Position numbers and translations under genes: made by a program. Positions 1 through 64,000 of a stretch of DNA of 64,000 bases are shown piece by piece. The first letter of the stretch is position 1. Each line of letters starts with the position of its first letter. Source of the stretch: Mytilus trossulus. Lineage: Eukaryota. The notes beneath the pieces were generated by a model. That model made no database searches and was not told the DNA's origin. It worked only from the letters and a program-made list of their open reading frames with translations. The stretch lies in assembly GCF_036588685.1 (NCBI RefSeq), contig NC_086380.1, positions 15,562,001 through 15,626,000 of the forward strand. The letters are read 5' to 3'.

Positions 1-26
1 ATTGTTATTCGTAACAATAGATCTAT

Positions 27-974
27 TCAATTTACTCGTGTTTCAAAAATAGAAACTTTGAAGTATAACAATAGAGCTGGGGTGTAATTCAAATGATAAG
101 ATGTCAACCCTTTTCTAATTCCTTCTGGACACCACGATTCTTTTAGTTTTTTCATTATTTTTTGCGATTTTTTCCGGCAAGTTTCTTTGGTATCAATTCC
201 TTCCAACAATTCCTTTTCACAACTTGCAAACGAATATGTCCAATAAAATGCATCTTTTGCAATATCATTCACTCCAATGGATCTTAATTTTTCAACTTTT
301 TTCTCTGAAGGCCACTGCGATGTAGGTCTTGGCCATCCAAATGTTTTTCTAAAACGTGAGGAGGATTCTATCATAGGCGTTAGATCTACGCTAACGGAAT
401 CGCCTGCAATTTGCGGATGAGTTATTGTGAGCGTTGTCGCTGGTGATTCCGACAACCGTTTGGCATTAACATATTTGCGAATATTTGGTTGATCTTCGAC
501 GGCTCTGCCAACAAGCGATTTAAATCTGCTTTTTACAAAAATTGGTATGATGTCGTCATCAATAGTTAGACAAGCTGGGCCACCATTTATACCCTCTCTG
601 TTCCACTTACGAATAGTACCTGTTGGTGATATAAAACCTTTTCCGATTGGTGGGTCTGGTAATGTCAACTGTTTTCTGACTATTTCATTTTTCTTATCAA
701 ATCCATATTTATGATCCGAATCATCTCTGCACCAATCTAATTGCGGGGTATCTAAAACAACGCTGAAGTCGAATTCATCCGCTCTCGACACTTTTAAATG
801 TGTGTAATAACTTCCGACATTGATTGGCTGACTTTTAAAACGTCTGTCCTTGGTGTGAACATACTGAAGAATATCCTTGACAATAGGTATAACTATCTCT
901 ATGTTTTGACTTGTCTCGTTTTTAATCATTTTCACATGATCATCATAAAACTTATTCAGAAGTGTGTTATCCAT
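27..974 (-). pseudogene. cGAS-like receptor (cGLR/Mab-21 nucleotidyltransferase) copy 1, C-terminally truncated or interrupted
   Basis: ATG of MDNTLL at 974. Intact GSYY, DEFD and SVDL motifs; very similar to the 19912-21078 gene. Homology stops abruptly after LTSYHL (~nt 90) and the frame runs into unrelated sequence, losing the ~80-aa KNILFWECE... helical C-terminus. No GT donor at the junction. Confidence 0.8.
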
Positions 975-1664
975 CTTTACTACCAAGTTTCGGCCAATTT
1001 CTACAGCTAGTTATGACAGGAAGTTAAATTTGGCCTAGATTAGATAGAAATATCAGGACGTTTTCAGTCTATATTTAGGTATCATATAACAAAAGTTATC
1101 AAATAAATCTATTGTTATCTTTTTATCTACTGCATATTTTCGGAAAATCAAATACTTGTATATGCGTTTATATTATATGACTTTGTATTTTCATATTTAG
1201 ATGGTAATAGAAAACTAAACATAACACGCCTAAGCGACTGATCGAATTAATAAATGAATGGGTTGGGTTTTTTTTGAAAATTAAGACTGGATCTTTATAG
1301 TACAGTGATATAGCTTATCATTGAAATAGAGATCTTTACAAATCGGGATAATGTTAGAGATAAGGTGAGAATTATGATTTAAGTTCGAATTCGGGTTAGC
1401 GTAACGGCTAGAATTAATTTTCAACTTAAACATCATTTCGAATAATAGTTAGATATAAACATGAATTAAAACGCAGGTTTTACCAAAAGTTGAGTTAATA
1501 TGCTTCTAGAGTCAAAGCTTTCGTCCAAATTATGTATGAATGAAGAGCTTGATTGCCAGTTTGAGTTACGTGGCGAGTAGCATATCTAATACGAGTTATT
1601 ATACCTATTCCAGTTTAAAATACAGAACTTTAAAAGCAACAGATAATATGATTTTCAAACTTCT

Positions 1665-3660
1665 ATTAAAATTGACAGAATATAGATATCAATAAAGGTT
1701 GACAGAATACAGATTTTCAATTAAAGTTGACAGAATTCATCTGTTCAATTAAAAAGAACAGGTTTAGGATGTTCATTTGAAATTGACAGAATACAGATGT
1801 TAAATTGAAGTTGACAGATTATAGATGTTCAAGATCAAATTATAAGCCTGATACCTTTGATAATCATTTAAGTTGACAGAATATAGATGTCCAATTTAAG
1901 TTGACAGAATAAAGATGTCTAATTAAAGCTGACAGAATATAGATGTCCAATTAAAGTTGACAGAATACAAATGTCCAATCAAAGTTGACAGAATATAGAT
2001 GTCTAATTTAAAAAGTTTATTCACTTCTCTATCTACTGGTTTACTTTCATAAGACAGATTAAGTAGTTACTCTTCAAAGGCGATTGGTCGATAACTATAG
2101 ATGTCCAATTAAAGTTGACAGAATATAAATGTCTAATTAAAGTTGACAGAATAAAGATGTCTAATTTAAAAAGTTTATTCACTTCTCTATCTACTGGTTT
2201 ACTTTCATAAGACAGATTAAGTAGTTACTCTTCAAAGGCGATTGGTCGATAACTATAGATGTCCAATTAAAGTTGACAGAATATAAATGTCTAATTAAAG
2301 TTGACAGAATATAGATGTCTAATTTAATTTGACAGAATATAGATGTCTAATTTTAGTTGACAGAATATAAATGTCTAATCTAAGTTGACAGAATATAGAT
2401 GTCCAATTAAAGTTGACATAATATAGATGTCCAATTAAAGGTGACAGAATATAGATGTCAAATTAAAGTTGACAGAATATATATGTCTAATTTAAGTTGA
2501 CATAATATAGATGTCCAATTAAAGTTGACAGAATATAGATGTCCAATCAAAGTTGACAGAATATAGATGTTCAATTAAAGTTGATTGAATATAGATGTTT
2601 ATTTAGAGTTGACAGAATAAAGATGTCCAATTAGAGTTGACAGAATAAAGATGTCTTATTAAAGTTGACAGAATATAAATGTCTAATTAAAGTTGACAGA
2701 ATAAAGATGTCCAATTAAAGTTGACAGAATACAGATGTCCAATTAAAGTTGACAGAATATAGATGTCTAATTTAAGTTGACAGAATATAGATGTCCAATT
2801 AAAGTTGACATAATATAGATGTACAATTAAATTTGACAGAATATAGATGTCAAATTTAAGTTGACAGAATATAGATTGTTAATTTAAGTTGACAGAATAT
2901 AGATGTTCAATTAAAGTTGACAGAATATAGATGTCCAATCAAAGTTGACAGAATATAGATATCCAATTAAATTTGACATAATATAGATGTCTAATTAAAG
3001 GTGACAGAATATAGATGTCCAATTTAAGTTGACAGAATATAGATGTTCAATTACAGTTGACAGAATATAGATGTCCAATTAGAGTTGACAGAATAAAGAT
3101 GTCTAATTGAAGTTGACAGAATATAAATGTCTAATTTAAGTTGACAGAATATAGATGTCTAATTTAAGTTGACAGAATATAGATGTCTAATTTAAGTTGA
3201 CAGAATATAAATTCAAATTCAAGTTGACAGAATAAAGATGTAAAATAAGAGTTGACAGAATACAGATGTCCAATTAAAGTTGACAGAATATAGATGTCCA
3301 ATTAAAGTTTACAGAATAAAGATGTCCAATTAAAGTTTACAGAATTTAGATTTCCAATTAAAGTTGACAGAATATAGATATCCAATTAAAGTTGACAGAA
3401 TATAGATCTCCAATTAAAGTTGACAGAATATCGATGTTTAGTTAAAGTTGACAGAATAAAGATATCTAATTAATGTTTACAGAATAAAATCCAATTAAAG
3501 TTGACAGAATATAGATGTCTAATTTAAGTTGACAGAATATAGATGTTCAATTAAAGTTGACAAAATATAGATGTTCAATTAAAGTTGACAGAATAAAGAT
3601 GTCTTATTAAAGTTGACAGAATATAAATGTCCAAATAAAATAAAATTCACAGAATAGAGA
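1665..3660. repeat. 28-bp minisatellite array (AGTTGACAGAATATAGATGTCCAATTAA)n, about 60-65 units
   Basis: Direct 28-bp periodicity with no spacers. Interrupted at ~2008-2096 and ~2166-2254 by copies of the sequence found at ~3770-3857. Confidence 0.95.
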
Positions 3661-4219
3661 TGGTTAATTGAATTTCAATAGCTCCGATCTATGTGGTTCT
3701 TCAATGTAAATGATATCACGTAGCAATAATGTAAAAACATATACGATATAGTTCTATGTTCAATTGAATTTAAAAAGTTAATTCACTCTCTATCTACTGG
3801 TGTACTTTAATAAAACATATTAAGTAGTTACTCTTCAAAGGCGATAGGTCGATAACTTATATTTATATATATATATATATATATATATACATTTTGTTTC
3901 CACTCCTTTTGGTTTTTTTTATTTTTAAAGCTTAACAACTTTGTGATTAACTCCGCCCACAGTTCGAGCGCCACTGATGAGATCTATTTCGACGTCACAC
4001 GCGTATTTACCATACACAATTATAAGCCATGTATCTTTGGTATGTATTTGCTCAGTTTTTAGTTACTCTGTGAGTGCTTATTTTTACTGCTGATAAGCCT
4101 CTTGTCGTTTTCCATTGTATTTTCTGCCTTTCATTAATAGACATATGATTTGTGATTGCTTTAGAATATCTCACGTCACTGCAAGTTAATGGCGGTTCCT
4201 TGGACCGATTGGAGCTGAA

Positions 4220-4723
4220 TTCCATAAGTTGATTTACGGCTTCACAAATAAGCTTATTGAATTTCTTTTTAACCATTTTTGGTATAATGTCGTTATCAAA
4301 AGAAAGACAAGACATTAGTGTGGCCTTCATTTATGCCATCTCCGTTCCATTGTTGTATAATATCCGGAAGAGATATCAATCCTTTCCCAATCGGTGGATT
4401 TGCTACTGTTCACACTTTCCTCACTAGCTGATCTTTTGTTTTTATTGAATTCATAGATATAGCTGGAATTATCGTTGTAGCAGTCAAGAGGTGGTACATC
4501 TAATACTACGCTTAATTCAAATTCATCTGCTTTCGATACTTTAAGATGCTTGTTATAAGAACCTACACATAATGGTTTTCTTTTGAATCGTCTGTCCTTG
4601 TTATGTTTATGATCTAGAATTTTTCTTATAATACGTATCACCTCCTTTATGTTTCGTGCAGTCTCGACTTCATTTATTTGGACATGCTCACAATTTAAAC
4701 CTATTCAGAAATGCGTAATCCAT
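4220..4723 (-). pseudogene. cGLR pseudogene (N-terminal half only, frameshifted)
   Basis: ATG at 4723 (MDYAFLNRF), then a frameshift, then EHVQINEVETARNIKEVIRIIRKILD..DRRFKRKPLCVGSYNKHLKVSKADEFELSVVLD. Further frameshifts follow, and CLSFDNDIIPKMVKKKFNKLICEAVNQ matches the paralogues. Homology ends at ~4220. Confidence 0.9.
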
Positions 4724-5470
4724 TTTTCGGTCTATAATTAGAATTGGAAATACAGGTATTTATTTACCTAAATCAACTAAATTTGTTTTTCAATAAGGAT
4801 TAGAGAAGTACATTTATGTAGTATTTCTTTTAAGTTTGTGGCTCCTTTTTTCAAAGGGTGAAGTGACTGTATTCATTTGTTTTTATTATCATATTACAAA
4901 TGATCGGTCTCATTTATTGAATTGCAGATTTCTCTTTTCAAGTTGAAGAAAAAACACGTAAAAATAAAAAAAATCAATCAAAGATACCAGGCATATTATT
5001 TGATTATCCAGATGCTAATTTCGTATACAAAAGACTGATCAGTGGCGCTCAAATCATACACTTAGAAAACCGAATCATAATGAACCTGAAGAACTTAAAA
5101 GATCGTCAGGTCCAAAAACGTAGCACCAAAAAACGATTAAGCTCTGGAGCGAGCTTAACAACACCTTAGCATATCGAATAATTAATCATTTTATAAACTT
5201 TAAAAACACATTCAAATGACATTTCAAAACCACATAAAATTGTTGAATATGGAGCTGGTGATACAATACAGGAAAAAATTCGAACTTGTAAAAACAGCAA
5301 TCTGACTGAAAAAGATATCTGAATTTGTTATGATTATGAGAGTAGGCGAGTTATACCTGTCTGAATCAGCAGTTGCATCAAATCAAAGGGTGTATTTAAC
5401 ATATTAAACATATTTTCATTTTTATTTTTTATTTTATATGAGTAATACAATTAACGGTACCAATTTTCTT

Positions 5471-5514
5471 GCACCAGATGCGCATTTCGACAATACATGT
5501 CTCTCCAGTGATGC
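5471..5514 (-). ncRNA. Hammerhead ribozyme motif, family B, core-mutated (CUGGAGA)
   Basis: Minus strand GCATCA-CTGGAGA-GACA tgtat TGTC-GAAA-T GCGC A-TC-TGGTGC. All helices are intact, but there is an A6G change in the core. Confidence 0.75.
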
Positions 5515-5977
5515 TCGTGGCCAAAACTGGATAATTTGTTTTTAGAGTTGTGCATATCATTTTCCGAGTGGTAGTTAAAATTAGATTTCTAATTGGAGTT
5601 CAATAGTAAGTTAAAGTATAGATTTATATCCATAAGACCATAAGTGAAACTTTGGGTTATAGTTCGAGTTCGTGAAAGAGATTTTCAAGAAGAAAAAGCA
5701 AGATAACAAAAAAAAAGAAATCCGAGGAAAATTATAAACGGAAAGTCCCTTACCAATTTCAAATCGAAAACTCCTACACATCAAACAAATAGATAACAAC
5801 TCTTATATTCCGGACTTTTATAGCTAGCCAAACATCTGACTTGTATAACTGTCGCATAAAATTCCATTATATTGACAACGATGTGAGAACAAAACAACAG
5901 TCATAATAGGAAACAATGTCAAAAATAGAGTACAGCTGTCAACATTGTGCTATAATCTAAATTACTATTGAATTCTT

Positions 5978-6780
5978 TGATATCCTTTAATGCTACATTC
6001 CGCCATAAAGATGATGTTCTCTCACTAAATAAACAAAATTTGGTGACTATGTTAAACGAATCTATTCCATCGAACTAGAAATAAAGGATACAACAGATCC
6101 ATTTAGGTCTGCCTGATATTTTGACTTACATCTAAAAATTGACAATGAGGGTCGGTTGAAAACAAAACTTTACGGCAATGAGATGATTTCAGCTTCCCAA
6201 TTGTAAACTTCCATTTATATGAGGCAACATTCCAGCAGCGCCTACATAAGGAGTATATATCTCCCAATTGATACGATATTCCTGGGCTTGTATTTTCTAT
6301 CATGATTGCCTTGGTATAGGATTACTTCTCACAAGGAAGCTATTACACCAAGAGTTCAAAATGGTAAAATTGAAATCATCCCTTCTTTAAATTTTACGGA
6401 CGCCATCACGAGTTGGTTGACCATTATGGAATAACTGTTTCACTGATGATATCGGATATGTTCCTTATGTCGTAAGTACAATACCCTTCCCTTTTCACGA
6501 ATGTGACAAACCGAATTAGACTTTTTACCGGATTTGAAATAACATAGGCAATACGACGAATGCCACATGTGGAGCAGGAACTATTTGCCCTTCAAGAGCA
6601 CCTGCGATCACCCCCAGTTTTTGTGGGGTTCGTGTTGCTTAGTCTTGAATTTTCTATGTTTTGTCTTCTGTACTATTATTTGTCTGTTTGTTTTTTTATT
6701 TTTAGCAATGGCGTTATCAGTTTATTTTCAATCTATTAGTTTAACTCTCCCTCTTGTATCTTTCGTCAAACTTTTTTGAC
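5978..6780 (+). mobile_element. Degenerate Penelope-like retroelement RT C-terminal (palm/thumb) fragment plus 3' non-coding repeat
   Basis: Across frameshifts and stops it reads SFNATFRHKDDVLSLN..KFGDYVKRIYSIELEIKDTT..YFDLHLKIDNEGRLKTKLY..DDFSFPIVNF..NIPAAPT*GVYISQLIRYS..LLLTRKLLHQEF..KLKSSL..FYGRHHELVDHYGI (to ~6475). This is the YIDD/YDKRDDF/SNIP/YISQLIRY pattern of PLE-type RTs. Confidence 0.8.
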
Positions 6781-9700
6781 CCAATCCACTTCGTCCTATT
6801 GGCATATAGACAAAGCACATTAGCAATACGAAATACAACAATACAAAAGGTTACCGTAGTATGATCACACAATGATGGGATGTATAAGAACCGTGCGAGT
6901 CACGTCAAATAGATAATTCGACAGATACTAGTAGACTAAACGGTAAAAGAAACAATCTACAAGGGAAAAAAAAGAATACAACAACACGTTATTAAGATGA
7001 TAAATAAAGTAAGTATCTAGAATCTATACCCCAAGACCATCGTGTATTTTTTTTTAAATATTGATACGGAATATTTATCAACAAGGTATTTGTGTCTTCC
7101 ACTGAACTGTTTTAGAAAAAGGACGAGACATTATTTGACATACACCTGGTTCATTAACTTTCTGCTCAGAAACTAGTGACAAATGACAAAGTCTGAGTAG
7201 CAGCTGCATGCTCCTGAATACTGAATGTATATCACATACACAGATAAAGTTGTTATATTCCTACTAAGGTGGGGGATTATAATTTAGAAATCGTTATAAA
7301 CTATGCTTTCATTTTTTTAGTCTAATCAAATATTGTTCTAAATGTTTAACCTTAAATATTTATATAAATCTAAACTTGTGGGTAAAATTGTCACTACTAT
7401 ATTGTAATCAATCATGAGAGGCGGAATATACCAAACGAATAGGAAAACAGTCATCCCATCAAAATCCGGGGATGGTCACATGTGTACCAGGAAGGGTGGA
7501 CAGATCTTGATTTAAATGTGGCAGCCGCTGTGTTGCTCATGTCAGTACAAACCTGGTTATGAATCTAATTTGGTAGGTCATATTCTAGGAAAACAGGACG
7601 GGATTGCGATATTCCAAAGAAAGCTAACTATTTATGACTTTATAATGGAAGCTACTTTTATGCGAGAAACGATAATTTTCCAGTTACCCAATTTGGTTTA
7701 TCACCAAAATGCGACATATTACCGAATGTATACTTGTTATGTACAACAGAACTGTTTCCACACATGGTACACTCCCGTGATATCGATAACTATGTCCCAA
7801 TAAGTTCGTTCCAATTATTGCAAAAAAAAACATTGGATTCTATTTATTATCGGCAGATCCATTTATTTGATATGGGGAATGTGTCAAAGAGACAACAACC
7901 CGACCATATAACAGAAAACAGCAAATCCATTACGAGTTTTACAACTCGAATATTTTTAACCAAACACAATAACTCAAGTTCTGTAACTCCTCTTAATGTT
8001 AATATTGGCGTCTTTTAAAATATCAAACCTATGACGCAATGTAAGCTCAAGCCAATATTTGCCTTAAACTTTTGAAAGTGTGTTCAGTTTAACAAACTTG
8101 ATTTCTAAATCTCGTAGGAACACACGAGTTTGCAAAATACTCCTCGCATAACGCGATTGAAAACGAGAAGTTCGATTTTTTTAATCGCAGTCTTATTTCG
8201 TGCTTGAGTTAGCTAAATGATAAACACCACAAATTCCATACGAGCCGTAATACTAGTAATAGAACTATATCATGAAATTCATAATTTGTAAACGCAATTT
8301 AAATAGAATGATAAGAGGCATACAATTGATAGTAACAGCATAAACATTACATAATTTTACTAGATGAGCATTTCGGCAATAAATGTCTCTCCAGTGATGC
8401 ATGAGACCAAAACATTTGAATGTTGAAGGGCTGATCAAACCAAGAAGTGCCTAAAGTATCATCAGTAAAATTTATAAACCTGGGTATGGTACACAAGTTT
8501 ATCAATCATCCTGCAGTGTATATCATACTCTTACATTTGTAGTGATAACATTTATTGACGGTCATGGTTAAGTTTTGATGTATATTTCCGAGGCAATAAA
8601 TCTTCAACCTCTGATACATTGAGAGATAAATAAATGACCACATCTGTAGTTAGAGGGACACAGATAGTAGTTTTGAAGGACACAGTTACACAATTTAAAG
8701 CGTATTGTGATGTTTTCTTTTTTTCGATCCAAGGGTATACCAGCACAATATATATATTGTGAGCTATTGGAGTCTTATATGAAAAGAATAATGGGTGTAA
8801 TGGTGCAAAATATTTTACCCTGTAAGTCCTCAATCTATCTTAGCTGAGTTGATATACACATTGCTAACATGAGTATGGTTTATAAACATAACCATTTAAA
8901 ACGGAATACATATTTACGGAATAAACAAATTCATGAATACTATACTTCTTCTTGTATCAAGTAGGGATTATCGATTTCAAAGAGGCAAAGTTTCTAGAAG
9001 TGCATTTATAAACAGTTTTGTTTTTCTGGGTTTACAAACACACGAAACATATGAAACTTAATTACAACTTTTCCTTGTGCATAAATATCATAGCTTCAAA
9101 GTCACCGTGAAACAACTTATTCTTAAGATAAATCCAATACGATTTTTTTTTAAATAAACAAACTGCAAATTAACATATTTTATTTCTTTTCCATTTTAGT
9201 AGTATGTATGAGTTTACGAGACAGCAAGAGATGTGTAACAACAACATAACAAAACAGTATGTGTCAGGAGATCAGCAATCGTTTTTCTAAGAGAAATAAG
9301 AGTTGACGTAATTTTAAATTTAATACCGCCCGAGTGTGTTAAAGGTTTGAATAAATTTAACAGATTCTTTCCAAGATGTTACTGCAACACAAAATTACTC
9401 TAATAACATTAAGATATGAGTAAAGACAACCTTTGACAAGATTCATTACTTAGAGCAAGAGAATTAAAGGACTTGAACTTATTTTTAGCGTAAAAGCCTC
9501 ATTCTGTCAAAACGTGGAAACTTAAACATATATCAAGGAATTGCAATTAAAAATCGATTTTAACTTTACATCGCATTAAAGGCAAAACAGGGGACAATAA
9601 GTAAAACTGTTATAAATTATTTATGTATCGCAGAATGTTACCGGTTGATAACAGCAGAACATCAGAACCTTCTCTGAGCATAGCAATCATGTGTTCTACA

Positions 9701-11045
9701 CTCTAAAGCTAGTATCAGTGCCGAATGAACGTTGGAGTATATATATATTAACTACAGCATCAATAATGCTGTAAACACTTGCCCGTTCAATGCCTTCAAA
9801 ATACACAAATTTAAGTTTTATATGCAAAACTATTAAAAGATACATCTTATTGTTGTTTCATGCCATAAATTAACTAATTGATACTACCCAAATAACCCCA
9901 TACCAGCCGTAATACTGGAACTACGCCAATAAAATCATAACTTGAAAACGCATTTTTAAAGAAATATATGAAGGTTACGGCCAAAGTACTAATTTCAGTG
10001 CAACTGATGTACTTTTCGACAATTAATGTCAATTCAAAAAACATTTGAAATTCCAAAACTTATACAAACGTTGGTGAGCTTATCAAAACCAACAAGTATC
10101 TAAAGTATGAACTTTACAATCATGTTTCTCACTTTTAAAGCTGGGTATGAAACACCCTTCTAATCAATCACCCTACAGTGTAAATCATACACTTAAGTTA
10201 TTACATTTATCAACAGTCTTGGTCAAGTTTTCTGAGGCAAAAAAAATCATCAACCTTTGATTCAGTGAGAGATATAAAATAAATGACCGTCTAGAAGGGC
10301 ATAGATGATATTATTGATATACACGGTTGTACTATATTTAACAAGCGTATTGATGTTTATGTTTCACAAACACCAATGACACATATAACCGTTCAATTGA
10401 ATAAGATTTTATATGTGGATTTCTTAAAATTACTTTTATTTGAATATATATTCAGAATTTTGATGAAGATGTGAAATGATTGCATGCAACTGATACAGAT
10501 ATTCACCGTAGATCAAATGGCGCAGATGTAAGCGGCTATTAGTATTCATATGGCATCCAAAATGAACATATCCCATACAGTAAGGTAAATACATCCTCGA
10601 TATGAAAAACTGTAAAACAAATTATATGAGAAAACCAAGGACTTGGTTCATGCACAAAGCACAAACGAATACGACAACTGAATTACTGGTTCTTGGACAA
10701 GTAAGGAAAGTGGAGCATTTAAACATTTTTTTGAGGAAACCAGCCGTTCCCTCACCTGGGACAGTGGTGCAAACAAGTCTCTACATATCCCAATACGTTG
10801 AAAAAAACAAAACGATCTATGTACGTAAGATCTGAGAGAAATCAGAGTTACTGACAGCTAGTTCAAGGCCAATATCAACTAATAAAAATCAAGTATTTAA
10901 AACTAAAATTCTTTTTGTTAGTTCTTTGCGTCGTTTAATTAGTCAAACATTTTCCAGATTACTTCTCACCAGAAGAATTTCAAAATTTGGTTAGAGGATT
11001 TAAAGAACGATGATGATGCATCGGATGCTTACAAACCTCGGACAA

Positions 11046-11453
11046 TAACATTAACGGTACCAATTTTACTGCACCAGATGCGCATTTGAAATACATGTCT
11101 CTTCAGTGATGCTCGTGGCCAAAATATTTGAAATCCAAAGCTTATATAAAAGATGAAGAGCTTTAATCCAAAATGTCCAAAAGTATAGCCAAATCCGTGA
11201 AAGGAATCAGAGCTTTGCATGAGGGAGATACATTCCTTAATTTATAATATTGCTACGTTTTGTAACAGCAAATTTTAACAACACAAAAAAAAATCCGTAT
11301 TTTTATGCTGGTGATACCCTCGGGGACTAATAGTCCACCAGCACGGGCATCGACCCAGTAGTAGTAATAACATTAACGGTACCAATGTTACTGCACCAGA
11401 TGCGTATTTCGACAGTACTTGTCTCTTCAGTGATGCTCGTCGCCAAAATATTT
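11046..11453 (-). mobile_element. Retrozyme/PLE-like non-autonomous element, ~1.3-mer with terminal hammerhead-containing direct repeats
   Basis: Two ~90-bp direct repeats 322 bp apart (hammerheads at 11071 and 11393), flanked by GGACAA at 11040-11045 and 11454-11459 (TSD). Inserted in a gag relic. Confidence 0.8.
11393..11436 (-). ncRNA. Minimal type I hammerhead ribozyme, family B, intact core
   Basis: Minus strand GCATCA-CTGAAGA-GACA agtac TGTC-GAAA-T acgc A-TC/TGGTGC: stem I 6 bp, CUGANGA, stem II 4 bp, GAAA, 2-bp stem III, AUC cleavage triplet. Confidence 0.85.
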
Positions 11454-11471
11454 GGACAACACTTACGTGAG

Positions 11472-11995
11472 TGATACTTACTCAGCCAAATACGATATAT
11501 GGAAATATGAAGTATTATGCTTAGTCAAAAACCGTTATACTCACGAAACTAACAAGATGGCAATAAGAAAGAAACTAAAGGGAAATGCTGAAGTAATATC
11601 AATGAAATAATGAGAAAATGCAACAATAGATTATACTATCGATAGGACGGTTAGTATCTTTGGTTCTGTTTTTCCAGTAGACGCGCTGCTTGGGCAATTT
11701 TATACTGCAAGACAACAAGAAGTGAAGACGAAGATGACGCATCATGGGGATGTCGCCTAGCAGATATTTTACGAAAAGCAACAGACTGAGGGAAAGTTAA
11801 ACAAGGGGATACACACAGTATGCTTATATCTACATTTGAAGGACTTAGACCTGACATCAAGAACATTGGAAGATACGAATTGGATTTCGTTAAAGAGTTT
11901 GACTAAATGTTGAAAACATTTCCAATTATAGAGAAGGAAAACAATCTTGGACAAAAGAAAGAAACCACAGCTGAAAACAAGTCCTTTACTACTAA
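11472..11995 (+). pseudogene. Ty3/Gypsy gag (PNMA-like capsid) relic, copy 1
   Basis: Reads YDIWKYEVLCL..MAIRKKLKGNAEVISM..SIFGSV..ALLGQFYTARQ..EDDASWGCRLADILRKA..MLISTFEGLRPDIK with stops and frameshifts. Confidence 0.75.
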
Positions 11996-12480
11996 TAATT
12001 AAATTATTTGAAGGTTCGATGGTTTTACACGGATCCCATCGTGATTTCCGATCTTTAAGCACAATGTTACCATAAAATTTAGGATGTGAAATACCGATTT
12101 TAATAATAAAATGGACAATGGAAATGGGTATTGAGTTTCCCTTTAGAAACTGAAATATCTCAAGCTAGAAAAGGACAACTACTGCTTTTTATGTTAGATT
12201 TAGTTAAAGTAAGTTTCTTTGGGTACATTTTGGTACTATATCTACAGAACTCTGTTAAAAATAGCAGACTGAACATGTTTCTTACCTTAGATATAAATCA
12301 GCGCACATTAAATGAATGTAGCATAAAGTCGTTATAAACAGTCTGAGAATGTCATAACTTTGTGTAATGACAAAGTATAGGGGTCAACAGAATGATGTAT
12401 CTTAAATGTTCACAACTATGTTTAGTTATGTTTTGTTTATTAATAACAAAATTAATGTAAGTACCAGTACAACAACAATT

Positions 12481-12772
12481 AATAGTTATCAAAAGTACCA
12501 GGATTATAATTTAATACGCCAGACGCGCGTTTCGTCTAAATAAGACTCATTGGTGACGCTCAGATCAAAACAGTTAAAAGCCAAACAAATGTTGAAGAGC
12601 ATTGAGATCGACCCAAAATTCCAAAAAGTTGTGCCAAATACGGCCAAGGTAATGTACTTCTGGAGGTAAGAAAATCCTTAGTTTTTTTAAAAATTCAAAG
12701 TTTTGTTAACAGAAAATTTACAAAAATTACCATATAATTCATATTCATGTCAACACCGAAGTGCTAACTTCT
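12481..12772 (-). mobile_element. Family A hammerhead-bearing repeat; ribozyme at 12516-12559 is core-mutated (CCAAUGA)
   Basis: Minus strand GCGTCA-CCAATGA-GTCT tattt AGAC-GAAA-C GCGC G-TC-TGGCGT. Paralogue of the intact copy at 26441. Confidence 0.8.
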
Positions 12773-13026
12773 AGATTTGTTTATAGTCTGCTTGAATCAA
12801 ATAGTTTTTTAGCAAGGGCAGATGATCATAAACTCAGTCAGCAATCCATAACTTCTATAAATGATTAAATTTCATCAAATATACCAGGCTGACAATTTGG
12901 TATGGCATGATTAATGTAGATTAAAACTTAAAACTTCTTACTTTTTGGTTTAATTACGGTTTATTATATTGTGTTCATCCTTCGCGATGTTTATTTAACA
13001 GGTACCTAATATAACATATTCTGTTA

Positions 13027-13280
13027 GGGAGCTACCATTTGATTTTTATGGGGGGGGGGGGGGGGGAATAGGATGAAATTTGAAAAAAAAACCCATGCAG
13101 GACAGAATTTTGAGTTAAAAAAAAGCAGGATGAGTAACATGGCAAGAATAAAAAGGCAGGATGACAATTGTTGTAAAAAAGTCAGGATAAGCTAAGAAAA
13201 AAAAAGGCAGGACCGAATAGACTTAAAAATAAAAGGCAGGACAGAGATTTCAACTAAAAAAAAAGGCAGGACAAAAGTTT
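13027..13280. mobile_element. Truncated PIF/Harbinger-like MITE (one TIR) at the duplication breakpoint
   Basis: TTA followed by GGGAGCTACCATTTGATTTTTATG(G)n, related to the TIRs at 32154 and 38119. Internal AAAAGGCAGGA sub-repeats; no right TIR. Confidence 0.65.
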
Positions 13281-14269
13281 AACAGAACACAAAAACATCT
13301 TCTATCTACGAACACATTGATTGATTTTAGTGTCTGACGTCAGAATTTTTTAATACGTCACATCAATTTGTCGTTCAAAGTGCATACAAACAGTTTTAAA
13401 ATTTTTATAGGCAATGAAGGCATACAGGGTTAAAAAATTAAAAGTATGTAAGAATAAATTACAGAAATAGACCGAGATTCAAACTAGTCCAAAAGTTATA
13501 GGTAGAATTTATGAGAATCCAAAAATAGTTAATTCCACTACGCGATTGAATTATTTTGACGTTTGTGGTTCAACGTATATAGTAATTCATAATAGAAATA
13601 TATCATAATGGCATATAATAGACCAATAAAAGGAATAAAGGAATCTAGTAATGTATGATAATTATTTTAATACCGATATAAAACTATCAGTTATTTAGAG
13701 TGAATTTCAAGTCCCTAGTTTTTGGAAACCTAAGTGTGTTTACATGTTTAGTCGTTCCAATAACTATGATCGTACCGTCTACATTGATGTTATCCCATTA
13801 GATTTCTTACATGTTAATAAAAAATAGTTAATCCGATAATAGCCTCTAAAAGGCTACAACATTTTCAGTTCATACATAAACAATATAGGAGATGCCATTA
13901 CAAGGAGGATTGTGATAAGGGGAATATTATTATATTTAAAGGCGCACAATTCTACATAAAGCAGATAACCAAAAGGCCGTGTCTATAGCATTATACATAT
14001 ATGCATAACAGATCCACTTCTTTATGAATTTGGAAGCAAATTGAGAAATAGGCAGATTATAAATAATGGCTAACAAGAAGGCCATCAAAATTATTCCTTT
14101 ATCAAATTGCATTGAAGTAAGGATTATGAATTTGTTTTTTGATGTGCGCTCACAGACAATTTTTCTCTAGGTTTGCAAATAATTCACTAACATAATTATA
14201 TGCAACGTGCATCGAAGAAGGCGAAGGTCCAAAACTGTTAGTAACAACATAAACTGTTACCACTTAACT

Positions 14270-15810
14270 ACGACAACAGAGCATTTTGACGATATCTGTC
14301 GTTTCAGTGATACTTGAAGCAAAAAGTATTTAATCAAAAACCTAATGCAAACGGTGGAGAACTGATAAAAACCAAAAAGGATCTAAAAGTATAATCTGAT
14401 TTTTACTTATAGAGCTAGGTATACATCACCCTTATAATCAATCACCTACATTGGTGATCATTAGTGATAACATTTATAAACAGCCTTGGTCAAGTTTGGT
14501 GTATATTCCTGAGGCAAAATATAATCAAGGTTTAATTCAGTAAGAGATAAATAAATGACCACATCTGCGGTTAGAGGGTCAGAGTTGTTTAAAGGACACG
14601 GTTATAGTATGTTTTACAAGCGTATTTATGTTTATGTTTCACAAACATCAATGGTACATACTTATATAAGTTTTTCATTTGATTTTTAACTGTATTTCAA
14701 TAAGATTTATATGTGGTTTACAATTGATAATTTTCATTTAAATATATATTGAAATACCGATGAAGATGTTATATGATTTCGTGCAATTCATACAGCTACT
14801 CACTCTAAACCAAATGACGCTAGATGTAAAAAAATAAATAAACTATAGGTCACCATACGGCATTCAACAATGAGCTAAATACATACAGTAAACATAAGAT
14901 GTCGCTAATATGACAAATCCTAAAATCTTTCAGATGAGTAAACCAACAACTTAATTTATGTCAAAAGCTCAAACGAAAAACCAACTAGACAGCAACTAGA
15001 CAACTACTAGAAAACAACAGAACAACAGGTTCCTGACTTGAGATAGGCATCTGAAGCATGTGGCGCTTTTAAACATGTTTGAGAGTAACAAGTCTAGATC
15101 AACATAATGGTATACCGTACAAAATATCAGCTGGAAAAGGCTTGGCCCATTGAACGACTCAACGCACTCACTAAAACTAACAAAAAAAATTTAATCTCAG
15201 ATACATGAAGTTAAATTCAGTTGTATTATTGACTTTTAACTAGCTGTTGGTAATTGCGATTTCTCTTAGATCTTTACGTAAAGTGTCTTGTTGTGAGATG
15301 TATATATACGCTGCCTCGATATGTCTGTGTTTTCAAAAGATTTTTATAATTGAATTGATTAATATTTTTCATGTCCCGGTCATTTATAGCCGATTATACA
15401 GTATGCGTTTAACTAATTGTTGAAGGCCGTACAGCTGCATTTAACTGTTTACAATAACTTCATTTGCACCCAATCATGCTACATCTCCTATTTTTTATAA
15501 ACACACTGAGTATGGATGCAAGTAATGGAAAACTAGTTCAAGGCCAATTACAACTAATAACTAAAGCATGTTTCTCAGCCGCAAATATATATCAGTATAC
15601 ATTCAATGTAAGCGTTGAATCTATTAGTCAGGGACCGAGGATCAACACCTCAGTCATTAATCCATAATTTCTATAAATGATTAATTTTCATCAACAAAAC
15701 CAGGCTAGCAGTTTGGTACGGCAGAATTAAAGTAGAATGCAACTTAAGTTAATTGCTCACTTTCGGTTTAAATTCGTTTATACTTTTGTATATAAAGTGT
15801 TCCTCCTTCG
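14270..15810 (+). repeat. Older, diverged third copy of the local duplicated unit
   Basis: 14340-15080 matches 10070-10740 (and 8400-8710). 15525-15810 matches 10850-10900 joined to 12830-12990, without the gag/retrozyme insert. Confidence 0.75.
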
Positions 15811-16263
15811 CGATTTTCAATGCTTCAATGTTAATAAATATTTCTTTTTTTTAAACCTGAATTTATCAAAAATAAAATATTTACATACCGGTCAAAAACA
15901 TGAAATATTCACTACATGGCGTGTTTTCAGTGCAGCTAACCCATCGTCCAACCCATCATTATTTGTAAGGAGAATGAAAATAAGTTTCATTTATTTGTAT
16001 ACTGACTATTTATGGGTTTTTTCTGTAGATATTTCAACAAAGCAACGGACAGTATATAACTGAGACTATCTATATATGTTTGTTTAATCAATTTAGGAAA
16101 TTTAGCTGCACTAGCGAGCTGATCTTGGAATGATATGGGGTTTTCGATTAATGTATACTAGCAAAAGTGTAGTGGACAATGTTAACAACAATGTAAAAGC
16201 CTTCCATAAGTTAAACTATATAGTACAGAATATCAATTTGGCTTTTTTACTGTTTTTATTTGA

Positions 16264-16307
16264 ACGCTTTTGATGAGTCATTTGCAGACGAAACGCCCGT
16301 ATGGCGC
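16264..16307 (+). ncRNA. Hammerhead ribozyme motif, family A-like, degenerate
   Basis: ACGCTT-TTGATGA-GTC atttgca GAC-GAAA-C gccc G-TA-TGGCGC: C3U change and weakened stem I. Confidence 0.6.
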
Positions 16308-17420
16308 ACACAATTTTTGTGTTGGCATCTATTATGATTTTATTAACGAAAAACACAAATGGTATTGGCAACCAACGAAAACCATCGTTAGCATACTTTT
16401 TTGCTTCGGATTGTCACAAAACAAAATGTTGCGGGGTTTGTTGTCTGCAAAATCGGTTGACTTGGATGAATAATTGAATTTTTTTATTGCCCCATGAAAA
16501 AGGGTAAGTGGGGAAAGTGTAAGGGTTAGGCTTGGCCTTGATTTAAAATGATACATTCATCTGACCATTTTTCAATAATGGGGATGGGATTTACATGTTT
16601 AACGAGCCTATTCCTAATACATTAACGAAATGTTCACTAAATTGATATATCTTAAAGAATTTCTTATAGTTGGGTTTAGATTTTGTCCGTTCATCATTTT
16701 CCAAAACCCAAAGTAAGAAGATTATAATTGGAAACTAAACCAGTTATAAAAGAAAGAAAAACAACAATAAAAACTGCTTACAAAACACTGCAAAAAAGTT
16801 ATTGATTACCACAAAAGAGCACAACTAGATGATCGAAATTGAACATATGTGCTAAAACAGGGCCAATACTTCCCATTTTACTACTCTGGTTACAACTGTT
16901 AAAATCCATAGATAAATCATAAATGTTACTAAGGCACGAGACAGAGGCGTATTTGAAGTTCTTTCAATCATTATGTATTGTCAAACTTTATTATAAGAAT
17001 TAAAATCAAAATCAGATCAAACTCAAGCGTTCTTATTGTGAAAGCACTTAAGGAATACCTTCTCAAGTCCTATCATATTGAATTATTTTTGTACTTTTGT
17101 TGTTTCATCCATTTGGACAATTAACAGCCCTTTCTAAACAAAATAACCTCAGCCCTACATTGAATGAAATCCTGAATCTGCACAAGAACTTGTTCTATAT
17201 TCCAGTACCCTTGGGGCATTTTGAAAATCCATTTTCTCAATCTAAATCTAGCGATATTAAAAACTGTTGCCTAAGTATGGCCTTTGTTATATTACATCTA
17301 TTTTTAGAACTGAAAATCCCTTTTCTATTTTATATATTCGTTTCTTGAAAATGATATTGATACATTTTGAAGGAGAACAAGGTATTACTTTCATTATTCC
17401 CATAAGGTTTACATGTAAAT

Positions 17421-18614
17421 ATGGATAATACAATGTTGGATACATTTTATAAAAATAATATTAAATTGACAAAAGACGAAACAAAGGACATTCTTGATTT
17501 TGTCAAACCTAAAATCGATTATATTGTTCAGTACATTCATGAGAGGGACAAGCGGTTCAAACTTCGCCCATTGAATGTCGGGAGTTACTATTCCCGTCTT
17601 AAAGTATCTCGGGCAGACGAGTTTGATTATAGTGTAGTGTTAGATTCAGGACCATATTTGGTTTGGACAACCCAGACACCGGCTTTTTCTGCATGTGATA
17701 CAATCCTTGGAAATACGGAGGTGGTTAGAACATCAAGTTCACTGCCGTCAGCACCCGTTGGGAAATGCGTTACTAAACTTTCAAGAAGTATACCACAGTG
17801 GAATAAAAAACGTATGAATGAAGGATCTGACTGCTTGACAATTGGCGATCACATTATTCCGATGAAAGTGAAAAAAAGATTTCAAGCACTCGTCATTGAA
17901 GCTATTAAACAACCACTTATAAGTCGATATGTTGATGCAAAGAGATCATCCGGATCACCTGCCGTTACATTGACTATAGCTGATCCCGATGCTGATGATG
18001 TAGAACCAATAAGTGTAGACCTTGCACCTCTTATTGAAGCACACCTTCCATTCAAACCAGAGTTTAATTGGCCTAGACCACAGGCCAGATGGCCTTCTAG
18101 TACACAGATTAAAGATATACAAGATGAAGGAATACACTTGGTTGCTAAAGATCCTGAATATTGGACTTTATCATTCGTCACATGTGAAAAAAAATTGTTA
18201 GAAAGCACGGAAACAACGGGAACATGCCGAAATAAAAGTCATCGAATAATGAAAAAACTCTGTGAAATTTGGTGTCCAGAAGGAACAAAACAGGTTCTCA
18301 ACTCGTACCATATCAAAAACATTTATTTCTGGGAATGTGAATATCATCCGGATGACTGGGAGTGGACTAAAAAACAGCTAGCCGTCAGGGTTGAGTCTAT
18401 GTGTGATTTGCTTATTAAATATATAGATGATAGGAACCTTCCTGTTTATTTCCACACAGGGATCAATTTGTTTAAAAACTACTTGACGGACCAACAAGTG
18501 TTTGACAATGTTCAAAAGGAAATTCGTACTTTTTGGGAAAACCCAGAGGACTATCTTAGGGACTACATGGAAGAGGAAGAGGAAGAAGAAGAAGATGATG
18601 ATGATTTTTACTGA
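17421..18614 (+). CDS. cGAS-like receptor (cGLR/Mab-21 family nucleotidyltransferase), 397 aa, acidic C-terminal tail
   Basis: Single ORF with NVGSYY activation loop, DEFD metal-binding acids, SVDL third acid, W-LSF..EK, SYHIKN..FW, LP-YF...NLF. Ends EEEEEEEEDDDDFY. Confidence 0.93.
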   Translation: MDNTMLDTFYKNNIKLTKDETKDILDFVKPKIDYIVQYIHERDKRFKLRPLNVGSYYSRLKVSRADEFDYSVVLDSGPYLVWTTQTPAFSACDTILGNTEVVRTSSSLPSAPVGKCVTKLSRSIPQWNKKRMNEGSDCLTIGDHIIPMKVKKRFQALVIEAIKQPLISRYVDAKRSSGSPAVTLTIADPDADDVEPISVDLAPLIEAHLPFKPEFNWPRPQARWPSSTQIKDIQDEGIHLVAKDPEYWTLSFVTCEKKLLESTETTGTCRNKSHRIMKKLCEIWCPEGTKQVLNSYHIKNIYFWECEYHPDDWEWTKKQLAVRVESMCDLLIKYIDDRNLPVYFHTGINLFKNYLTDQQVFDNVQKEIRTFWENPEDYLRDYMEEEEEEEEDDDDFY

Positions 18615-19174
18615 GTACATAATATATAGATCCAGACCTGCTAAAAATGTTAGATTGACATAAGTTCTCAGAACAAAGGAACGCTTAGAACAGATGTTCC
18701 TGTGTAAATCAATGTTAACTATGCTTTAATCTAATCAAATATCAATAATATGTAACCTTCTATAAAGTCATATAAAACCAAGTCCTCTGAGTCTTATTAT
18801 TACTCCTTCATTGTAATTAAACATGACAGGTGGCCAAAAGGATGTAAAATCCTTAGTAGGAACGAATTTACAATTCCATTGCAAAAAATAAAACGTCCAA
18901 AACGACAACCAACAGTCAACAAAATAGAACAAAGAACAATAAAAACCGAGGAACAAAAACCCTATCAAAATCCGTGGGTTGTCACAGGTGATCCAGAAGG
19001 GTAAAAGATATTTCTCCACATGTTAAGACTGTCATGTTGCGTCTAGTGCGAACCTAATGATATATCTTGTTCGTGAGGCCGAATTCGATGAAAAATGGAC
19101 TGGATTGTAGTTTTTGCAACTACAGCATATCTGTTGTCGTAAGTGAAACGGATATTCTAAAGAAAGGTAATAAT

Positions 19175-19532
19175 TCATAAAATTGAGAATGGAAATGGGG
19201 AATGTGTCAAAGAGACAACAACCCGAACAAATAAAAAAACAACAGCAGAAGGTCACCAACAGGTCTTCAATGTAGCGAGAAATTCCCGCACCCGGAGGCG
19301 TCCTTCAGCTGGCCCCTGACAAATATATACTAGTTCAGTGATAGTGAACGCCATACTTATTTCCAAATTGTACACAAGAAACTAAAATTAAAATAATACA
19401 AGACTAACAAAGGCCAGAGGCTCCTGACTTGGGACAGGCGCAAAAATGCGGCGGGGTTAAACATGTTTGTGAGATCTCAACCCTCCCCCTATACCTCTAA
19501 CCAATGTAGAAAAGTAAACGCATAACAATACG
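19175..19532. mobile_element. Interspersed repeat between the convergent cGLRs
   Basis: AATTGAGAATGGAAATGGGGAATGTGTCAAAGAGACAACAACCCGA head, also seen at ~7872 (+) and ~51290-51376 (-). Confidence 0.6.
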
Positions 19533-19911
19533 ACTTTATGATAGCATATATTTCTTTTTAGCGAAAATAAAATAAATTTAAAAGTATGCAGTATGAGTAT
19601 AACCTCGCTGAATTATCATTTATGCGACGTTATGAGCCACAAAACTGTTTCCACACATGGTACGCTCCCGTGATATCGATAACTATATCTCTATTCTTAA
19701 CAATGAATCATTGCAAATTTAACAATGGATTCCATTTATTGTTGGTAGATCGATTCATTTGAAATAGAAGATAAAATATATAGAATAAAGATATAAGTAT
19801 TTATTACAATTTGAAAGTTAATTTGCTTAAATATCAGGGAAACGTCTTCTAGGTCTTGAGTGTTCATTTGCCACAACTCTTTAACTACTTTTTGAAATGT
19901 AAAGTTTATGG

Positions 19912-21078
19912 TCAATAATGCCTCTGCAAGTAACTAACAGGATCCCGCAAAAATTTTTGAATGTTTCTAGCAACTTGATTAAGAACGTCAATGTCCTTTG
20001 TAGAAAATAAATTCACTCGAGGATGAAAATATTGAGGTACATTTTCTTCCCGTATACATTTAAGCAAGCGGTCACACATTGACCTGAGTCTAGTGGCCAG
20101 TTTATCATCAGACCATTCATAATCATGTGAGTGGTCCTCACACTCCCAAAAGAGGATATTCTTCAAATGGTAAGATGTCAAGTCTTGCTTCATTCCTTCT
20201 GGACACCATGCTTCTTTTAGCTTTTTCATGATCCTTTGTGATTTTTTCCGACAAGTTCCATTGGCATCAATACCTTCCAACAATTCCTTTTCACAGCTTG
20301 CATAAGAATATGTCCAATAAAATGGATCTTTTGCAATATCATGAAATCCCATAGACTTTAATTTCTCGACTTTTTCATTAGAAGGCCACTGTGTTTCTTG
20401 TCTTGGCCACATGAAACTCTCTTCAAAAGGCGTGCATGATTCTATCAAAGGCGTTAAATCAACACTTACAGAATCGCCTGCAATTTGTGGATGAGTAATT
20501 CTGAGCGTTGTCGCTGGTGAATCTGATAATCTTTTAGCATCAACATATTTGCGAATATGTGGTCGATTTACTGCTTCGCCAACAAGTGATTTGAATCTGC
20601 GTTTAACCTTAATTGGTATAATGTCAACATCAATTGTAAGACATGCTGGGCCGTCATTAATCCCCTCTCTATTCCATTTAGGTATGGTATTTGAAAGATA
20701 TATAAAACCTTTCCCGACTGGTGGGTCTGGTAATGTTAAACCTTTTCTGACTACTTCATTGTTCTCGTCGAATCCATAACTATGAGAAGAGCTTTTACTG
20801 CTCCAAACAAGATGTGGTGTATCCAAAACAACACTAAAATCGAATTCATCAGCTCTCGACACTTTTAGGTGTGTATAATAGCTTCCAACATTCAATGGTT
20901 GACATTTGAATCGTCGGTCCTGGCTATGTACATACTGCAGGATATCCTCGACAATAGGCATAACTACCTTAATGTTTTGTCTTGTCTCGTCTCTTATCAT
21001 TTTCACATGATCATCATAAAACCTATTCAGAAGTGTGTTGTCCATTATTCCACTACCACTAGTAGGATAGTTTGACAT
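19912..21078 (-). CDS. cGAS-like receptor (cGLR/Mab-21 family nucleotidyltransferase), 377-388 aa
   Basis: Single intact ORF. First ATG at 21078 (MSNYPT); the paralogue-conserved ATG (MDNTLL) is at 21045. Motifs GSYY, DEFD, SVDL, SYHLKNILFW, VPQYFHPRVNLF. Confidence 0.94.
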   Translation of the reverse strand: MSNYPTSGSGIMDNTLLNRFYDDHVKMIRDETRQNIKVVMPIVEDILQYVHSQDRRFKCQPLNVGSYYTHLKVSRADEFDFSVVLDTPHLVWSSKSSSHSYGFDENNEVVRKGLTLPDPPVGKGFIYLSNTIPKWNREGINDGPACLTIDVDIIPIKVKRRFKSLVGEAVNRPHIRKYVDAKRLSDSPATTLRITHPQIAGDSVSVDLTPLIESCTPFEESFMWPRQETQWPSNEKVEKLKSMGFHDIAKDPFYWTYSYASCEKELLEGIDANGTCRKKSQRIMKKLKEAWCPEGMKQDLTSYHLKNILFWECEDHSHDYEWSDDKLATRLRSMCDRLLKCIREENVPQYFHPRVNLFSTKDIDVLNQVARNIQKFLRDPVSYLQRHY

Positions 21079-21483
21079 TCGGTTTAGCAGTTCAGTTGTG
21101 GTAAGAATAGATTTAAACACGAAGAAATTTCCAGTCTATATTTAGATTAAAAAAATTACAGGTACTATATTTACCTATTGTATATTTTCAGAAAATCAGC
21201 TAAATTTATTTGCATTCATTTCATTTCTATATAACATAGTACAAAAGTTTAGTTCGCAATAATTGTTGAGCTTTTCTTGAGAAAGTTCAGAAAATCAAAA
21301 CTACTAAACGAATTGATATATGAATACTTACAAAAATAAATAAAGACCTGGATCTTTGTTATAAAGAAGAGTTTGGGATCGAGATCGTTCCAGTTCAAGT
21401 AAGATCAAAGTGTTAGTAAAAGTTCGAATTGGGATGAAAGTTATGATCAGATTTTAAATTTGAGTATAACATCGGATCTAAGT

Positions 21484-21716
21484 AATAGTTATCAAAGGTA
21501 CCAGGATTATAATTTAGTACGCCAGACGCGCGTTTCGTCTACATAAGACTCATCAGTGAGTTTCATATCAAAATATTTCTAAAGCCAAACAGGTACAAAA
21601 CTTTTGTAAACAGGGAAATTTATAAAAATGACCATTTATTGATATGCATGTCAACACCGAAGTGTGGACTATTAGGCTGGTGATACCCTCGGGGACGAAA
21701 CGTCCACCAGCAGTGG
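21484..21716 (-). mobile_element. Family A hammerhead-bearing repeat (ribozyme 21519-21560, intact core, shortened stem I), internally deleted
   Basis: Minus strand TCA-CTGATGA-GTCT tatgt AGAC-GAAA-C GCGC G-TC-TGGCGT. Lies ~400 bp upstream of, and on the same strand as, the minus-strand cGLR. Confidence 0.8.
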
Positions 21717-24700
21717 TAGGAGTTCGAGTCTACCATCAGCTAAGGCTTAAGGTATACTGCCGGAAGCGTATATGTGTGTGGTTTACAGTGCAATTTCATG
21801 TGTTATTACAAGTCCATTACAAGTTTTACAACTCGAATATTTTTAACCAAACACAATAACCAAAGTTCTGCAACTCGTCTTAATGCTAATATTGGCGCCT
21901 TTTCAATATCAGACTTTAGACGTGATGAAGGGTCGAGCCAATATTTGCATTAAACTTGTTTTAGTGTGGTCGGTTTCACAAACTTGATTTCTAAATCTCG
22001 TATATCGGGGTGTAAGACCACTCACGTGCTTGCAAAATACTCCTCGCAAAACGCGATTGGAAACGAGAATTTTTTAATTGCAGTCTTATTTCGTGCTTGA
22101 ATTAGCTAATTGATAAACACCATCAATTTCATACAAGTCGTAATACTAGTAAGCAGTAGAATCATGTCATGAAAATCATAATTTGTAAACGCAATTTAAA
22201 GAGAAAGATAATAGGCATACAATTGTTAGCAACAGCATAAACATTACATAACTTCACTAGATGAGCATTTCGACAATTAATTTCTCTTCAGTAGTGCATG
22301 TGGCCAAAAAATTTGAAAGAGCTGATCAAATCAAGAAGTGCCTAAAGTATAATGAGTCTTTTCTTATACAGCTGGATAAGAAACACCAGTTTATCAAGCA
22401 TTCTGCAGTGTACATCATACTCTTACTTTTGAAGTGATAACATTTATTGACAGTCATGGTCAAGTTTTGATGTATATTTCCGAGGCAATAAATCATCAGC
22501 GTTTGATACATTGAGAGATAAATAAATGACCACATCTGTAGTTAGAGGGTCACCGATAGTAGTTTTGAAGGACACAGTTACACAATGTAAAGCGTATTGT
22601 GATGTTTTTCTTCTTTTCGTATAAATCAAGGGTATAACAGTACAATATATATAGCTCATAGTATATACGAGTCTAAATTGAAAACTACGTTCAAACCTAT
22701 GATTGCGTTGGATAAAAACCGCAATTTTTATACGTGTGCATGTAAAACAAATTTCGTTGTAGAAGGGTCTAAAAACAGCACAAACAACATTTTCCAAAAA
22801 AAAAGAAAGTGAAAAAGTATATTTAAACAAAACGCATTTGACTAACAGGTCGAACAACTGATGTTCTTTAACCCTGCTGACTGCCTTTGGCGATTGCCAA
22901 ATAAAATTGATCACAAGATGTAACAAAATGGATCTCAATATATATTTAATACTAAACAGGAACAAATTTTTAACTTGTTACCACGATGTTATGCCACAAA
23001 CATACGGTGTCAATATTTTTTTTATTTTTTTTTTTCACAATATATATATATACATATCGTGAGCTATTGGAGTCTTGGAGAATAATGGGTGTAATGGCGC
23101 AAAATATTTTACCCTGTAAGTTCTCAATCTATCTTAGATGAGTTGGTATACACATTGCTAAGGAGTAAGACGATGGAATGTCATGAGTATGGTTTATAAA
23201 CATATCCATTTAAAACGAAATACATATTTACGGAATAATCAAATTCATGAATACAATACTTCTTCTTGTATCAAGTAGGGATTGTCGATTTCAAAGAGGC
23301 AAAGTTTCTAGAAATACATTTATAAACAGTTTTATTTTTCTGAGTTTGCAAACACACGAAACATCTGAAACTTAATTAAAGAACTCGTACTTATCTTTAA
23401 CGTAAAAGCCTCATTTTTTCAAAACGTTGAAACTAAAACATAAATCAAGGTATCAATTTTAAAATGTTTAACGCCTTATCACAAGGGATAATAAATAAAA
23501 CTATTATAAATAATACCTATAGCAGAATGTTAGCAGTTGATAAAAACATAACAAAAGAACCTTCTCTGACCATATCAATCGTGTGTCCTACACTCTATAG
23601 CTAGTATCAGTGCCGAATGAACGTTGGGGTATATATTGCATGCAGCATTAATAATGCAGCAAACACTGTGCAATGCCTTTACAAATTTAAGATTTCTCTG
23701 CAAACTATTAAAAGATACATCGATCTCGTTGTTGTTTCATGCCATAAATAAGCTAATTGGTATTAACCCAACCCCACAACGGCTGTAATAATGGAACTAT
23801 AAAAAATAAAATCATAACTCGTAAACGCATTTTTAAAGAAATATGTAACGGGTACGGCCAAAGTACTAATTTCACTGCAATAAAATCAACGGTACCAATT
23901 TTGCAACATATGTACTTTTCGACAATTAATTTCAAAAAACCTTTGAAATTCCAAAACTTATACAAACGTTGGTAAGCTTATCAAAACCAACAAGGATCTA
24001 AAGTATTAACTTTACAATAATTTTTCTCACTTATAAAGCTGGGTATGAAACACCCTTCTAATCAATCACCCTACAGTGTAAATTATACACTTAAGTTAGT
24101 GGTCATTTGTTATTACATTTATCAACAACAGTCTTGGTCAAGTTTTGATGTGTACTTCAGAGGCAAAAAAATCATCAAGCTTTGATATAGTGAGAGATAT
24201 AAAGTAAATGACCGCCTAGAAGGGCATAGATGATATTATTGATATACACGGTTGTACTATATTTAACAAGCGTATTGATGTTTATGTTTCACAAACACCA
24301 ATGACACATATAACCGTTCAATTGAATAAGATTTTATATGTGGATTTCTTAAAATTACTTTTATTTGAATATATATTCAGAATTTTGATGAAGATGTGAA
24401 ATGATTGCATGCGACTGATACAGATATTCACCGTAGATCAAATGGCGCAGATGTAAGCAGCTATAAGTAGTCATATGACATCAAAAATAAACATATCTCA
24501 TACAGTAAGCTAAATACATCCTCGATATGGAAAATTGTAAAAAAAATCATATGAGAAAACCAAGGACTTTGTTCATGCACAACTCACAAACGACCACGAC
24601 AACTGAATTACAGTTTCTTGGACAAGAAGAGAAAGAATGGAGTGGAGCATTTAAACATTTTTGCGAGTAAATCAGCCGTTCCCTAACCTGGGACAGTGAT

Positions 24701-24970
24701 GCAAACAGGTCTATGTATATCCCAATTCTTTGAAGAAAAAACACTATGTACGTAAAAACTGAGAGAAATCAGAGTTACTGACAGCTAGTTCAAGGCCAAT
24801 ATCAACTAATACAAATCAAGTATTTAAAACTTAAAGTCTTTTTGCTAGTTTTTTGAGTGATTAATTAGTAAAACATTTTCCAGGTTACTTCTCACCAGAA
24901 CAATTTCAAACTTCGTAAGAGGAATAAAAGGACGATGATGATGCATTGGATGAGTACATACCTTGGACAA

Positions 24971-25369
24971 TAATATTAACGGAACCAATTATCCTGCACC
25001 AGATGCGCATTTGACAATACATGTCTCTTCAGTGATGGTCGTGGCCAAAATATTTGAAATCCAAAGCTTATATAAAAGATGAAGAGCTATAATCCAAACG
25101 GTTCAAAGAGTATAGCCCAATCTGTGAAAGGAATCCGAGCTTTTCATGAGGCATAATTTATAATAATTTTTACATTTTGTAACAGCAAATTTTAATAACA
25201 CAGACAAAAATCCGTAGTATTTTCATGCCAGTACCGTACTGGCTACTGGGATAGTGATACCCTCGGGGACTAACAGTACACCAGCAGAACTATCGACCCA
25301 GTGGTAGTAGTTACATTAACGGTACCAATTGTACATGTCTCTTCAGTGATGCTCGTGGTCAAAATATTT
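24971..25369 (-). mobile_element. Duplicate of the 1.3-mer retrozyme-like element; both hammerheads damaged
   Basis: Flanked by (TT)GGACAA. The 24996-25038 motif lacks G12, and the second motif (~25330-25352) has lost GAAA and stem III. Confidence 0.75.
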
Positions 25370-25388
25370 GGACAACAGTTACGTGAGT

Positions 25389-25925
25389 GATACATACTCA
25401 GCTAAATACGATATATGGAGGTATGAAGTATTATGCTTAGTCAAAAGCCGTTATACTCACGAAACTATCAAGATGGCAATAAGAAAGTAACTAAAGGGAA
25501 ATGCTGCAGTAATATCAATGAGATTATGAGAAAATGCAACAATAGATTAGACTATCGATAGTACGGATAGTATCTTTGGTTCGGTTTTTTCAGTAGAAGC
25601 GCTGCTTGGGCAATTTTATACTGCAAGACAACAAGAAGTGAAGACGAAGATGACGAAGATGACGCATCATGGGGATGTCGCCTAGAAGATATTTTACGAA
25701 AAGCAACATACAGAGGGAAAGTTAAACAAGAGGATACAAACAGTATGCTTATATCTACATTTGAAGGACTTAGACCTGACATCAAGAACATTGGAAGATA
25801 CGAAATGGATTCATTTAAAGAGTTTGAACTAATGTTGAAAACATTTCCAAATTTAGAGAAGGAAAACAATCTTGGACAAAAGAAAGAAACCACAGCTGAA
25901 AATAAGTCCTTTACTACTAATATTT
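25389..25925 (+). pseudogene. Ty3/Gypsy gag (PNMA-like capsid) relic, copy 2
   Basis: DTYSAKYDIWRYEVLCLVKSRYTHETIKMAIRK*LKGNAAVISMRL*ENATID*TIDSTDSIFGSVFSVEALLGQFYTARQQE/fs/EDDASWGCRLEDILRKATYRGKVKQEDTNSMLISTFEGLRPDIKNIGRYEMDSFKEFELMLK. Confidence 0.8.
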
Positions 25926-26440
25926 AAATTATTTGAAGGTTCGATCGATTTACACGGATCCCATCGTGATTTCCGATCTTTAAGCACAATGTTACCATAA
26001 AATTTAGGATGTGAAATACCGATTTTAATAATAAAATGGACATTGGAAATGGGTATTGAGTTTCCCTTTAGAAACTGAAATATGTCAAGCTAGAAAAGGA
26101 CAACTACTGCTGTTTATGTTAGATTTAGTTAAAGTAAGTTTCTTTGGGTACATTTTGGTAGTATATCTACAGAACTCTGTTAAAAATAGCAGACTGAACA
26201 TGTTTCTTACCTTAGATATAAATCAGCACACATTAAATGAATGTAGCATAAAGTCGTTATAAACAGTCTGAGATTGCCATAACTTTGTGTAATGACAAAG
26301 TATAGGGATCAACAGAATGATGTATCTTAAATTTTCACAACTATATTTAGTTATGTTTTGTTTATTAATAACAAAATTGATGTAAGTACCAGTACAACAA
26401 CAATTAATAGTTATCAAAAGTACCAGGATTATAATTTAAT

Positions 26441-26484
26441 ACGCCAGACGCGCGTTTCGTCTACACAAGACTCATCAGTGACGC
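26441..26484 (-). ncRNA. Minimal type I hammerhead ribozyme, family A, fully intact (within repeat 26406-26693)
   Basis: Minus strand GCGTCA-CTGATGA-GTCT tgtgt AGAC-GAAA-C GCGC G-TC/TGGCGT. Palindromic GCGC loop III and GUC cleavage site. Confidence 0.9.
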
Positions 26485-27154
26485 TAAGATAAAAACAGTT
26501 AAAAGCCAAACAAATGTTGAAGAGCATTGAGGACCCAAAATTCCAAAAAGTTGTGCCAAATACGGCCAAGGTAATGTACTTCTGGAGGTAAGAAAATCCT
26601 TAGTTTTTCAAAAAATTCAAAGTTTTGTTAACTGAAAATTTATAAAAATTACCATATAATTCATATTCATGTCAACACCGAAGTGCTGACTACTAGATTT
26701 GTTTATAGTCTGCTTGAATCAAATAGTTTTTAAGCAAGGACAGATGATCATAAACTCATTCAGCAATCTATAACTTCTATGAATGATTAAATTTCATCAA
26801 ATATACCAGGCTGCCAATTTGGTATGGCAGGATTAATGTAGATTAAAACTTAAAACTTCTTACTTTTTGGTTAAATTACGGTTTATTATATTGTGTAAAG
26901 TGTTCATCCTTCGCGGTGTTTATTTAACAGGTACCTAATATAACATATTCTGTTATTTACAAAACATTTTTGGTTCACCTTAAATATATCCTCATAACCA
27001 CCCCTCGTCGACGTGAACGCATGTTCCATGTTTATATAATATATGAATACGTCAAAATACTTGACAGCTAAACGAATGACATTCTCTTTTTTCATAACCA
27101 AGGGTTAATATTGAGATATATATAAATGCATAAGACTATAACTTTTACATGATG

Positions 27155-27491
27155 ATGAGTGTTATAAAAATGCTTGTAATATGAGTGTTATAAAAATGCT
27201 TGTAATATGAGTGTTATAAAAATGATTGTAATATGAGTGTTATAAAAATGCTTGTAATATGAGTGTTATAAAAATGCTTGTAATATGAGTGTTATAAAAT
27301 TGCTTGTAATATGAGTGTTATAAAAAATGTTTGTAATATGAGTGTTATAAAAATGCTTGTAATATGAGTGTTATAAAAAATGATTGTAATATGAGTGTTA
27401 TAAAAATGCTTGTAATATGAGTGTTATAAAAATGCTTGTAATATGAGTGTTATAAAAATGCTTGTAATATGAGTGTTATGAAATACTTGTA
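27155..27491. repeat. 26-bp minisatellite (ATGAGTGTTATAAAAATGCTTGTAAT)n, about 13 units
   Basis: Direct periodicity. Confidence 0.95.
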
Positions 27492-27981
27492 GTATTTCAT
27501 ATGGATTCTCGCAATGATTTCGCTAAATAAACTGGTTTTTTTTTAAACATTCAGCTATCCTGGAAAAAAATTGTTGCTGATCTAATATTTATACATGCAA
27601 TTGTATCACATACCAGATGTATCTAATTTTATTATAGTATAAAAAAAAATATGGTATGATTGTCAATAAACTGCTTTTCATCTCCGTCGTTTGGTCCGTT
27701 GCTTTTTGTTTTTTTTTTAGTTCATATGCTATCCATGTTTAAAAAGAATATCACTTTTTCGTTTATCAAAATCAATTGTACTAGTCTTCCTTTGCTTAAA
27801 TACATGATCAGTATAATTGACTTATCGAGCCTGTATATAAAACAATATGTTAGCCCCAGGCCACGTCATTAACATAAAACTTACATGGTTTGAAAAGTAT
27901 ACAAAATATACAATTATGAATATTTGTCGCCACTAGGGGAAAGTCCTGTCTATATATGATGACATACAAATACAGGATATA

Positions 27982-28212
27982 ATGACAAAAATGCAGAATA
28001 TAAAATGGATAATTGCTCTGTTAGTGATAATAATTCTTCTTTTGTTAACTTTTCATTACTCTGTCCTGGAATCTACAACGACAACAACAATGGAATACCG
28101 TGAGAGCGATCACATACCGTTAGGTATTATAAACCAAATAGTTAACCAACGGAATCTACTGTCGCAACAGTTAAACGATGCCAGGAAAACAATTGGACAA
28201 CTTCAATGTGAG
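27982..28212 (+). CDS. Type II membrane SAM-dependent methyltransferase-like protein, exon 1 (signal anchor plus coiled-coil stem)
   Basis: MTKMQNIK-WIIALLVIIILLLLTF TM segment, Thr-rich linker, heptad stretch. Donor GAG|GTAATA at 28213, phase 0. Confidence 0.8.
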
Positions 28213-28391
28213 GTAATATATCTTTCTTTTAAAAAAATATCATGATTCCATTAAACGTTTAGCAAAAACTTCAAACTTTAATGGGTTTAGTTGGATAAAA
28301 CAGGCCTTTCGACATTTGCCGTGTGAGGGCCTTATATGTCTTGCTGATCAGTATGGATTTTGCTCATTGTTGTAGACCGCATGGTGACCTA

Positions 28392-28509
28392 CAGTGGCGG
28401 ATCCAGAACTTTTCCTAAGGGGGGCCTCTGACTGCCCTAAGGGAGGCCGCTCCAGTCATGCTTCAGTGATTTCCTATACAATCAACCCCCACACCTGGAT
28501 CCGCCTATG
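28392..28509. mobile_element. Short MITE with 5-bp TSD
   Basis: CAGTGGCGGATCCAG...CTGGATCCGCCTATG flanked by ACCTA on both sides. Splits the common repeat GGTGACCTATAGTTG. Confidence 0.75.
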
Positions 28510-28639
28510 ACCTATAGTTGTCTTTACATTCTTTGGAATTTGGTGGAAAGTTGGCGTTTATATCTTCTTATTTTTTATAGTGTGAGTTTGTTCTGATGCT
28601 GATGATTTTCTTTTTATGACGTTGCTTTGTTGCTATATT

Positions 28640-28885
28640 GTGCTAGCTTTAATGTACTGTGAGCTAGCTTTAATGTACTCTGAGCTAGCTTAAATGTACT
28701 GTGAGCTAGCTTTAATGTACTGTGAGCTTGCTTTAATGTACTGTGAGCTAGCTTTAAAGTACTGTCAGCTAGCTTTAATGTACTGTAAGCTAGCTTCAAT
28801 GTACTGTGAGCATGCTTTAATGTACTGTGAGCTAGCTTTAATGTACTGTGAGCTTGCTTTAATATACTGTGTGCTAGCTTTACTT
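28640..28885. repeat. 21-bp minisatellite (GCTAGCTTTAATGTACTGTGA)n, about 11 units, intronic
   Basis: Direct periodicity; produces 7-aa repeat ORFs on both strands. Confidence 0.95.
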
Positions 28886-29203
28886 TACGGTGGGCTTGCT
28901 TTCGGTAATAACAGATAGCGTTTTAAATTGATCGTAAGCATACTGAATTGTTCATAACTTAATACTATCAATCCTAGTCGTAATAATTTTTGTTAGTAAA
29001 ATCGACATCTGTTTATTTTTTAGCATTTTATTTTATTTTAATTTTTTTTCTTTTCATTATTACACATGTTACATATCTATTGTCTCAATATAGAATATAT
29101 TTAGAATATAGATTTGTTTCAGTTTTGATTTCAACAGAACGTAACACTTCAAGTATGCATTGAAAGAACTACTATTTATTTCAATACCCGGACATTATCA
29201 CCA

Positions 29204-29447
29204 TACATTTGAAATACATCATGTTAGTTTGGCCGACGTACTGTTATTTTGCACAGGGACTCGGTTAGCAGACTAAAATTTTGTTACTCAATGTTTTTTT
29301 TTTTTTTAATTTAATACAAATAGACAGAAAATACTACAAGAAAAATTAATAAAACATTGAGTAACAAAATGTAAATCTGCTATTTCCGAGTCCCTGTGCA
29401 AAATAACCGCGTCGGCCAAACTATTAACACGATGTATTTCAAAAGTG
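29204..29447. repeat. ~70-bp inverted repeat pair (29204-29275 / 29373-29447)
   Basis: TTTGAAATACATC..AGTTTGGCCGACG..GTTATTTTGCACAGGGACTCGG versus CCGAGTCCCTGTGCAAAATAAC..CGTCGGCCAAACT..GATGTATTTCAAA. Confidence 0.8.
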
Positions 29448-29659
29448 TTATTTTGCATTCTAATGAAGATAAAGTAAAAAATTTTTACCAAGACCACATG
29501 ATAACTTTTCAATTGGGAATAACCAAATCTATCATAATCACACGACTTCACCTGACATATAGCAGACATGTTTTATGTATAACAAGAAACAATTACTGTC
29601 CATATAACAATAATTATCATACAAACAAATACAACTATTTGTCACCGAATATTAAAAAC

Positions 29660-29900
29660 AAAATGCATTTAAAAATTCATATTAATTCCTGTGGAATGCT
29701 TCTACTCCATTTTGGTACGTCCTGTTGTAGATACAGTTTCAGCCCATACGGATGGTGGGAACAAAGCACTGTGTCATCAGCAATATGTGGCTAAAACATA
29801 ATCAGCAAAAGCTTCTATTTTCTTTTCTTTTGGCATATCTTGTAATAGATATCCAGCAAAGCAATAACTTGTCTTCTCTCTCTGTGTGCATGATCTGTCT
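29660..29900 (-). mobile_element. Mutator/MULE-like transposase C-terminal relic
   Basis: Minus strand LLQDMPKEKKIEAFADYVLATY...LFPPSVWAE....RT/fs/NGVEAFHRN, the F-DY...Y / FPP..W / RTNN-EAFH pattern. Confidence 0.7.
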
Positions 29901-30356
29901 AATGCATTGCAAGTCATTTCTCTCCAGATGCTCATCTTCATGGTGAAATATCTCCTAACATAATTATGATACTTTTTAAGCAAAAGATAAGAATAAATAT
30001 CAATCATTAATATTTATGATAGATATGTGTGCAGGTAAATTGGCGCAAATGAATTCCGAATATTGGCGCAATTGATACATTTGGAAAACAAAATTTGGCG
30101 GAAATACCCCTGAAAAACAGTAATTGGCGCAAAAGGACTGCTGTCAAAAATTGTACCAAACTGAAATGATAAGTCATGAACAAGCTCATCATGTCCTCAT
30201 AGTCCAGAGAGCCGACACTCAAAAGCTGCAAAAGCTTGATTTTGCCGCTATTATTGTCGTCTGAAACTTCGGTCATTTTGGTGAACGTAATGTCATGTAA
30301 ACGTATTGTCATGTAAATAAACTCATTACAGACACTAGGACTAATATTTTATATTT

Positions 30357-30392
30357 ACGCCAGACGTCTACCAAAGACTCATCAGTGACGCT
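30357..30392 (-). ncRNA. Hammerhead motif, family A, internal deletion (inactive), within repeat ~30315-30520
   Basis: GCGTCA-CTGATGA-GTCT ttggt AGAC-GTC-TGGCGT: GAAA and loop III are deleted. Confidence 0.65.
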
Positions 30393-30564
30393 CTAATAAA
30401 AAAATGTTTAAAAGGCCAAATAAAGTACGAAGTTGAAGAGCATTGAGAACCAAAAATTCCTAAATATTTTGCCAAACACTTTACCTGAGGTAGAAAAACC
30501 ATAGGTTTTTAAAAAAAAAGTTATCGTAATCATTAATTTAATATAATATTTAACATTTTTACAG

Positions 30565-31179
30565 AAATCCGACCAAAAGACCAATTCTCAAGGAGGGTGG
30601 TGTAAACAAGCGAGTACAGAAACAGGCGGCGAACATATGACGGACATGACACTGGTCAAAGCATTAGCATATTTCCTGAAAAATAAAAGTATTGGCAGCT
30701 TCGGTGACGGTCCTGGTGCATACAAGAGAGAAATTCTTAAACTTGGGCTCGTACAATCATACACCTCCTTTGACGGAGCACCCTATTGTGAAGAAACAAG
30801 CGAAGGCCGAGTTGTTTTTATGGATTTAACAATTCCTCAGTATGGCATACAGCAATTTGATTGGATATTATCTTTAGAAGTTGCTGAACATATACCCAAA
30901 GCATACGAGAATATATATTTAGATAATATATTCAGACATGCAAAAGAGGGTATAATACTGAGTTGGGCAGTGCCTGGACAGGGAGGACTCAGTCATATAA
31001 ATAATCAACCTTTACAACATGTTGTAGATGTTATGGAGAAAAATGGATTTACAATAGATCAAAGTATATCCAAAGTTCTCCAAGACTCAGCAGAACTGCC
31101 TTGGATTAAAAGTAATATGTATGTTTATAGAAGACACCAGCACAGTGTGAATAGCACGTATAAAGATTTGTTTGTGTAG
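30565..31179 (+). CDS. Type II membrane SAM-dependent methyltransferase-like protein, exon 2 (catalytic domain); spliced product 281 aa
   Basis: Acceptor TTTTTACAG|AAA at 30565, in frame with the ORF at 30637. Motif I SIGSFGDGPGAY, acidic FDG, MDLT, FDWILSLEVAEHIP, GIILSWAVPGQGG-SHIN. Confidence 0.85.
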   Translation, partial: KSDQKTNSQGGWCKQASTETGGEHMTDMTLVKALAYFLKNKSIGSFGDGPGAYKREILKLGLVQSYTSFDGAPYCEETSEGRVVFMDLTIPQYGIQQFDWILSLEVAEHIPKAYENIYLDNIFRHAKEGIILSWAVPGQGGLSHINNQPLQHVVDVMEKNGFTIDQSISKVLQDSAELPWIKSNMYVYRRHQHSVNSTYKDLFV

Positions 31180-32153
31180 AAATACCGTTCGCAATACTAA
31201 TATTTCAGTTTGCATTTGAAATCCACATTTTTGTAACTTTTATTCTACAATACACAGATTTGCTGTATAAAAACATACATCAGTTGTACAATTGACATAA
31301 TGAATGATTATAACCTTAGTACATGCATTGTTTACAGTTTGCCTGGAGATGTATACACTTGTAACCAAATAATCGTTTATACATGGTAAAACAGAATGTA
31401 CGATATGCAACATAAACTCACATTCCCTCATTGATACTAAACCAGTGCTATTGTTTTTGGAACGACCAATCACCATTTTACTCTGAAGACGAATTCGGGT
31501 TGGGATTATGATTTTTCTTTTTTTTTAAATGCTGATTCCTTTTTTTTTGTTACACTATACATTTGCATTAAGCAGAAGGAATAACTGTATGATTGCTAAT
31601 AAAAAAAAGAAAACAAATTCTGTAAAATTGATATTCCATTTGTTTTCTCCGTCACTTCTTCTTCCATTGTGAATTATAAAGACTACCTGGACTTGATAAA
31701 ATTTTAACATATTTAATCATGCATTGTAATTCTGCATGTTTAATAACAATTTCCAAGATCTACAATGATATATCTTGATTATTGGTGCATATTTCTAGCC
31801 GGAGGAAATAATTGTAAAATTATCATGTCTGTATGTAAATAATATTCATAATATGTTAATGAGTTTCAGTATTATGGTATTATTGAACACCATAAGAATG
31901 CCTATGGTAAAACAAAAAGTAAAAATTTTCATATAAAAAAGAGAAAATAGTAAGGCTGTTTTTGTGTTTAAATTTGAATGAAAGTTTAATATCAAATGTT
32001 TAGAGCAATCATTTTGTTTATTATTTTCAACGTATTTTCTCCTTTTTTTGGCTAGTCAAAAGGGTGGTATAGGGCTAAAAAAATGATTCTCCAATTTTCA
32101 ATTTTTATTCTAAGTTTCCTTATAACATAAAATGCAGAATATATTCAACATTA

Positions 32154-32436
32154 GGCAGCAACCATTTGATTTTCGGGGGGGGGGGCTTTGATTTTTTTTT
32201 CTACGCAAACTTTTATTTAGCCTTCGGCGAAAAACGATCTATTTTTTGACGACAAGATGAAAACAATTTTTCTTTCAATTTTAGATTTACATATAGTGGC
32301 AGCTAAGGGTGAAACAAGCAATTTTTTTTCTCAGGGTCAAAACATATAATTGTTTCTCCAAAAAATGGATACAAACTTTTTTTCCAAAAAAAAATAAAGC
32401 CCCCCTCCCCCCCCCGAAAATCAAATGGTTGCTGCC
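32154..32436. mobile_element. PIF/Harbinger-like MITE
   Basis: TIR GGCAGCAACCATTTGATTTTCGGGGGGG / CCCCCCCGAAAATCAAATGGTTGCTGCC; TTA on both flanks. Confidence 0.9.
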
Positions 32437-33401
32437 TTATGAGAGCGTCAGAGAAGTGAAATATTTTTCGATGAATGTTTTGTATCGAGTAAACTGCCAT
32501 AACTGAACAGATCATACATTTAATGTTAGATTCTTGAATGAGCTTCATAATGGATTTGGAAGTGAAATTCTGCATATGGTTTTATTCATGTTGTTTAGAA
32601 GATTTGTATTATATCATAGATTGGGTACGAAAGTGAGAATTGTTGTAACAAAAATTTGAGCTAAAAATGTGTACATGTTGATTTAAAACTGTTAAAAAAT
32701 AAGCTTAATGAATTTAGTGATGATTGACTTGTTTTTACTTGAATCCATATTTTCGGCAAGCTAGAATGACTATACTTAAATAGCAAAAGACATTGGACCA
32801 TTTTGAGAGAGGACTATAATCGTACAAAATAAGCCATACATAATCATGCATCATCGGGTCAAAATGCAATTTCAAAGTTAAAAACGTCGTTTAAATTAAT
32901 TAAGTTCCTCTATAATTACAGCTATCCATCAAAAACATGTACCAATCAGTCATTGTTGACGGATTTAAACATATGCACACTCTAGTTGTCACACGACTTA
33001 CTGATTTTTCTTTGTCATGTCTCAATATTCAAAAAATAAAAACATACGAAAGAAAAATTATAAAAATGGAAACAGTGAGGTGTGGTGTGGTTTTCATGAG
33101 AAAATTATTCGCTCTGAAATCAAATGGAGTTAACGTTGTATTGTAGTTACATATGTATACAGTGGATGTCACTAGTTGATAAGAATCTAATGACCTTTTC
33201 AGAGCTCCTGAGATCGGCAGGGGATAGTTTTGCTCAGTCTATTAAAGTTGGGCTGTGTAGCTTTGTATACCGTGGGTTTTTAACAATTTTTGTTTGGCCG
33301 TAGTGTTTTTTACTGAAGATTTTTTTTTGTTTTTTTGTTTTGCATGTTTTCAATGCTCTTCAACTTTGCACTTGTTTGGCTTTATAAATATTTTGATATG
33401 A

Positions 33402-33445
33402 GCGTCACTGATGAGTCTTATGTAGACGAAACGAGCGTCTGGCGT
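33402..33445 (+). ncRNA. Minimal type I hammerhead ribozyme, family A, intact core
   Basis: GCGTCA-CTGATGA-GTCT tatgt AGAC-GAAA-C gagc G-TC/TGGCGT. Predicted cleavage after 33439; loop III is GAGC instead of GCGC. Confidence 0.88.
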
Positions 33446-33829
33446 ACAAAATTAAAATCCTGGTTCTACCGTACCTTAGGATTCAGTATTCGGAAAGATA
33501 AGCACAGTTGAACTAAACACATATTCGGACGAATCACATTCTTCTTTCAAAAGGTCACATTTGTTATGTAAATCGGTATCTCTCATCTGTTTTGTCGTCA
33601 CTGAACCTGTACAGAAGTTTTTTTTCTTTATTTCTAACTTGTGTTGATTTTTTTTGTGTGTATCTTTTATTATTCCAATAATAGTTATTTTGATATCGAC
33701 ACTTGGTTAGACTTCGTAAAGCTGTCCAAAGGTTAAAGACACTAGTCTAGATTTCTGAAAAATATAGAGCTTGTCAAATGGTATAGACACTTGCATTAGG
33801 CTCTGAAAGATGTAGAACTTGTCATATTG

Positions 33830-34072
33830 TTTACACATGTAAAGATTCGGAAAGACATATAGCGTGTGGTATGGTTTAGAGTTTAGACACTTGTAAAGAT
33901 TCGGAAAGATATATAGCGTGTGGTATGGTTTAGACACTTGTAAAGATTCGGAAAGATATATAGCGTGTGGTATGGTTTACACACTTGTAAAGAATCGCAA
34001 AGATATATAGCGTGTGGTATGGTTTACACACTTGTAAAGAATCGCAAAGATATAAAGCGGTTAAGACACTTG
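33830..34072. repeat. 47-bp minisatellite, about 5 units
   Basis: ACACTTGTAAAGATTCGGAAAGATATATAGCGTGTGGTATGGTTT repeats. Confidence 0.9.
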
Positions 34073-34715
34073 TTTTTGTTTTTTAAAGATCGTTATGTTA
34101 ATCTCTACATGTATCTCTAGATTTTTTTAACAAGTATTAACCCAAATCTCTTTTAATTATTATTTGTAAATTTCATGTCTTATTTTTTTTGTTACAATCA
34201 GACCAACTACACCATCCTCCTGGAAAATCAAAATCAAATAGAGTCTTGATGATTTCAGACCACATTTAACTAATAAGATAATATTATTTTGCTTTGCCTT
34301 GTTTTATCTTATTTCGTTTTTGTTTTGTTTCAATTTGTTTTGTTTTGTTCAATTTGTTTTGTTTTGTTTCAATTTATTTTGTTTTGTTTTTGTTTTATCT
34401 TATTTTGCTTGGTGTGTGAGTGTGATGTGTTATTTAATTCCAAGAATGTAACACACTTTTCATTTTATGTTTTTTTCCCATGTTATGACCCGTACTTGTC
34501 ATTTGGCATTGATACTACATGTCGTGAAGTAGTATGACATGGCTACTTTCTTGTTAATTAGACATTAAAAAGTCAAATAATTATATTACATATTAAGTTA
34601 AGTTGGAAAAACATATATTGATTTGTAGGTATCTAAAGGCATTTGCCCTTGCATTTAATTAAACAGTCAAATAAATATCCGTATATCGCATACCCATGTA
34701 TTAATTTCGTCGTGT

Positions 34716-35122
34716 ATACAGCTACTTTTGCATAGGTACTATTTCTGTACTAAAAATTTGTAGTACTGGAAATTTACTTTTAATATTCAGTACTATTTTG
34801 TTACTTTAAAATTATTGTAATATTTAGGTACCTTTATTTTACAGTACTTAATTTGTACTTGAAATTTAGGTACTACAGTTTTTTGTTTACTACCGTTACA
34901 TTTTCAGCATTTTGAAAGGTTTTCGATTTCAAATCTCTTAAAATTATGATTTTCAAACAGGGAATATTGTATTATTTCGTACAAATCAAGTACTGTAAAA
35001 TACAAATACCTAAATATTTCAATACTCTTAAAGTAAAGAAATAGTACAAAATATTAAAAGTAAATTTCCAGTACTACATATTTTTAGTACTGAAATAGTA
35101 CCTATAAAAAAGTAGCTGTGTA
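34716..35122. mobile_element. Foldback MITE with long TIRs
   Basis: TACAGCTACTTTT..ATAGGTACTATTTC.GTACTAAAAAT.TGTAGTACTGGAAATTTACTTTTAATATT mirrored at 35050-35120; inverted similarity continues inward. Confidence 0.8.
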
Positions 35123-35539
35123 CCAAGTCAGGAATATGACAGTTGTTGTCCATTCGTTTGATGCGTTTTATCATTTGATTTTGCCATTTGAGTAGGTACT
35201 TTCCGTTTTGAATTTTTCTTGGATTTGAGTATTTTTGTGATTTTACTTTTTTCTTTATATAATTACATTTTTCGGCACGGAAGATTTGCATGTCTATAAT
35301 GTTAGATTTGACATTTCAATGCTCGTTATAGACTTATTACTTAACTTAAAGAAAAGAGATCTATATAAACTTATTATAAATACCAGGATTGAAGACGAAG
35401 ATGTGGTACGAGTGTCAATGCTACATTGTTATACTGACATGATACCTCCAACTTGCTTTAAATTTGTAATCGAGAGTAAACGTCAACAAGACAACAACCC
35501 AACGACAAAAATATCACAAAAAAAAATATATATAGAGCG

Positions 35540-37900
35540 AAACTAGAGCCTGTGTCGCTCAACTTGGTCTATGTGAATGTTAAAAAAGGAAGCAGATGGG
35601 GAAGCAGATGGATTCATGACAAATTGTGTTTTGGTGATGGCGATATTTTTGTAGATCTTACTTTACTGAACATTCTTGCTGCTTACAATTATTTCTATCT
35701 GTAATGAACTTGGTCCAGTAGTTTCAGTGGAAAATGTTAGTAAAAATTTACAAATTTTATGAAAATTTTTAAAAATTGACTATAAAGGACAATAACTCCT
35801 TAGGGGTCAATTGACCATTTTGGTAATGTTGATTTAATTTTAGGTCTTACTTTGGCTGTACATTATTGCTGTTAACAGTTTATCTCTATCTATAAAAATA
35901 TTCAAGAATATAACAAAAACAGCAAAATTTCCTTAAAATTACCAATTCAGGGACAGCAAACCCAACAATGAATTGTCTGGTTCATCTGAAAATTTCACGA
36001 CAGTAGATCTTGACCTAATAAACAATGTGATCCCATGTCAGATTTGCTCTAAATGCTTTAGCTTTTATACGCCCGTCGTCTTTAAGACGGGACGTATTAT
36101 GGTATACCGTCGTCCGTCCGTCGTCCACACTTCGGACAATAACTCAAAAACACTTTGACCAATTTCCAAGAAACTAAAGTAAATTGTTTATATCTATTGA
36201 CGTAAGCTCCCTTTCGTTTTTTTTTTTTTAATTTCAGATTTTAAGTTTTGGATTTATGGGGCTTTATTCATAAAATAAGTCCGTCCGTCCGTCGTCCACA
36301 CTTCGGACAATAACTCAAAAACACTTTCACATATTTCCATGAAACTTGAGTGAATTGTTTATATCTATTGACGTAAGCTCCCTTTCGTTTTTTTTTTTTA
36401 ATTTCAGATTTTAAGTTTTGGATTTATGGGGCTTTATTCATAAAATAAGTCCGTCCGTCCGTCCGTCCGTCGTCCACACTTCGGACAATAACTCAAAAAC
36501 ACTTTCACATATTTCCATGAAACTTGAGTGAATTGTTTATATCTATTGACGTAAGCTCCCTTTCGTTTTTTTTAATTTCAGATTTTAAGTTTTGGATTTA
36601 TGGGGCTTTATTCATAAACTAGAGGCTCCAAAGAGCCTGTGTCGCTCACCTTGGTCTATGTGAATATTAAACAAAGGAAGCAGATGGATTCATGACAAAA
36701 TTGTGTTTTGGTGATGGTGATGTGTTTGTAAATCTTACTTTACTAGTCTTGCTGCTTACATTTATCTCTATCTATAATGAACTTGGCCCAGTAGTTTCAG
36801 TGGAAAATGTTAATAAAAATTTACAAATTTTATGAAAATTGTTAAAAATTGACTATAAAGGACAATAACTCCTTAGGGGGTCAATTGACCATTTCGGTCA
36901 TGTTGACTTATTTGTAAATCTTACTTTGCTGAACATAATTGCTGTTTACAGTTTATCTCTATCTATAATAAAATTTAAGATAATAACCAAAAACAGCAAA
37001 ATTTCCTTAAGATTACCGATTCAGGGGCAGCATCCCAACAATGGGTTGTCAGATTCATCTGAAAATTATAGGGCAGATAGATCTTGATCTGATTAATAAT
37101 TTTACCCCGTGTTGGATTTGCTCTAAATGCTTTGGTTTTTGAGTTATAAGCCAAAAACTGCATTTTACCCCTATGTTCTATTTTTAGCTGTGGCGGCCAT
37201 CTTGATTTGATAGTCGGGTCACCGGACACATTTTTAAAACTAGATACCCCAAAGATGATTATTGCCAAGTCTGGATTAATTTGGCCCCGTAGTTTCAGAG
37301 GAGAAGATTTTTGTAAAAGATTACTAAGATTTAGGAAAAATGGTTAAACATTGACTATAAAGGGCAATAACTACTAAAGGGGTCAACTGACCATTTCGAT
37401 CATGTTGACTTGTTTGTAAATCCTACTTTGCTGAACATTATTACAGTTTACAGTTTATCTCTATCTATAATAATATTCAAGATAATAACCAAAAACAGCG
37501 AAATTTCCTTAAAATCACCAATTCCGGGGCAGTTCCCCAACAACGGGTTGTCCGATTCATTTGAAAATTTCAGGGCAGATAGATCTTGGCCTGATAAACA
37601 ATTTCACCCCATGTCAAATTTGCTTTAAATGCTTTGGTTTTTGAGCCAAACACTGCATTTTACCCGTATGTTCTATTTTTAGCCATGGCGGCCATCTTTG
37701 TTGGTTGACCGGGTCACCAAACACATTTTTTAAACTAGATACCCTAATGATAATTGTGGCCAAGTTTGATTTAATTTGGCCCAGGAGTTTCAGAGGAGAA
37801 GATTTTTGTAAAAGTTAACAGACGACGACGACGACGTTCGACGGACGACGGATGCAAAGTGATGAGAAAAGCTTACATGGCCCTTTGGGCCAGGTGAGCT
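35540..37900 (+). mobile_element. Nested Helentron-associated (HINE/DINE-1-like) non-autonomous elements
   Basis: Partial copy 35540-36060. A different element at 36063-36615 has a hairpin CCCGTC..GACGGG, (GTCC)n and three ~175-bp repeats. Full copy 36617-37900 with AACTAGAGGCTC..GCTCACC, internal tandem core, (GAC)n and terminal GGCCCTTTGGGCC-AGGTGAGC. Class assignment is inferred from structure. Confidence 0.75.
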
Positions 37901-38081
37901 TATAAATTCCATTTCAATTAAAAGGTGTCTATATAATATGCCGGGCTCTGAATCTAACCCAACTCTATAAACAGTTGTTAACCTATTTAATTAAAAAATA
38001 CACAGAAACTATCAAAAGATCTAAAAATTCTCAAAATAGAAGATACTCTATAAGATCAGATATGACATTACACAACCATGA

Positions 38082-39304
38082 GAGCCGGGGTGTAGTGATT
38101 AGTGCATCGGACTACTAAGGGGACGACCATTTGATATTCTGGGGGGGGGGGGGGGCAGGAGGATTTTGAAAATAAATTACTCAGCCTTGATAATTACAAA
38201 AATAAATGGTTTGTTCTTTGGTAGTTTGAAAATAAATATCATGACTTGCAATGTATTGAAAATAAATAACTCAGCAGGTCTGTAGCTTCTTAGGCCTTCA
38301 ACAGTTCCAAAACCCTTCAAAAAAAATATTGCCTCGCTCCGCTCGGCGAAATATGTTCCAAAACCTTTCAAAAAATTTGTTGCCTCGCTCCGCTCGGCAA
38401 AATTTGATAATTTAACAGTACTTTTGAAAGAGGCTCTAGGTAAAACCAAACTTTAATACTATGTATGTATGCATGTAGGCAATACATGTATATTGTTTGG
38501 GAATTTGAATAATTCATTTCATGAAGAAAAGTATAAAAGACTTAAACTAATTATACCAAATGTCTTTTATAATATACTATATATTTGTGTTTCGTTTGTC
38601 CTGTCTCGCTATGTATTATCTTAAAATGTTGTATATTATATTGTCCTCTTGTACACAAGCATGTGTCTGACTGTTATGAATAAAATCTTGAATCTTAAAA
38701 TTTCTGCAGGGGATAATGATTAATTTTGATTAAATGGTACACAATAACTTGACTATGCAACATGTATTATTCATATTTAACAAATATTTTAAAAATTGTA
38801 TGTTTTTCGAATATCATAAATATCATAAATATAGTTGTGAAAATGAATAATCAGTCCCTTGTTTTAATGAAAATGAAAAATCGTGCTTCAATAGTACAGA
38901 AAACGAATAATCTGTCATCTCAGTTTACAAAAATAAATAACCGATCAAAAACAAATCCTCCTGTCCCCCCCTCCCCCAGAATATCAAATGGTCGTCCCCT
39001 AACACAAAGGTTCCTAGTTCGATTCCTGTCTGGGATGAAAATTTCAGGAACTCAATTTTCGGCTCTCCATTGACACCATTTCCGAGTATGGTCTTGGGGA
39101 AACGATGATAGTCCGTCGGAAGGGGACGATAAATGGCTGAACCGTGTTAAGAGAGAGCCATATCTCATGCACGTTAAAGACACCCTTGTAGTTTTTGCCG
39201 CTACAAGTCAGCACTCGCAACCGCAAAGTGGAAAGGGATTAATATAAGTTGCAAAACTTGTTTCCCAATCCACTATAAATAAATATGTTTAAACTAAACT
39301 AAAC
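38082..39304 (+). mobile_element. tRNA-derived SINE with Deu/Nin-type core, split by a MITE
   Basis: A-box-like GGTGTAGTGATTAG at 38089. After the insert: B box GTTCGATTCC (39017), core CCGTCGGAAGGGGACGATAAA..TGCACGTTAAAGA.ACCC, and (TAAAC)n tail. Confidence 0.75.
38119..38999. mobile_element. PIF/Harbinger-like MITE, 881 bp
   Basis: TIR GGGGACGACCATTTGATATTCTGGGGG / CCCCCAGAATATCAAATGGTCGTCCCC; TAA TSD. Confidence 0.92.
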
Positions 39305-40550
39305 CATTATACTTAGGAAGTTGCTTGCTTTTGGCAGACACATGAGTATATGGAGTAAACGGAGTTTAAGCTAGTTTTTTTTAAATCTCAACCATGATCC
39401 TATCCCCCCTTTTATTTGCCGGTGCCTCCCAAACGAGAAAAAAAGACGTTATATTACTTTTGTATTGTTATTCAAATCATCCGCATGTTAGTATCAATAT
39501 TTTTAATTCTATACATACTACATGTATAAAGACTTAACAAAAGTCGGGGGAAATCTCGACAGTGGATTTATAAGAATAAATCTAAATATCAATGAAAAAT
39601 GCTTCAATACATCTTAACAATCAAAAAAGATAAAATTTCATGCTTGATTAATTGTAAAATATTTAAAATTGTGGTTTTCTCCTTTATACCCTCCATTTAA
39701 ATTCGTTATAACGTAAAAATCGATTGTTTGGAATACATTACTATCACTGGGTATTTGACAGTTTAAACGGATTTATAACAAGTGTCATCTGTATATATAC
39801 ATGTATAAACACCAGTCTACTGTCTGTTTGTACATGTATAATCCGATTTTAGAATATTCAGTAACAACAATAGATAAAAATGTAGATGTGTTTGTTTTCC
39901 GTTCATCAGTACTACCTGTGTATGTTAAATAAGGCACAGTTTTTATCAATAATAATAGCATGTTGTTTAGAAATCTTGGATGAAAATTGTGTAGAGATAA
40001 TTAACCTTGGAATAAAAGGCCAACGTAGTGAGATTCAGAATTCAGGTGAGTAATGTTTCATAAGTAACTTTATATGTAAGAATACGGCCATTTATGACCA
40101 GTAAAAGGGGATATACTAGTTGTGTTGATGAAGATGACTATCTATAATAATGAGATTTCGTCATGGTCATATTCGACAAGCACGCGAATTCCAATAGATA
40201 TGAATGTTAATTTTGATTATTAAACAACATTTATAAGATTTCAAAGATTTCTTGTATATTTTACGAGATTTATCTCGTGATATTCCTATTCGTTCTTCAA
40301 TAATAATATTTTAAAGAAGTTTTCTAGACATTTAGCTACACTGTTTCAATTTTCGCCCTGGACGATAGCGCTTACATCAATTGAATAAATATACAGGAGA
40401 TTGGAAAAACATCCGGTTTTCTTTAAGTATAAACACTATTCATTTATAAATTATTTAAAAATTATAACAATATTTATCATTGGGAAATTATAACAATGTA
40501 ATAGTACAATTTTACAAAAGGTTTTCTTCAAATTGTAGATATTATTTAAC

Positions 40551-41129
40551 ATGTCGGACGGTACAGAAATATTAAACAGAATTTATAACCCGAATCTTGC
40601 CCATGTGCTACATCCTGTTACTCTTCAGCATATGGCCAGAGAATGGCTGAAGGAAGATACACCGAACTTTGATTATGGTGGTTTTGTGGTTGGAGAAAAG
40701 GAAGAAACGGCGTTGCTATTGATGAAGGGGGAGGGCGTTTTAGCAGGAGTACCATTTTTCAATGCTGTCTTTAAGGAATTGGAATGTACAGTTACATGGA
40801 ACGAAGTGGAGGGAAACTTTATTGAACCAATTAAATGTGTTGCTACTGTGTTCGGAAAAGTCCGTCAACTTTTACTCGGTGAGAGAGTAGCATTAAACTG
40901 TCTTTCAAGAGCAAGTGGAATCGCTACATTAGCTAGAAGATTGCATAACGTAGCAGACGACGCTGGGTGGAAAGGTCAGATTGCTGGAACAAGGAAGACA
41001 ACTCCTGGATTTAGGCTTGTAGAAAAATATGCTCTTTTAGTGGGAGGAGTCTCCACACATAGATACGACCTTTCCTCTATGATAATGCTTAAAGACAACC
41101 ATATATGGACAGCCGGAAGTATTAGTAAA
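40551..41129 (+). CDS. QPRT: Quinolinate phosphoribosyltransferase (nicotinate-nucleotide pyrophosphorylase), coding exon 1
   Basis: [50 protein letters not shown]. Donor AAA|GTATGT at 41130. Acceptor TTGTAG just upstream of the ATG and a candidate 5'UTR donor CAG|GTGAGT at 40046. Confidence 0.96.
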
Positions 41130-42119
41130 GTATGTATTTTGTTTTTAGAAAAAAACCTTTTAATTTAATTTATGACCTTATATAATCAGACATAGCCATA
41201 CTGCTAATGTATTGCACTTTTACACCACTGTCCCAGGTTGCGGAGAGAGTTAGGCCCCTAAAAAACATGTTTTAACCCTGCCGCCACATTCCGTCCGTAT
41301 TTGTCCAAGGTTAATTAAGAGTGTGCTGTCGTATGTCATATTTGTTTTTTCGTTTATTTTGTATCTAAATCAGGCCTTAAGTTTTCTCGTTTGTGGTCAT
41401 TTCGTTCCCTTTTTTTATATAGCTTTTGCGGTTTTAGTGTTGATTATTGATGAAGACCATAATGGTGGTGTATACAATTTTGAACTTCTACGTCTTTTTG
41501 ATCTCTGGTTGAGATTTGTCTCGTTGGCATTCATACCACATCTTCTTTTCATTTTCAACTATGTGTATTGGTCATTTCATTTGAAAAAAAAATTTATTTT
41601 TTAAAGAATAGGTTTAGTGATATATTTAATTTCTTTTCATAAAATTTCATCCCAACCCGTTATCAAAAGTAGCACTTTATGATAAAATACCCATCTTAAT
41701 TGACAGGCATTATAAGTTTAAAAACAGAGGATTAAGTTTTAGGTTAGCCCAAATATTGTATTTATTTGTGTTTGTAATCGAAAAATTCCATTCATATTTG
41801 AACCGCAATCAACACAATTTACTAGTACAGAAACACTTTTAATATAATAGATTTGAAATTATCCATTTAATTCCTTTCACAATGTCAATATTGGTTTTCA
41901 GTTAATAGTAAATTAAAAAGTGGTTAAAAGTTAATTTAAAATGATATATGGCTAAAGTTCATTATATATTTTCACGTATATGAACCCGACCATTCTATAT
42001 AAGTGTAGACTTTTCTGTAACAATTTATTGACTTTAGGGAATATTAAAAGATATGAATTAATGACACTTTTGAATATATACTATTCAGAGAAGTAAAGGC
42101 CAAAATCGAAAGTTTTATA

Positions 42120-43636
42120 GACAATAGACAATACTTTATTAATAAACCTCAGACACATAGGTGTACAAGAGGACATCATATATACACGTATACACATGTT
42201 TATACTCAATACATTCACACTAAACATAATAATGCTACATACATGGTAAAATATAGCAAAAAGTCAATTTACAAACTACCATAACATTCAACTAAAACAA
42301 AAAAAAAGACTAACATAAATTACAATTATCGTGTAAGAATTTTTAAAAATATTGCTATGTTTTTGTAAAGTGTTACATGACAAAATTTTAAAAGCTGTTT
42401 CAATGTGTACTCCATTGGATTTGCAGTATAATATTGTGGTATATATTTATGTCTAAGCAGTTTTATTTCCTGTTTTTGACATTTAAAAAGATAATGAAAT
42501 TCATTTCCTATTCCATTTCCACAAAGATGACAAATTCGTGCATTTTTTTGAATTCCGGACCATCTTCCCGTTTCTACAGGAATTTTTAAATTTGAACATC
42601 TGAGTTTTGCCATATAAGTCCTGCCACACAGCTTCAACTTTATCAAAAAGGTTTCCAAACGAAATTCCTCTTTATAAAATGAATAAAATGCACCTCTTGA
42701 AGAGTTATTCATTAGTGAAAACCAATGTTGGATGAATTGGTCATTCAGTTTTTGTGATATAATGTTCTTTAATCCCAGTTTATCCAATGGAAGTTGATTT
42801 TGCCAAATAAAACTAATTCCATTTTCGTCAAATATGGATTTAACGTACGTAATCCATTTAAATTTTGTAGGTTTTTGAAAATGTAATTTAAGCATTAATT
42901 TATACATAATGGAAGATAACTTGTTATTTTCCGATAACAAGTTATTCCAAAACAACACCATTTTACGTTTAACAATGGTTTCCAAAGGGAATCTTCCGAG
43001 TTCCCCATACACCATATAATTTGGTGTACTGCTTCTTAATTTCAAAATGTTTTTGCAAAATTGAAGGTGTATTTTCTCAATGCTTTCTTTATTTTCAAAT
43101 CCCCATACCTCTGAAGCATATAATAAAACAGGACTAACCAATGAGTCAAAAAGTTTTAGCTGCAAATCGACGGGAATACATATATTTTTTTATTTTTCGG
43201 TATATAGCATGCAAAGACTTCTGTGCTTGAACAAGAAGTCTTTTTCGTGCTGTACAAAAGCTACCGTTGTAATTGAAAAGTACACCAAGGTAGCAGTAGG
43301 AATCAACTATTTCAATTTTTTCACCATATATCATAAAATTCTGAATTCTTTTTACTTTCCTCTTACTAAAAATCACTGCTTTGGTTTTGCTTGTGTTAAT
43401 CTTAAGCTTCCATTTTTTACAATATTCTTCAAAACATACAAGGTTTTTTTGTAATCCTTCTGCACTTTCAGACAATAGCGCAGTATCATCTTCGTACAGT
43501 ATAATAAACAATTTAGCATACATTTCTAATGATTCCAAGCACAGCTTTGAAATATTATCTAGACTTTCTATATTGTTTTCCACAAAATAACTTTCTAAAT
43601 CATTTAGAAACAAAGAAAATAAAAAGGTGATAAATT
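42120..43636 (-). mobile_element. 5'-truncated non-LTR retrotransposon (RT C-terminal half plus Cys/His tail; RTE-X/CR1-group-like), intronic
   Basis: NLSPFLFSLFLNDL, LYEDD (YADD variant), SKTK, YLG, one frameshift at ~43150, YGELGRFPL, ETGRW, CHLC..EFHYLFKC; AATAAA-containing tail. Confidence 0.9.
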
Positions 43637-43786
43637 ATACATAATTAAAACTGATATTGATGAGTAGTTGTCTTATAGTTAGAATTTTTCCTGTTATCAT
43701 CTAAAAGTTGGCGTTCCAAGAAGGCGAGTTAATTCTTTTATTCCTCGGATTGAATGAAATGGTTCTATTCTGTATTGTGTTTGGTA

Positions 43787-44392
43787 TGAAATGCTTAGAA
43801 GACAAAACATTGTCTCAACACGTGTTCCTATCAGACCTGACGTGTCTGTATTAGGTTTGATTTGAAATGCTTAGAAGACAAAACATTGTCTCAACACGTG
43901 TTCCTATCAGACCTGACGTGTCTGTATTAGGTTTGATTTGAAATGCTTAGAAGACAAAACATTGTCTCAACACGTGTTCCTATCAGACCTGACGTGTCTG
44001 TATTAGGTTTGATTTGAAATGCTTAGAAGACAAAACATTGTCTCAACACGTGTTCCTATCAGACCTGACGTGTCTGTATTAGGTTTGATTTGAAATGCTT
44101 AGAAGACAAAACATTGTCTCAACACGTGTTCCTATCAGACCTGACGTGTCTGTATTAGGTTTGATTTGAAATGCTTAGAAGACAAAACATTGTCTCAACA
44201 CGTGTTTCTATCAGACCTGACGTGTCTGTATTAGGTTTGATTTGAAATGCTTAGAAGACAAAACATTGTCTCAACACGTGTTTCTATCAGACCTGACGTG
44301 TCTGTATTAGGTTTGATTTGAAATGCTTAGAAGACAAAACATTTTCTCAACACGTGTCTTTGCTTTGAAGTTCCCATCAGACCGGACGTGTC
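43787..44392. repeat. 76-bp tandem repeat, about 8 near-identical units
   Basis: Units start at 43788, 43864, 43940 and so on. Confidence 0.95.
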
Positions 44393-44719
44393 AGTGTACT
44401 AATACATCCACACAGATAAACGGACGCGTACAATACGTGTTATCCTTATATCCCTAGTGATATTTAGAACCATCTTCAATCTCCTTTGAGATTAATGTGT
44501 GTGTTTGTTAACTGTGAACAATATTGTAGTCAACATAGATTTCATTTTGCGTACATCTCGGTGTTTTTTTTTTTTTTATAAAAATAAACTAATTTAATGT
44601 TTCACCTCGACCGCTTTAACATTTGCGTTTCTTCTAACTTCATTATACATGTACCTATTGTGTCTTCCGTGTATAAAGTTGCTGCGTCTACTGTTAGCTT
44701 TCTGTTAAAGAAAGGATTT

Positions 44720-47700
44720 TTTTTTTAAAATGGGGAAATGTTATATGTGTACCAATATGACATCTAACCACCACAGACCGAATGACTTTTTTGTGAATTT
44801 GTAAAAAAAAATGGGGTGATGTTATATGTGTACCAATACGACATCTATCCACCACAGACGGATAGACTTTTTTGTGAATTTGTAAAAAAAAATGGGGTGA
44901 TGTTATATGTGTACCAATACGAGATCTATCCACCACAGACGGATAGACTTTTTTGTGAATTTGTAAAAAAAAAATGGGGTGATGTTATATGTGTACCAAT
45001 ACGACATCTATCCACCACAGACGGATAGACTTTTTTGTGAATTTGTAAAAAAAAAATGGGGTGATGTTATATGTGTACCAATACGACATCTATCCACCAC
45101 AGACGGATAGACTTTTTTGTGAATTTGTAAAAACAAATTGGGGTGATGTTATATGTGTACCAATACGACATCTATCCACCACAGACGGATAGACTTTTTT
45201 GTGAATTTGTAAAAACAAATTGGGGTGATGTTATATGTGTACCAATACGACATCTATCCACCACAGACGGATAGACTTTTTTGTGAATTTGTAAAAAAAA
45301 AATATGGGGAGAGGTTATATGTGTACCAATACGACATCTATCCACCACAGACGGATAGACTTTTTTGTGAATTTGTAAAAAAAAATGGGGTGATGTTATA
45401 TGTGTACCAATACGACATCTATCCACCACAGACGGATAGACTTTTTTGTGAATTTGTAAAAAAAAATGGGGTGATGTTATATGTGTACCAATACGAGATC
45501 TATCCACCACAGACGGATAGACTTTTTTGTGAATTTGTAAAAAAAAAATGGGGTGATGTTATATGTGTACCAATACGACATCTATCCACCACAGACGGAT
45601 AGACTTTTTTGTGAATTTGTAAAAAAAAAATGGGGTGATGTTATATGTGTACCAATACGACATCTATCCACCACAGACGGATAGACTTTTTTGTGAATTT
45701 GTAAAAACAAATTGGGGTGATGTTATATGTGTACCAATACGACATCTATCCACCACAGACGGATAGACTTTTTTGTGAATTTGTAAAAACAAATTGGGGT
45801 GATGTTATATGTGTACCAATACGACATCTATCCACCACAGACGGATAGACTTTTTTGTGAATTTGTAAAAAAAAATGGGGTGATGTTATATGTGTACCAA
45901 TACGACATCTATCCACCACAGACGGATAGACTTTTTTGTGAATTTGTAAAAAAAAATGGGGTGATGTTATATGTGTACCAATACGAGATCTATCCACCAC
46001 AGACGGATAGACTTTTTTGTGAATTTGTAAAAAAAAAATGGGGTGATGTTATATGTGTACCAATACGACATCTATCCACCACAGACGGATAGACTTTTTT
46101 GTGAATTTGTAAAAAAAAAATGGGGTGATGTTATATGTGTACCAATACGACATCTATCCACCACAGACGGATAGACTTTTTTGTGAATTTGTAAAAACAA
46201 ATTGGGGTGATGTTATATGTGTACCAATACGACATCTATCCACCACAGACGGATAGACTTTTTTGTGAATTTGTAAAAACAAATTGGGGTGATGTTATAT
46301 GTGTACCAATACGACATCTATCCACCACAGACGGATAGACTTTTTTGTGAATTTGTAAAAAAAAAATATGGGGAGAGGTTATATGTGTACCAATACGACA
46401 TCTATCCACCACAGACGGATAGACTTTTTTGTGAATTTGTAAAAAAAAATGGGGTGATGTTATATGTGTACCAATACGACATCTATCCACCACAGACGGA
46501 TAGACTTTTTTGTGAATTTGTAAAAAAAATATGGGGAGAGGTTATATGTGTACCAAAACGACATCTATCCACCACAGACCGAATGACTTTTTTTTGAATT
46601 TGTAAAAAAAATATGGGGAGAGGTTATATGTGTACCAATATGACATCTATCCACCACAGACGGAATAACTTTTTTGTGAATTTGTAAAAAAAAATTGGGT
46701 GATGTTATATGTGTACCAATACGACATCTATCCACCACAGACGGTTAGACTTTTTTGTGAATTTGTAAAAAAAAATGGGGTGATGTTATATGTGTACCAA
46801 TACGACATCTATCCACCACAGACGGTTAGACTTTTTTGTGAATTTGTAAAAAAAAATGGGGTGATGTTATATGTGTACCAATACGACATCTATCCACCAC
46901 AGACGGTTAGACTTTTTTGTGAATTTGTAAAAAAAATTGGGGTGATGTTATATGTGTACCAATACGACATCTATCCACCACAGACGGATAGACTTTTTTG
47001 TGAATTTGTAAAAAAAAATGGGGTGATGTTATATGTGTACCAATACGACATCTATCCACCACAGACGGATAGACTTTTTTGTGAATTTGTAAAAAAAAAT
47101 TTGGGGAGAGGTTATAAGTAAGTAAGTAATTTGTTTATTATAGTGACTTGTGAACATAAATATAATACAATTACAAAGTTTATAGTCAAAGTTACACCCG
47201 GCCCATTGGACCTATAAGTCACCTTTTTAAAATATCAGTAAGGTTAAACATAATCACGTTATACATGTATATATACACAATTTCTCAAATCATTTGAAAT
47301 TAAAGTTCAAAAAGTTAGAATAAATATACACAAAAATTAAATGTTCATAGATTATATAGCACCTGACGTCGGATATGAAATGCACGAACGATATATTTTG
47401 CTAATTTTCTTGTGTGAAGAGACATTAAAATGTTCAGTTTTTGTTCATGATTCAGATCTAAGAAGAGTTCTGTAGTTAAAAGTTCACCAAAAATGTTATT
47501 TCGACAATTCAAATAAAGCGGACAATTAAAGATAAAGTGTAGTTCAGTTTCGGCTTCTTGAAGATTACAAAAAATACAAAGTCTTTCCTCAGGTTTTTCA
47601 CTTGAATATCTGCCTGTTTCAACTCTTAATGGTAAAATTCCACATCTTAACTGTGCCAAGTACGACCGTTCAACTTTACTTAAATTTAATTCAATATAGT

Positions 47701-47783
47701 GTTCAGTTTCGAAAATAGTTATATGTGTACCAATATGACATCTATCCACCACAGACCGAATGACTTTTTTGTGAATTTGTAAA
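44720..47783. repeat. 84-bp satellite-like array, about 29 units, with higher-order periodicity; last unit split by a LINE fragment
   Basis: GGGGTGATGTTATATGTGTACCAATACGACATCTATCCACCACAGACGGATAGACTTTTTTGTGAATTTGT(A)n. Variant units (GAGATC, AAAACAAATT, GGAGAGG) recur in the same order. Confidence 0.97.
47117..47717 (-). mobile_element. Heavily 5'-truncated LINE with (TTAC)n tail and GTTATA TSD
   Basis: FETEHYI..RSYLAQLRCGILPLRVETGRY..CIFC..ETELHFIFNCPLY. GTTATA at 47111-47116 and 47718-47723. Confidence 0.85.
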
Positions 47784-48619
47784 TTCACCGTACGGCCTTC
47801 AACAATGAGCAAACCTCACACAACATGGCAAGCCTTGAAAGACCATTAATGTTTAATCACAGAACTTGATGAATATAGACACTTGTGTATTATTGCAAAT
47901 CACATCTTGACTAGTTTTTTTTTGTATTGTGTGTTTATCTTGTTGTGTTTTTGGCATATTTTATTTTATTATATTTGATAAAATCTTGCATAAATGACTA
48001 ATTTAGAGGACATCGGATTACAAATCTAGTTGTAGACATCAGTTCAAGTCACTGACCTTATAAATACATACTTTTAGGATTAACCATGTACTAAACAAGT
48101 GCGATTCTTAATGGGATTTAACTTATTATGTTTATTATATTTTTTGTTGAATAACCATAAAAGAGGAAAAACCTACAAAACCAGCCCATAAATGAAACCC
48201 TCAGTTGCCAGAAAGGTCAATGTGCTATAAATACAGTTGTATATACATTTTAATTGCTTATTGTTTCTACTCTGTATTGAAACGAAAGAGAGAGAGGTTA
48301 GTCACCGTTCTTTCTATTCCCTTTGTCTGTTGAGGTGTTTTTTTTAAAAAGGTATGTCGGATTTTGGGTATTAATTTCGTTTTGTCTGCATTTTTTGTGT
48401 TTGTTTTCTTTTGTCTCTTGACTTATGCTCTTCTGCTTGTTATAGTTATTTGTGTTTGGTACTGCATGGTTTGCCCAGTTAACCTCGCTATGCTGCGATG
48501 CAAACCCAATATTATATAAAAAAGGTAAAGTGTAACAATGGCGAGGGGAACTCCCAATTATATTTCTTTTAAAGTATTTGCATTTTTAAATCTTACGAAA
48601 TTCAAGAGAAACTTGACGA

Positions 48620-49009
48620 CAGTGATATTGTTGGCTTTTTACAAAAGTACCTCTTTCATTTTTTATTGGGAAAATATGCGTCATTTTCTTCAAATTGGGA
48701 AATTTAACATAAATCATGAATTTGACTGAAACTTCAATTTACAGACCCATTTTCAAGAGTCAAACCCTGCTTTAAAATAAGACCCCATTTTGTCAGTAAT
48801 GATACATAAATAGACCCTCAACTGTGCACATACAGTCATTTTATAGGCAAGAAAATTCTTTAAATGCATAATTACTACTGTGACTGCACTATTTGGGGAA
48901 AAACTTGTCTTTTGGGGAATGATTTTAAGCCATTTTTCTTCAAATTGGAATTCTTCTCCAGGAGAAAAAGCCTTTATTCTCCACTAATTTAAGGCAAACA
49001 ATATCACTG
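48620..49009. mobile_element. MITE with CAGTGATATTGTT TIR and 5-bp TSD (GACGA)
   Basis: GACGA|CAGTGATATTGTTGGCTT...AAGGCAAACAATATCACTG|GACGA. Second copy at 59051-59707. Confidence 0.85.
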
Positions 49010-49330
49010 GACGATGACAAACTCTTTAAGTCAGAGGAAACGCATGCATACGTACGGATATAATGGTTTTAAGGAACTAAATATATTATATCTATTGTTA
49101 ACTATGCAATGAGTTTATGTCTATTTCACAGATGACTCCAATCTACGATTGAAATTTGTGTTTTTTTTATGTGGTACGAAATAAGAAATCGTGATATTTT
49201 TTCCTATGAAAAGAAACATATAAATTCGATTTACCGTATTCTTTAAATGAAAGTCATTTATGAGTATATAAGAAACATCTGCAAGATGTCGAAACCCCAT
49301 TTCCATTCATCGGAATATGAACTCAGATTC

Positions 49331-50430
49331 TTTTTTAGCTCACCTGGCCCGAAGGGCCAAGTGAGCTTTTCCCATCACTTTGCGTCCGGCGTCCGTCGTC
49401 GTCCGTCGTCCGGCGTCCGTCGTCCGTCGTCGTTAACTTTTACAAAAATCTTCTCCTCTGAAACTACTGGGCCAAATTGAACCAAACTTGGCCACAATCA
49501 TCATTGGGGTATCTTGTTTAAAAAATGTGTGGCGTGACCCGGTCAACCAACCAAGATGGCCGCCACGGCTAAAAATAGAACATAGGGGTAAAATGCAGTT
49601 TTTGGCTTATAACTCAAAAACCAAAGCATTTAGAGGAAATCTGACATGGGGTAAAAATGTTTATCAGGTCAAGATCTATCTGCCCTGAAATTTTCAGATG
49701 AATCAGACAATCCGTTGTTGGGTTGCTGCCCCTGAATTTGTAATTTTGAGGAAATTTTGCTGTTTTTTGGTTATTATCTTGAATATTATTATAGATAGAG
49801 ATAAACTGTAAACAGCAATTATGTTCAGCAAAGTAAGATTTACAAATAAGTCAACATGACCGAAATGGTCAGTTGACCCCGTTAGGAGTTATTGCCCTTT
49901 AAAGTCAATTTTTAACCATTTTTCGTAAATCTTAGTTATCTTTTACAAAAATCTTCTCCTCTGAAACTACTTGGCCAAATTAATCCAATCTTGGCCACAA
50001 TCATCTTTGTGGTATCTAGTTTAAAAAATGTGTGGCATGACCCGGTCAACCAACCAAGATGGCCGCCACGGCTAAAAATAGAACATAGGGGTAAAATGCA
50101 GTCTTTGGCTTATAACTCAAAAAACAAAGCAATTAGAGCAAATCTGAAAATGGTCAATTGACCCACTAAGGAGTAATTGTCCTTTATAGTCAATTTTTAA
50201 CAATTTTCATAAAATTTGTAAATTTTTATTAACATTTTCCACTGAAACTACTGGGCCAAGTTCATTATAGATAGAAATAATTGTAAGCAGCAAGACTGTT
50301 TAGTAAAGTAAGATTTACAAACACATCACCATCACCAAAACACAATTTTGTCATGAATCCATCTGCTTCCTTTGTTTAATATTCACATAGACCAAGGTGA
50401 GCGACACAGGCTCTTTAGAGCCTCTAGTTT
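49331..50430 (-). mobile_element. Full-length HINE/DINE-1-like element (same family as 36617-37900, opposite strand)
   Basis: TTTTTAGCTCACCTGGCCCGAAGGGCCAAGTGAGC, (CGTC)n, tandem core, GGTGAGCGACACAGGCTCTTTAGAGCCTCTAGTT; inserted in a T run. Confidence 0.85.
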
Positions 50431-50568
50431 TTCTTTTTTTTTTGCAATCCTTTAAATCTTAGCATTTGGTCGGGTCTGGTTTGAGATATGTCTTGTGTCT
50501 CAGGTCAAAATTTTTAAAAAAATGTGCCAGCCAGGCAGTCAGGCAGGCTAAAACAAACTATTAGAATA

Positions 50569-51162
50569 TAGAGTGGGGTGCTCATTTTCGCCATATCTTT
50601 CCATGTTTTCTACAGTTTATGTTCAGGTCTATATGTTTTTGAAGTGTACTGATATTTCAATAGGAAGATAACTTCAAATGCTAAACACCCCTAAGCTTGA
50701 AAACATGTTTGTTTGAAAATCATCATCTGTAAAGTTAGATTAAAGGGTGTTTGAAATTTCATGAAGTTTCGTCAATGGGGGACACATATTCGCCGTTTTT
50801 ACACGTCTATTTAAAACCAAATAACTGCAGCTTTATATAATATTTATCATATAAATTTCACTATAGATGAACAGCAGACATTTCAAATGTGTAAAAAACA
50901 GAAATTTAGGCCAGATACAAAGAAAAAAATCTTTGAAAATCCTGTTTTTTATTCAGGAAATTGACCGAAAATCGTTGTCCTTTTTCGATCTTTTGCAGTA
51001 AGTGCCATTATTTTGTTTAAGTTGAAAAAATAATCATATTTGTTATGAAATTATAATTTATCGTCATATTTCTTCCATTTTAACCATCCTTTGAAGTGTT
51101 TACACCTCAAAATCATAAAACGACGAAATTGTGTCCAAGGCGAATATGGGCCCCCCACTCTA
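50569..51162. mobile_element. MITE with TAGAGTGGGG TIRs
   Basis: TAGAGTGGGGTGCTCATTTTCGCC...GGCGAATATGGGCCCCCCACTCTA. Confidence 0.75.
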
Positions 51163-51547
51163 CGCGCATACACTACAGCTTGGTGCATAGTTTTATCTAA
51201 AATTATTCTTACTCAAGATTTCATCTTGAAAATACATATATAATGTCGGCATCATGATACATTTTACAAATCTAAAATCTCACTCCATTGAAGACCCATT
51301 AGTGGCCTTTAGTCGTTGTCTGCTCTATGGTCGGGTTGTTGTCGCTTTGACACCTTCCCCATTTCCAATCTCAATTGTTTGTAATGTGTGCGACGATATA
51401 TAGCTGTATTATAATGCAATTATGCATAAATATAAAAAAAAAAAAATAGAAGATGTGGTATGATTGCCAATGAGACAACTCTCCACAAGAGACACCTATA
51501 AAAGGCCCCGGAATGACCGTGTAAAACAATTCAAACGAGAAAAATAA

Positions 51548-51739
<192 letters not shown>

Positions 51740-52511
51740 TGATCCAAAAAAATTAGTTTGTAATAAATATATAAATCATAAGTAACAAATGCTAACCTTA
51801 TTAGAAAAGGACATAGGAATATTTGTATTACTGCTTTTGGGTTGATGACGCTTATGGTGGTTCAACGAGGCTCCAACTCTCTAGTACAGCCAGTTCTTCT
51901 GTACTGAACTAACTGATATTCCACTGAAAAAAAGTTGCTACAAATTCAGACAAAACTTAATATTTTGATAATTTGGTAGGACTTTTGTTGGGAGCCGTAT
52001 TGCAGATGCGGTTTGATTAGTACTGTAAATTATTGTTGCATGAAAGCAACAAATCATGCACACTTCTGTTGAACTGTTACAAGAGCTCATCGATTTGTAG
52101 GGGTAAGTCGATGTACTCTATAATATGTTTGCGTCTTTTTAATCACGTTGACATGATTGTATATTTACATACCCGACAGCATTATACCATTAAACACCAT
52201 AAATAAAGGCAACATAGTTCCATATTGAAATAATTACTGGACGAAACTAGCTTTTCAATTGTTTCAGTTCTTATACACAATTGGCTTTCAAATATTCGGC
52301 AATGAGAATGCCTACATGATTATGGTCAATCCAGAAAATCTATTCAGACACATGAAATTTTACAGTCTCGTTTTCGGTATATAACTTGCAACTATTTTTA
52401 GATAACTAACAAATTAAATGAAGTAGTCGGGGGGGGGGGGGAAAGCGTCTCTTGTGTGTTTTTATTATATCATTATTTTTTGTGAAAGAAAATCGTGACT
52501 TTTACTTGTAG

Positions 52512-52745
52512 GCTTTAAAAGAAGCAGCTGTTGTTTTAAAATCGAAGTTTGAAAATACATTGATAGAGGCCAGTGGAGGGATAACTGAAGAGACATTATC
52601 CCAATATTTATTACCGGAAGTAGACGTAGTTTCGTTAAGTCGCCTCACACAAGGATATGATACTGTGGACTTTTCATTGAAAATTCAGAAAGATGGAATA
52701 GACCCTACCAACAAACCAGTTGAACAAATACTGAATAAAACATAG
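52512..52745 (+). CDS. QPRT: QPRT coding exon 3; spliced product 314 aa
   Basis: TTGTAG|GCT..; ALKEAAVVLKSKFENTLIEASGGIT..VDVVSLSRLTQG..VDFSLKI..stop. Confidence 0.95.
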   Translation, partial: ALKEAAVVLKSKFENTLIEASGGITEETLSQYLLPEVDVVSLSRLTQGYDTVDFSLKIQKDGIDPTNKPVEQILNKT

Positions 52746-55700
52746 TTCATTTAAAGTTCGAAGTTCTTTATCCTCTATTTTATATTCGGTTCAAAGTTCT
52801 TCATTCTCTCTTTTGTTTAAATTTCGGTGTTCATTATTCACTATTTTGTTTAAAGTTCGAAATACTTTATCCTCATGGTACCGTAGAGCATGTATATGTT
52901 GGCTTAAAGTAATAATAGGTTAAACATATGTACCGGCGATGACATATAGTAGATATCAAATGTAGCAATCGGGAATTATAATTTCCAACACGAAGATCAT
53001 AGATATAAGAAGATGTGGTATGATTGCCAATGCGACAACTCTCTATCAAAGTCAAATTTTATAAAAGTAAACCATTATAGGTCAAGGTACGATCTTCAGC
53101 ATGGAGCTTTGGATCACACCGAACAGCAAGCGTTAAAGGGCCCCATAAATGACTAGTGGAAAACCATTCATACAGGAAACCCAAGGTCTTATATATACGA
53201 AAAACGAGAAACACTTATGAACCATATCAACAAACGTCAACCACTACAGCTTTTTGTATTGTATTTGATACTTGCAAAATACGTAAATCGTCGCTTTTAC
53301 TGTCCAAAATTAAAGTGAAATTACAAAATGTATAAGCACGCGTAGATTTTGTAGCAAAAGCGAAATTTCTATTTTTGTTAATGACCATGATTCATTTTTA
53401 GATGAACTAGTAAAAGTCAAAGTCTGAGTGCGGAAATATGAGGATAGATAGATAAAAACGACAAGATCTAAGAAATAAGACTATATTGACCTTTTTGCAG
53501 TTTTACACCTAATTCCAGACGTTTATAGCCTTAATACAAACATGTGAGACAAAATACAAAACTATGAAGACGTTTACCTGTCAGACTCGTGTTTTATTGG
53601 CACCTGAAGGATTTTGTTCGGTAGATTTATAATACTGCTTGATTTTCTAATTCAATGGGTCAACCCTGTGACGTAATCATACCTTATTCTTGTTATGTTT
53701 AAAATGAAATCTTGAATGTATAAATTAAGAAAAGGGTTAAAAACGAGACAATCAACCTCAATTTGCAATAAGATTTTCTTACGGTCATTTATTAAGATTT
53801 TGTAAGTTTCATTTTTAGTTTGAATGAGGCGTAAAACTGTTGACAGTAGACAATATAACACGAGGCGAAAGATCTCTTGGTATCAATTTTGGAATACTTT
53901 TGCCAATCAAAATTTATATGGAATCTTATGAATTTGCTTATAATTAATGTATTTAGTTTTAGATTCATATTTTTGTAAATGGATGCTATTGTCTTTGAAC
54001 TAGCTGTTAATAACTGCGAGAACTCAGATCTGTTCTTAGTAGCTTTTTGTTGTTGGGATGTACTAATTCCCGGACACGTCTAATCTGTCTTTGTTAATTG
54101 TTTTTCATTTTATTTCCATACATGAGTTGGACCATTTTCAACTGATTTCTATAGTTTGCCGGTTCGTATATTGTAGTGTTACATCACTGTCTCAGGATAA
54201 ATGGGCGTCGTCTTACATGTTTAACCCCTTTACATAGTGTATATGCCTGTCCCAAGTCAGGAGGCTATAAGCTTGTACTTCAGTGGTTGTTTTGCTGTGT
54301 TCATACTTATTTTTCGTTCATTAGTTCGTACATAAATTACGCCGTTAGTTTTCTCGTTTGAATTGTTTTACAATTGTCAATTCGGGGCATTTTAAAGGTG
54401 ACTGTGCAATATTGGCTTTATTCGTTGTTGAAGGCCGTATGGTGTCATATAGTTGTTAATTGCTGTGTCATTTTGTTCCTTATGAAGAGTTGTCTCAGTG
54501 AAAATCATACCCATTCTTTGGTGGTTTTTTTTTTAAATATGTATCATTTTTTTTAGTTTTTTTCGCTCGATTTTTTTTATATAAAAATTTCTACACTTGT
54601 GTTATAAGACGTATATGTATTAATCTACCAAAATCATTTATTTGTATTTTTATATAATTTTCGCTATAACATGGGACAGCCAACATTGGTATTACACAAT
54701 TAATCCAATCAACATAGATATGTATTAAACCCAATCACATCGGTTATGCAATAAAAGAATAATGTAAATGTGAGGATCTATAATTCATTTGTGTATTATT
54801 TTTTATGAGCCATTTCTCACAACTTGGCTTCCATCGTCCGTCGTCATGGAAAATTAAAAAAACATTCTTCCCCTTTTAGAGAGATCTACTATATATATAA
54901 GTGTCGTCTATATTCTTCAAATCTGTCAGACGACTTCTTGTGTTGTGTTCTTTAGTGAGTATTTATACCCAGTTATATATAATATTGACACATTTAACCA
55001 TGTTTTCATTGTTGCCTATTTTTTTAAAACTATAACAGATATATAAAGAAACCTTAAATAATAAAAATGAAAAGCAAGACAGGATGTACAAATAAGTGTA
55101 ATATTAGCCAAAATCGGATTATGTAGATACTAGTATAGAAAGATGTGGTATGAGTGCCAATGAGACAACTCTCCATCCAAGTCACAACTTATAAAAGTAA
55201 ACCATTATAGGTCAAGGTACGGCCTTCAACACGGAGCCTTGGCCCACATCGAACAGTAAATAAGCTATAAAAGACCCCAAAAAAGTACTAGTGTAAACCC
55301 ATTTAAACAGAAAACCAACCATCAAATCTACTAGTATATAAAAAACGAGAAACACTTTTGAACAACATAAACAAACAGCAACTACTGAAATCAGATTCCT
55401 GGCTTAGGACAGGTACAAACAATTACAGCGGGATAAATAGTTTTAATGATACCAAACCGGCTTCCTTATCTGAAACAATAGTGTAGGACTCCTTAGAGGA
55501 GCTATTTCGTTCATGACGATTTATACAAATTATTTGCATTGTGACCTAATATCTGATAAAAAAAAACTATTTTAGAGAAACTTAATTAAAAATTCAAATA
55601 AGCTAAAAAGATCAGCAATACAAGAGAAAACGAATAAGTAAAACGGCAAAAGTCGTCAGTAAAGTGAATTCTCACCAAAGAGCATTCACTTTAAAATGAC

Positions 55701-57226
55701 GTCGTGAAAAAAAATCCGGGAAATCGTGACGACGTCGTGAAAATGCAGAAATTCACGAAAATTCGTGTGCTTCATGACGTTACAATGAATATTGGGAATG
55801 GTGAAGGACTTAATTGACTATTAAACCTTAATAGTCACTTAAAAGTCTATTAGTTAATAGAGGCCTTTATAGTGATTCGTGCAATGCTATTAACTCACTC
55901 TATTAACTAATAGTCAATTAGATATTTAATAGTCTATTAGGAGTTAAACGATCATTTTGAAACTTCTACTATGATATTCAATTAAAATGTATAGAAAATG
56001 CATAATTTTGTTGTTCTGTTTATAATTACTTTTTGTAATTACTTTTCTTTTCAACTTATATTCTTTATTTTAAAACTTAATCCTTATTTTTAAACAATAT
56101 TCAATACATTTTAATCATCATTCATCCTTAATTGTTTTGCCCAAATTTGTGGCTGTGCTGCACGTTCATATGGGTTTTAAAAAATGTCAGGTTCTTGTAT
56201 GAACTAGGAATATAATGAACTTGTTTGTTACCTCGTCAGTGACTATATCTTATCTTAATATATGTCTTCTAGGACGAAAAAAGGGGGGGAATGGCACAAT
56301 CAAAAGCTCGAACACATCAAACGAATAAAAATTAACTGTCATACTACTGACTTGGTACAGGCATTTCCTTATGTAGAAAATCGTCGATTAAACCTGGTTT
56401 TATAGCAGGCAAAAATATCTTACTTGTCAGCATGACAGTTGCATACAATTCCATTATATTGGCTATTATAGTCAAACGTACGACCTTCAACAATGAGAAT
56501 GAACCATACCCTATGGTTGGCTATATTAATTCCTGGTTGAACAATTATAACGTCACCAATTGACACCGTAGTTGTACTTCTTGAATAACCTTCATCAGAT
56601 AACTGTGCGATCGGATCGACAATTAAAACAACAAAAATAAATATAAATTGAGAGCATAAAAAACACGACTCTATTTAACTTTTACAGTTTAAAACGTTAA
56701 ACTTTGCCTGAGGGAGTTACATCTGCAATTACATAATGTTATTGTCTGATGTTATCGCTTGAATTGGTGTTATAGACATTCTCATTTGGAATGTTATGTC
56801 AGGAATTCTGTTAAATTCTTGTAGTAATTCTATTAAACTTTTTTAGACATCATTTCGTTCTGATATTCCCAAAAGAAGACAAAACGCGTCAGATGGAAAC
56901 AAAACTATTGACAGTCATCATTGATGATGATGATGGATGGTGGAACGAGAGTGTGATAAAAAATGACTATTTTTGTTTTTCTCGAACCATTCTTATTAGA
57001 GTATAATGTATTTTGTCATGAACATTGTTGAAAGAAGATACGTACCATGTAGTTATATATTTGTACGCAATCAATAAGTAAGGATGAAGGGTTTGACGTT
57101 AATCAAAAGCGACCTCTAGTAATATCTATAATCTCATGTTCGTATTGGTTTGTTAAATAAGACTAGCGCTCCTCGATTACGATAGTGGTTGCTTCAATTT
57201 GTTTCGGTCAGAAAGACTTTGCGGTC

Positions 57227-59056
57227 ATGATGACTTTGATAGACTTAAAAACTAATGTTTTTATTTTATTTGTTTTATTTGGAAATTATTTAATAGTGTG
57301 TGCTCAGCAAATTGAATGTGATATAAAAAATGTCAGCAATGTTGTTACGGCGTCCAGTATGTTACATGCAAACCTTTTAGACAGTGTTGGTATTTCATTT
57401 GTTTTATACATATACAACAAACACAACGATAGTTGGAAATTGACAGATATCTGGAATATAGACTTTAGTGATTCAAATTGTTCCAGAAGTTTCCATTCTA
57501 TTCAAGACTCGAATGGTTTGTTAAATACGCTTCAACAGAGTAAGTGTCAAAATAGTACTATGATCAGAAATGCATTTTGTTTCTCTTCGGACTCCAATGA
57601 CGTCCAGTTTATCGATGCAAAATTTCCATATTTCTCAGGAATAAATGTTAGTTTTAGCGATAAAAATTGTACAAATTCGTTCAAGAATTTTATAGAACTA
57701 AATCGTCAGACGATACCGAAAAGAAACATGGCTGATTTTCTGACGGACATGAACAGCTGTATGCGTCATATAAAATTTCTGGACCAGTATGTTTATTCTT
57801 ACGAGCAGCAAGATGGAAAGGGTCTCTTAGAAATTGGAAATGAAATAACTGAAGATAATCAGATTCTGTTTGAGTTTCACAGCACACAATGTATGTTGAA
57901 TTTTTTGGAGTTCGTTCATTCTCATGGATATTTAGTAACAGGAATAAGAGAGAAATATTTAATAAGCCTAAGAATGATGAATGATTTCACTGAAAAACAT
58001 GGATGTTTAGAAGTGCGATTGCCTTGCTATGGTACACCACATAAACTTATAAAATTTGGGATACCGCGCAAAAGTATAAGTTACATTTCTATAGCGCTAA
58101 CCATAATAGTTATAACAGTGAATGCATTTGTGGTCATCGCATTTCTACAGAAAAAGCACAGGTCACCGTTAACAGTTCTATTGTCCGCTCTGGCTATTTC
58201 CGACACATTTACAGCTTTGATGCTTACGTCACCAGATTTTATAGCGCGCATGTTTGATTTCAACCACATAGTTTATTTTGGGGAAATATATTGGCACTGG
58301 TACATTTTGGATTATTGCAAATTTCTGGCAGTGCATACAGTTGAAAGTTTGGCATTCACGTTCCACATTGTGTCTGTTTTAATCACAACTTTGTTGTGCT
58401 TACTAAAGTCCATTTCACTACAATTCCCGTTGTGGACGAAAACGCACGTGAACAACAAACTGTGTTTTGCTTTGTCGGTGGGATTTTCTATTTACTCACT
58501 TTTGTTAAATGCGCCTTTGATTGCGAGCAATTTTTATATAACTTACAATATAAACGGTGTTCCTTGCTTAGATTTGCAGAGTGAAATATATAAAAGTCAT
58601 GAACAGATTGCTAAAACTGTGAATTCAGTTATAGGTATTACATATTTAGTGGCAGTCATTTTGATTATAACAAGTACCGTATATTTATCATGGAAGTTAA
58701 TATATCACAGTAAAAATATATCGTGCACTGAAAGCCAATTATCTCAGAAGAAACAACACCGGTCTGCTGTCATAGTTGTGATTGTCTGTGTTATTTTTAT
58801 ATTATCTGAATTTATTTCAATACTCGAGACGATTGCATATATAACAACATTGACAAACTTTTACAACACTAGAGAAGTTCTATTTCAAGTTGTAGACATA
58901 AGCTGGATATTCGGATTTGCTTTGAATTTTTTCGTATACCTTGTTATGGGTCAATTGTTGAGAAAGAAACTTGTAAATTTTGTTAAAATAATTATCAGAT
59001 TAAAGGGTGGAAAGAATGATAGGATAAAAGGGAGGACACGAATAATCAGACAGTAA
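57227..59056 (+). CDS. Intronless rhodopsin-like (class A) GPCR with signal peptide and ~260-aa Cys-containing ectodomain, 609 aa
   Basis: First ATG at 57227; hydrophobic signal ending IVCA-QQ; seven hydrophobic segments. TM1 N (TVNAF), RSP..VLLSALAISD, TM3 FHIVSVLIT..L..K..SLQFP, TM6 FILSE, TM7 LNFFVYLVM..LR. Confidence 0.88.
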   Translation: MMTLIDLKTNVFILFVLFGNYLIVCAQQIECDIKNVSNVVTASSMLHANLLDSVGISFVLYIYNKHNDSWKLTDIWNIDFSDSNCSRSFHSIQDSNGLLNTLQQSKCQNSTMIRNAFCFSSDSNDVQFIDAKFPYFSGINVSFSDKNCTNSFKNFIELNRQTIPKRNMADFLTDMNSCMRHIKFLDQYVYSYEQQDGKGLLEIGNEITEDNQILFEFHSTQCMLNFLEFVHSHGYLVTGIREKYLISLRMMNDFTEKHGCLEVRLPCYGTPHKLIKFGIPRKSISYISIALTIIVITVNAFVVIAFLQKKHRSPLTVLLSALAISDTFTALMLTSPDFIARMFDFNHIVYFGEIYWHWYILDYCKFLAVHTVESLAFTFHIVSVLITTLLCLLKSISLQFPLWTKTHVNNKLCFALSVGFSIYSLLLNAPLIASNFYITYNINGVPCLDLQSEIYKSHEQIAKTVNSVIGITYLVAVILIITSTVYLSWKLIYHSKNISCTESQLSQKKQHRSAVIVVIVCVIFILSEFISILETIAYITTLTNFYNTREVLFQVVDISWIFGFALNFFVYLVMGQLLRKKLVNFVKIIIRLKGGKNDRIKGRTRIIRQ

Positions 59057-59707
59057 TATTGTTAGCTTTTTTCAAAACTGCCTCTACCCTTTTTTATTGG
59101 GAAATATGTGTCATTTTTTTTCAAATTGGGAAATTTAAAAGGAAAGATAAATTTGACTGGAACTTTAATCTACATACCCCCTTTCAAGAGGTAAACCCTT
59201 ATTTGAAATAAGACCCCTTATTGTCAGTACCAATACACAAATAGACCTTTATAAAAAAAGAAGATGTGGTATGATTGCCAATGAGACAACTATCCACAAA
59301 AGACCAAAATGACACAAACATTAACAATTATAGGTCACCGTACGGCCTTCAACAATGAGCAAAGCCCATACCGCCTATAGTCAGCTATAAACGGCCCCGA
59401 TAAGACAATGTAAAGCAATTCAAGCGAGAAAACTAACGGCCTTATTTATGTAAAACAAATGAATGAAAAACAAATATGTTACACATAAACAAACGACAAA
59501 ATCTGCACATGTAGTCAATTTAGGCATGGAAATGGTTTCAATGATTGTTTTTCAGTTTGTATTCGTGCACAATTACTACTGAGACTGCACTGTTTGGTGA
59601 AAAGTTGTCTTTTGGGGAATAATTTTAGCCATTTTTTTCAAATTGGGATTTTTCTGCAGGGGAAAAATCCTTTATTCTCCAGTAATTTAAGGCAAACAAT
59701 GTCACTT
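59051..59707. mobile_element. MITE (family of 48620-49009) with a nested repeat at ~59250-59500
   Basis: TCAGA|CAGTAATATTGTT...AACAATGTCACTT|TCAGG; body homologous to 48620-49009. Confidence 0.8.
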
Positions 59708-60135
59708 TCAGGGAAAAAGAGGAAAAGAATAGTAAGATAAAAAGGAGAAAAGAATAATAAGATAAAAAGAGGAAAAAGAATCATAAGATATAAAGGGGAA
59801 AAGAATAATCAGATGAAAAGGGGAAAAGAAAATTAGATAAAAGGGGGGGGGGGGAAGAATAATCAGATAAGAAGAGGGAAAAGAATAATCAGATAAAAAG
59901 GGGGGGGGGGAAATAATAAGATAAAAAGGCGAAAAGAATAGTAAGATAAAAAGGGGGAAAAGAATAATCAGATAAAAAGGGGGAAAAGAGTAATCAGATA
60001 AAAAGTGGAATAGAATAATCAGATAAAAAGGGGAAAAAAGAATAATCAGATAAAAAGGGAGAAAAGAATAATCAGATAAAAAGGGGGAAAGAATAATCAG
60101 ATAAGATGGGGAAAAAGAATAATCAGATAAAAAGG
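59708..60135. repeat. Purine-rich ~25-bp minisatellite (AAAAGGGGGAAAAGAATAATCAGAT)n
   Basis: Direct periodicity; degenerate units also at 58985-59050. Confidence 0.9.
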
Positions 60136-61852
60136 TAGACTATATTCATGTTGCAGTGTATATACTGATTGTGAAACACATTGTTGGTTGAAACATTTTT
60201 AACAATAAAATATCATTCTTGTCTGGTTATTATTTTATTAATCCGAATTGATCTGTATGATATATTATCTTAGCATGCTTAGTAAATGATGTCTTTATTT
60301 ATTTTTTTTTTCTTAATTTTTTTTTGTACCATGGCATGAAGATGATAATAGTACATATTTTATTAAATGTATATATATCATAAATATCTATTGAACAAAC
60401 GAAAATTGGCGTCTTAATACATTTATTAAGGCATTACCTGTCAAATTCATGTTCACCAATTTGACTCAAATTCGAATTATTATGAGTGATATAAACATAT
60501 AAAGTAGATAAAAATAGATAGCGAATTCGTGAAACTAGACTTTAATTTCTATGTCTGTTTAATTTCATATAATATATTCAAAATATGTGTTAATCATTTA
60601 ACCCGTAAAGTAATGTGTTTTTGGAATCGAATCAGTCAATCAAATGATTCGCATTTGTTTCATGTTCATTTTGATATTCTTTTTCTTTAAATAACCGAAC
60701 ACATAATTCATGCGTAATTCAATCTAGATAAGGGGGTAAATTGAAAGCCACGTGAATACGGATTCCATGAGGTCAAGTTATTCACTTGCAAGTGAATAAT
60801 TCATCATTGATGTTTCTTTGTTGATTTTTGACAAAATTTAACCATACCCGTTGCTAAAATCAAATTATTGTTTTATGTTTATTAATGAATGAACAAAAAA
60901 ATCATACATCATTTTTTTTTTGTATATCTTATAGCTTGTACCCCTTTAAATCGTATCCGATCGTAATTAACTCGAAATAGCAAATTCTCCTGTCATGCAT
61001 ATCTGTGGTTTTCTCCGGGTACTGCGATTTCAAAAGATGTCACTTAGTTTTTTTGTATATGATATCATTCAGTCTATACGCTTTTGAAACTGACCCTGTT
61101 TAACCGAACACTTTTCTTTGTAAGAGTTATCTCCCCAAACCCTGTTTTTCTTGTTATCAGATTTCCTCCGCAACCGTCAAAGAAACCGACAAATTTATTT
61201 TTCCAAATTGCTCGTTATATCCTCAGGATGTTACGTTTTATTTTCACCGAAGCTTTACGAAGACTCCATATGAGAGTTATTTCCTCTTATGAAATGAAAT
61301 AAATGAAATAAATTTGTTACTGGAAAACCATTAGTGATAGAGGCCTAGGGTCTTTTGGTTTGAGGTCCTTGGTCCAAAAAAATGAAAATGAGGTCAAGGT
61401 CAAAGGTCAAGGTCATGTTCAAAAATATGATTTTGGCTTGTTATCTCTTTTTTTCAGAAATCCTGTAAGATATCGACAAAATATTTTCACAAAATGTGTG
61501 TTACGACATGGCGTAACACGTACATTTTAGTTAAAAGGGTACGTAAACATTTGATGCGACTTTTCCCCCTTTTATATCTTATATTAGTTGTATGGTAATA
61601 TAACTCATTATCATTATAAAGTAAAGGCTTAGGGTCTTTTGATTTAAGATCCTTGGTCCAAAAAAATGAAAATTAGGTCAAGGTCAAAGGTCAAGGTCAA
61701 ATTCTAAATTTTGATTTTGGCTTATTTTCACTCTTTATCATTAACCTTATAAGATTTCAACAAATTATTTTTACTAAATTGTTAGTTGCGACATGTCATA
61801 TACCCAACTGCGGCCAAGCTTCGCGATAGGTCGTGCGACATAATCAGACAAA

Positions 61853-61890
61853 CCTGAGACTACTATAACACGTGTTATAGTAGTCTCAGG
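61853..61890. mobile_element. Perfect 38-bp palindrome flanked by ACAAA direct repeats (collapsed MITE-like)
   Basis: ACAAA|CCTGAGACTACTATAACAC-GTGTTATAGTAGTCTCAGG|ACAAA. Confidence 0.7.
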
Positions 61891-64000
61891 ACAAACAAAC
61901 TTTATTAGATTAACTCTCTAAGGAACGATCGTTTTCATTGGTCAATTCAAACCTTCGACTTCACACCTGCAAAAATAGAACACACGTACTTTAACGTTGA
62001 ATGGACTGATTAATATTCACGTAGCTGGTCAAGGTCGTCTAAAGCTTCCATCGTCGTATTCGCATACATGATTCTAATCACAATTCTAGCTTAATGTGCA
62101 TGTGAAATTCATTTGTGTTATAATTTTCTGCAATTAATTGGTAGTAAAGTTTAAACTTTAATATCTTAACAGTTAAAATATTCAATTTAAATATCTCCTC
62201 TAAATCAAGGGACGACATCAAAAGTTTAATGTAGGATAAAAAAAAACTCAATTCACATATTTTTTTCATTGACACACCCAAGTTGCTTATCCTGCCTTCT
62301 CTTTTACTCAATGGACTCCATGAATTAACGTTGTACTTGAAAAATGAAACTGTATACTTTACTACAAACACTTTTCATATTGTTTGCCAAGTTTTAGTTA
62401 TTCTTCATAGAATAGTGATTTTTTTTCTGATTCCATTAACTTGAAGGAAAAAAATAAATTCCGAAATTGTAAGTAAATTCATTACATGTAACACGCTTTG
62501 TTAAGAAAAAACGGAGATGGCCAATCATGGCACAGCGGATAATTAAATGAAGTTTATACAAACGATATAATTCAAGAGGTTTTGCTATTCTCGGTTGAAA
62601 AAAAGAACGTAAATTATATATTGTAAATATTAAACCGTTGGTGTCCCGTTTGAATGGTTTTACACTAGTAATTTTGGGGCCCTTTATAGCTTGTTGTTCA
62701 GTGAGAGCCAAGGCTCCGTATTGAAGGCCTTACATTGACCTATATTGGTTTACTTTTATAAATTGTTATTTAGATGGAGAGTTGTCTTATTGGCACTCAC
62801 ACCACATCTTCCTATATCTATGTAAATAGAAACAAACAATGTCTGTATTCATTAAATCATTTAAATGTATTTATAAAAAGGTGAGTTTCATCTTGTACAT
62901 ACATTTAGTCATCCTTAATTTCTTGATATTTTTTTGATCAGTTTACCATACACGTTTCGTTTTGTATTTTATTTGAAATAAGAATACATACTACATATAC
63001 TTTAGCGGATTGTTCAACAATGTTATGCAACTCTATTGTTACAGTATAAATTTAAAAAAATAAATATTCACCCATTCATAATCGAAAACAGTACATTTAT
63101 ATATAATAAAGGAGATGTGGTATTATTGCCAATGCCACAACTCTCCACAAGAGACCACAATGACACAGAAATTAACAACTAAAGGTCTCCGTACGGCTTT
63201 CAATAATGAGCAAAGCCCATACCGCATAGTCAGCTATAAAAGGCCCCGAAATGACAATGTAAAAACAATTCAAACGGGAGTTGTTCCTTTTAAACTACGA
63301 CATTTCTCACAAGTATTAATATTTATTTAGTTCCAAACATGCGAAAGAAATAATCTTCACTGAATTCATTCAGGTGCACAAATGATACGATTAGTTATTT
63401 TGTTTCTATCTTTGGGGAACAACTTCCTCCTTTTATGGTAGCTACTGTGTGTATGTTTTTTGCATGAAAATAATAAAGGAGGAATGTCAGTGCAACCCAT
63501 CATTAATTATTGTAAAGCAGGATCAGTATTATGAAATACTTTATAAGTGACTACGACATTGTAAGGATTATAACCTATCGGGGGGAATATCAGTATACTT
63601 TTTCGACCCCACTATTTGAAGAAGTTAGCAAAACATTTATTTAAATCTTTTGGCCAAAGGTTTGTAAACTGTACAAATCATTGTTTTTACGTTCGTAGTT
63701 ACATAGTAAATTCCATTGTCGGTCACCTGTGTCAATTCACGTGCACGCTGACTAGACTGACTACATTGTTGTTGTATTTAAATCTTTCGGCCAATGAAAT
63801 GAGACGTTACAAGTTGTTTGTTTATGATACGCCAGAATTTTATCAATGAACGATCAAATGCTAAACTTCACTGCATATCACTTTAACTTATAAATTTTGA
63901 TTGGAAGGGTGCGAAGAGAATAAATGGGATTTTTTCCCCTGTTATATTTAGAATTATGCGTAAAGTGATATTACTCATGAACCATACATAATACAGACCT

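Follow-up and report, generated by a model that had tools for sequence, protein, structure and literature searches.

A 411-nt, partly doubled insert at 11044-11454 of the window—the whole 64-kb stretch of DNA analysed here—is very probably a dead copy of a mussel non-LTR retrozyme; a borrowed enzyme likely inserted it by target-primed reverse transcription, with a circular or multimeric RNA as template. Its RNA sense is on the minus strand and it comprises 1.28 units. That it is a non-LTR retrozyme we hold with high confidence. That it belongs to the published Mytilus retrozyme family also appears very likely, the match being one of genus, unit length and two-family pattern, made to the published descriptions and not to the clone sequences (MN642551-76). 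In Mytilus galloprovincialis, ~5000 type I hammerheads in two similar families, with repeats of 350-390 bp, have been reported (PMC7229834; Cervera and de la Pena 2020). The kind of element is already known, and the circles of the family have very likely been shown already; as a locus, the insert is an ordinary, decayed copy, one among thousands, and its value is that of a readable insertion event.

Two raw RNA runs (X24 and X21) and two contig sets were aligned to the stretch at 84% likeness; the sequencing runs are from other samples, which may lack the insert's locus. Pattern scans of metagenome contigs yielded one real locus (L001), and further pattern scans yielded none; L002, on a viral contig, was rejected as a chance match of only 18 nt. 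L001 is an independent locus on a marine metagenome contig. Its unit is 350 nt, it spans 1.35 units and both of its cores are intact; at aligned bases it is 94.6% identical to the insert. The features of the insert, whose family has the cleavage triplet AUC, and of its surroundings are listed in Table 1.

Table 1. Coordinates in the window of the insert's parts, its host gene and related copies
Feature	Position	Strand	Remarks
Independent 86-nt family fragment	5441-5526	-	One hammerhead (core CUGGAGA) plus 36 nt; without target-site duplication
Decayed PNMA-type gag (Ty3/gypsy-like), 5' part, left of insert	10931-11041	+	Homolog alignment
GGACAA, left copy of likely target-site duplication	11040-11045	+	Final AA also fits element end
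RNA 3' end of insert, 33 nt after cleavage site	11044-11076	-	Common to many family copies
Downstream (3') type I hammerhead, broken	11071-11112	-	Lacks G12 and a stem II G; C17 at 11077
Unit, cleavage site to cleavage site, 322 nt	11077-11398	-	~26 nt less at 11306/11307 than L001 and the duplicate
GC-rich structured module	11303-11359	.	Common to GUC sister family; fold z -2.6 on minus strand
Upstream (5') type I hammerhead	11393-11436	-	Core intact (CUGAAGA, GAAA, AUC); C17 at 11399
GGACAA, right copy of likely target-site duplication	11454-11459	+	Initial G also fits element end
Decayed gag, continuation with stops and frameshift	11473-11984	+	Homolog alignment
Duplicate of insert	24969-25370	-	Unit 340 nt; both hammerheads broken

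Anatomy, fixed 3' end and template

The insert is noncoding (longest ATG frame 59 aa), has a GC content of 37.7%, below 50%, and is laid out without an LTR-centre-LTR arrangement; the surrounding window is AT-rich animal DNA (GC 27-36%). Its direct repeats, 11044-11130 and 11366-11454, are 92% identical over 89 columns. The preliminary description of this DNA had reported two hammerhead-bearing direct repeats 322 nt apart, and both are indeed present on the minus strand with their cleavage sites at that spacing; measured at the stem I anchor the spacing is 324 nt because the left copy is 2 nt shorter. The ~320 nt that had been given as the length of the RNA does not stand: the family length is ~350 nt, as in L001 and approximately in the duplicate, and 322 nt is private to the window copy because of a deletion of ~26 nt that both others have kept. 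Units of 322, 340 and 350 nt, arranged as 1.28- and 1.35-mers, are short tandem or partial-tandem units in the retrozyme range (150-450 bp).

The RNA 3' end lies 33, 33, 36 and 33 nt past the cleavage site in four copies, which represent three independent events. Ends at 11044 are among the six loose ends listed for each run in all four runs (165, 193, 238 and 229 records), a set of 24 beside which there are 1134 more, and the actual ends could be a few bases beyond those listed; the sequence beyond these ends is unrelated and AT-rich (agreement 0.39-0.50). The 5' ends vary, lying 55 nt past the second cut in the insert and further in L001, and the family copy at 5441 is a short fragment. The polarity given by a fixed 3' end and variable 5' ends is consistent with target-primed reverse transcription that begins internally. 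Copies of the GUC sister family end ~45 nt past the cut (three copies, two of which are duplicates), and the sister copy at 33402 ends earlier.

Retrozyme class and origin from a longer-than-unit cDNA by target-primed insertion, both put forward in the preliminary description, fit this anatomy and are also the published model for the non-LTR retrozymes of animals, Mytilus among them (PMC7229834). In that work, tandem transcripts self-cleave and gather mostly as circles, closed probably by a host ligase, and longer-than-unit cDNAs made from circles with Penelope-like helpers are proposed (PMC7229834). For the insert, tandem transcripts would likewise have self-cleaved and been ligated into ~350-nt circles; a helper reverse transcriptase, most plausibly Penelope-like, would have started ~33 nt 3' of the cleavage site, passed that site twice while copying and ended 55 nt beyond the second passage, and integration at a staggered nick would have left a 6-nt duplication.

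Because the insert spans the cleavage site twice, its template would have been a circle or an uncut multimer, not a cut linear monomer. There is a substantial, if minority, chance that the 1.28-mer derives from an uncut linear multimer of a tandem array, with no circle involved; this would still be target-primed reverse transcription and is a variant of the explanation preferred here, not exclusive of it. The joint between units (a step back of 320 nt) is found in 10 X21 reads with 8 different starts and also in DNA contigs (X16), the latter in favour of this route. Moreover, uncut RNA is the main substrate of a lizard Penelope-like element, whose insertion is unaffected by ribozyme mutations (PMC11167929), and the published Mytilus ribozyme is slow (kobs ~0.1 per min; PMC7229834). 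Against this stands the report that, of the retrozyme RNA detected in Mytilus tissues, 75-95% or more was circular (PMC7229834). Sequence differences between the repeats, at 5 of the 87 aligned bases in the insert and 6 of 87 in L001, do not separate the two routes. Junction reads had been proposed earlier as a check; reads across the unit joint were recovered, but since the joint is also in DNA it signifies tandem or circular units and is no proof of circles. Read ends do not pile up at the cleavage site.

Penelope-like elements are suspected, unproven helpers of animal retrozymes (PMC7229834), which, according to a 2020 review, lack a conserved motif pointing to a helper (PMC7761336). The fixed internal 3' end, together with a module common to two families, provides a handle on the helper's identity; of the pieces folded, the module alone exceeds its shuffles. 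We suggest tentatively, and as a proposal that may well prove wrong, that a Penelope-like reverse transcriptase starts on the circular RNA at a fixed internal site, 33-36 nt past the cut (~45 nt in the sister family) and not at the cut end, and that the module of ~55 nt lying just 3' of this site, which the two families share though otherwise diverged, is its binding signal. If true, this would identify the helper that animal retrozymes depend on and delimit a minimal RNA on which to test it. The lizard Penelope-like enzyme, which cleaves AT-rich DNA, initiates internally in vitro at sites that coincide with the ends of genomic copies (PMC11167929). These sites are 111-118 nt inside the ORF and the ribozyme cut is at +26, so that initiation is ~85-92 nt past the cut (PMC11167929), as compared with 33-36 nt for the mussel copies. 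A fixed 3' end 33-36 nt past the cut was not found in print, and may be given in the supplements of the Mytilus report (S4, S5 and S9 of PMC7229834), bioRxiv supplements or subscription papers. No Penelope-like gene is among the 17 frames of the window that were scanned; the one RVT_1 match in this set lies 31 kb away.

Target site and host gene

The word GGACAA, previously described as duplicated at both ends of the insert, is seen there, and the occurrences at 11040 and 11454 are the only ones in 10901-11600. At least 6 nt are shared at 2.7% of 3000 random junction pairs (p ~0.03), and three of the six letters—the G at the right and the AA at the left—equally match the element's own ends. 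GGACAA is thus likely a target-site duplication, a sign that is weak on its own. In L001 (the right junction of which is possibly a misjoin), the 5441 fragment and five sister-family end pairs, the best shared junction word is only 3 nt. The preliminary description had expected other copies to have both target-site duplications and partial-tandem structure; the latter is found in L001, with its 1.35 units, whereas a duplication is likely at the insert (6 nt, p ~0.03) and absent from two other family copies. There is no empty site among the joints listed (15 of 152), and three pattern matches to gag DNA in viral contigs yielded no confirmed match and no uninterrupted copy.

The host gene was identified from homologs (3 of 14 candidates, all named Mytilus, 68-77% identical), which make Mytilus very likely as the host organism. 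One of these, P0003, has PNMA and zf-CCHC (zinc-knuckle) domains, and the designation of the gag as PNMA-type is based on it; the short gag pieces themselves had no Pfam match. Residues 27-52 of P0003 align left of the insert and residues 60-142 right of it, and the insertion was therefore into a once continuous gene. The claim that removing the insert rejoins the gag frame is accordingly borne out for the order of the pieces in the homolog alignment and not for the frame. Across the insertion site, the homologs have 7 residues (21 nt), whereas the count in the window is 17 nt if GGACAA is taken once and 23 nt if it is taken twice; a stop at 11468-11470 follows the site, and the gag has further stops and frameshifts.

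These same observations give what credit there is to an unlikely alternative, by which events at the DNA level (repair of a break, or conversion by a satellite array) placed the insert and GGACAA is a coincidence of microhomology: half of its letters match the element ends, the chance of a shared 6-mer is 2.7%, 23 nt with both words is as near to the homologs' 21 as 17 nt with one, and the other copies are without a duplication. What speaks against it is that one end is fixed and the other variable across independent copies, a polarity that reverse transcription would produce but DNA capture would not.

Ribozymes, duplication and transcription

The upstream motif is a canonical type I hammerhead with helices of 6, 4 and 2 pairs and an open helix I; its loop 3 reads ACGC, the family form being the palindrome GCGC. 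Positions (G12, C17, A6) follow what we take to be the customary hammerhead numbering, and cuts are predicted after 11399 and after 11077. This motif is among the four found by a core-plus-stem scan of the window, where 0.05 were expected from 40 shuffles. Comparison supports the hammerhead structure: when 10 natural motifs from the two families are aligned, 97.5% of 118 cells can pair (17-42% in slid controls). Of the 12 pairs, 5 have both partners replaced between the AUC and GUC families, although the rows are related and represent few independent events. Rfam recognizes neither hammerhead of the insert (E<=10 on 11000-11500); its hits in the window are four GUC motifs of the sister family only, and none of the AUC family. 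In folding, neither the isolated motifs (z +0.55 to +1.3) nor the 322-nt unit, whether linear (z -1.27) or circular (z -0.64), surpass their shuffles. On the opposite strand of the insert and of L001, a relaxed scan revealed no credible hammerhead core; a viroid-like RNA with ribozymes in both polarities was rejected for want of an intact opposite-strand ribozyme. A relic-like hammerhead lies on the opposite strand of a sister-family copy (21677-21704, +; A6 changed, GAAA, GUC) inside the shared module, where the AUC-family module has other letters in place of GAAA; it may be due to chance or an old second ribozyme.

Loss of G12 from the downstream ribozyme and from its duplicate at 24996, as noted earlier, is confirmed by alignment; the further stem II G is missing from the former only. 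Family reads have the two bases missing from the window copy in 221 of 274 and 220 of 276 cases (X24) and in 379 of 478 and 382 of 397 (X21). In the duplicate, G12 is lost in one hammerhead, and an internal deletion removes GAAA and the cleavage site of the other. The two copies lie in a segmental duplication (9462-13026 versus 23374-26955) that is 87.5% identical, with 92 and 95% in the flanks and 90% in the insert (aligned bases). Because the duplicate shares both junctions and the deletion, it is most parsimonious that insertion and G12 loss came before the duplication, as had been concluded before for the G12 loss; the window copy would have lost its ~26 nt last, after the 3' ribozyme had lost G12 and the region had been duplicated. 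For a wider duplicated pair (7922-13026 versus 21809-26955, offset ~13.9 kb, identity 85-95% depending on the part), an alternative origin would be a divergent haplotype set in tandem. Older, degraded family fragments, mostly from around the ribozyme end, are located at 8327-8420, 9986-10099, 14236-14393, 22252-22318 and 23879-23926 (67-84% identical to L001).

The family is transcribed. The X24 run has 1067 matching records (of 12.7 million) and the X21 run 3096 (of 8.7 million); these counts overstate the AUC family, since many of the records belong to the sister family, with its loose ends at 11307 and 11359, or to a repeat at 10804-10926. Among X21 first mates, plus exceeds minus over the whole insert by about 1.5 to 6 to 1 (551:165 at 11173-11213), which, given the usual library rule, points to RNA mainly of the ribozyme (minus) strand; X24 has no strand bias and is unstranded. 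Few reads are 99% alike (14 of 1067 in X24 and 16 of 3096 in X21). RNA depth is 0 over 10927-11008 and 11460-11746, and neither RNA run has gag-flank reads or displays ribozyme-strand transcription of the insert's own locus. The family is also abundant in DNA: in the contig sets, 20,622 and 15,071 contigs match the stretch, with most depth over the insert; these tallies include the sister family and another repeat and are not copy numbers. Transcription of the whole unit by RNA polymerase III was set aside, there being five runs of 4-6 U on the ribozyme strand of L001; box-like words in the unit were judged by eye against what we take to be the RNA polymerase III consensus.

With core bases of one motif lost, the window copy itself would probably not release a circle, and a transcript through its locus is predicted to be cut once, not twice. 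Release of a ~320-nt RNA, as formerly envisaged, is thus not to be expected from a copy that keeps one intact core in a family with a unit of ~350 nt. Very improbably, the locus could yield a 322-nt monomer or circle even so, if the intact core cut the downstream site as a double hammerhead and its own site as a monomer. Dimeric folds are available to tandem hammerheads whose helix III is short (PMC4209133). In the insert, the downstream cleavage triplet remains intact, as does the 3' strand of stem I, and, by inspection, seven of eight pairs of an extended helix III could still form. However, the intact motif has lost the palindrome of its loop 3, the cuts would need a fixed order, the gag flanks lack RNA depth, 99%-alike reads are few, and family reads have bases that are absent from the window copy.

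Known systems and neighbouring sequences

The insert shares with the M. galloprovincialis non-LTR retrozymes a mussel host, type I hammerheads, two ribozyme families and a low-GC, noncoding unit of ~350 nt, as well as transcription and the proposed route (PMC7229834); a duplication of >4 bp, when one is present, is a further trait of those retrozymes and a likely one of the insert. It differs in being a 1.28-mer with one broken ribozyme and a 322-nt unit, and its fixed 3' end is not described in the Results or Discussion of that report (PMC7229834). For the Mytilus retrozymes, in vitro cleavage, circles of ~350-400 nt (by northern blot and RT-PCR) and cloned circles have been documented, and a construct is designated Mg353 (PMC7229834).

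With Penelope-like elements (e.g. Poseidon of Anolis) the insert has in common a type I hammerhead, partial tandems, variable 5' ends, an internal 3' end and AT-rich flanks (PMC11167929, PMC8557442); unlike them, it has no reverse transcriptase or GIY-YIG frame. An autonomous Penelope-like element was rejected because a frame of >60 aa is present in neither of the two copies inspected. That the insert is the orphan end (pseudo-LTR) of such an element and not a retrozyme is very improbable: partial tandems, 5' truncation and a tail of 30-40 bp are Penelope-like features (PMC8557442), but the unit here closes on itself at 340-350 nt without a frame of >60 aa and the ribozyme is canonical, not of the minimal kind.

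Plant LTR retrozymes are likewise non-autonomous and hammerhead-bearing and spread via circular RNA; their type III hammerheads lie in LTRs of ~350 bp on either side of a unique centre, and they further possess a primer-binding site, a polypurine tract and duplications of 4 bp (PMC7761336). The repeats of the insert, in contrast, are an 89-nt overlap of a tandem unit, and this class was rejected on account of the open helix I, the likely 6-nt duplication and the absence of a unique centre between full repeats.

The sister family, with a GUC triplet, is represented at 12477-12763, 21480-21716 and 26402-26696 (minus strand) and at 33365-33464 (plus strand), with Rfam Hammerhead_1 matches at 12516, 21519, 26441 and 33402 and weaker matches near 4977, 16237 and 30365. 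It is 66.5% identical to the AUC family over 266 columns, much of the unit being homologous, and the best-supported loose read ends in X21 come from it. The repeat at 10804-10926, in the left flank of the insert, is another high-copy repeat that is transcribed; related sequences occur at 15175-15280, 15533 and 53952-54015.

A fragment of the 3' part of a LINE-type reverse transcriptase gene lies at 42329-43634 (-) in two frames (RVT_1, E 6e-10) and adjoins a 76-bp tandem array at 43617-44433; by its motifs it resembles the end of an L2/CR1-type LINE and not a Penelope-like element. Additional tandem arrays are found at 1664-3900, 27114-27510, 28579-28935, 44646-47233 and 59688-60172, with periods of 28, 26, 21, 81-82 and 25-26 nt, respectively. 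An imperfect inverted repeat of ~190 nt at 29231-29419, with weak miRNA-family matches far below the gathering score, is likely a MITE-type hairpin. No tRNA genes are present in the window. An intron-free cluster of Mab-21 nucleotidyltransferase genes, which we presume to be cGAS-like, comprises 27-1010 (-), 4229-4629 (-, broken), 17406-18614 (+) and 19912-21135 (-), with members 48-57% identical to each other. Finally, a frame with quinolinate phosphoribosyltransferase domains is located at 40539-41168 (+), and a 629-aa open frame without a Pfam match at 57167-59056 (+).

Follow-up and report, generated by a model that had tools for sequence, protein, structure and literature searches.

Two type I hammerhead families of retrozymes have been described in the mussel Mytilus galloprovincialis, where they form non-coding, expressed tandem repeats of ~350 bp (PMC7229834). 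The available text of that paper describes no second conserved motif, fixed insertion end or partner clade. A review by the same group presents mussel-type repeats as lacking a conserved motif that points to an autonomous partner, and names the mobilising enzyme of animal retrozymes as an open question (PMC7761336). Retrozymes may exploit Penelope-like elements (PLEs), a general remark that is the sole retrozyme link in the available text on the Naiad PLEs (Craig et al. 2021, PMC8557442). Naiads are defined there by an N-terminal GIY-YIG domain, a DKA motif, a C-terminal reverse transcriptase (RT), partial tandems and the absence of a canonical hammerhead; the same text mentions no 5' RNA structure, though 16 of its 54 Naiad consensuses carry the hairpin described below at or near their start. 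In a further system, the Anolis Poseidon element, the RT initiates at internal sites of the RNA and depends on RNA downstream of these sites, and the genomic ends match them (PMC11167929). Retrozymes, Naiads and a general retrozyme–PLE link are already known. Full-text literature searches, whose scope did not extend to subscription papers, figures or the supplements of PMC7229834 and of the Xenopus preprint discussed at the end, returned no paper on the hairpin, the fixed end or a pairing of Naiads with retrozymes.

Retrozyme insertions in the window and in the genome

The window, i.e. the whole stretch of 64,000 nt of Mytilus trossulus DNA that was analysed, carries a decayed family B retrozyme insertion of ~1.2 units on the minus strand (11044..11454), delimited by blastn against a real family B dimer. 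Its type I hammerhead (11391..11438, minus strand) was found by pattern match and lies below the Rfam gathering score, with the predicted cut after 11399; a second hammerhead of the same insertion (11069..11114, minus strand) is damaged, its core GAAA being altered. The motif at 11307-11362, minus (ribozyme) strand, has the sequence and both complementarities that the sequence-only reading had reported. Its distance from the cleavage site had been put at ~30 nt, yet the hairpin stem begins 40 nt behind the cut. The 3' end of the insertion, at 11044, is the unit position 23 nt before the hairpin core; such positions are given below as negative numbers relative to the core.

A paralogous family B insertion (24969..25370, minus strand; 3' end at 24969, -23) lies in a segmental duplicate, and its hairpin, at 25238-25307, consists of the basal helix, a degraded second helix H2 and the downstream hairpin. 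The duplication (9462-13026 versus 23374-26955, 87.5% identity) doubles the retrozyme insertions; because the 11307 and 25243 copies both fall within it, they are not independent. Family A is represented by three fragments on the minus strand: one that starts 5 nt before the core and has a 5'-truncated hairpin (21598..21716), a hammerhead fragment with its 3' end at the fixed point (21484..21599; 21484, -24), and one that lacks the hairpin and stops at the same fixed 3' end (12481..12772, -24; duplicate at 26406-26694). The family A hammerhead gave the sole Rfam match in the window (RF00163 at 21519-21562, 37.6 bits). On the plus strand, a 3' fragment of the family D element described below (6199..6781) stops near the fixed point (-18).

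The window also holds other material. Another repeat (7922-8756 and 21809-22653, and loci L305 and L371) has a family-B-like hammerhead and no hairpin at the usual distance; two RNA runs each contain 224-320 reads that show its flanks. The frames 27-1010 (minus), 17406-18614 (plus) and 19912-21135 (minus) are related, single-exon and 327-407 aa long, and presumably encode relatives of Mab-21/cGAS-like nucleotidyltransferases. Further frames (40539-41168, 42326-43634, 47345-47815 and 57167-59056) we take to resemble quinolinate phosphoribosyltransferase, LINE RT fragments and a 7-TM receptor. Minisatellites occur at 1661-3675, 43769-44357 and 44727-47116, with periods of 28, 76 and 82 bp.

At the genome scale, a 21-mer from the motif core has 11,100 exact copies, 7,029 with the family A loop and 1,994 with the family B loop, and its reversed control has 0. 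The host repeats are short non-coding tandem units of 355, 350 and 352 bp, and each unit type, A, B and E, contains a type I hammerhead (pattern match; for A also Rfam RF00163). Families A and B fit the published description of the M. galloprovincialis retrozymes. The two are homologous over the whole unit, and the motif is their best-conserved block, as had been proposed: 58/64 nt are identical (91%), compared with 32/47 in the hammerhead and 123/186 (66%) in the remainder. Relaxed patterns and one DNA query on the genome yielded the further retrozymes E and G and the elements D and F, while collection scans yielded family C and the oyster-type family O, both from other animals. One retrozyme from another animal (L418, L473, L498) differs in its hammerhead, and its hairpin is of the oyster-Naiad type.

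Most matches of the collection scans were due to chance. In the metagenome scan 3/119 loci were genuine among the matches listed, and in the prokaryote genome scan 6/112, all in AT-rich animal-like DNA. The loci L406, L418, L433, L456, L473 and L498 in bacterial records are probably host contamination, namely animal-like retrozyme or Naiad DNA. One scan of viral contigs gave 0 matches and a second gave 68, of which only six, near-identical high-GC phage matches, paired in both helices; these six were taken as chance, as their setting looks like coding DNA. Short tandem arrays of the hairpin region were also seen: 74-nt units that are almost the motif alone in L406 (at a noisy contig end), a 131-nt spacing at G000:C12:27544286-27545097, and multiples of 78 nt at G000:C5:60421601-60422406.

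In RNA reads, mates are biased at the motif by ~5:1 and ~4:1 in two of three raw runs and ~1:1 in the third; by the usual library convention the bias corresponds to the ribozyme strand, and the runs may come from related species. Head-to-tail joints are present in the reads and are equally compatible with circles or tandem transcripts.

Fold of the conserved motif

To describe the motif we use the minus-strand coordinates of the 11307 copy. The 5' strand of the basal helix H1 lies at 11354..11359; the 3' strand that would pair with it has been lost here by deletion. The 5' strand of helix H2 (11346..11351) pairs, with covariation, with the 3' strand at 11313..11318. H2 encloses a near-invariant core (11319..11342) with a bulged G-C and U and a variable apical hairpin cap, whose loop region is 11328-11332. 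A variable 5-nt internal-loop strand (11308..11312) follows, which is the second crossing strand of the sequence-only reading.

Pairs were counted on alignment A2, whose 15 rows (14 distinct, from six families) are related to one another, leave out the three family F and L119 rows and include one added row from the window. The nested fold pairs 96.4% of cells and is also the RNAalifold output. For GAUGCC/GGUAUC, 97.6% of cells are paired and two pairs show double changes (G-U to A-U and G-C; C-G to U-A). The helix proposed from sequence alone as GAUGCCC/GGGUAUC is thus a real, co-varying one, but it spans 6 bp in the families, and the seventh pair is private to the 11307 copy. With one row per family (n=9), H2 is complete in 7/9 rows and the crossing helix GCUGGU/ACCAGC in 3/9. 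H1 is likewise complete in 7/9; its family F version has three double changes, and the L456 row is out of register. The internal pairs of the core are nearly invariant in A2 and so lack covariation support there; one core pair each is broken in the published hemichordate and Modiolus Naiad copies. The covariation of the apical hairpin reported earlier holds (U-A to G-C in the 21676-21716 copy, which is 5'-truncated and lacks the GAUGCC strand), and ACUGGG/CCCAGU does close the 25238-25307 copy. As to the strand, the G-U pairs favour that of the ribozyme, and so does a downstream cUUCGg hairpin, in which families A and B differ by three double changes. Folding energy does not discriminate, since in most families the opposite strand is predicted to be at least as stable. 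The earlier reading of a conserved, structured element in ribozyme-strand RNA, common to the families, is borne out; from the alignments it is probably a nested bulged hairpin of ~60 nt and not a pseudoknot.

The 11307 copy lacks 26 nt present in intact family B units, comprising the partner of the basal helix and the UUCG hairpin. As this deletion took the basal partner, the crossing helix looks like the closing helix in that copy. In L003, L070, L244, L433 and L418 and at 25212-25235 of the window, the region just 3' of the motif forms a hairpin of 8 bp that shows compensatory changes and in most cases has a cUUCGg loop. It is followed by CAUGA at about the position of the Naiad start codon, and is found in retrozymes but not in Naiads D and F.

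The motif has no match in Rfam, in keeping with the earlier remark that it cannot be assigned to a known family. An intact family B unit searched against Rfam at E up to 5 gave three sub-threshold, unrelated matches, and covariance models of the twister, twister sister, pistol, hatchet and hairpin ribozymes gave none. HDV-like ribozymes have a nested double pseudoknot with a conserved L3, P1.1, P4 and a catalytic C in J4/2. This identity was rejected on the missing Rfam match, the variable apical loop, the absence of P4 and J4/2 and an unsupported outer crossing helix. A kissing-loop palindrome, GGUACC, after the hammerhead seemed to be kept in families A and B, but the versions of D and G are non-palindromic and E differs. 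The tRNA-like fold that the 21676 copy shows on its plus strand is a junction accident that is missing from intact units, and resemblances to a CTCF site or Pol III box, judged by eye, are one base short or wrongly spaced.

Naiads with the hairpin and the 3' ends of genomic copies

In family D (L270-L281, L288, L289) the hairpin precedes a frame of ~1000 codons in a 3,371-bp unit and follows a U-rich 3' terminus. This partial tandem organisation, with the 3' terminus before the hairpin, was seen in 14/14 inspected loci. In L278 the ATG lies 58 nt after the core start, and the frame has, in order, CxxxxCxxxxCxxC, VVYG-CxxC, DKA and C-terminal RT motifs. Family D thus has an N-terminal Zn-finger and GIY-YIG-like region, and DKA in place of DKG. 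Pfam gave a weak RVT_1 match on the Naiad frame (E 3e-5, below cut-off) and did not find GIY-YIG. The N-terminal parts of D and F are 48% identical over 495 aligned positions, the family F translation matches the published Naiad_Mgal by eye, and a hammerhead was absent from 9/9 family D loci (pattern with stem filter). Judged by these features, families D and F qualify as autonomous Naiad PLEs. Naiad RTs are IFD-bearing relatives of telomerase.

When the retrozyme units A, B and E were compared with 4.7 kb of Naiad D, the ~70-nt motif was the only significant match (E 8e-19, 8e-19 and 3e-12). Among the 54 published Naiad consensuses (PMC8557442 supplement), for which the first ~140 nt were inspected by eye and a 9-mer was searched, the core is found at or near the start in 16, namely in 3 corals, 9/11 bivalves, 3/4 hemichordates and 1 toadfish. 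It is the same type of core as that at 11319..11342. By eye, the basal helices of these consensuses differ in sequence yet pair, and the apical loops range from a few to ~19 nt. The other 38/54 have no recognisable core in the first ~140 nt, so the core is not universal in Naiads; 12/54 are marked incomplete. Two of the 38, from a ctenophore and a razor clam, have a diverged look-alike. A second conserved motif, GC-rich and located at the start of the Naiad ORF (L278, L336) ~75-100 nt after the core, can also be recognised by eye in the consensuses of oyster, coral and hemichordate Naiads, and is absent from retrozyme units. File S1 of PMC8557442 gives a (TA)n target preference or a hammerhead core for many Naiads, but for none of the 16 that bear the hairpin core.

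To map the ends of genomic copies, real units were compared with 80 evenly spaced stretches of 10 kb each (800 kb), and the blast limits were taken as ends. Over all 80, 21/51 retrozyme and 31/58 Naiad D 3' ends lie 18-30 nt before the core. Because the bin -30..-18 relative to the core had been chosen after viewing 20 stretches and the window, the count was repeated on the other, held-out 60. There, 19/45 retrozyme 3' ends fall in the bin compared with 1/45 5' ends (Fisher p 2e-6), rising to 12/18 for the 3' ends of copies with at least 85% identity, and Naiad D shows the same (3' ends 27/49, 5' ends 0/45). The remaining 26/45 held-out retrozyme 3' ends lie outside the bin; clusters of ends at -31, -51 and -58 probably mark the divergence of sister families from the reference and are included in the counts. 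In Naiad F, whose stem contains an inserted hairpin of 24 nt, the ends fall in -54..-42 in 17/27 cases, a bin set after the 80-stretch mapping, and in -30..-18 in 0/27. Since the end shifts with the insert, its position is set by the stem base, 5-9 nt before the stem.

The hairpin itself is usually left out of insertions, as exact cores occur in only 6 of 158 matches over 800 kb. Exact copies of the Naiad D 3' terminus number 5,873 compared with 115 of the 3' half of the hairpin, and Naiad copies have scattered 5' ends, i.e. they are 5'-truncated. Of the family A and B ends, 0/50 lie within 2 nt of the hammerhead cut, which makes self-cleaved linear monomers unlikely templates.

A candidate signal for the Naiad reverse transcriptase

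Because both retrozyme and Naiad copies stop just before the hairpin, we read it as a recognition and start signal: in our analysis it is likely the template site bound by a Naiad RT, with copying beginning a few bases upstream of it. RT recognition was among the roles guessed in the sequence-only reading, and with the Naiad link and the end mapping it is now the best supported; the other guesses, another ribozyme or a role in ligation or stability, gained no positive evidence. The driver of retrozymes A, B and E would be a Naiad, with families D and F as candidates. Against this, the Poseidon precedent belongs to a different PLE clade, the GC-rich ORF-start motif of Naiads is absent from retrozymes, and an RNA cut just before the hairpin would also give a fixed 3' end. 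The near-invariant core pairs, the 38/54 consensuses with no recognisable core in their first ~140 nt, the 26/45 held-out retrozyme ends outside the bin and the weak Pfam match count against it as well.

Such a cut is the basis of the first alternative, in which the hairpin is an RNA-processing signal, either a self-cleaving ribozyme of a new kind or the target of a nuclease from the host or the Naiad. Cleavage just 5' of the stem would give both the 5' end of the element and the template's 3' end, as HDV-like ribozymes do for R2. The invariant bulged core would suit this, as would the fact that Naiads free of hammerheads have the hairpin at their 5' start (0/9 family D loci with a hammerhead, 0/16 consensuses flagged HHR_core). 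Retrozymes, however, already own a hammerhead, and a second cut per unit would free a piece of ~35-40 nt; linear and circular monomers of 350-400 nt have been reported, and a full monomer was recovered from a gel after transcription, the available text speaking of no additional cut (PMC7229834). There is also no Rfam ribozyme match. Read ends do not pile up near the motif in the three raw RNA runs, but neither do they at the hammerhead cut, so this measure is insensitive. Taken together, we regard a processing signal as unlikely.

It is quite unlikely, in our view, that the motif is a DNA promoter or a translation-start element of the Naiad ORF which retrozymes kept for expression, the fixed end having another cause. 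The motif lies just before the Naiad start codon, PLE pLTRs have internal promoters (PMC8557442), retrozymes are highly expressed, and the core is kept in sequence and not through covariation. The flanking helices, on the other hand, co-vary and include G-U pairs on the sense strand, the end tracks the base of the stem upon the 24-nt insertion, and retrozymes, in the units inspected by eye, have no conserved ORF for such an element to serve.

The pseudoknot proposed from the sequence alone, or a switch based on alternate pairing of GCUGGU with the 3' bulge, is improbable as a functional element of retrozymes. The crossing order exists on paper, and the second helix can form 6/6 pairs in A, B and E (in E via a G-U) and 5/6 in G, C, D and F. 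In A2, three of the six stay intact in every row, and a published ark-clam Naiad can by eye form all six, so that the helix may form transiently as an alternative pairing. The comparative data nevertheless back one of the two helices. GCUGGU/ACCAGC has 0 double changes in A2 with 85.7% of cells paired (12/84 unpaired), so the covariation expected of both crossing helices is found in one, an outcome that the sequence-only reading had named as refuting its proposal, and oyster-type versions form 3/6 pairs. The pair probability is 0.00-0.02 in nested ensembles, which cannot model pseudoknots. With H2 formed, moreover, a pseudoknot would have connecting loops of 3 and 0 nt, presumably a sterically unlikely arrangement, and the constancy of the 5' strand in the ensembles and in the one-row-per-family comparison is partly built in, as that strand was fixed by the search pattern.

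Finally, the motif could be functionless in retrozymes and merely inherited from an ancestral Naiad junction, as Xenopus retrozymes resemble PLE pLTRs (bioRxiv 10.64898/2026.07.22.740005) and A and B are homologous along the whole unit, but the contrast between the 91% identical block and the 66% identical remainder, and the one shared point at which retrozyme and Naiad insertions stop, make this very improbable.

Returning to template recognition, the Naiad protein would read the invariant bulged core, its GIY-YIG domain would nick AT-rich DNA, and target-primed reverse transcription would begin internally, in the U-rich stretch 5' of the stem. Given an internal start upstream of the stem, the hairpin would not be copied first, and it could be inherited only if the enzyme made a full turn on a circle or copied a tandem transcript. 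Such inheritance would explain the tandem arrays and the fit of hammerhead-made circles to a retrozyme parasite. Retrozymes may have derived from, or captured, the end-start junction of a Naiad, and gained the hammerhead and the UUCG hairpin. We further propose, tentatively and at somewhat less than even confidence, that from corals to bivalves, hemichordates and a fish the hairpin is the template-recognition element of Naiad RTs, that Naiads and their retrozyme parasites need circular or tandem RNA templates, and that a diverged form may reach the ctenophore and razor-clam Naiads.

The motif points to the Naiads as a candidate clade for the mobilisation of retrozymes, whose discoverers saw no motif pointing to the enzyme (PMC7761336), and supplies candidates for the RNA signal and, to the base, for the start site. 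Naiads, which are dominant in bivalve genomes and free of hammerheads, would gain a candidate cis-element, and the motif suggests why retrozymes and Naiads come as tandems and circles. If the proposal is true, it would provide a portable handle of ~60 nt for the target-primed insertion of circular RNAs.

That a non-autonomous RNA carries a structure recognised by the RT of its partner is familiar from the shared 3' tails of SINE–LINE pairs and from the 3'-UTR structure of R2. In those systems every insertion receives a copy of the signal, which is situated upstream of the start; in the elements described here it is downstream of the start, and insertions usually lack it. The Xenopus retrozymes (Li, Clavereau, Pollet 2026, bioRxiv 10.64898/2026.07.22.740005) are likewise non-autonomous partners of PLEs with shared terminal sequence; the available text of that study deals mainly with vertebrates, without molluscs, RNA structure or end mapping, and notes a Naiad in coral only. 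A parallel in mechanism is Anolis Poseidon PAc (Frangieh et al. 2024, PMC11167929), in which, as is proposed here, the start lies inside the RNA, downstream of the hammerhead, and RNA 3' of the start is needed. PAc starts in an AC-rich stem-loop inside the ORF, at two sites that give a tail (PMC11167929), while the elements described here have one dominant end, upstream of a hairpin in the 5' UTR.
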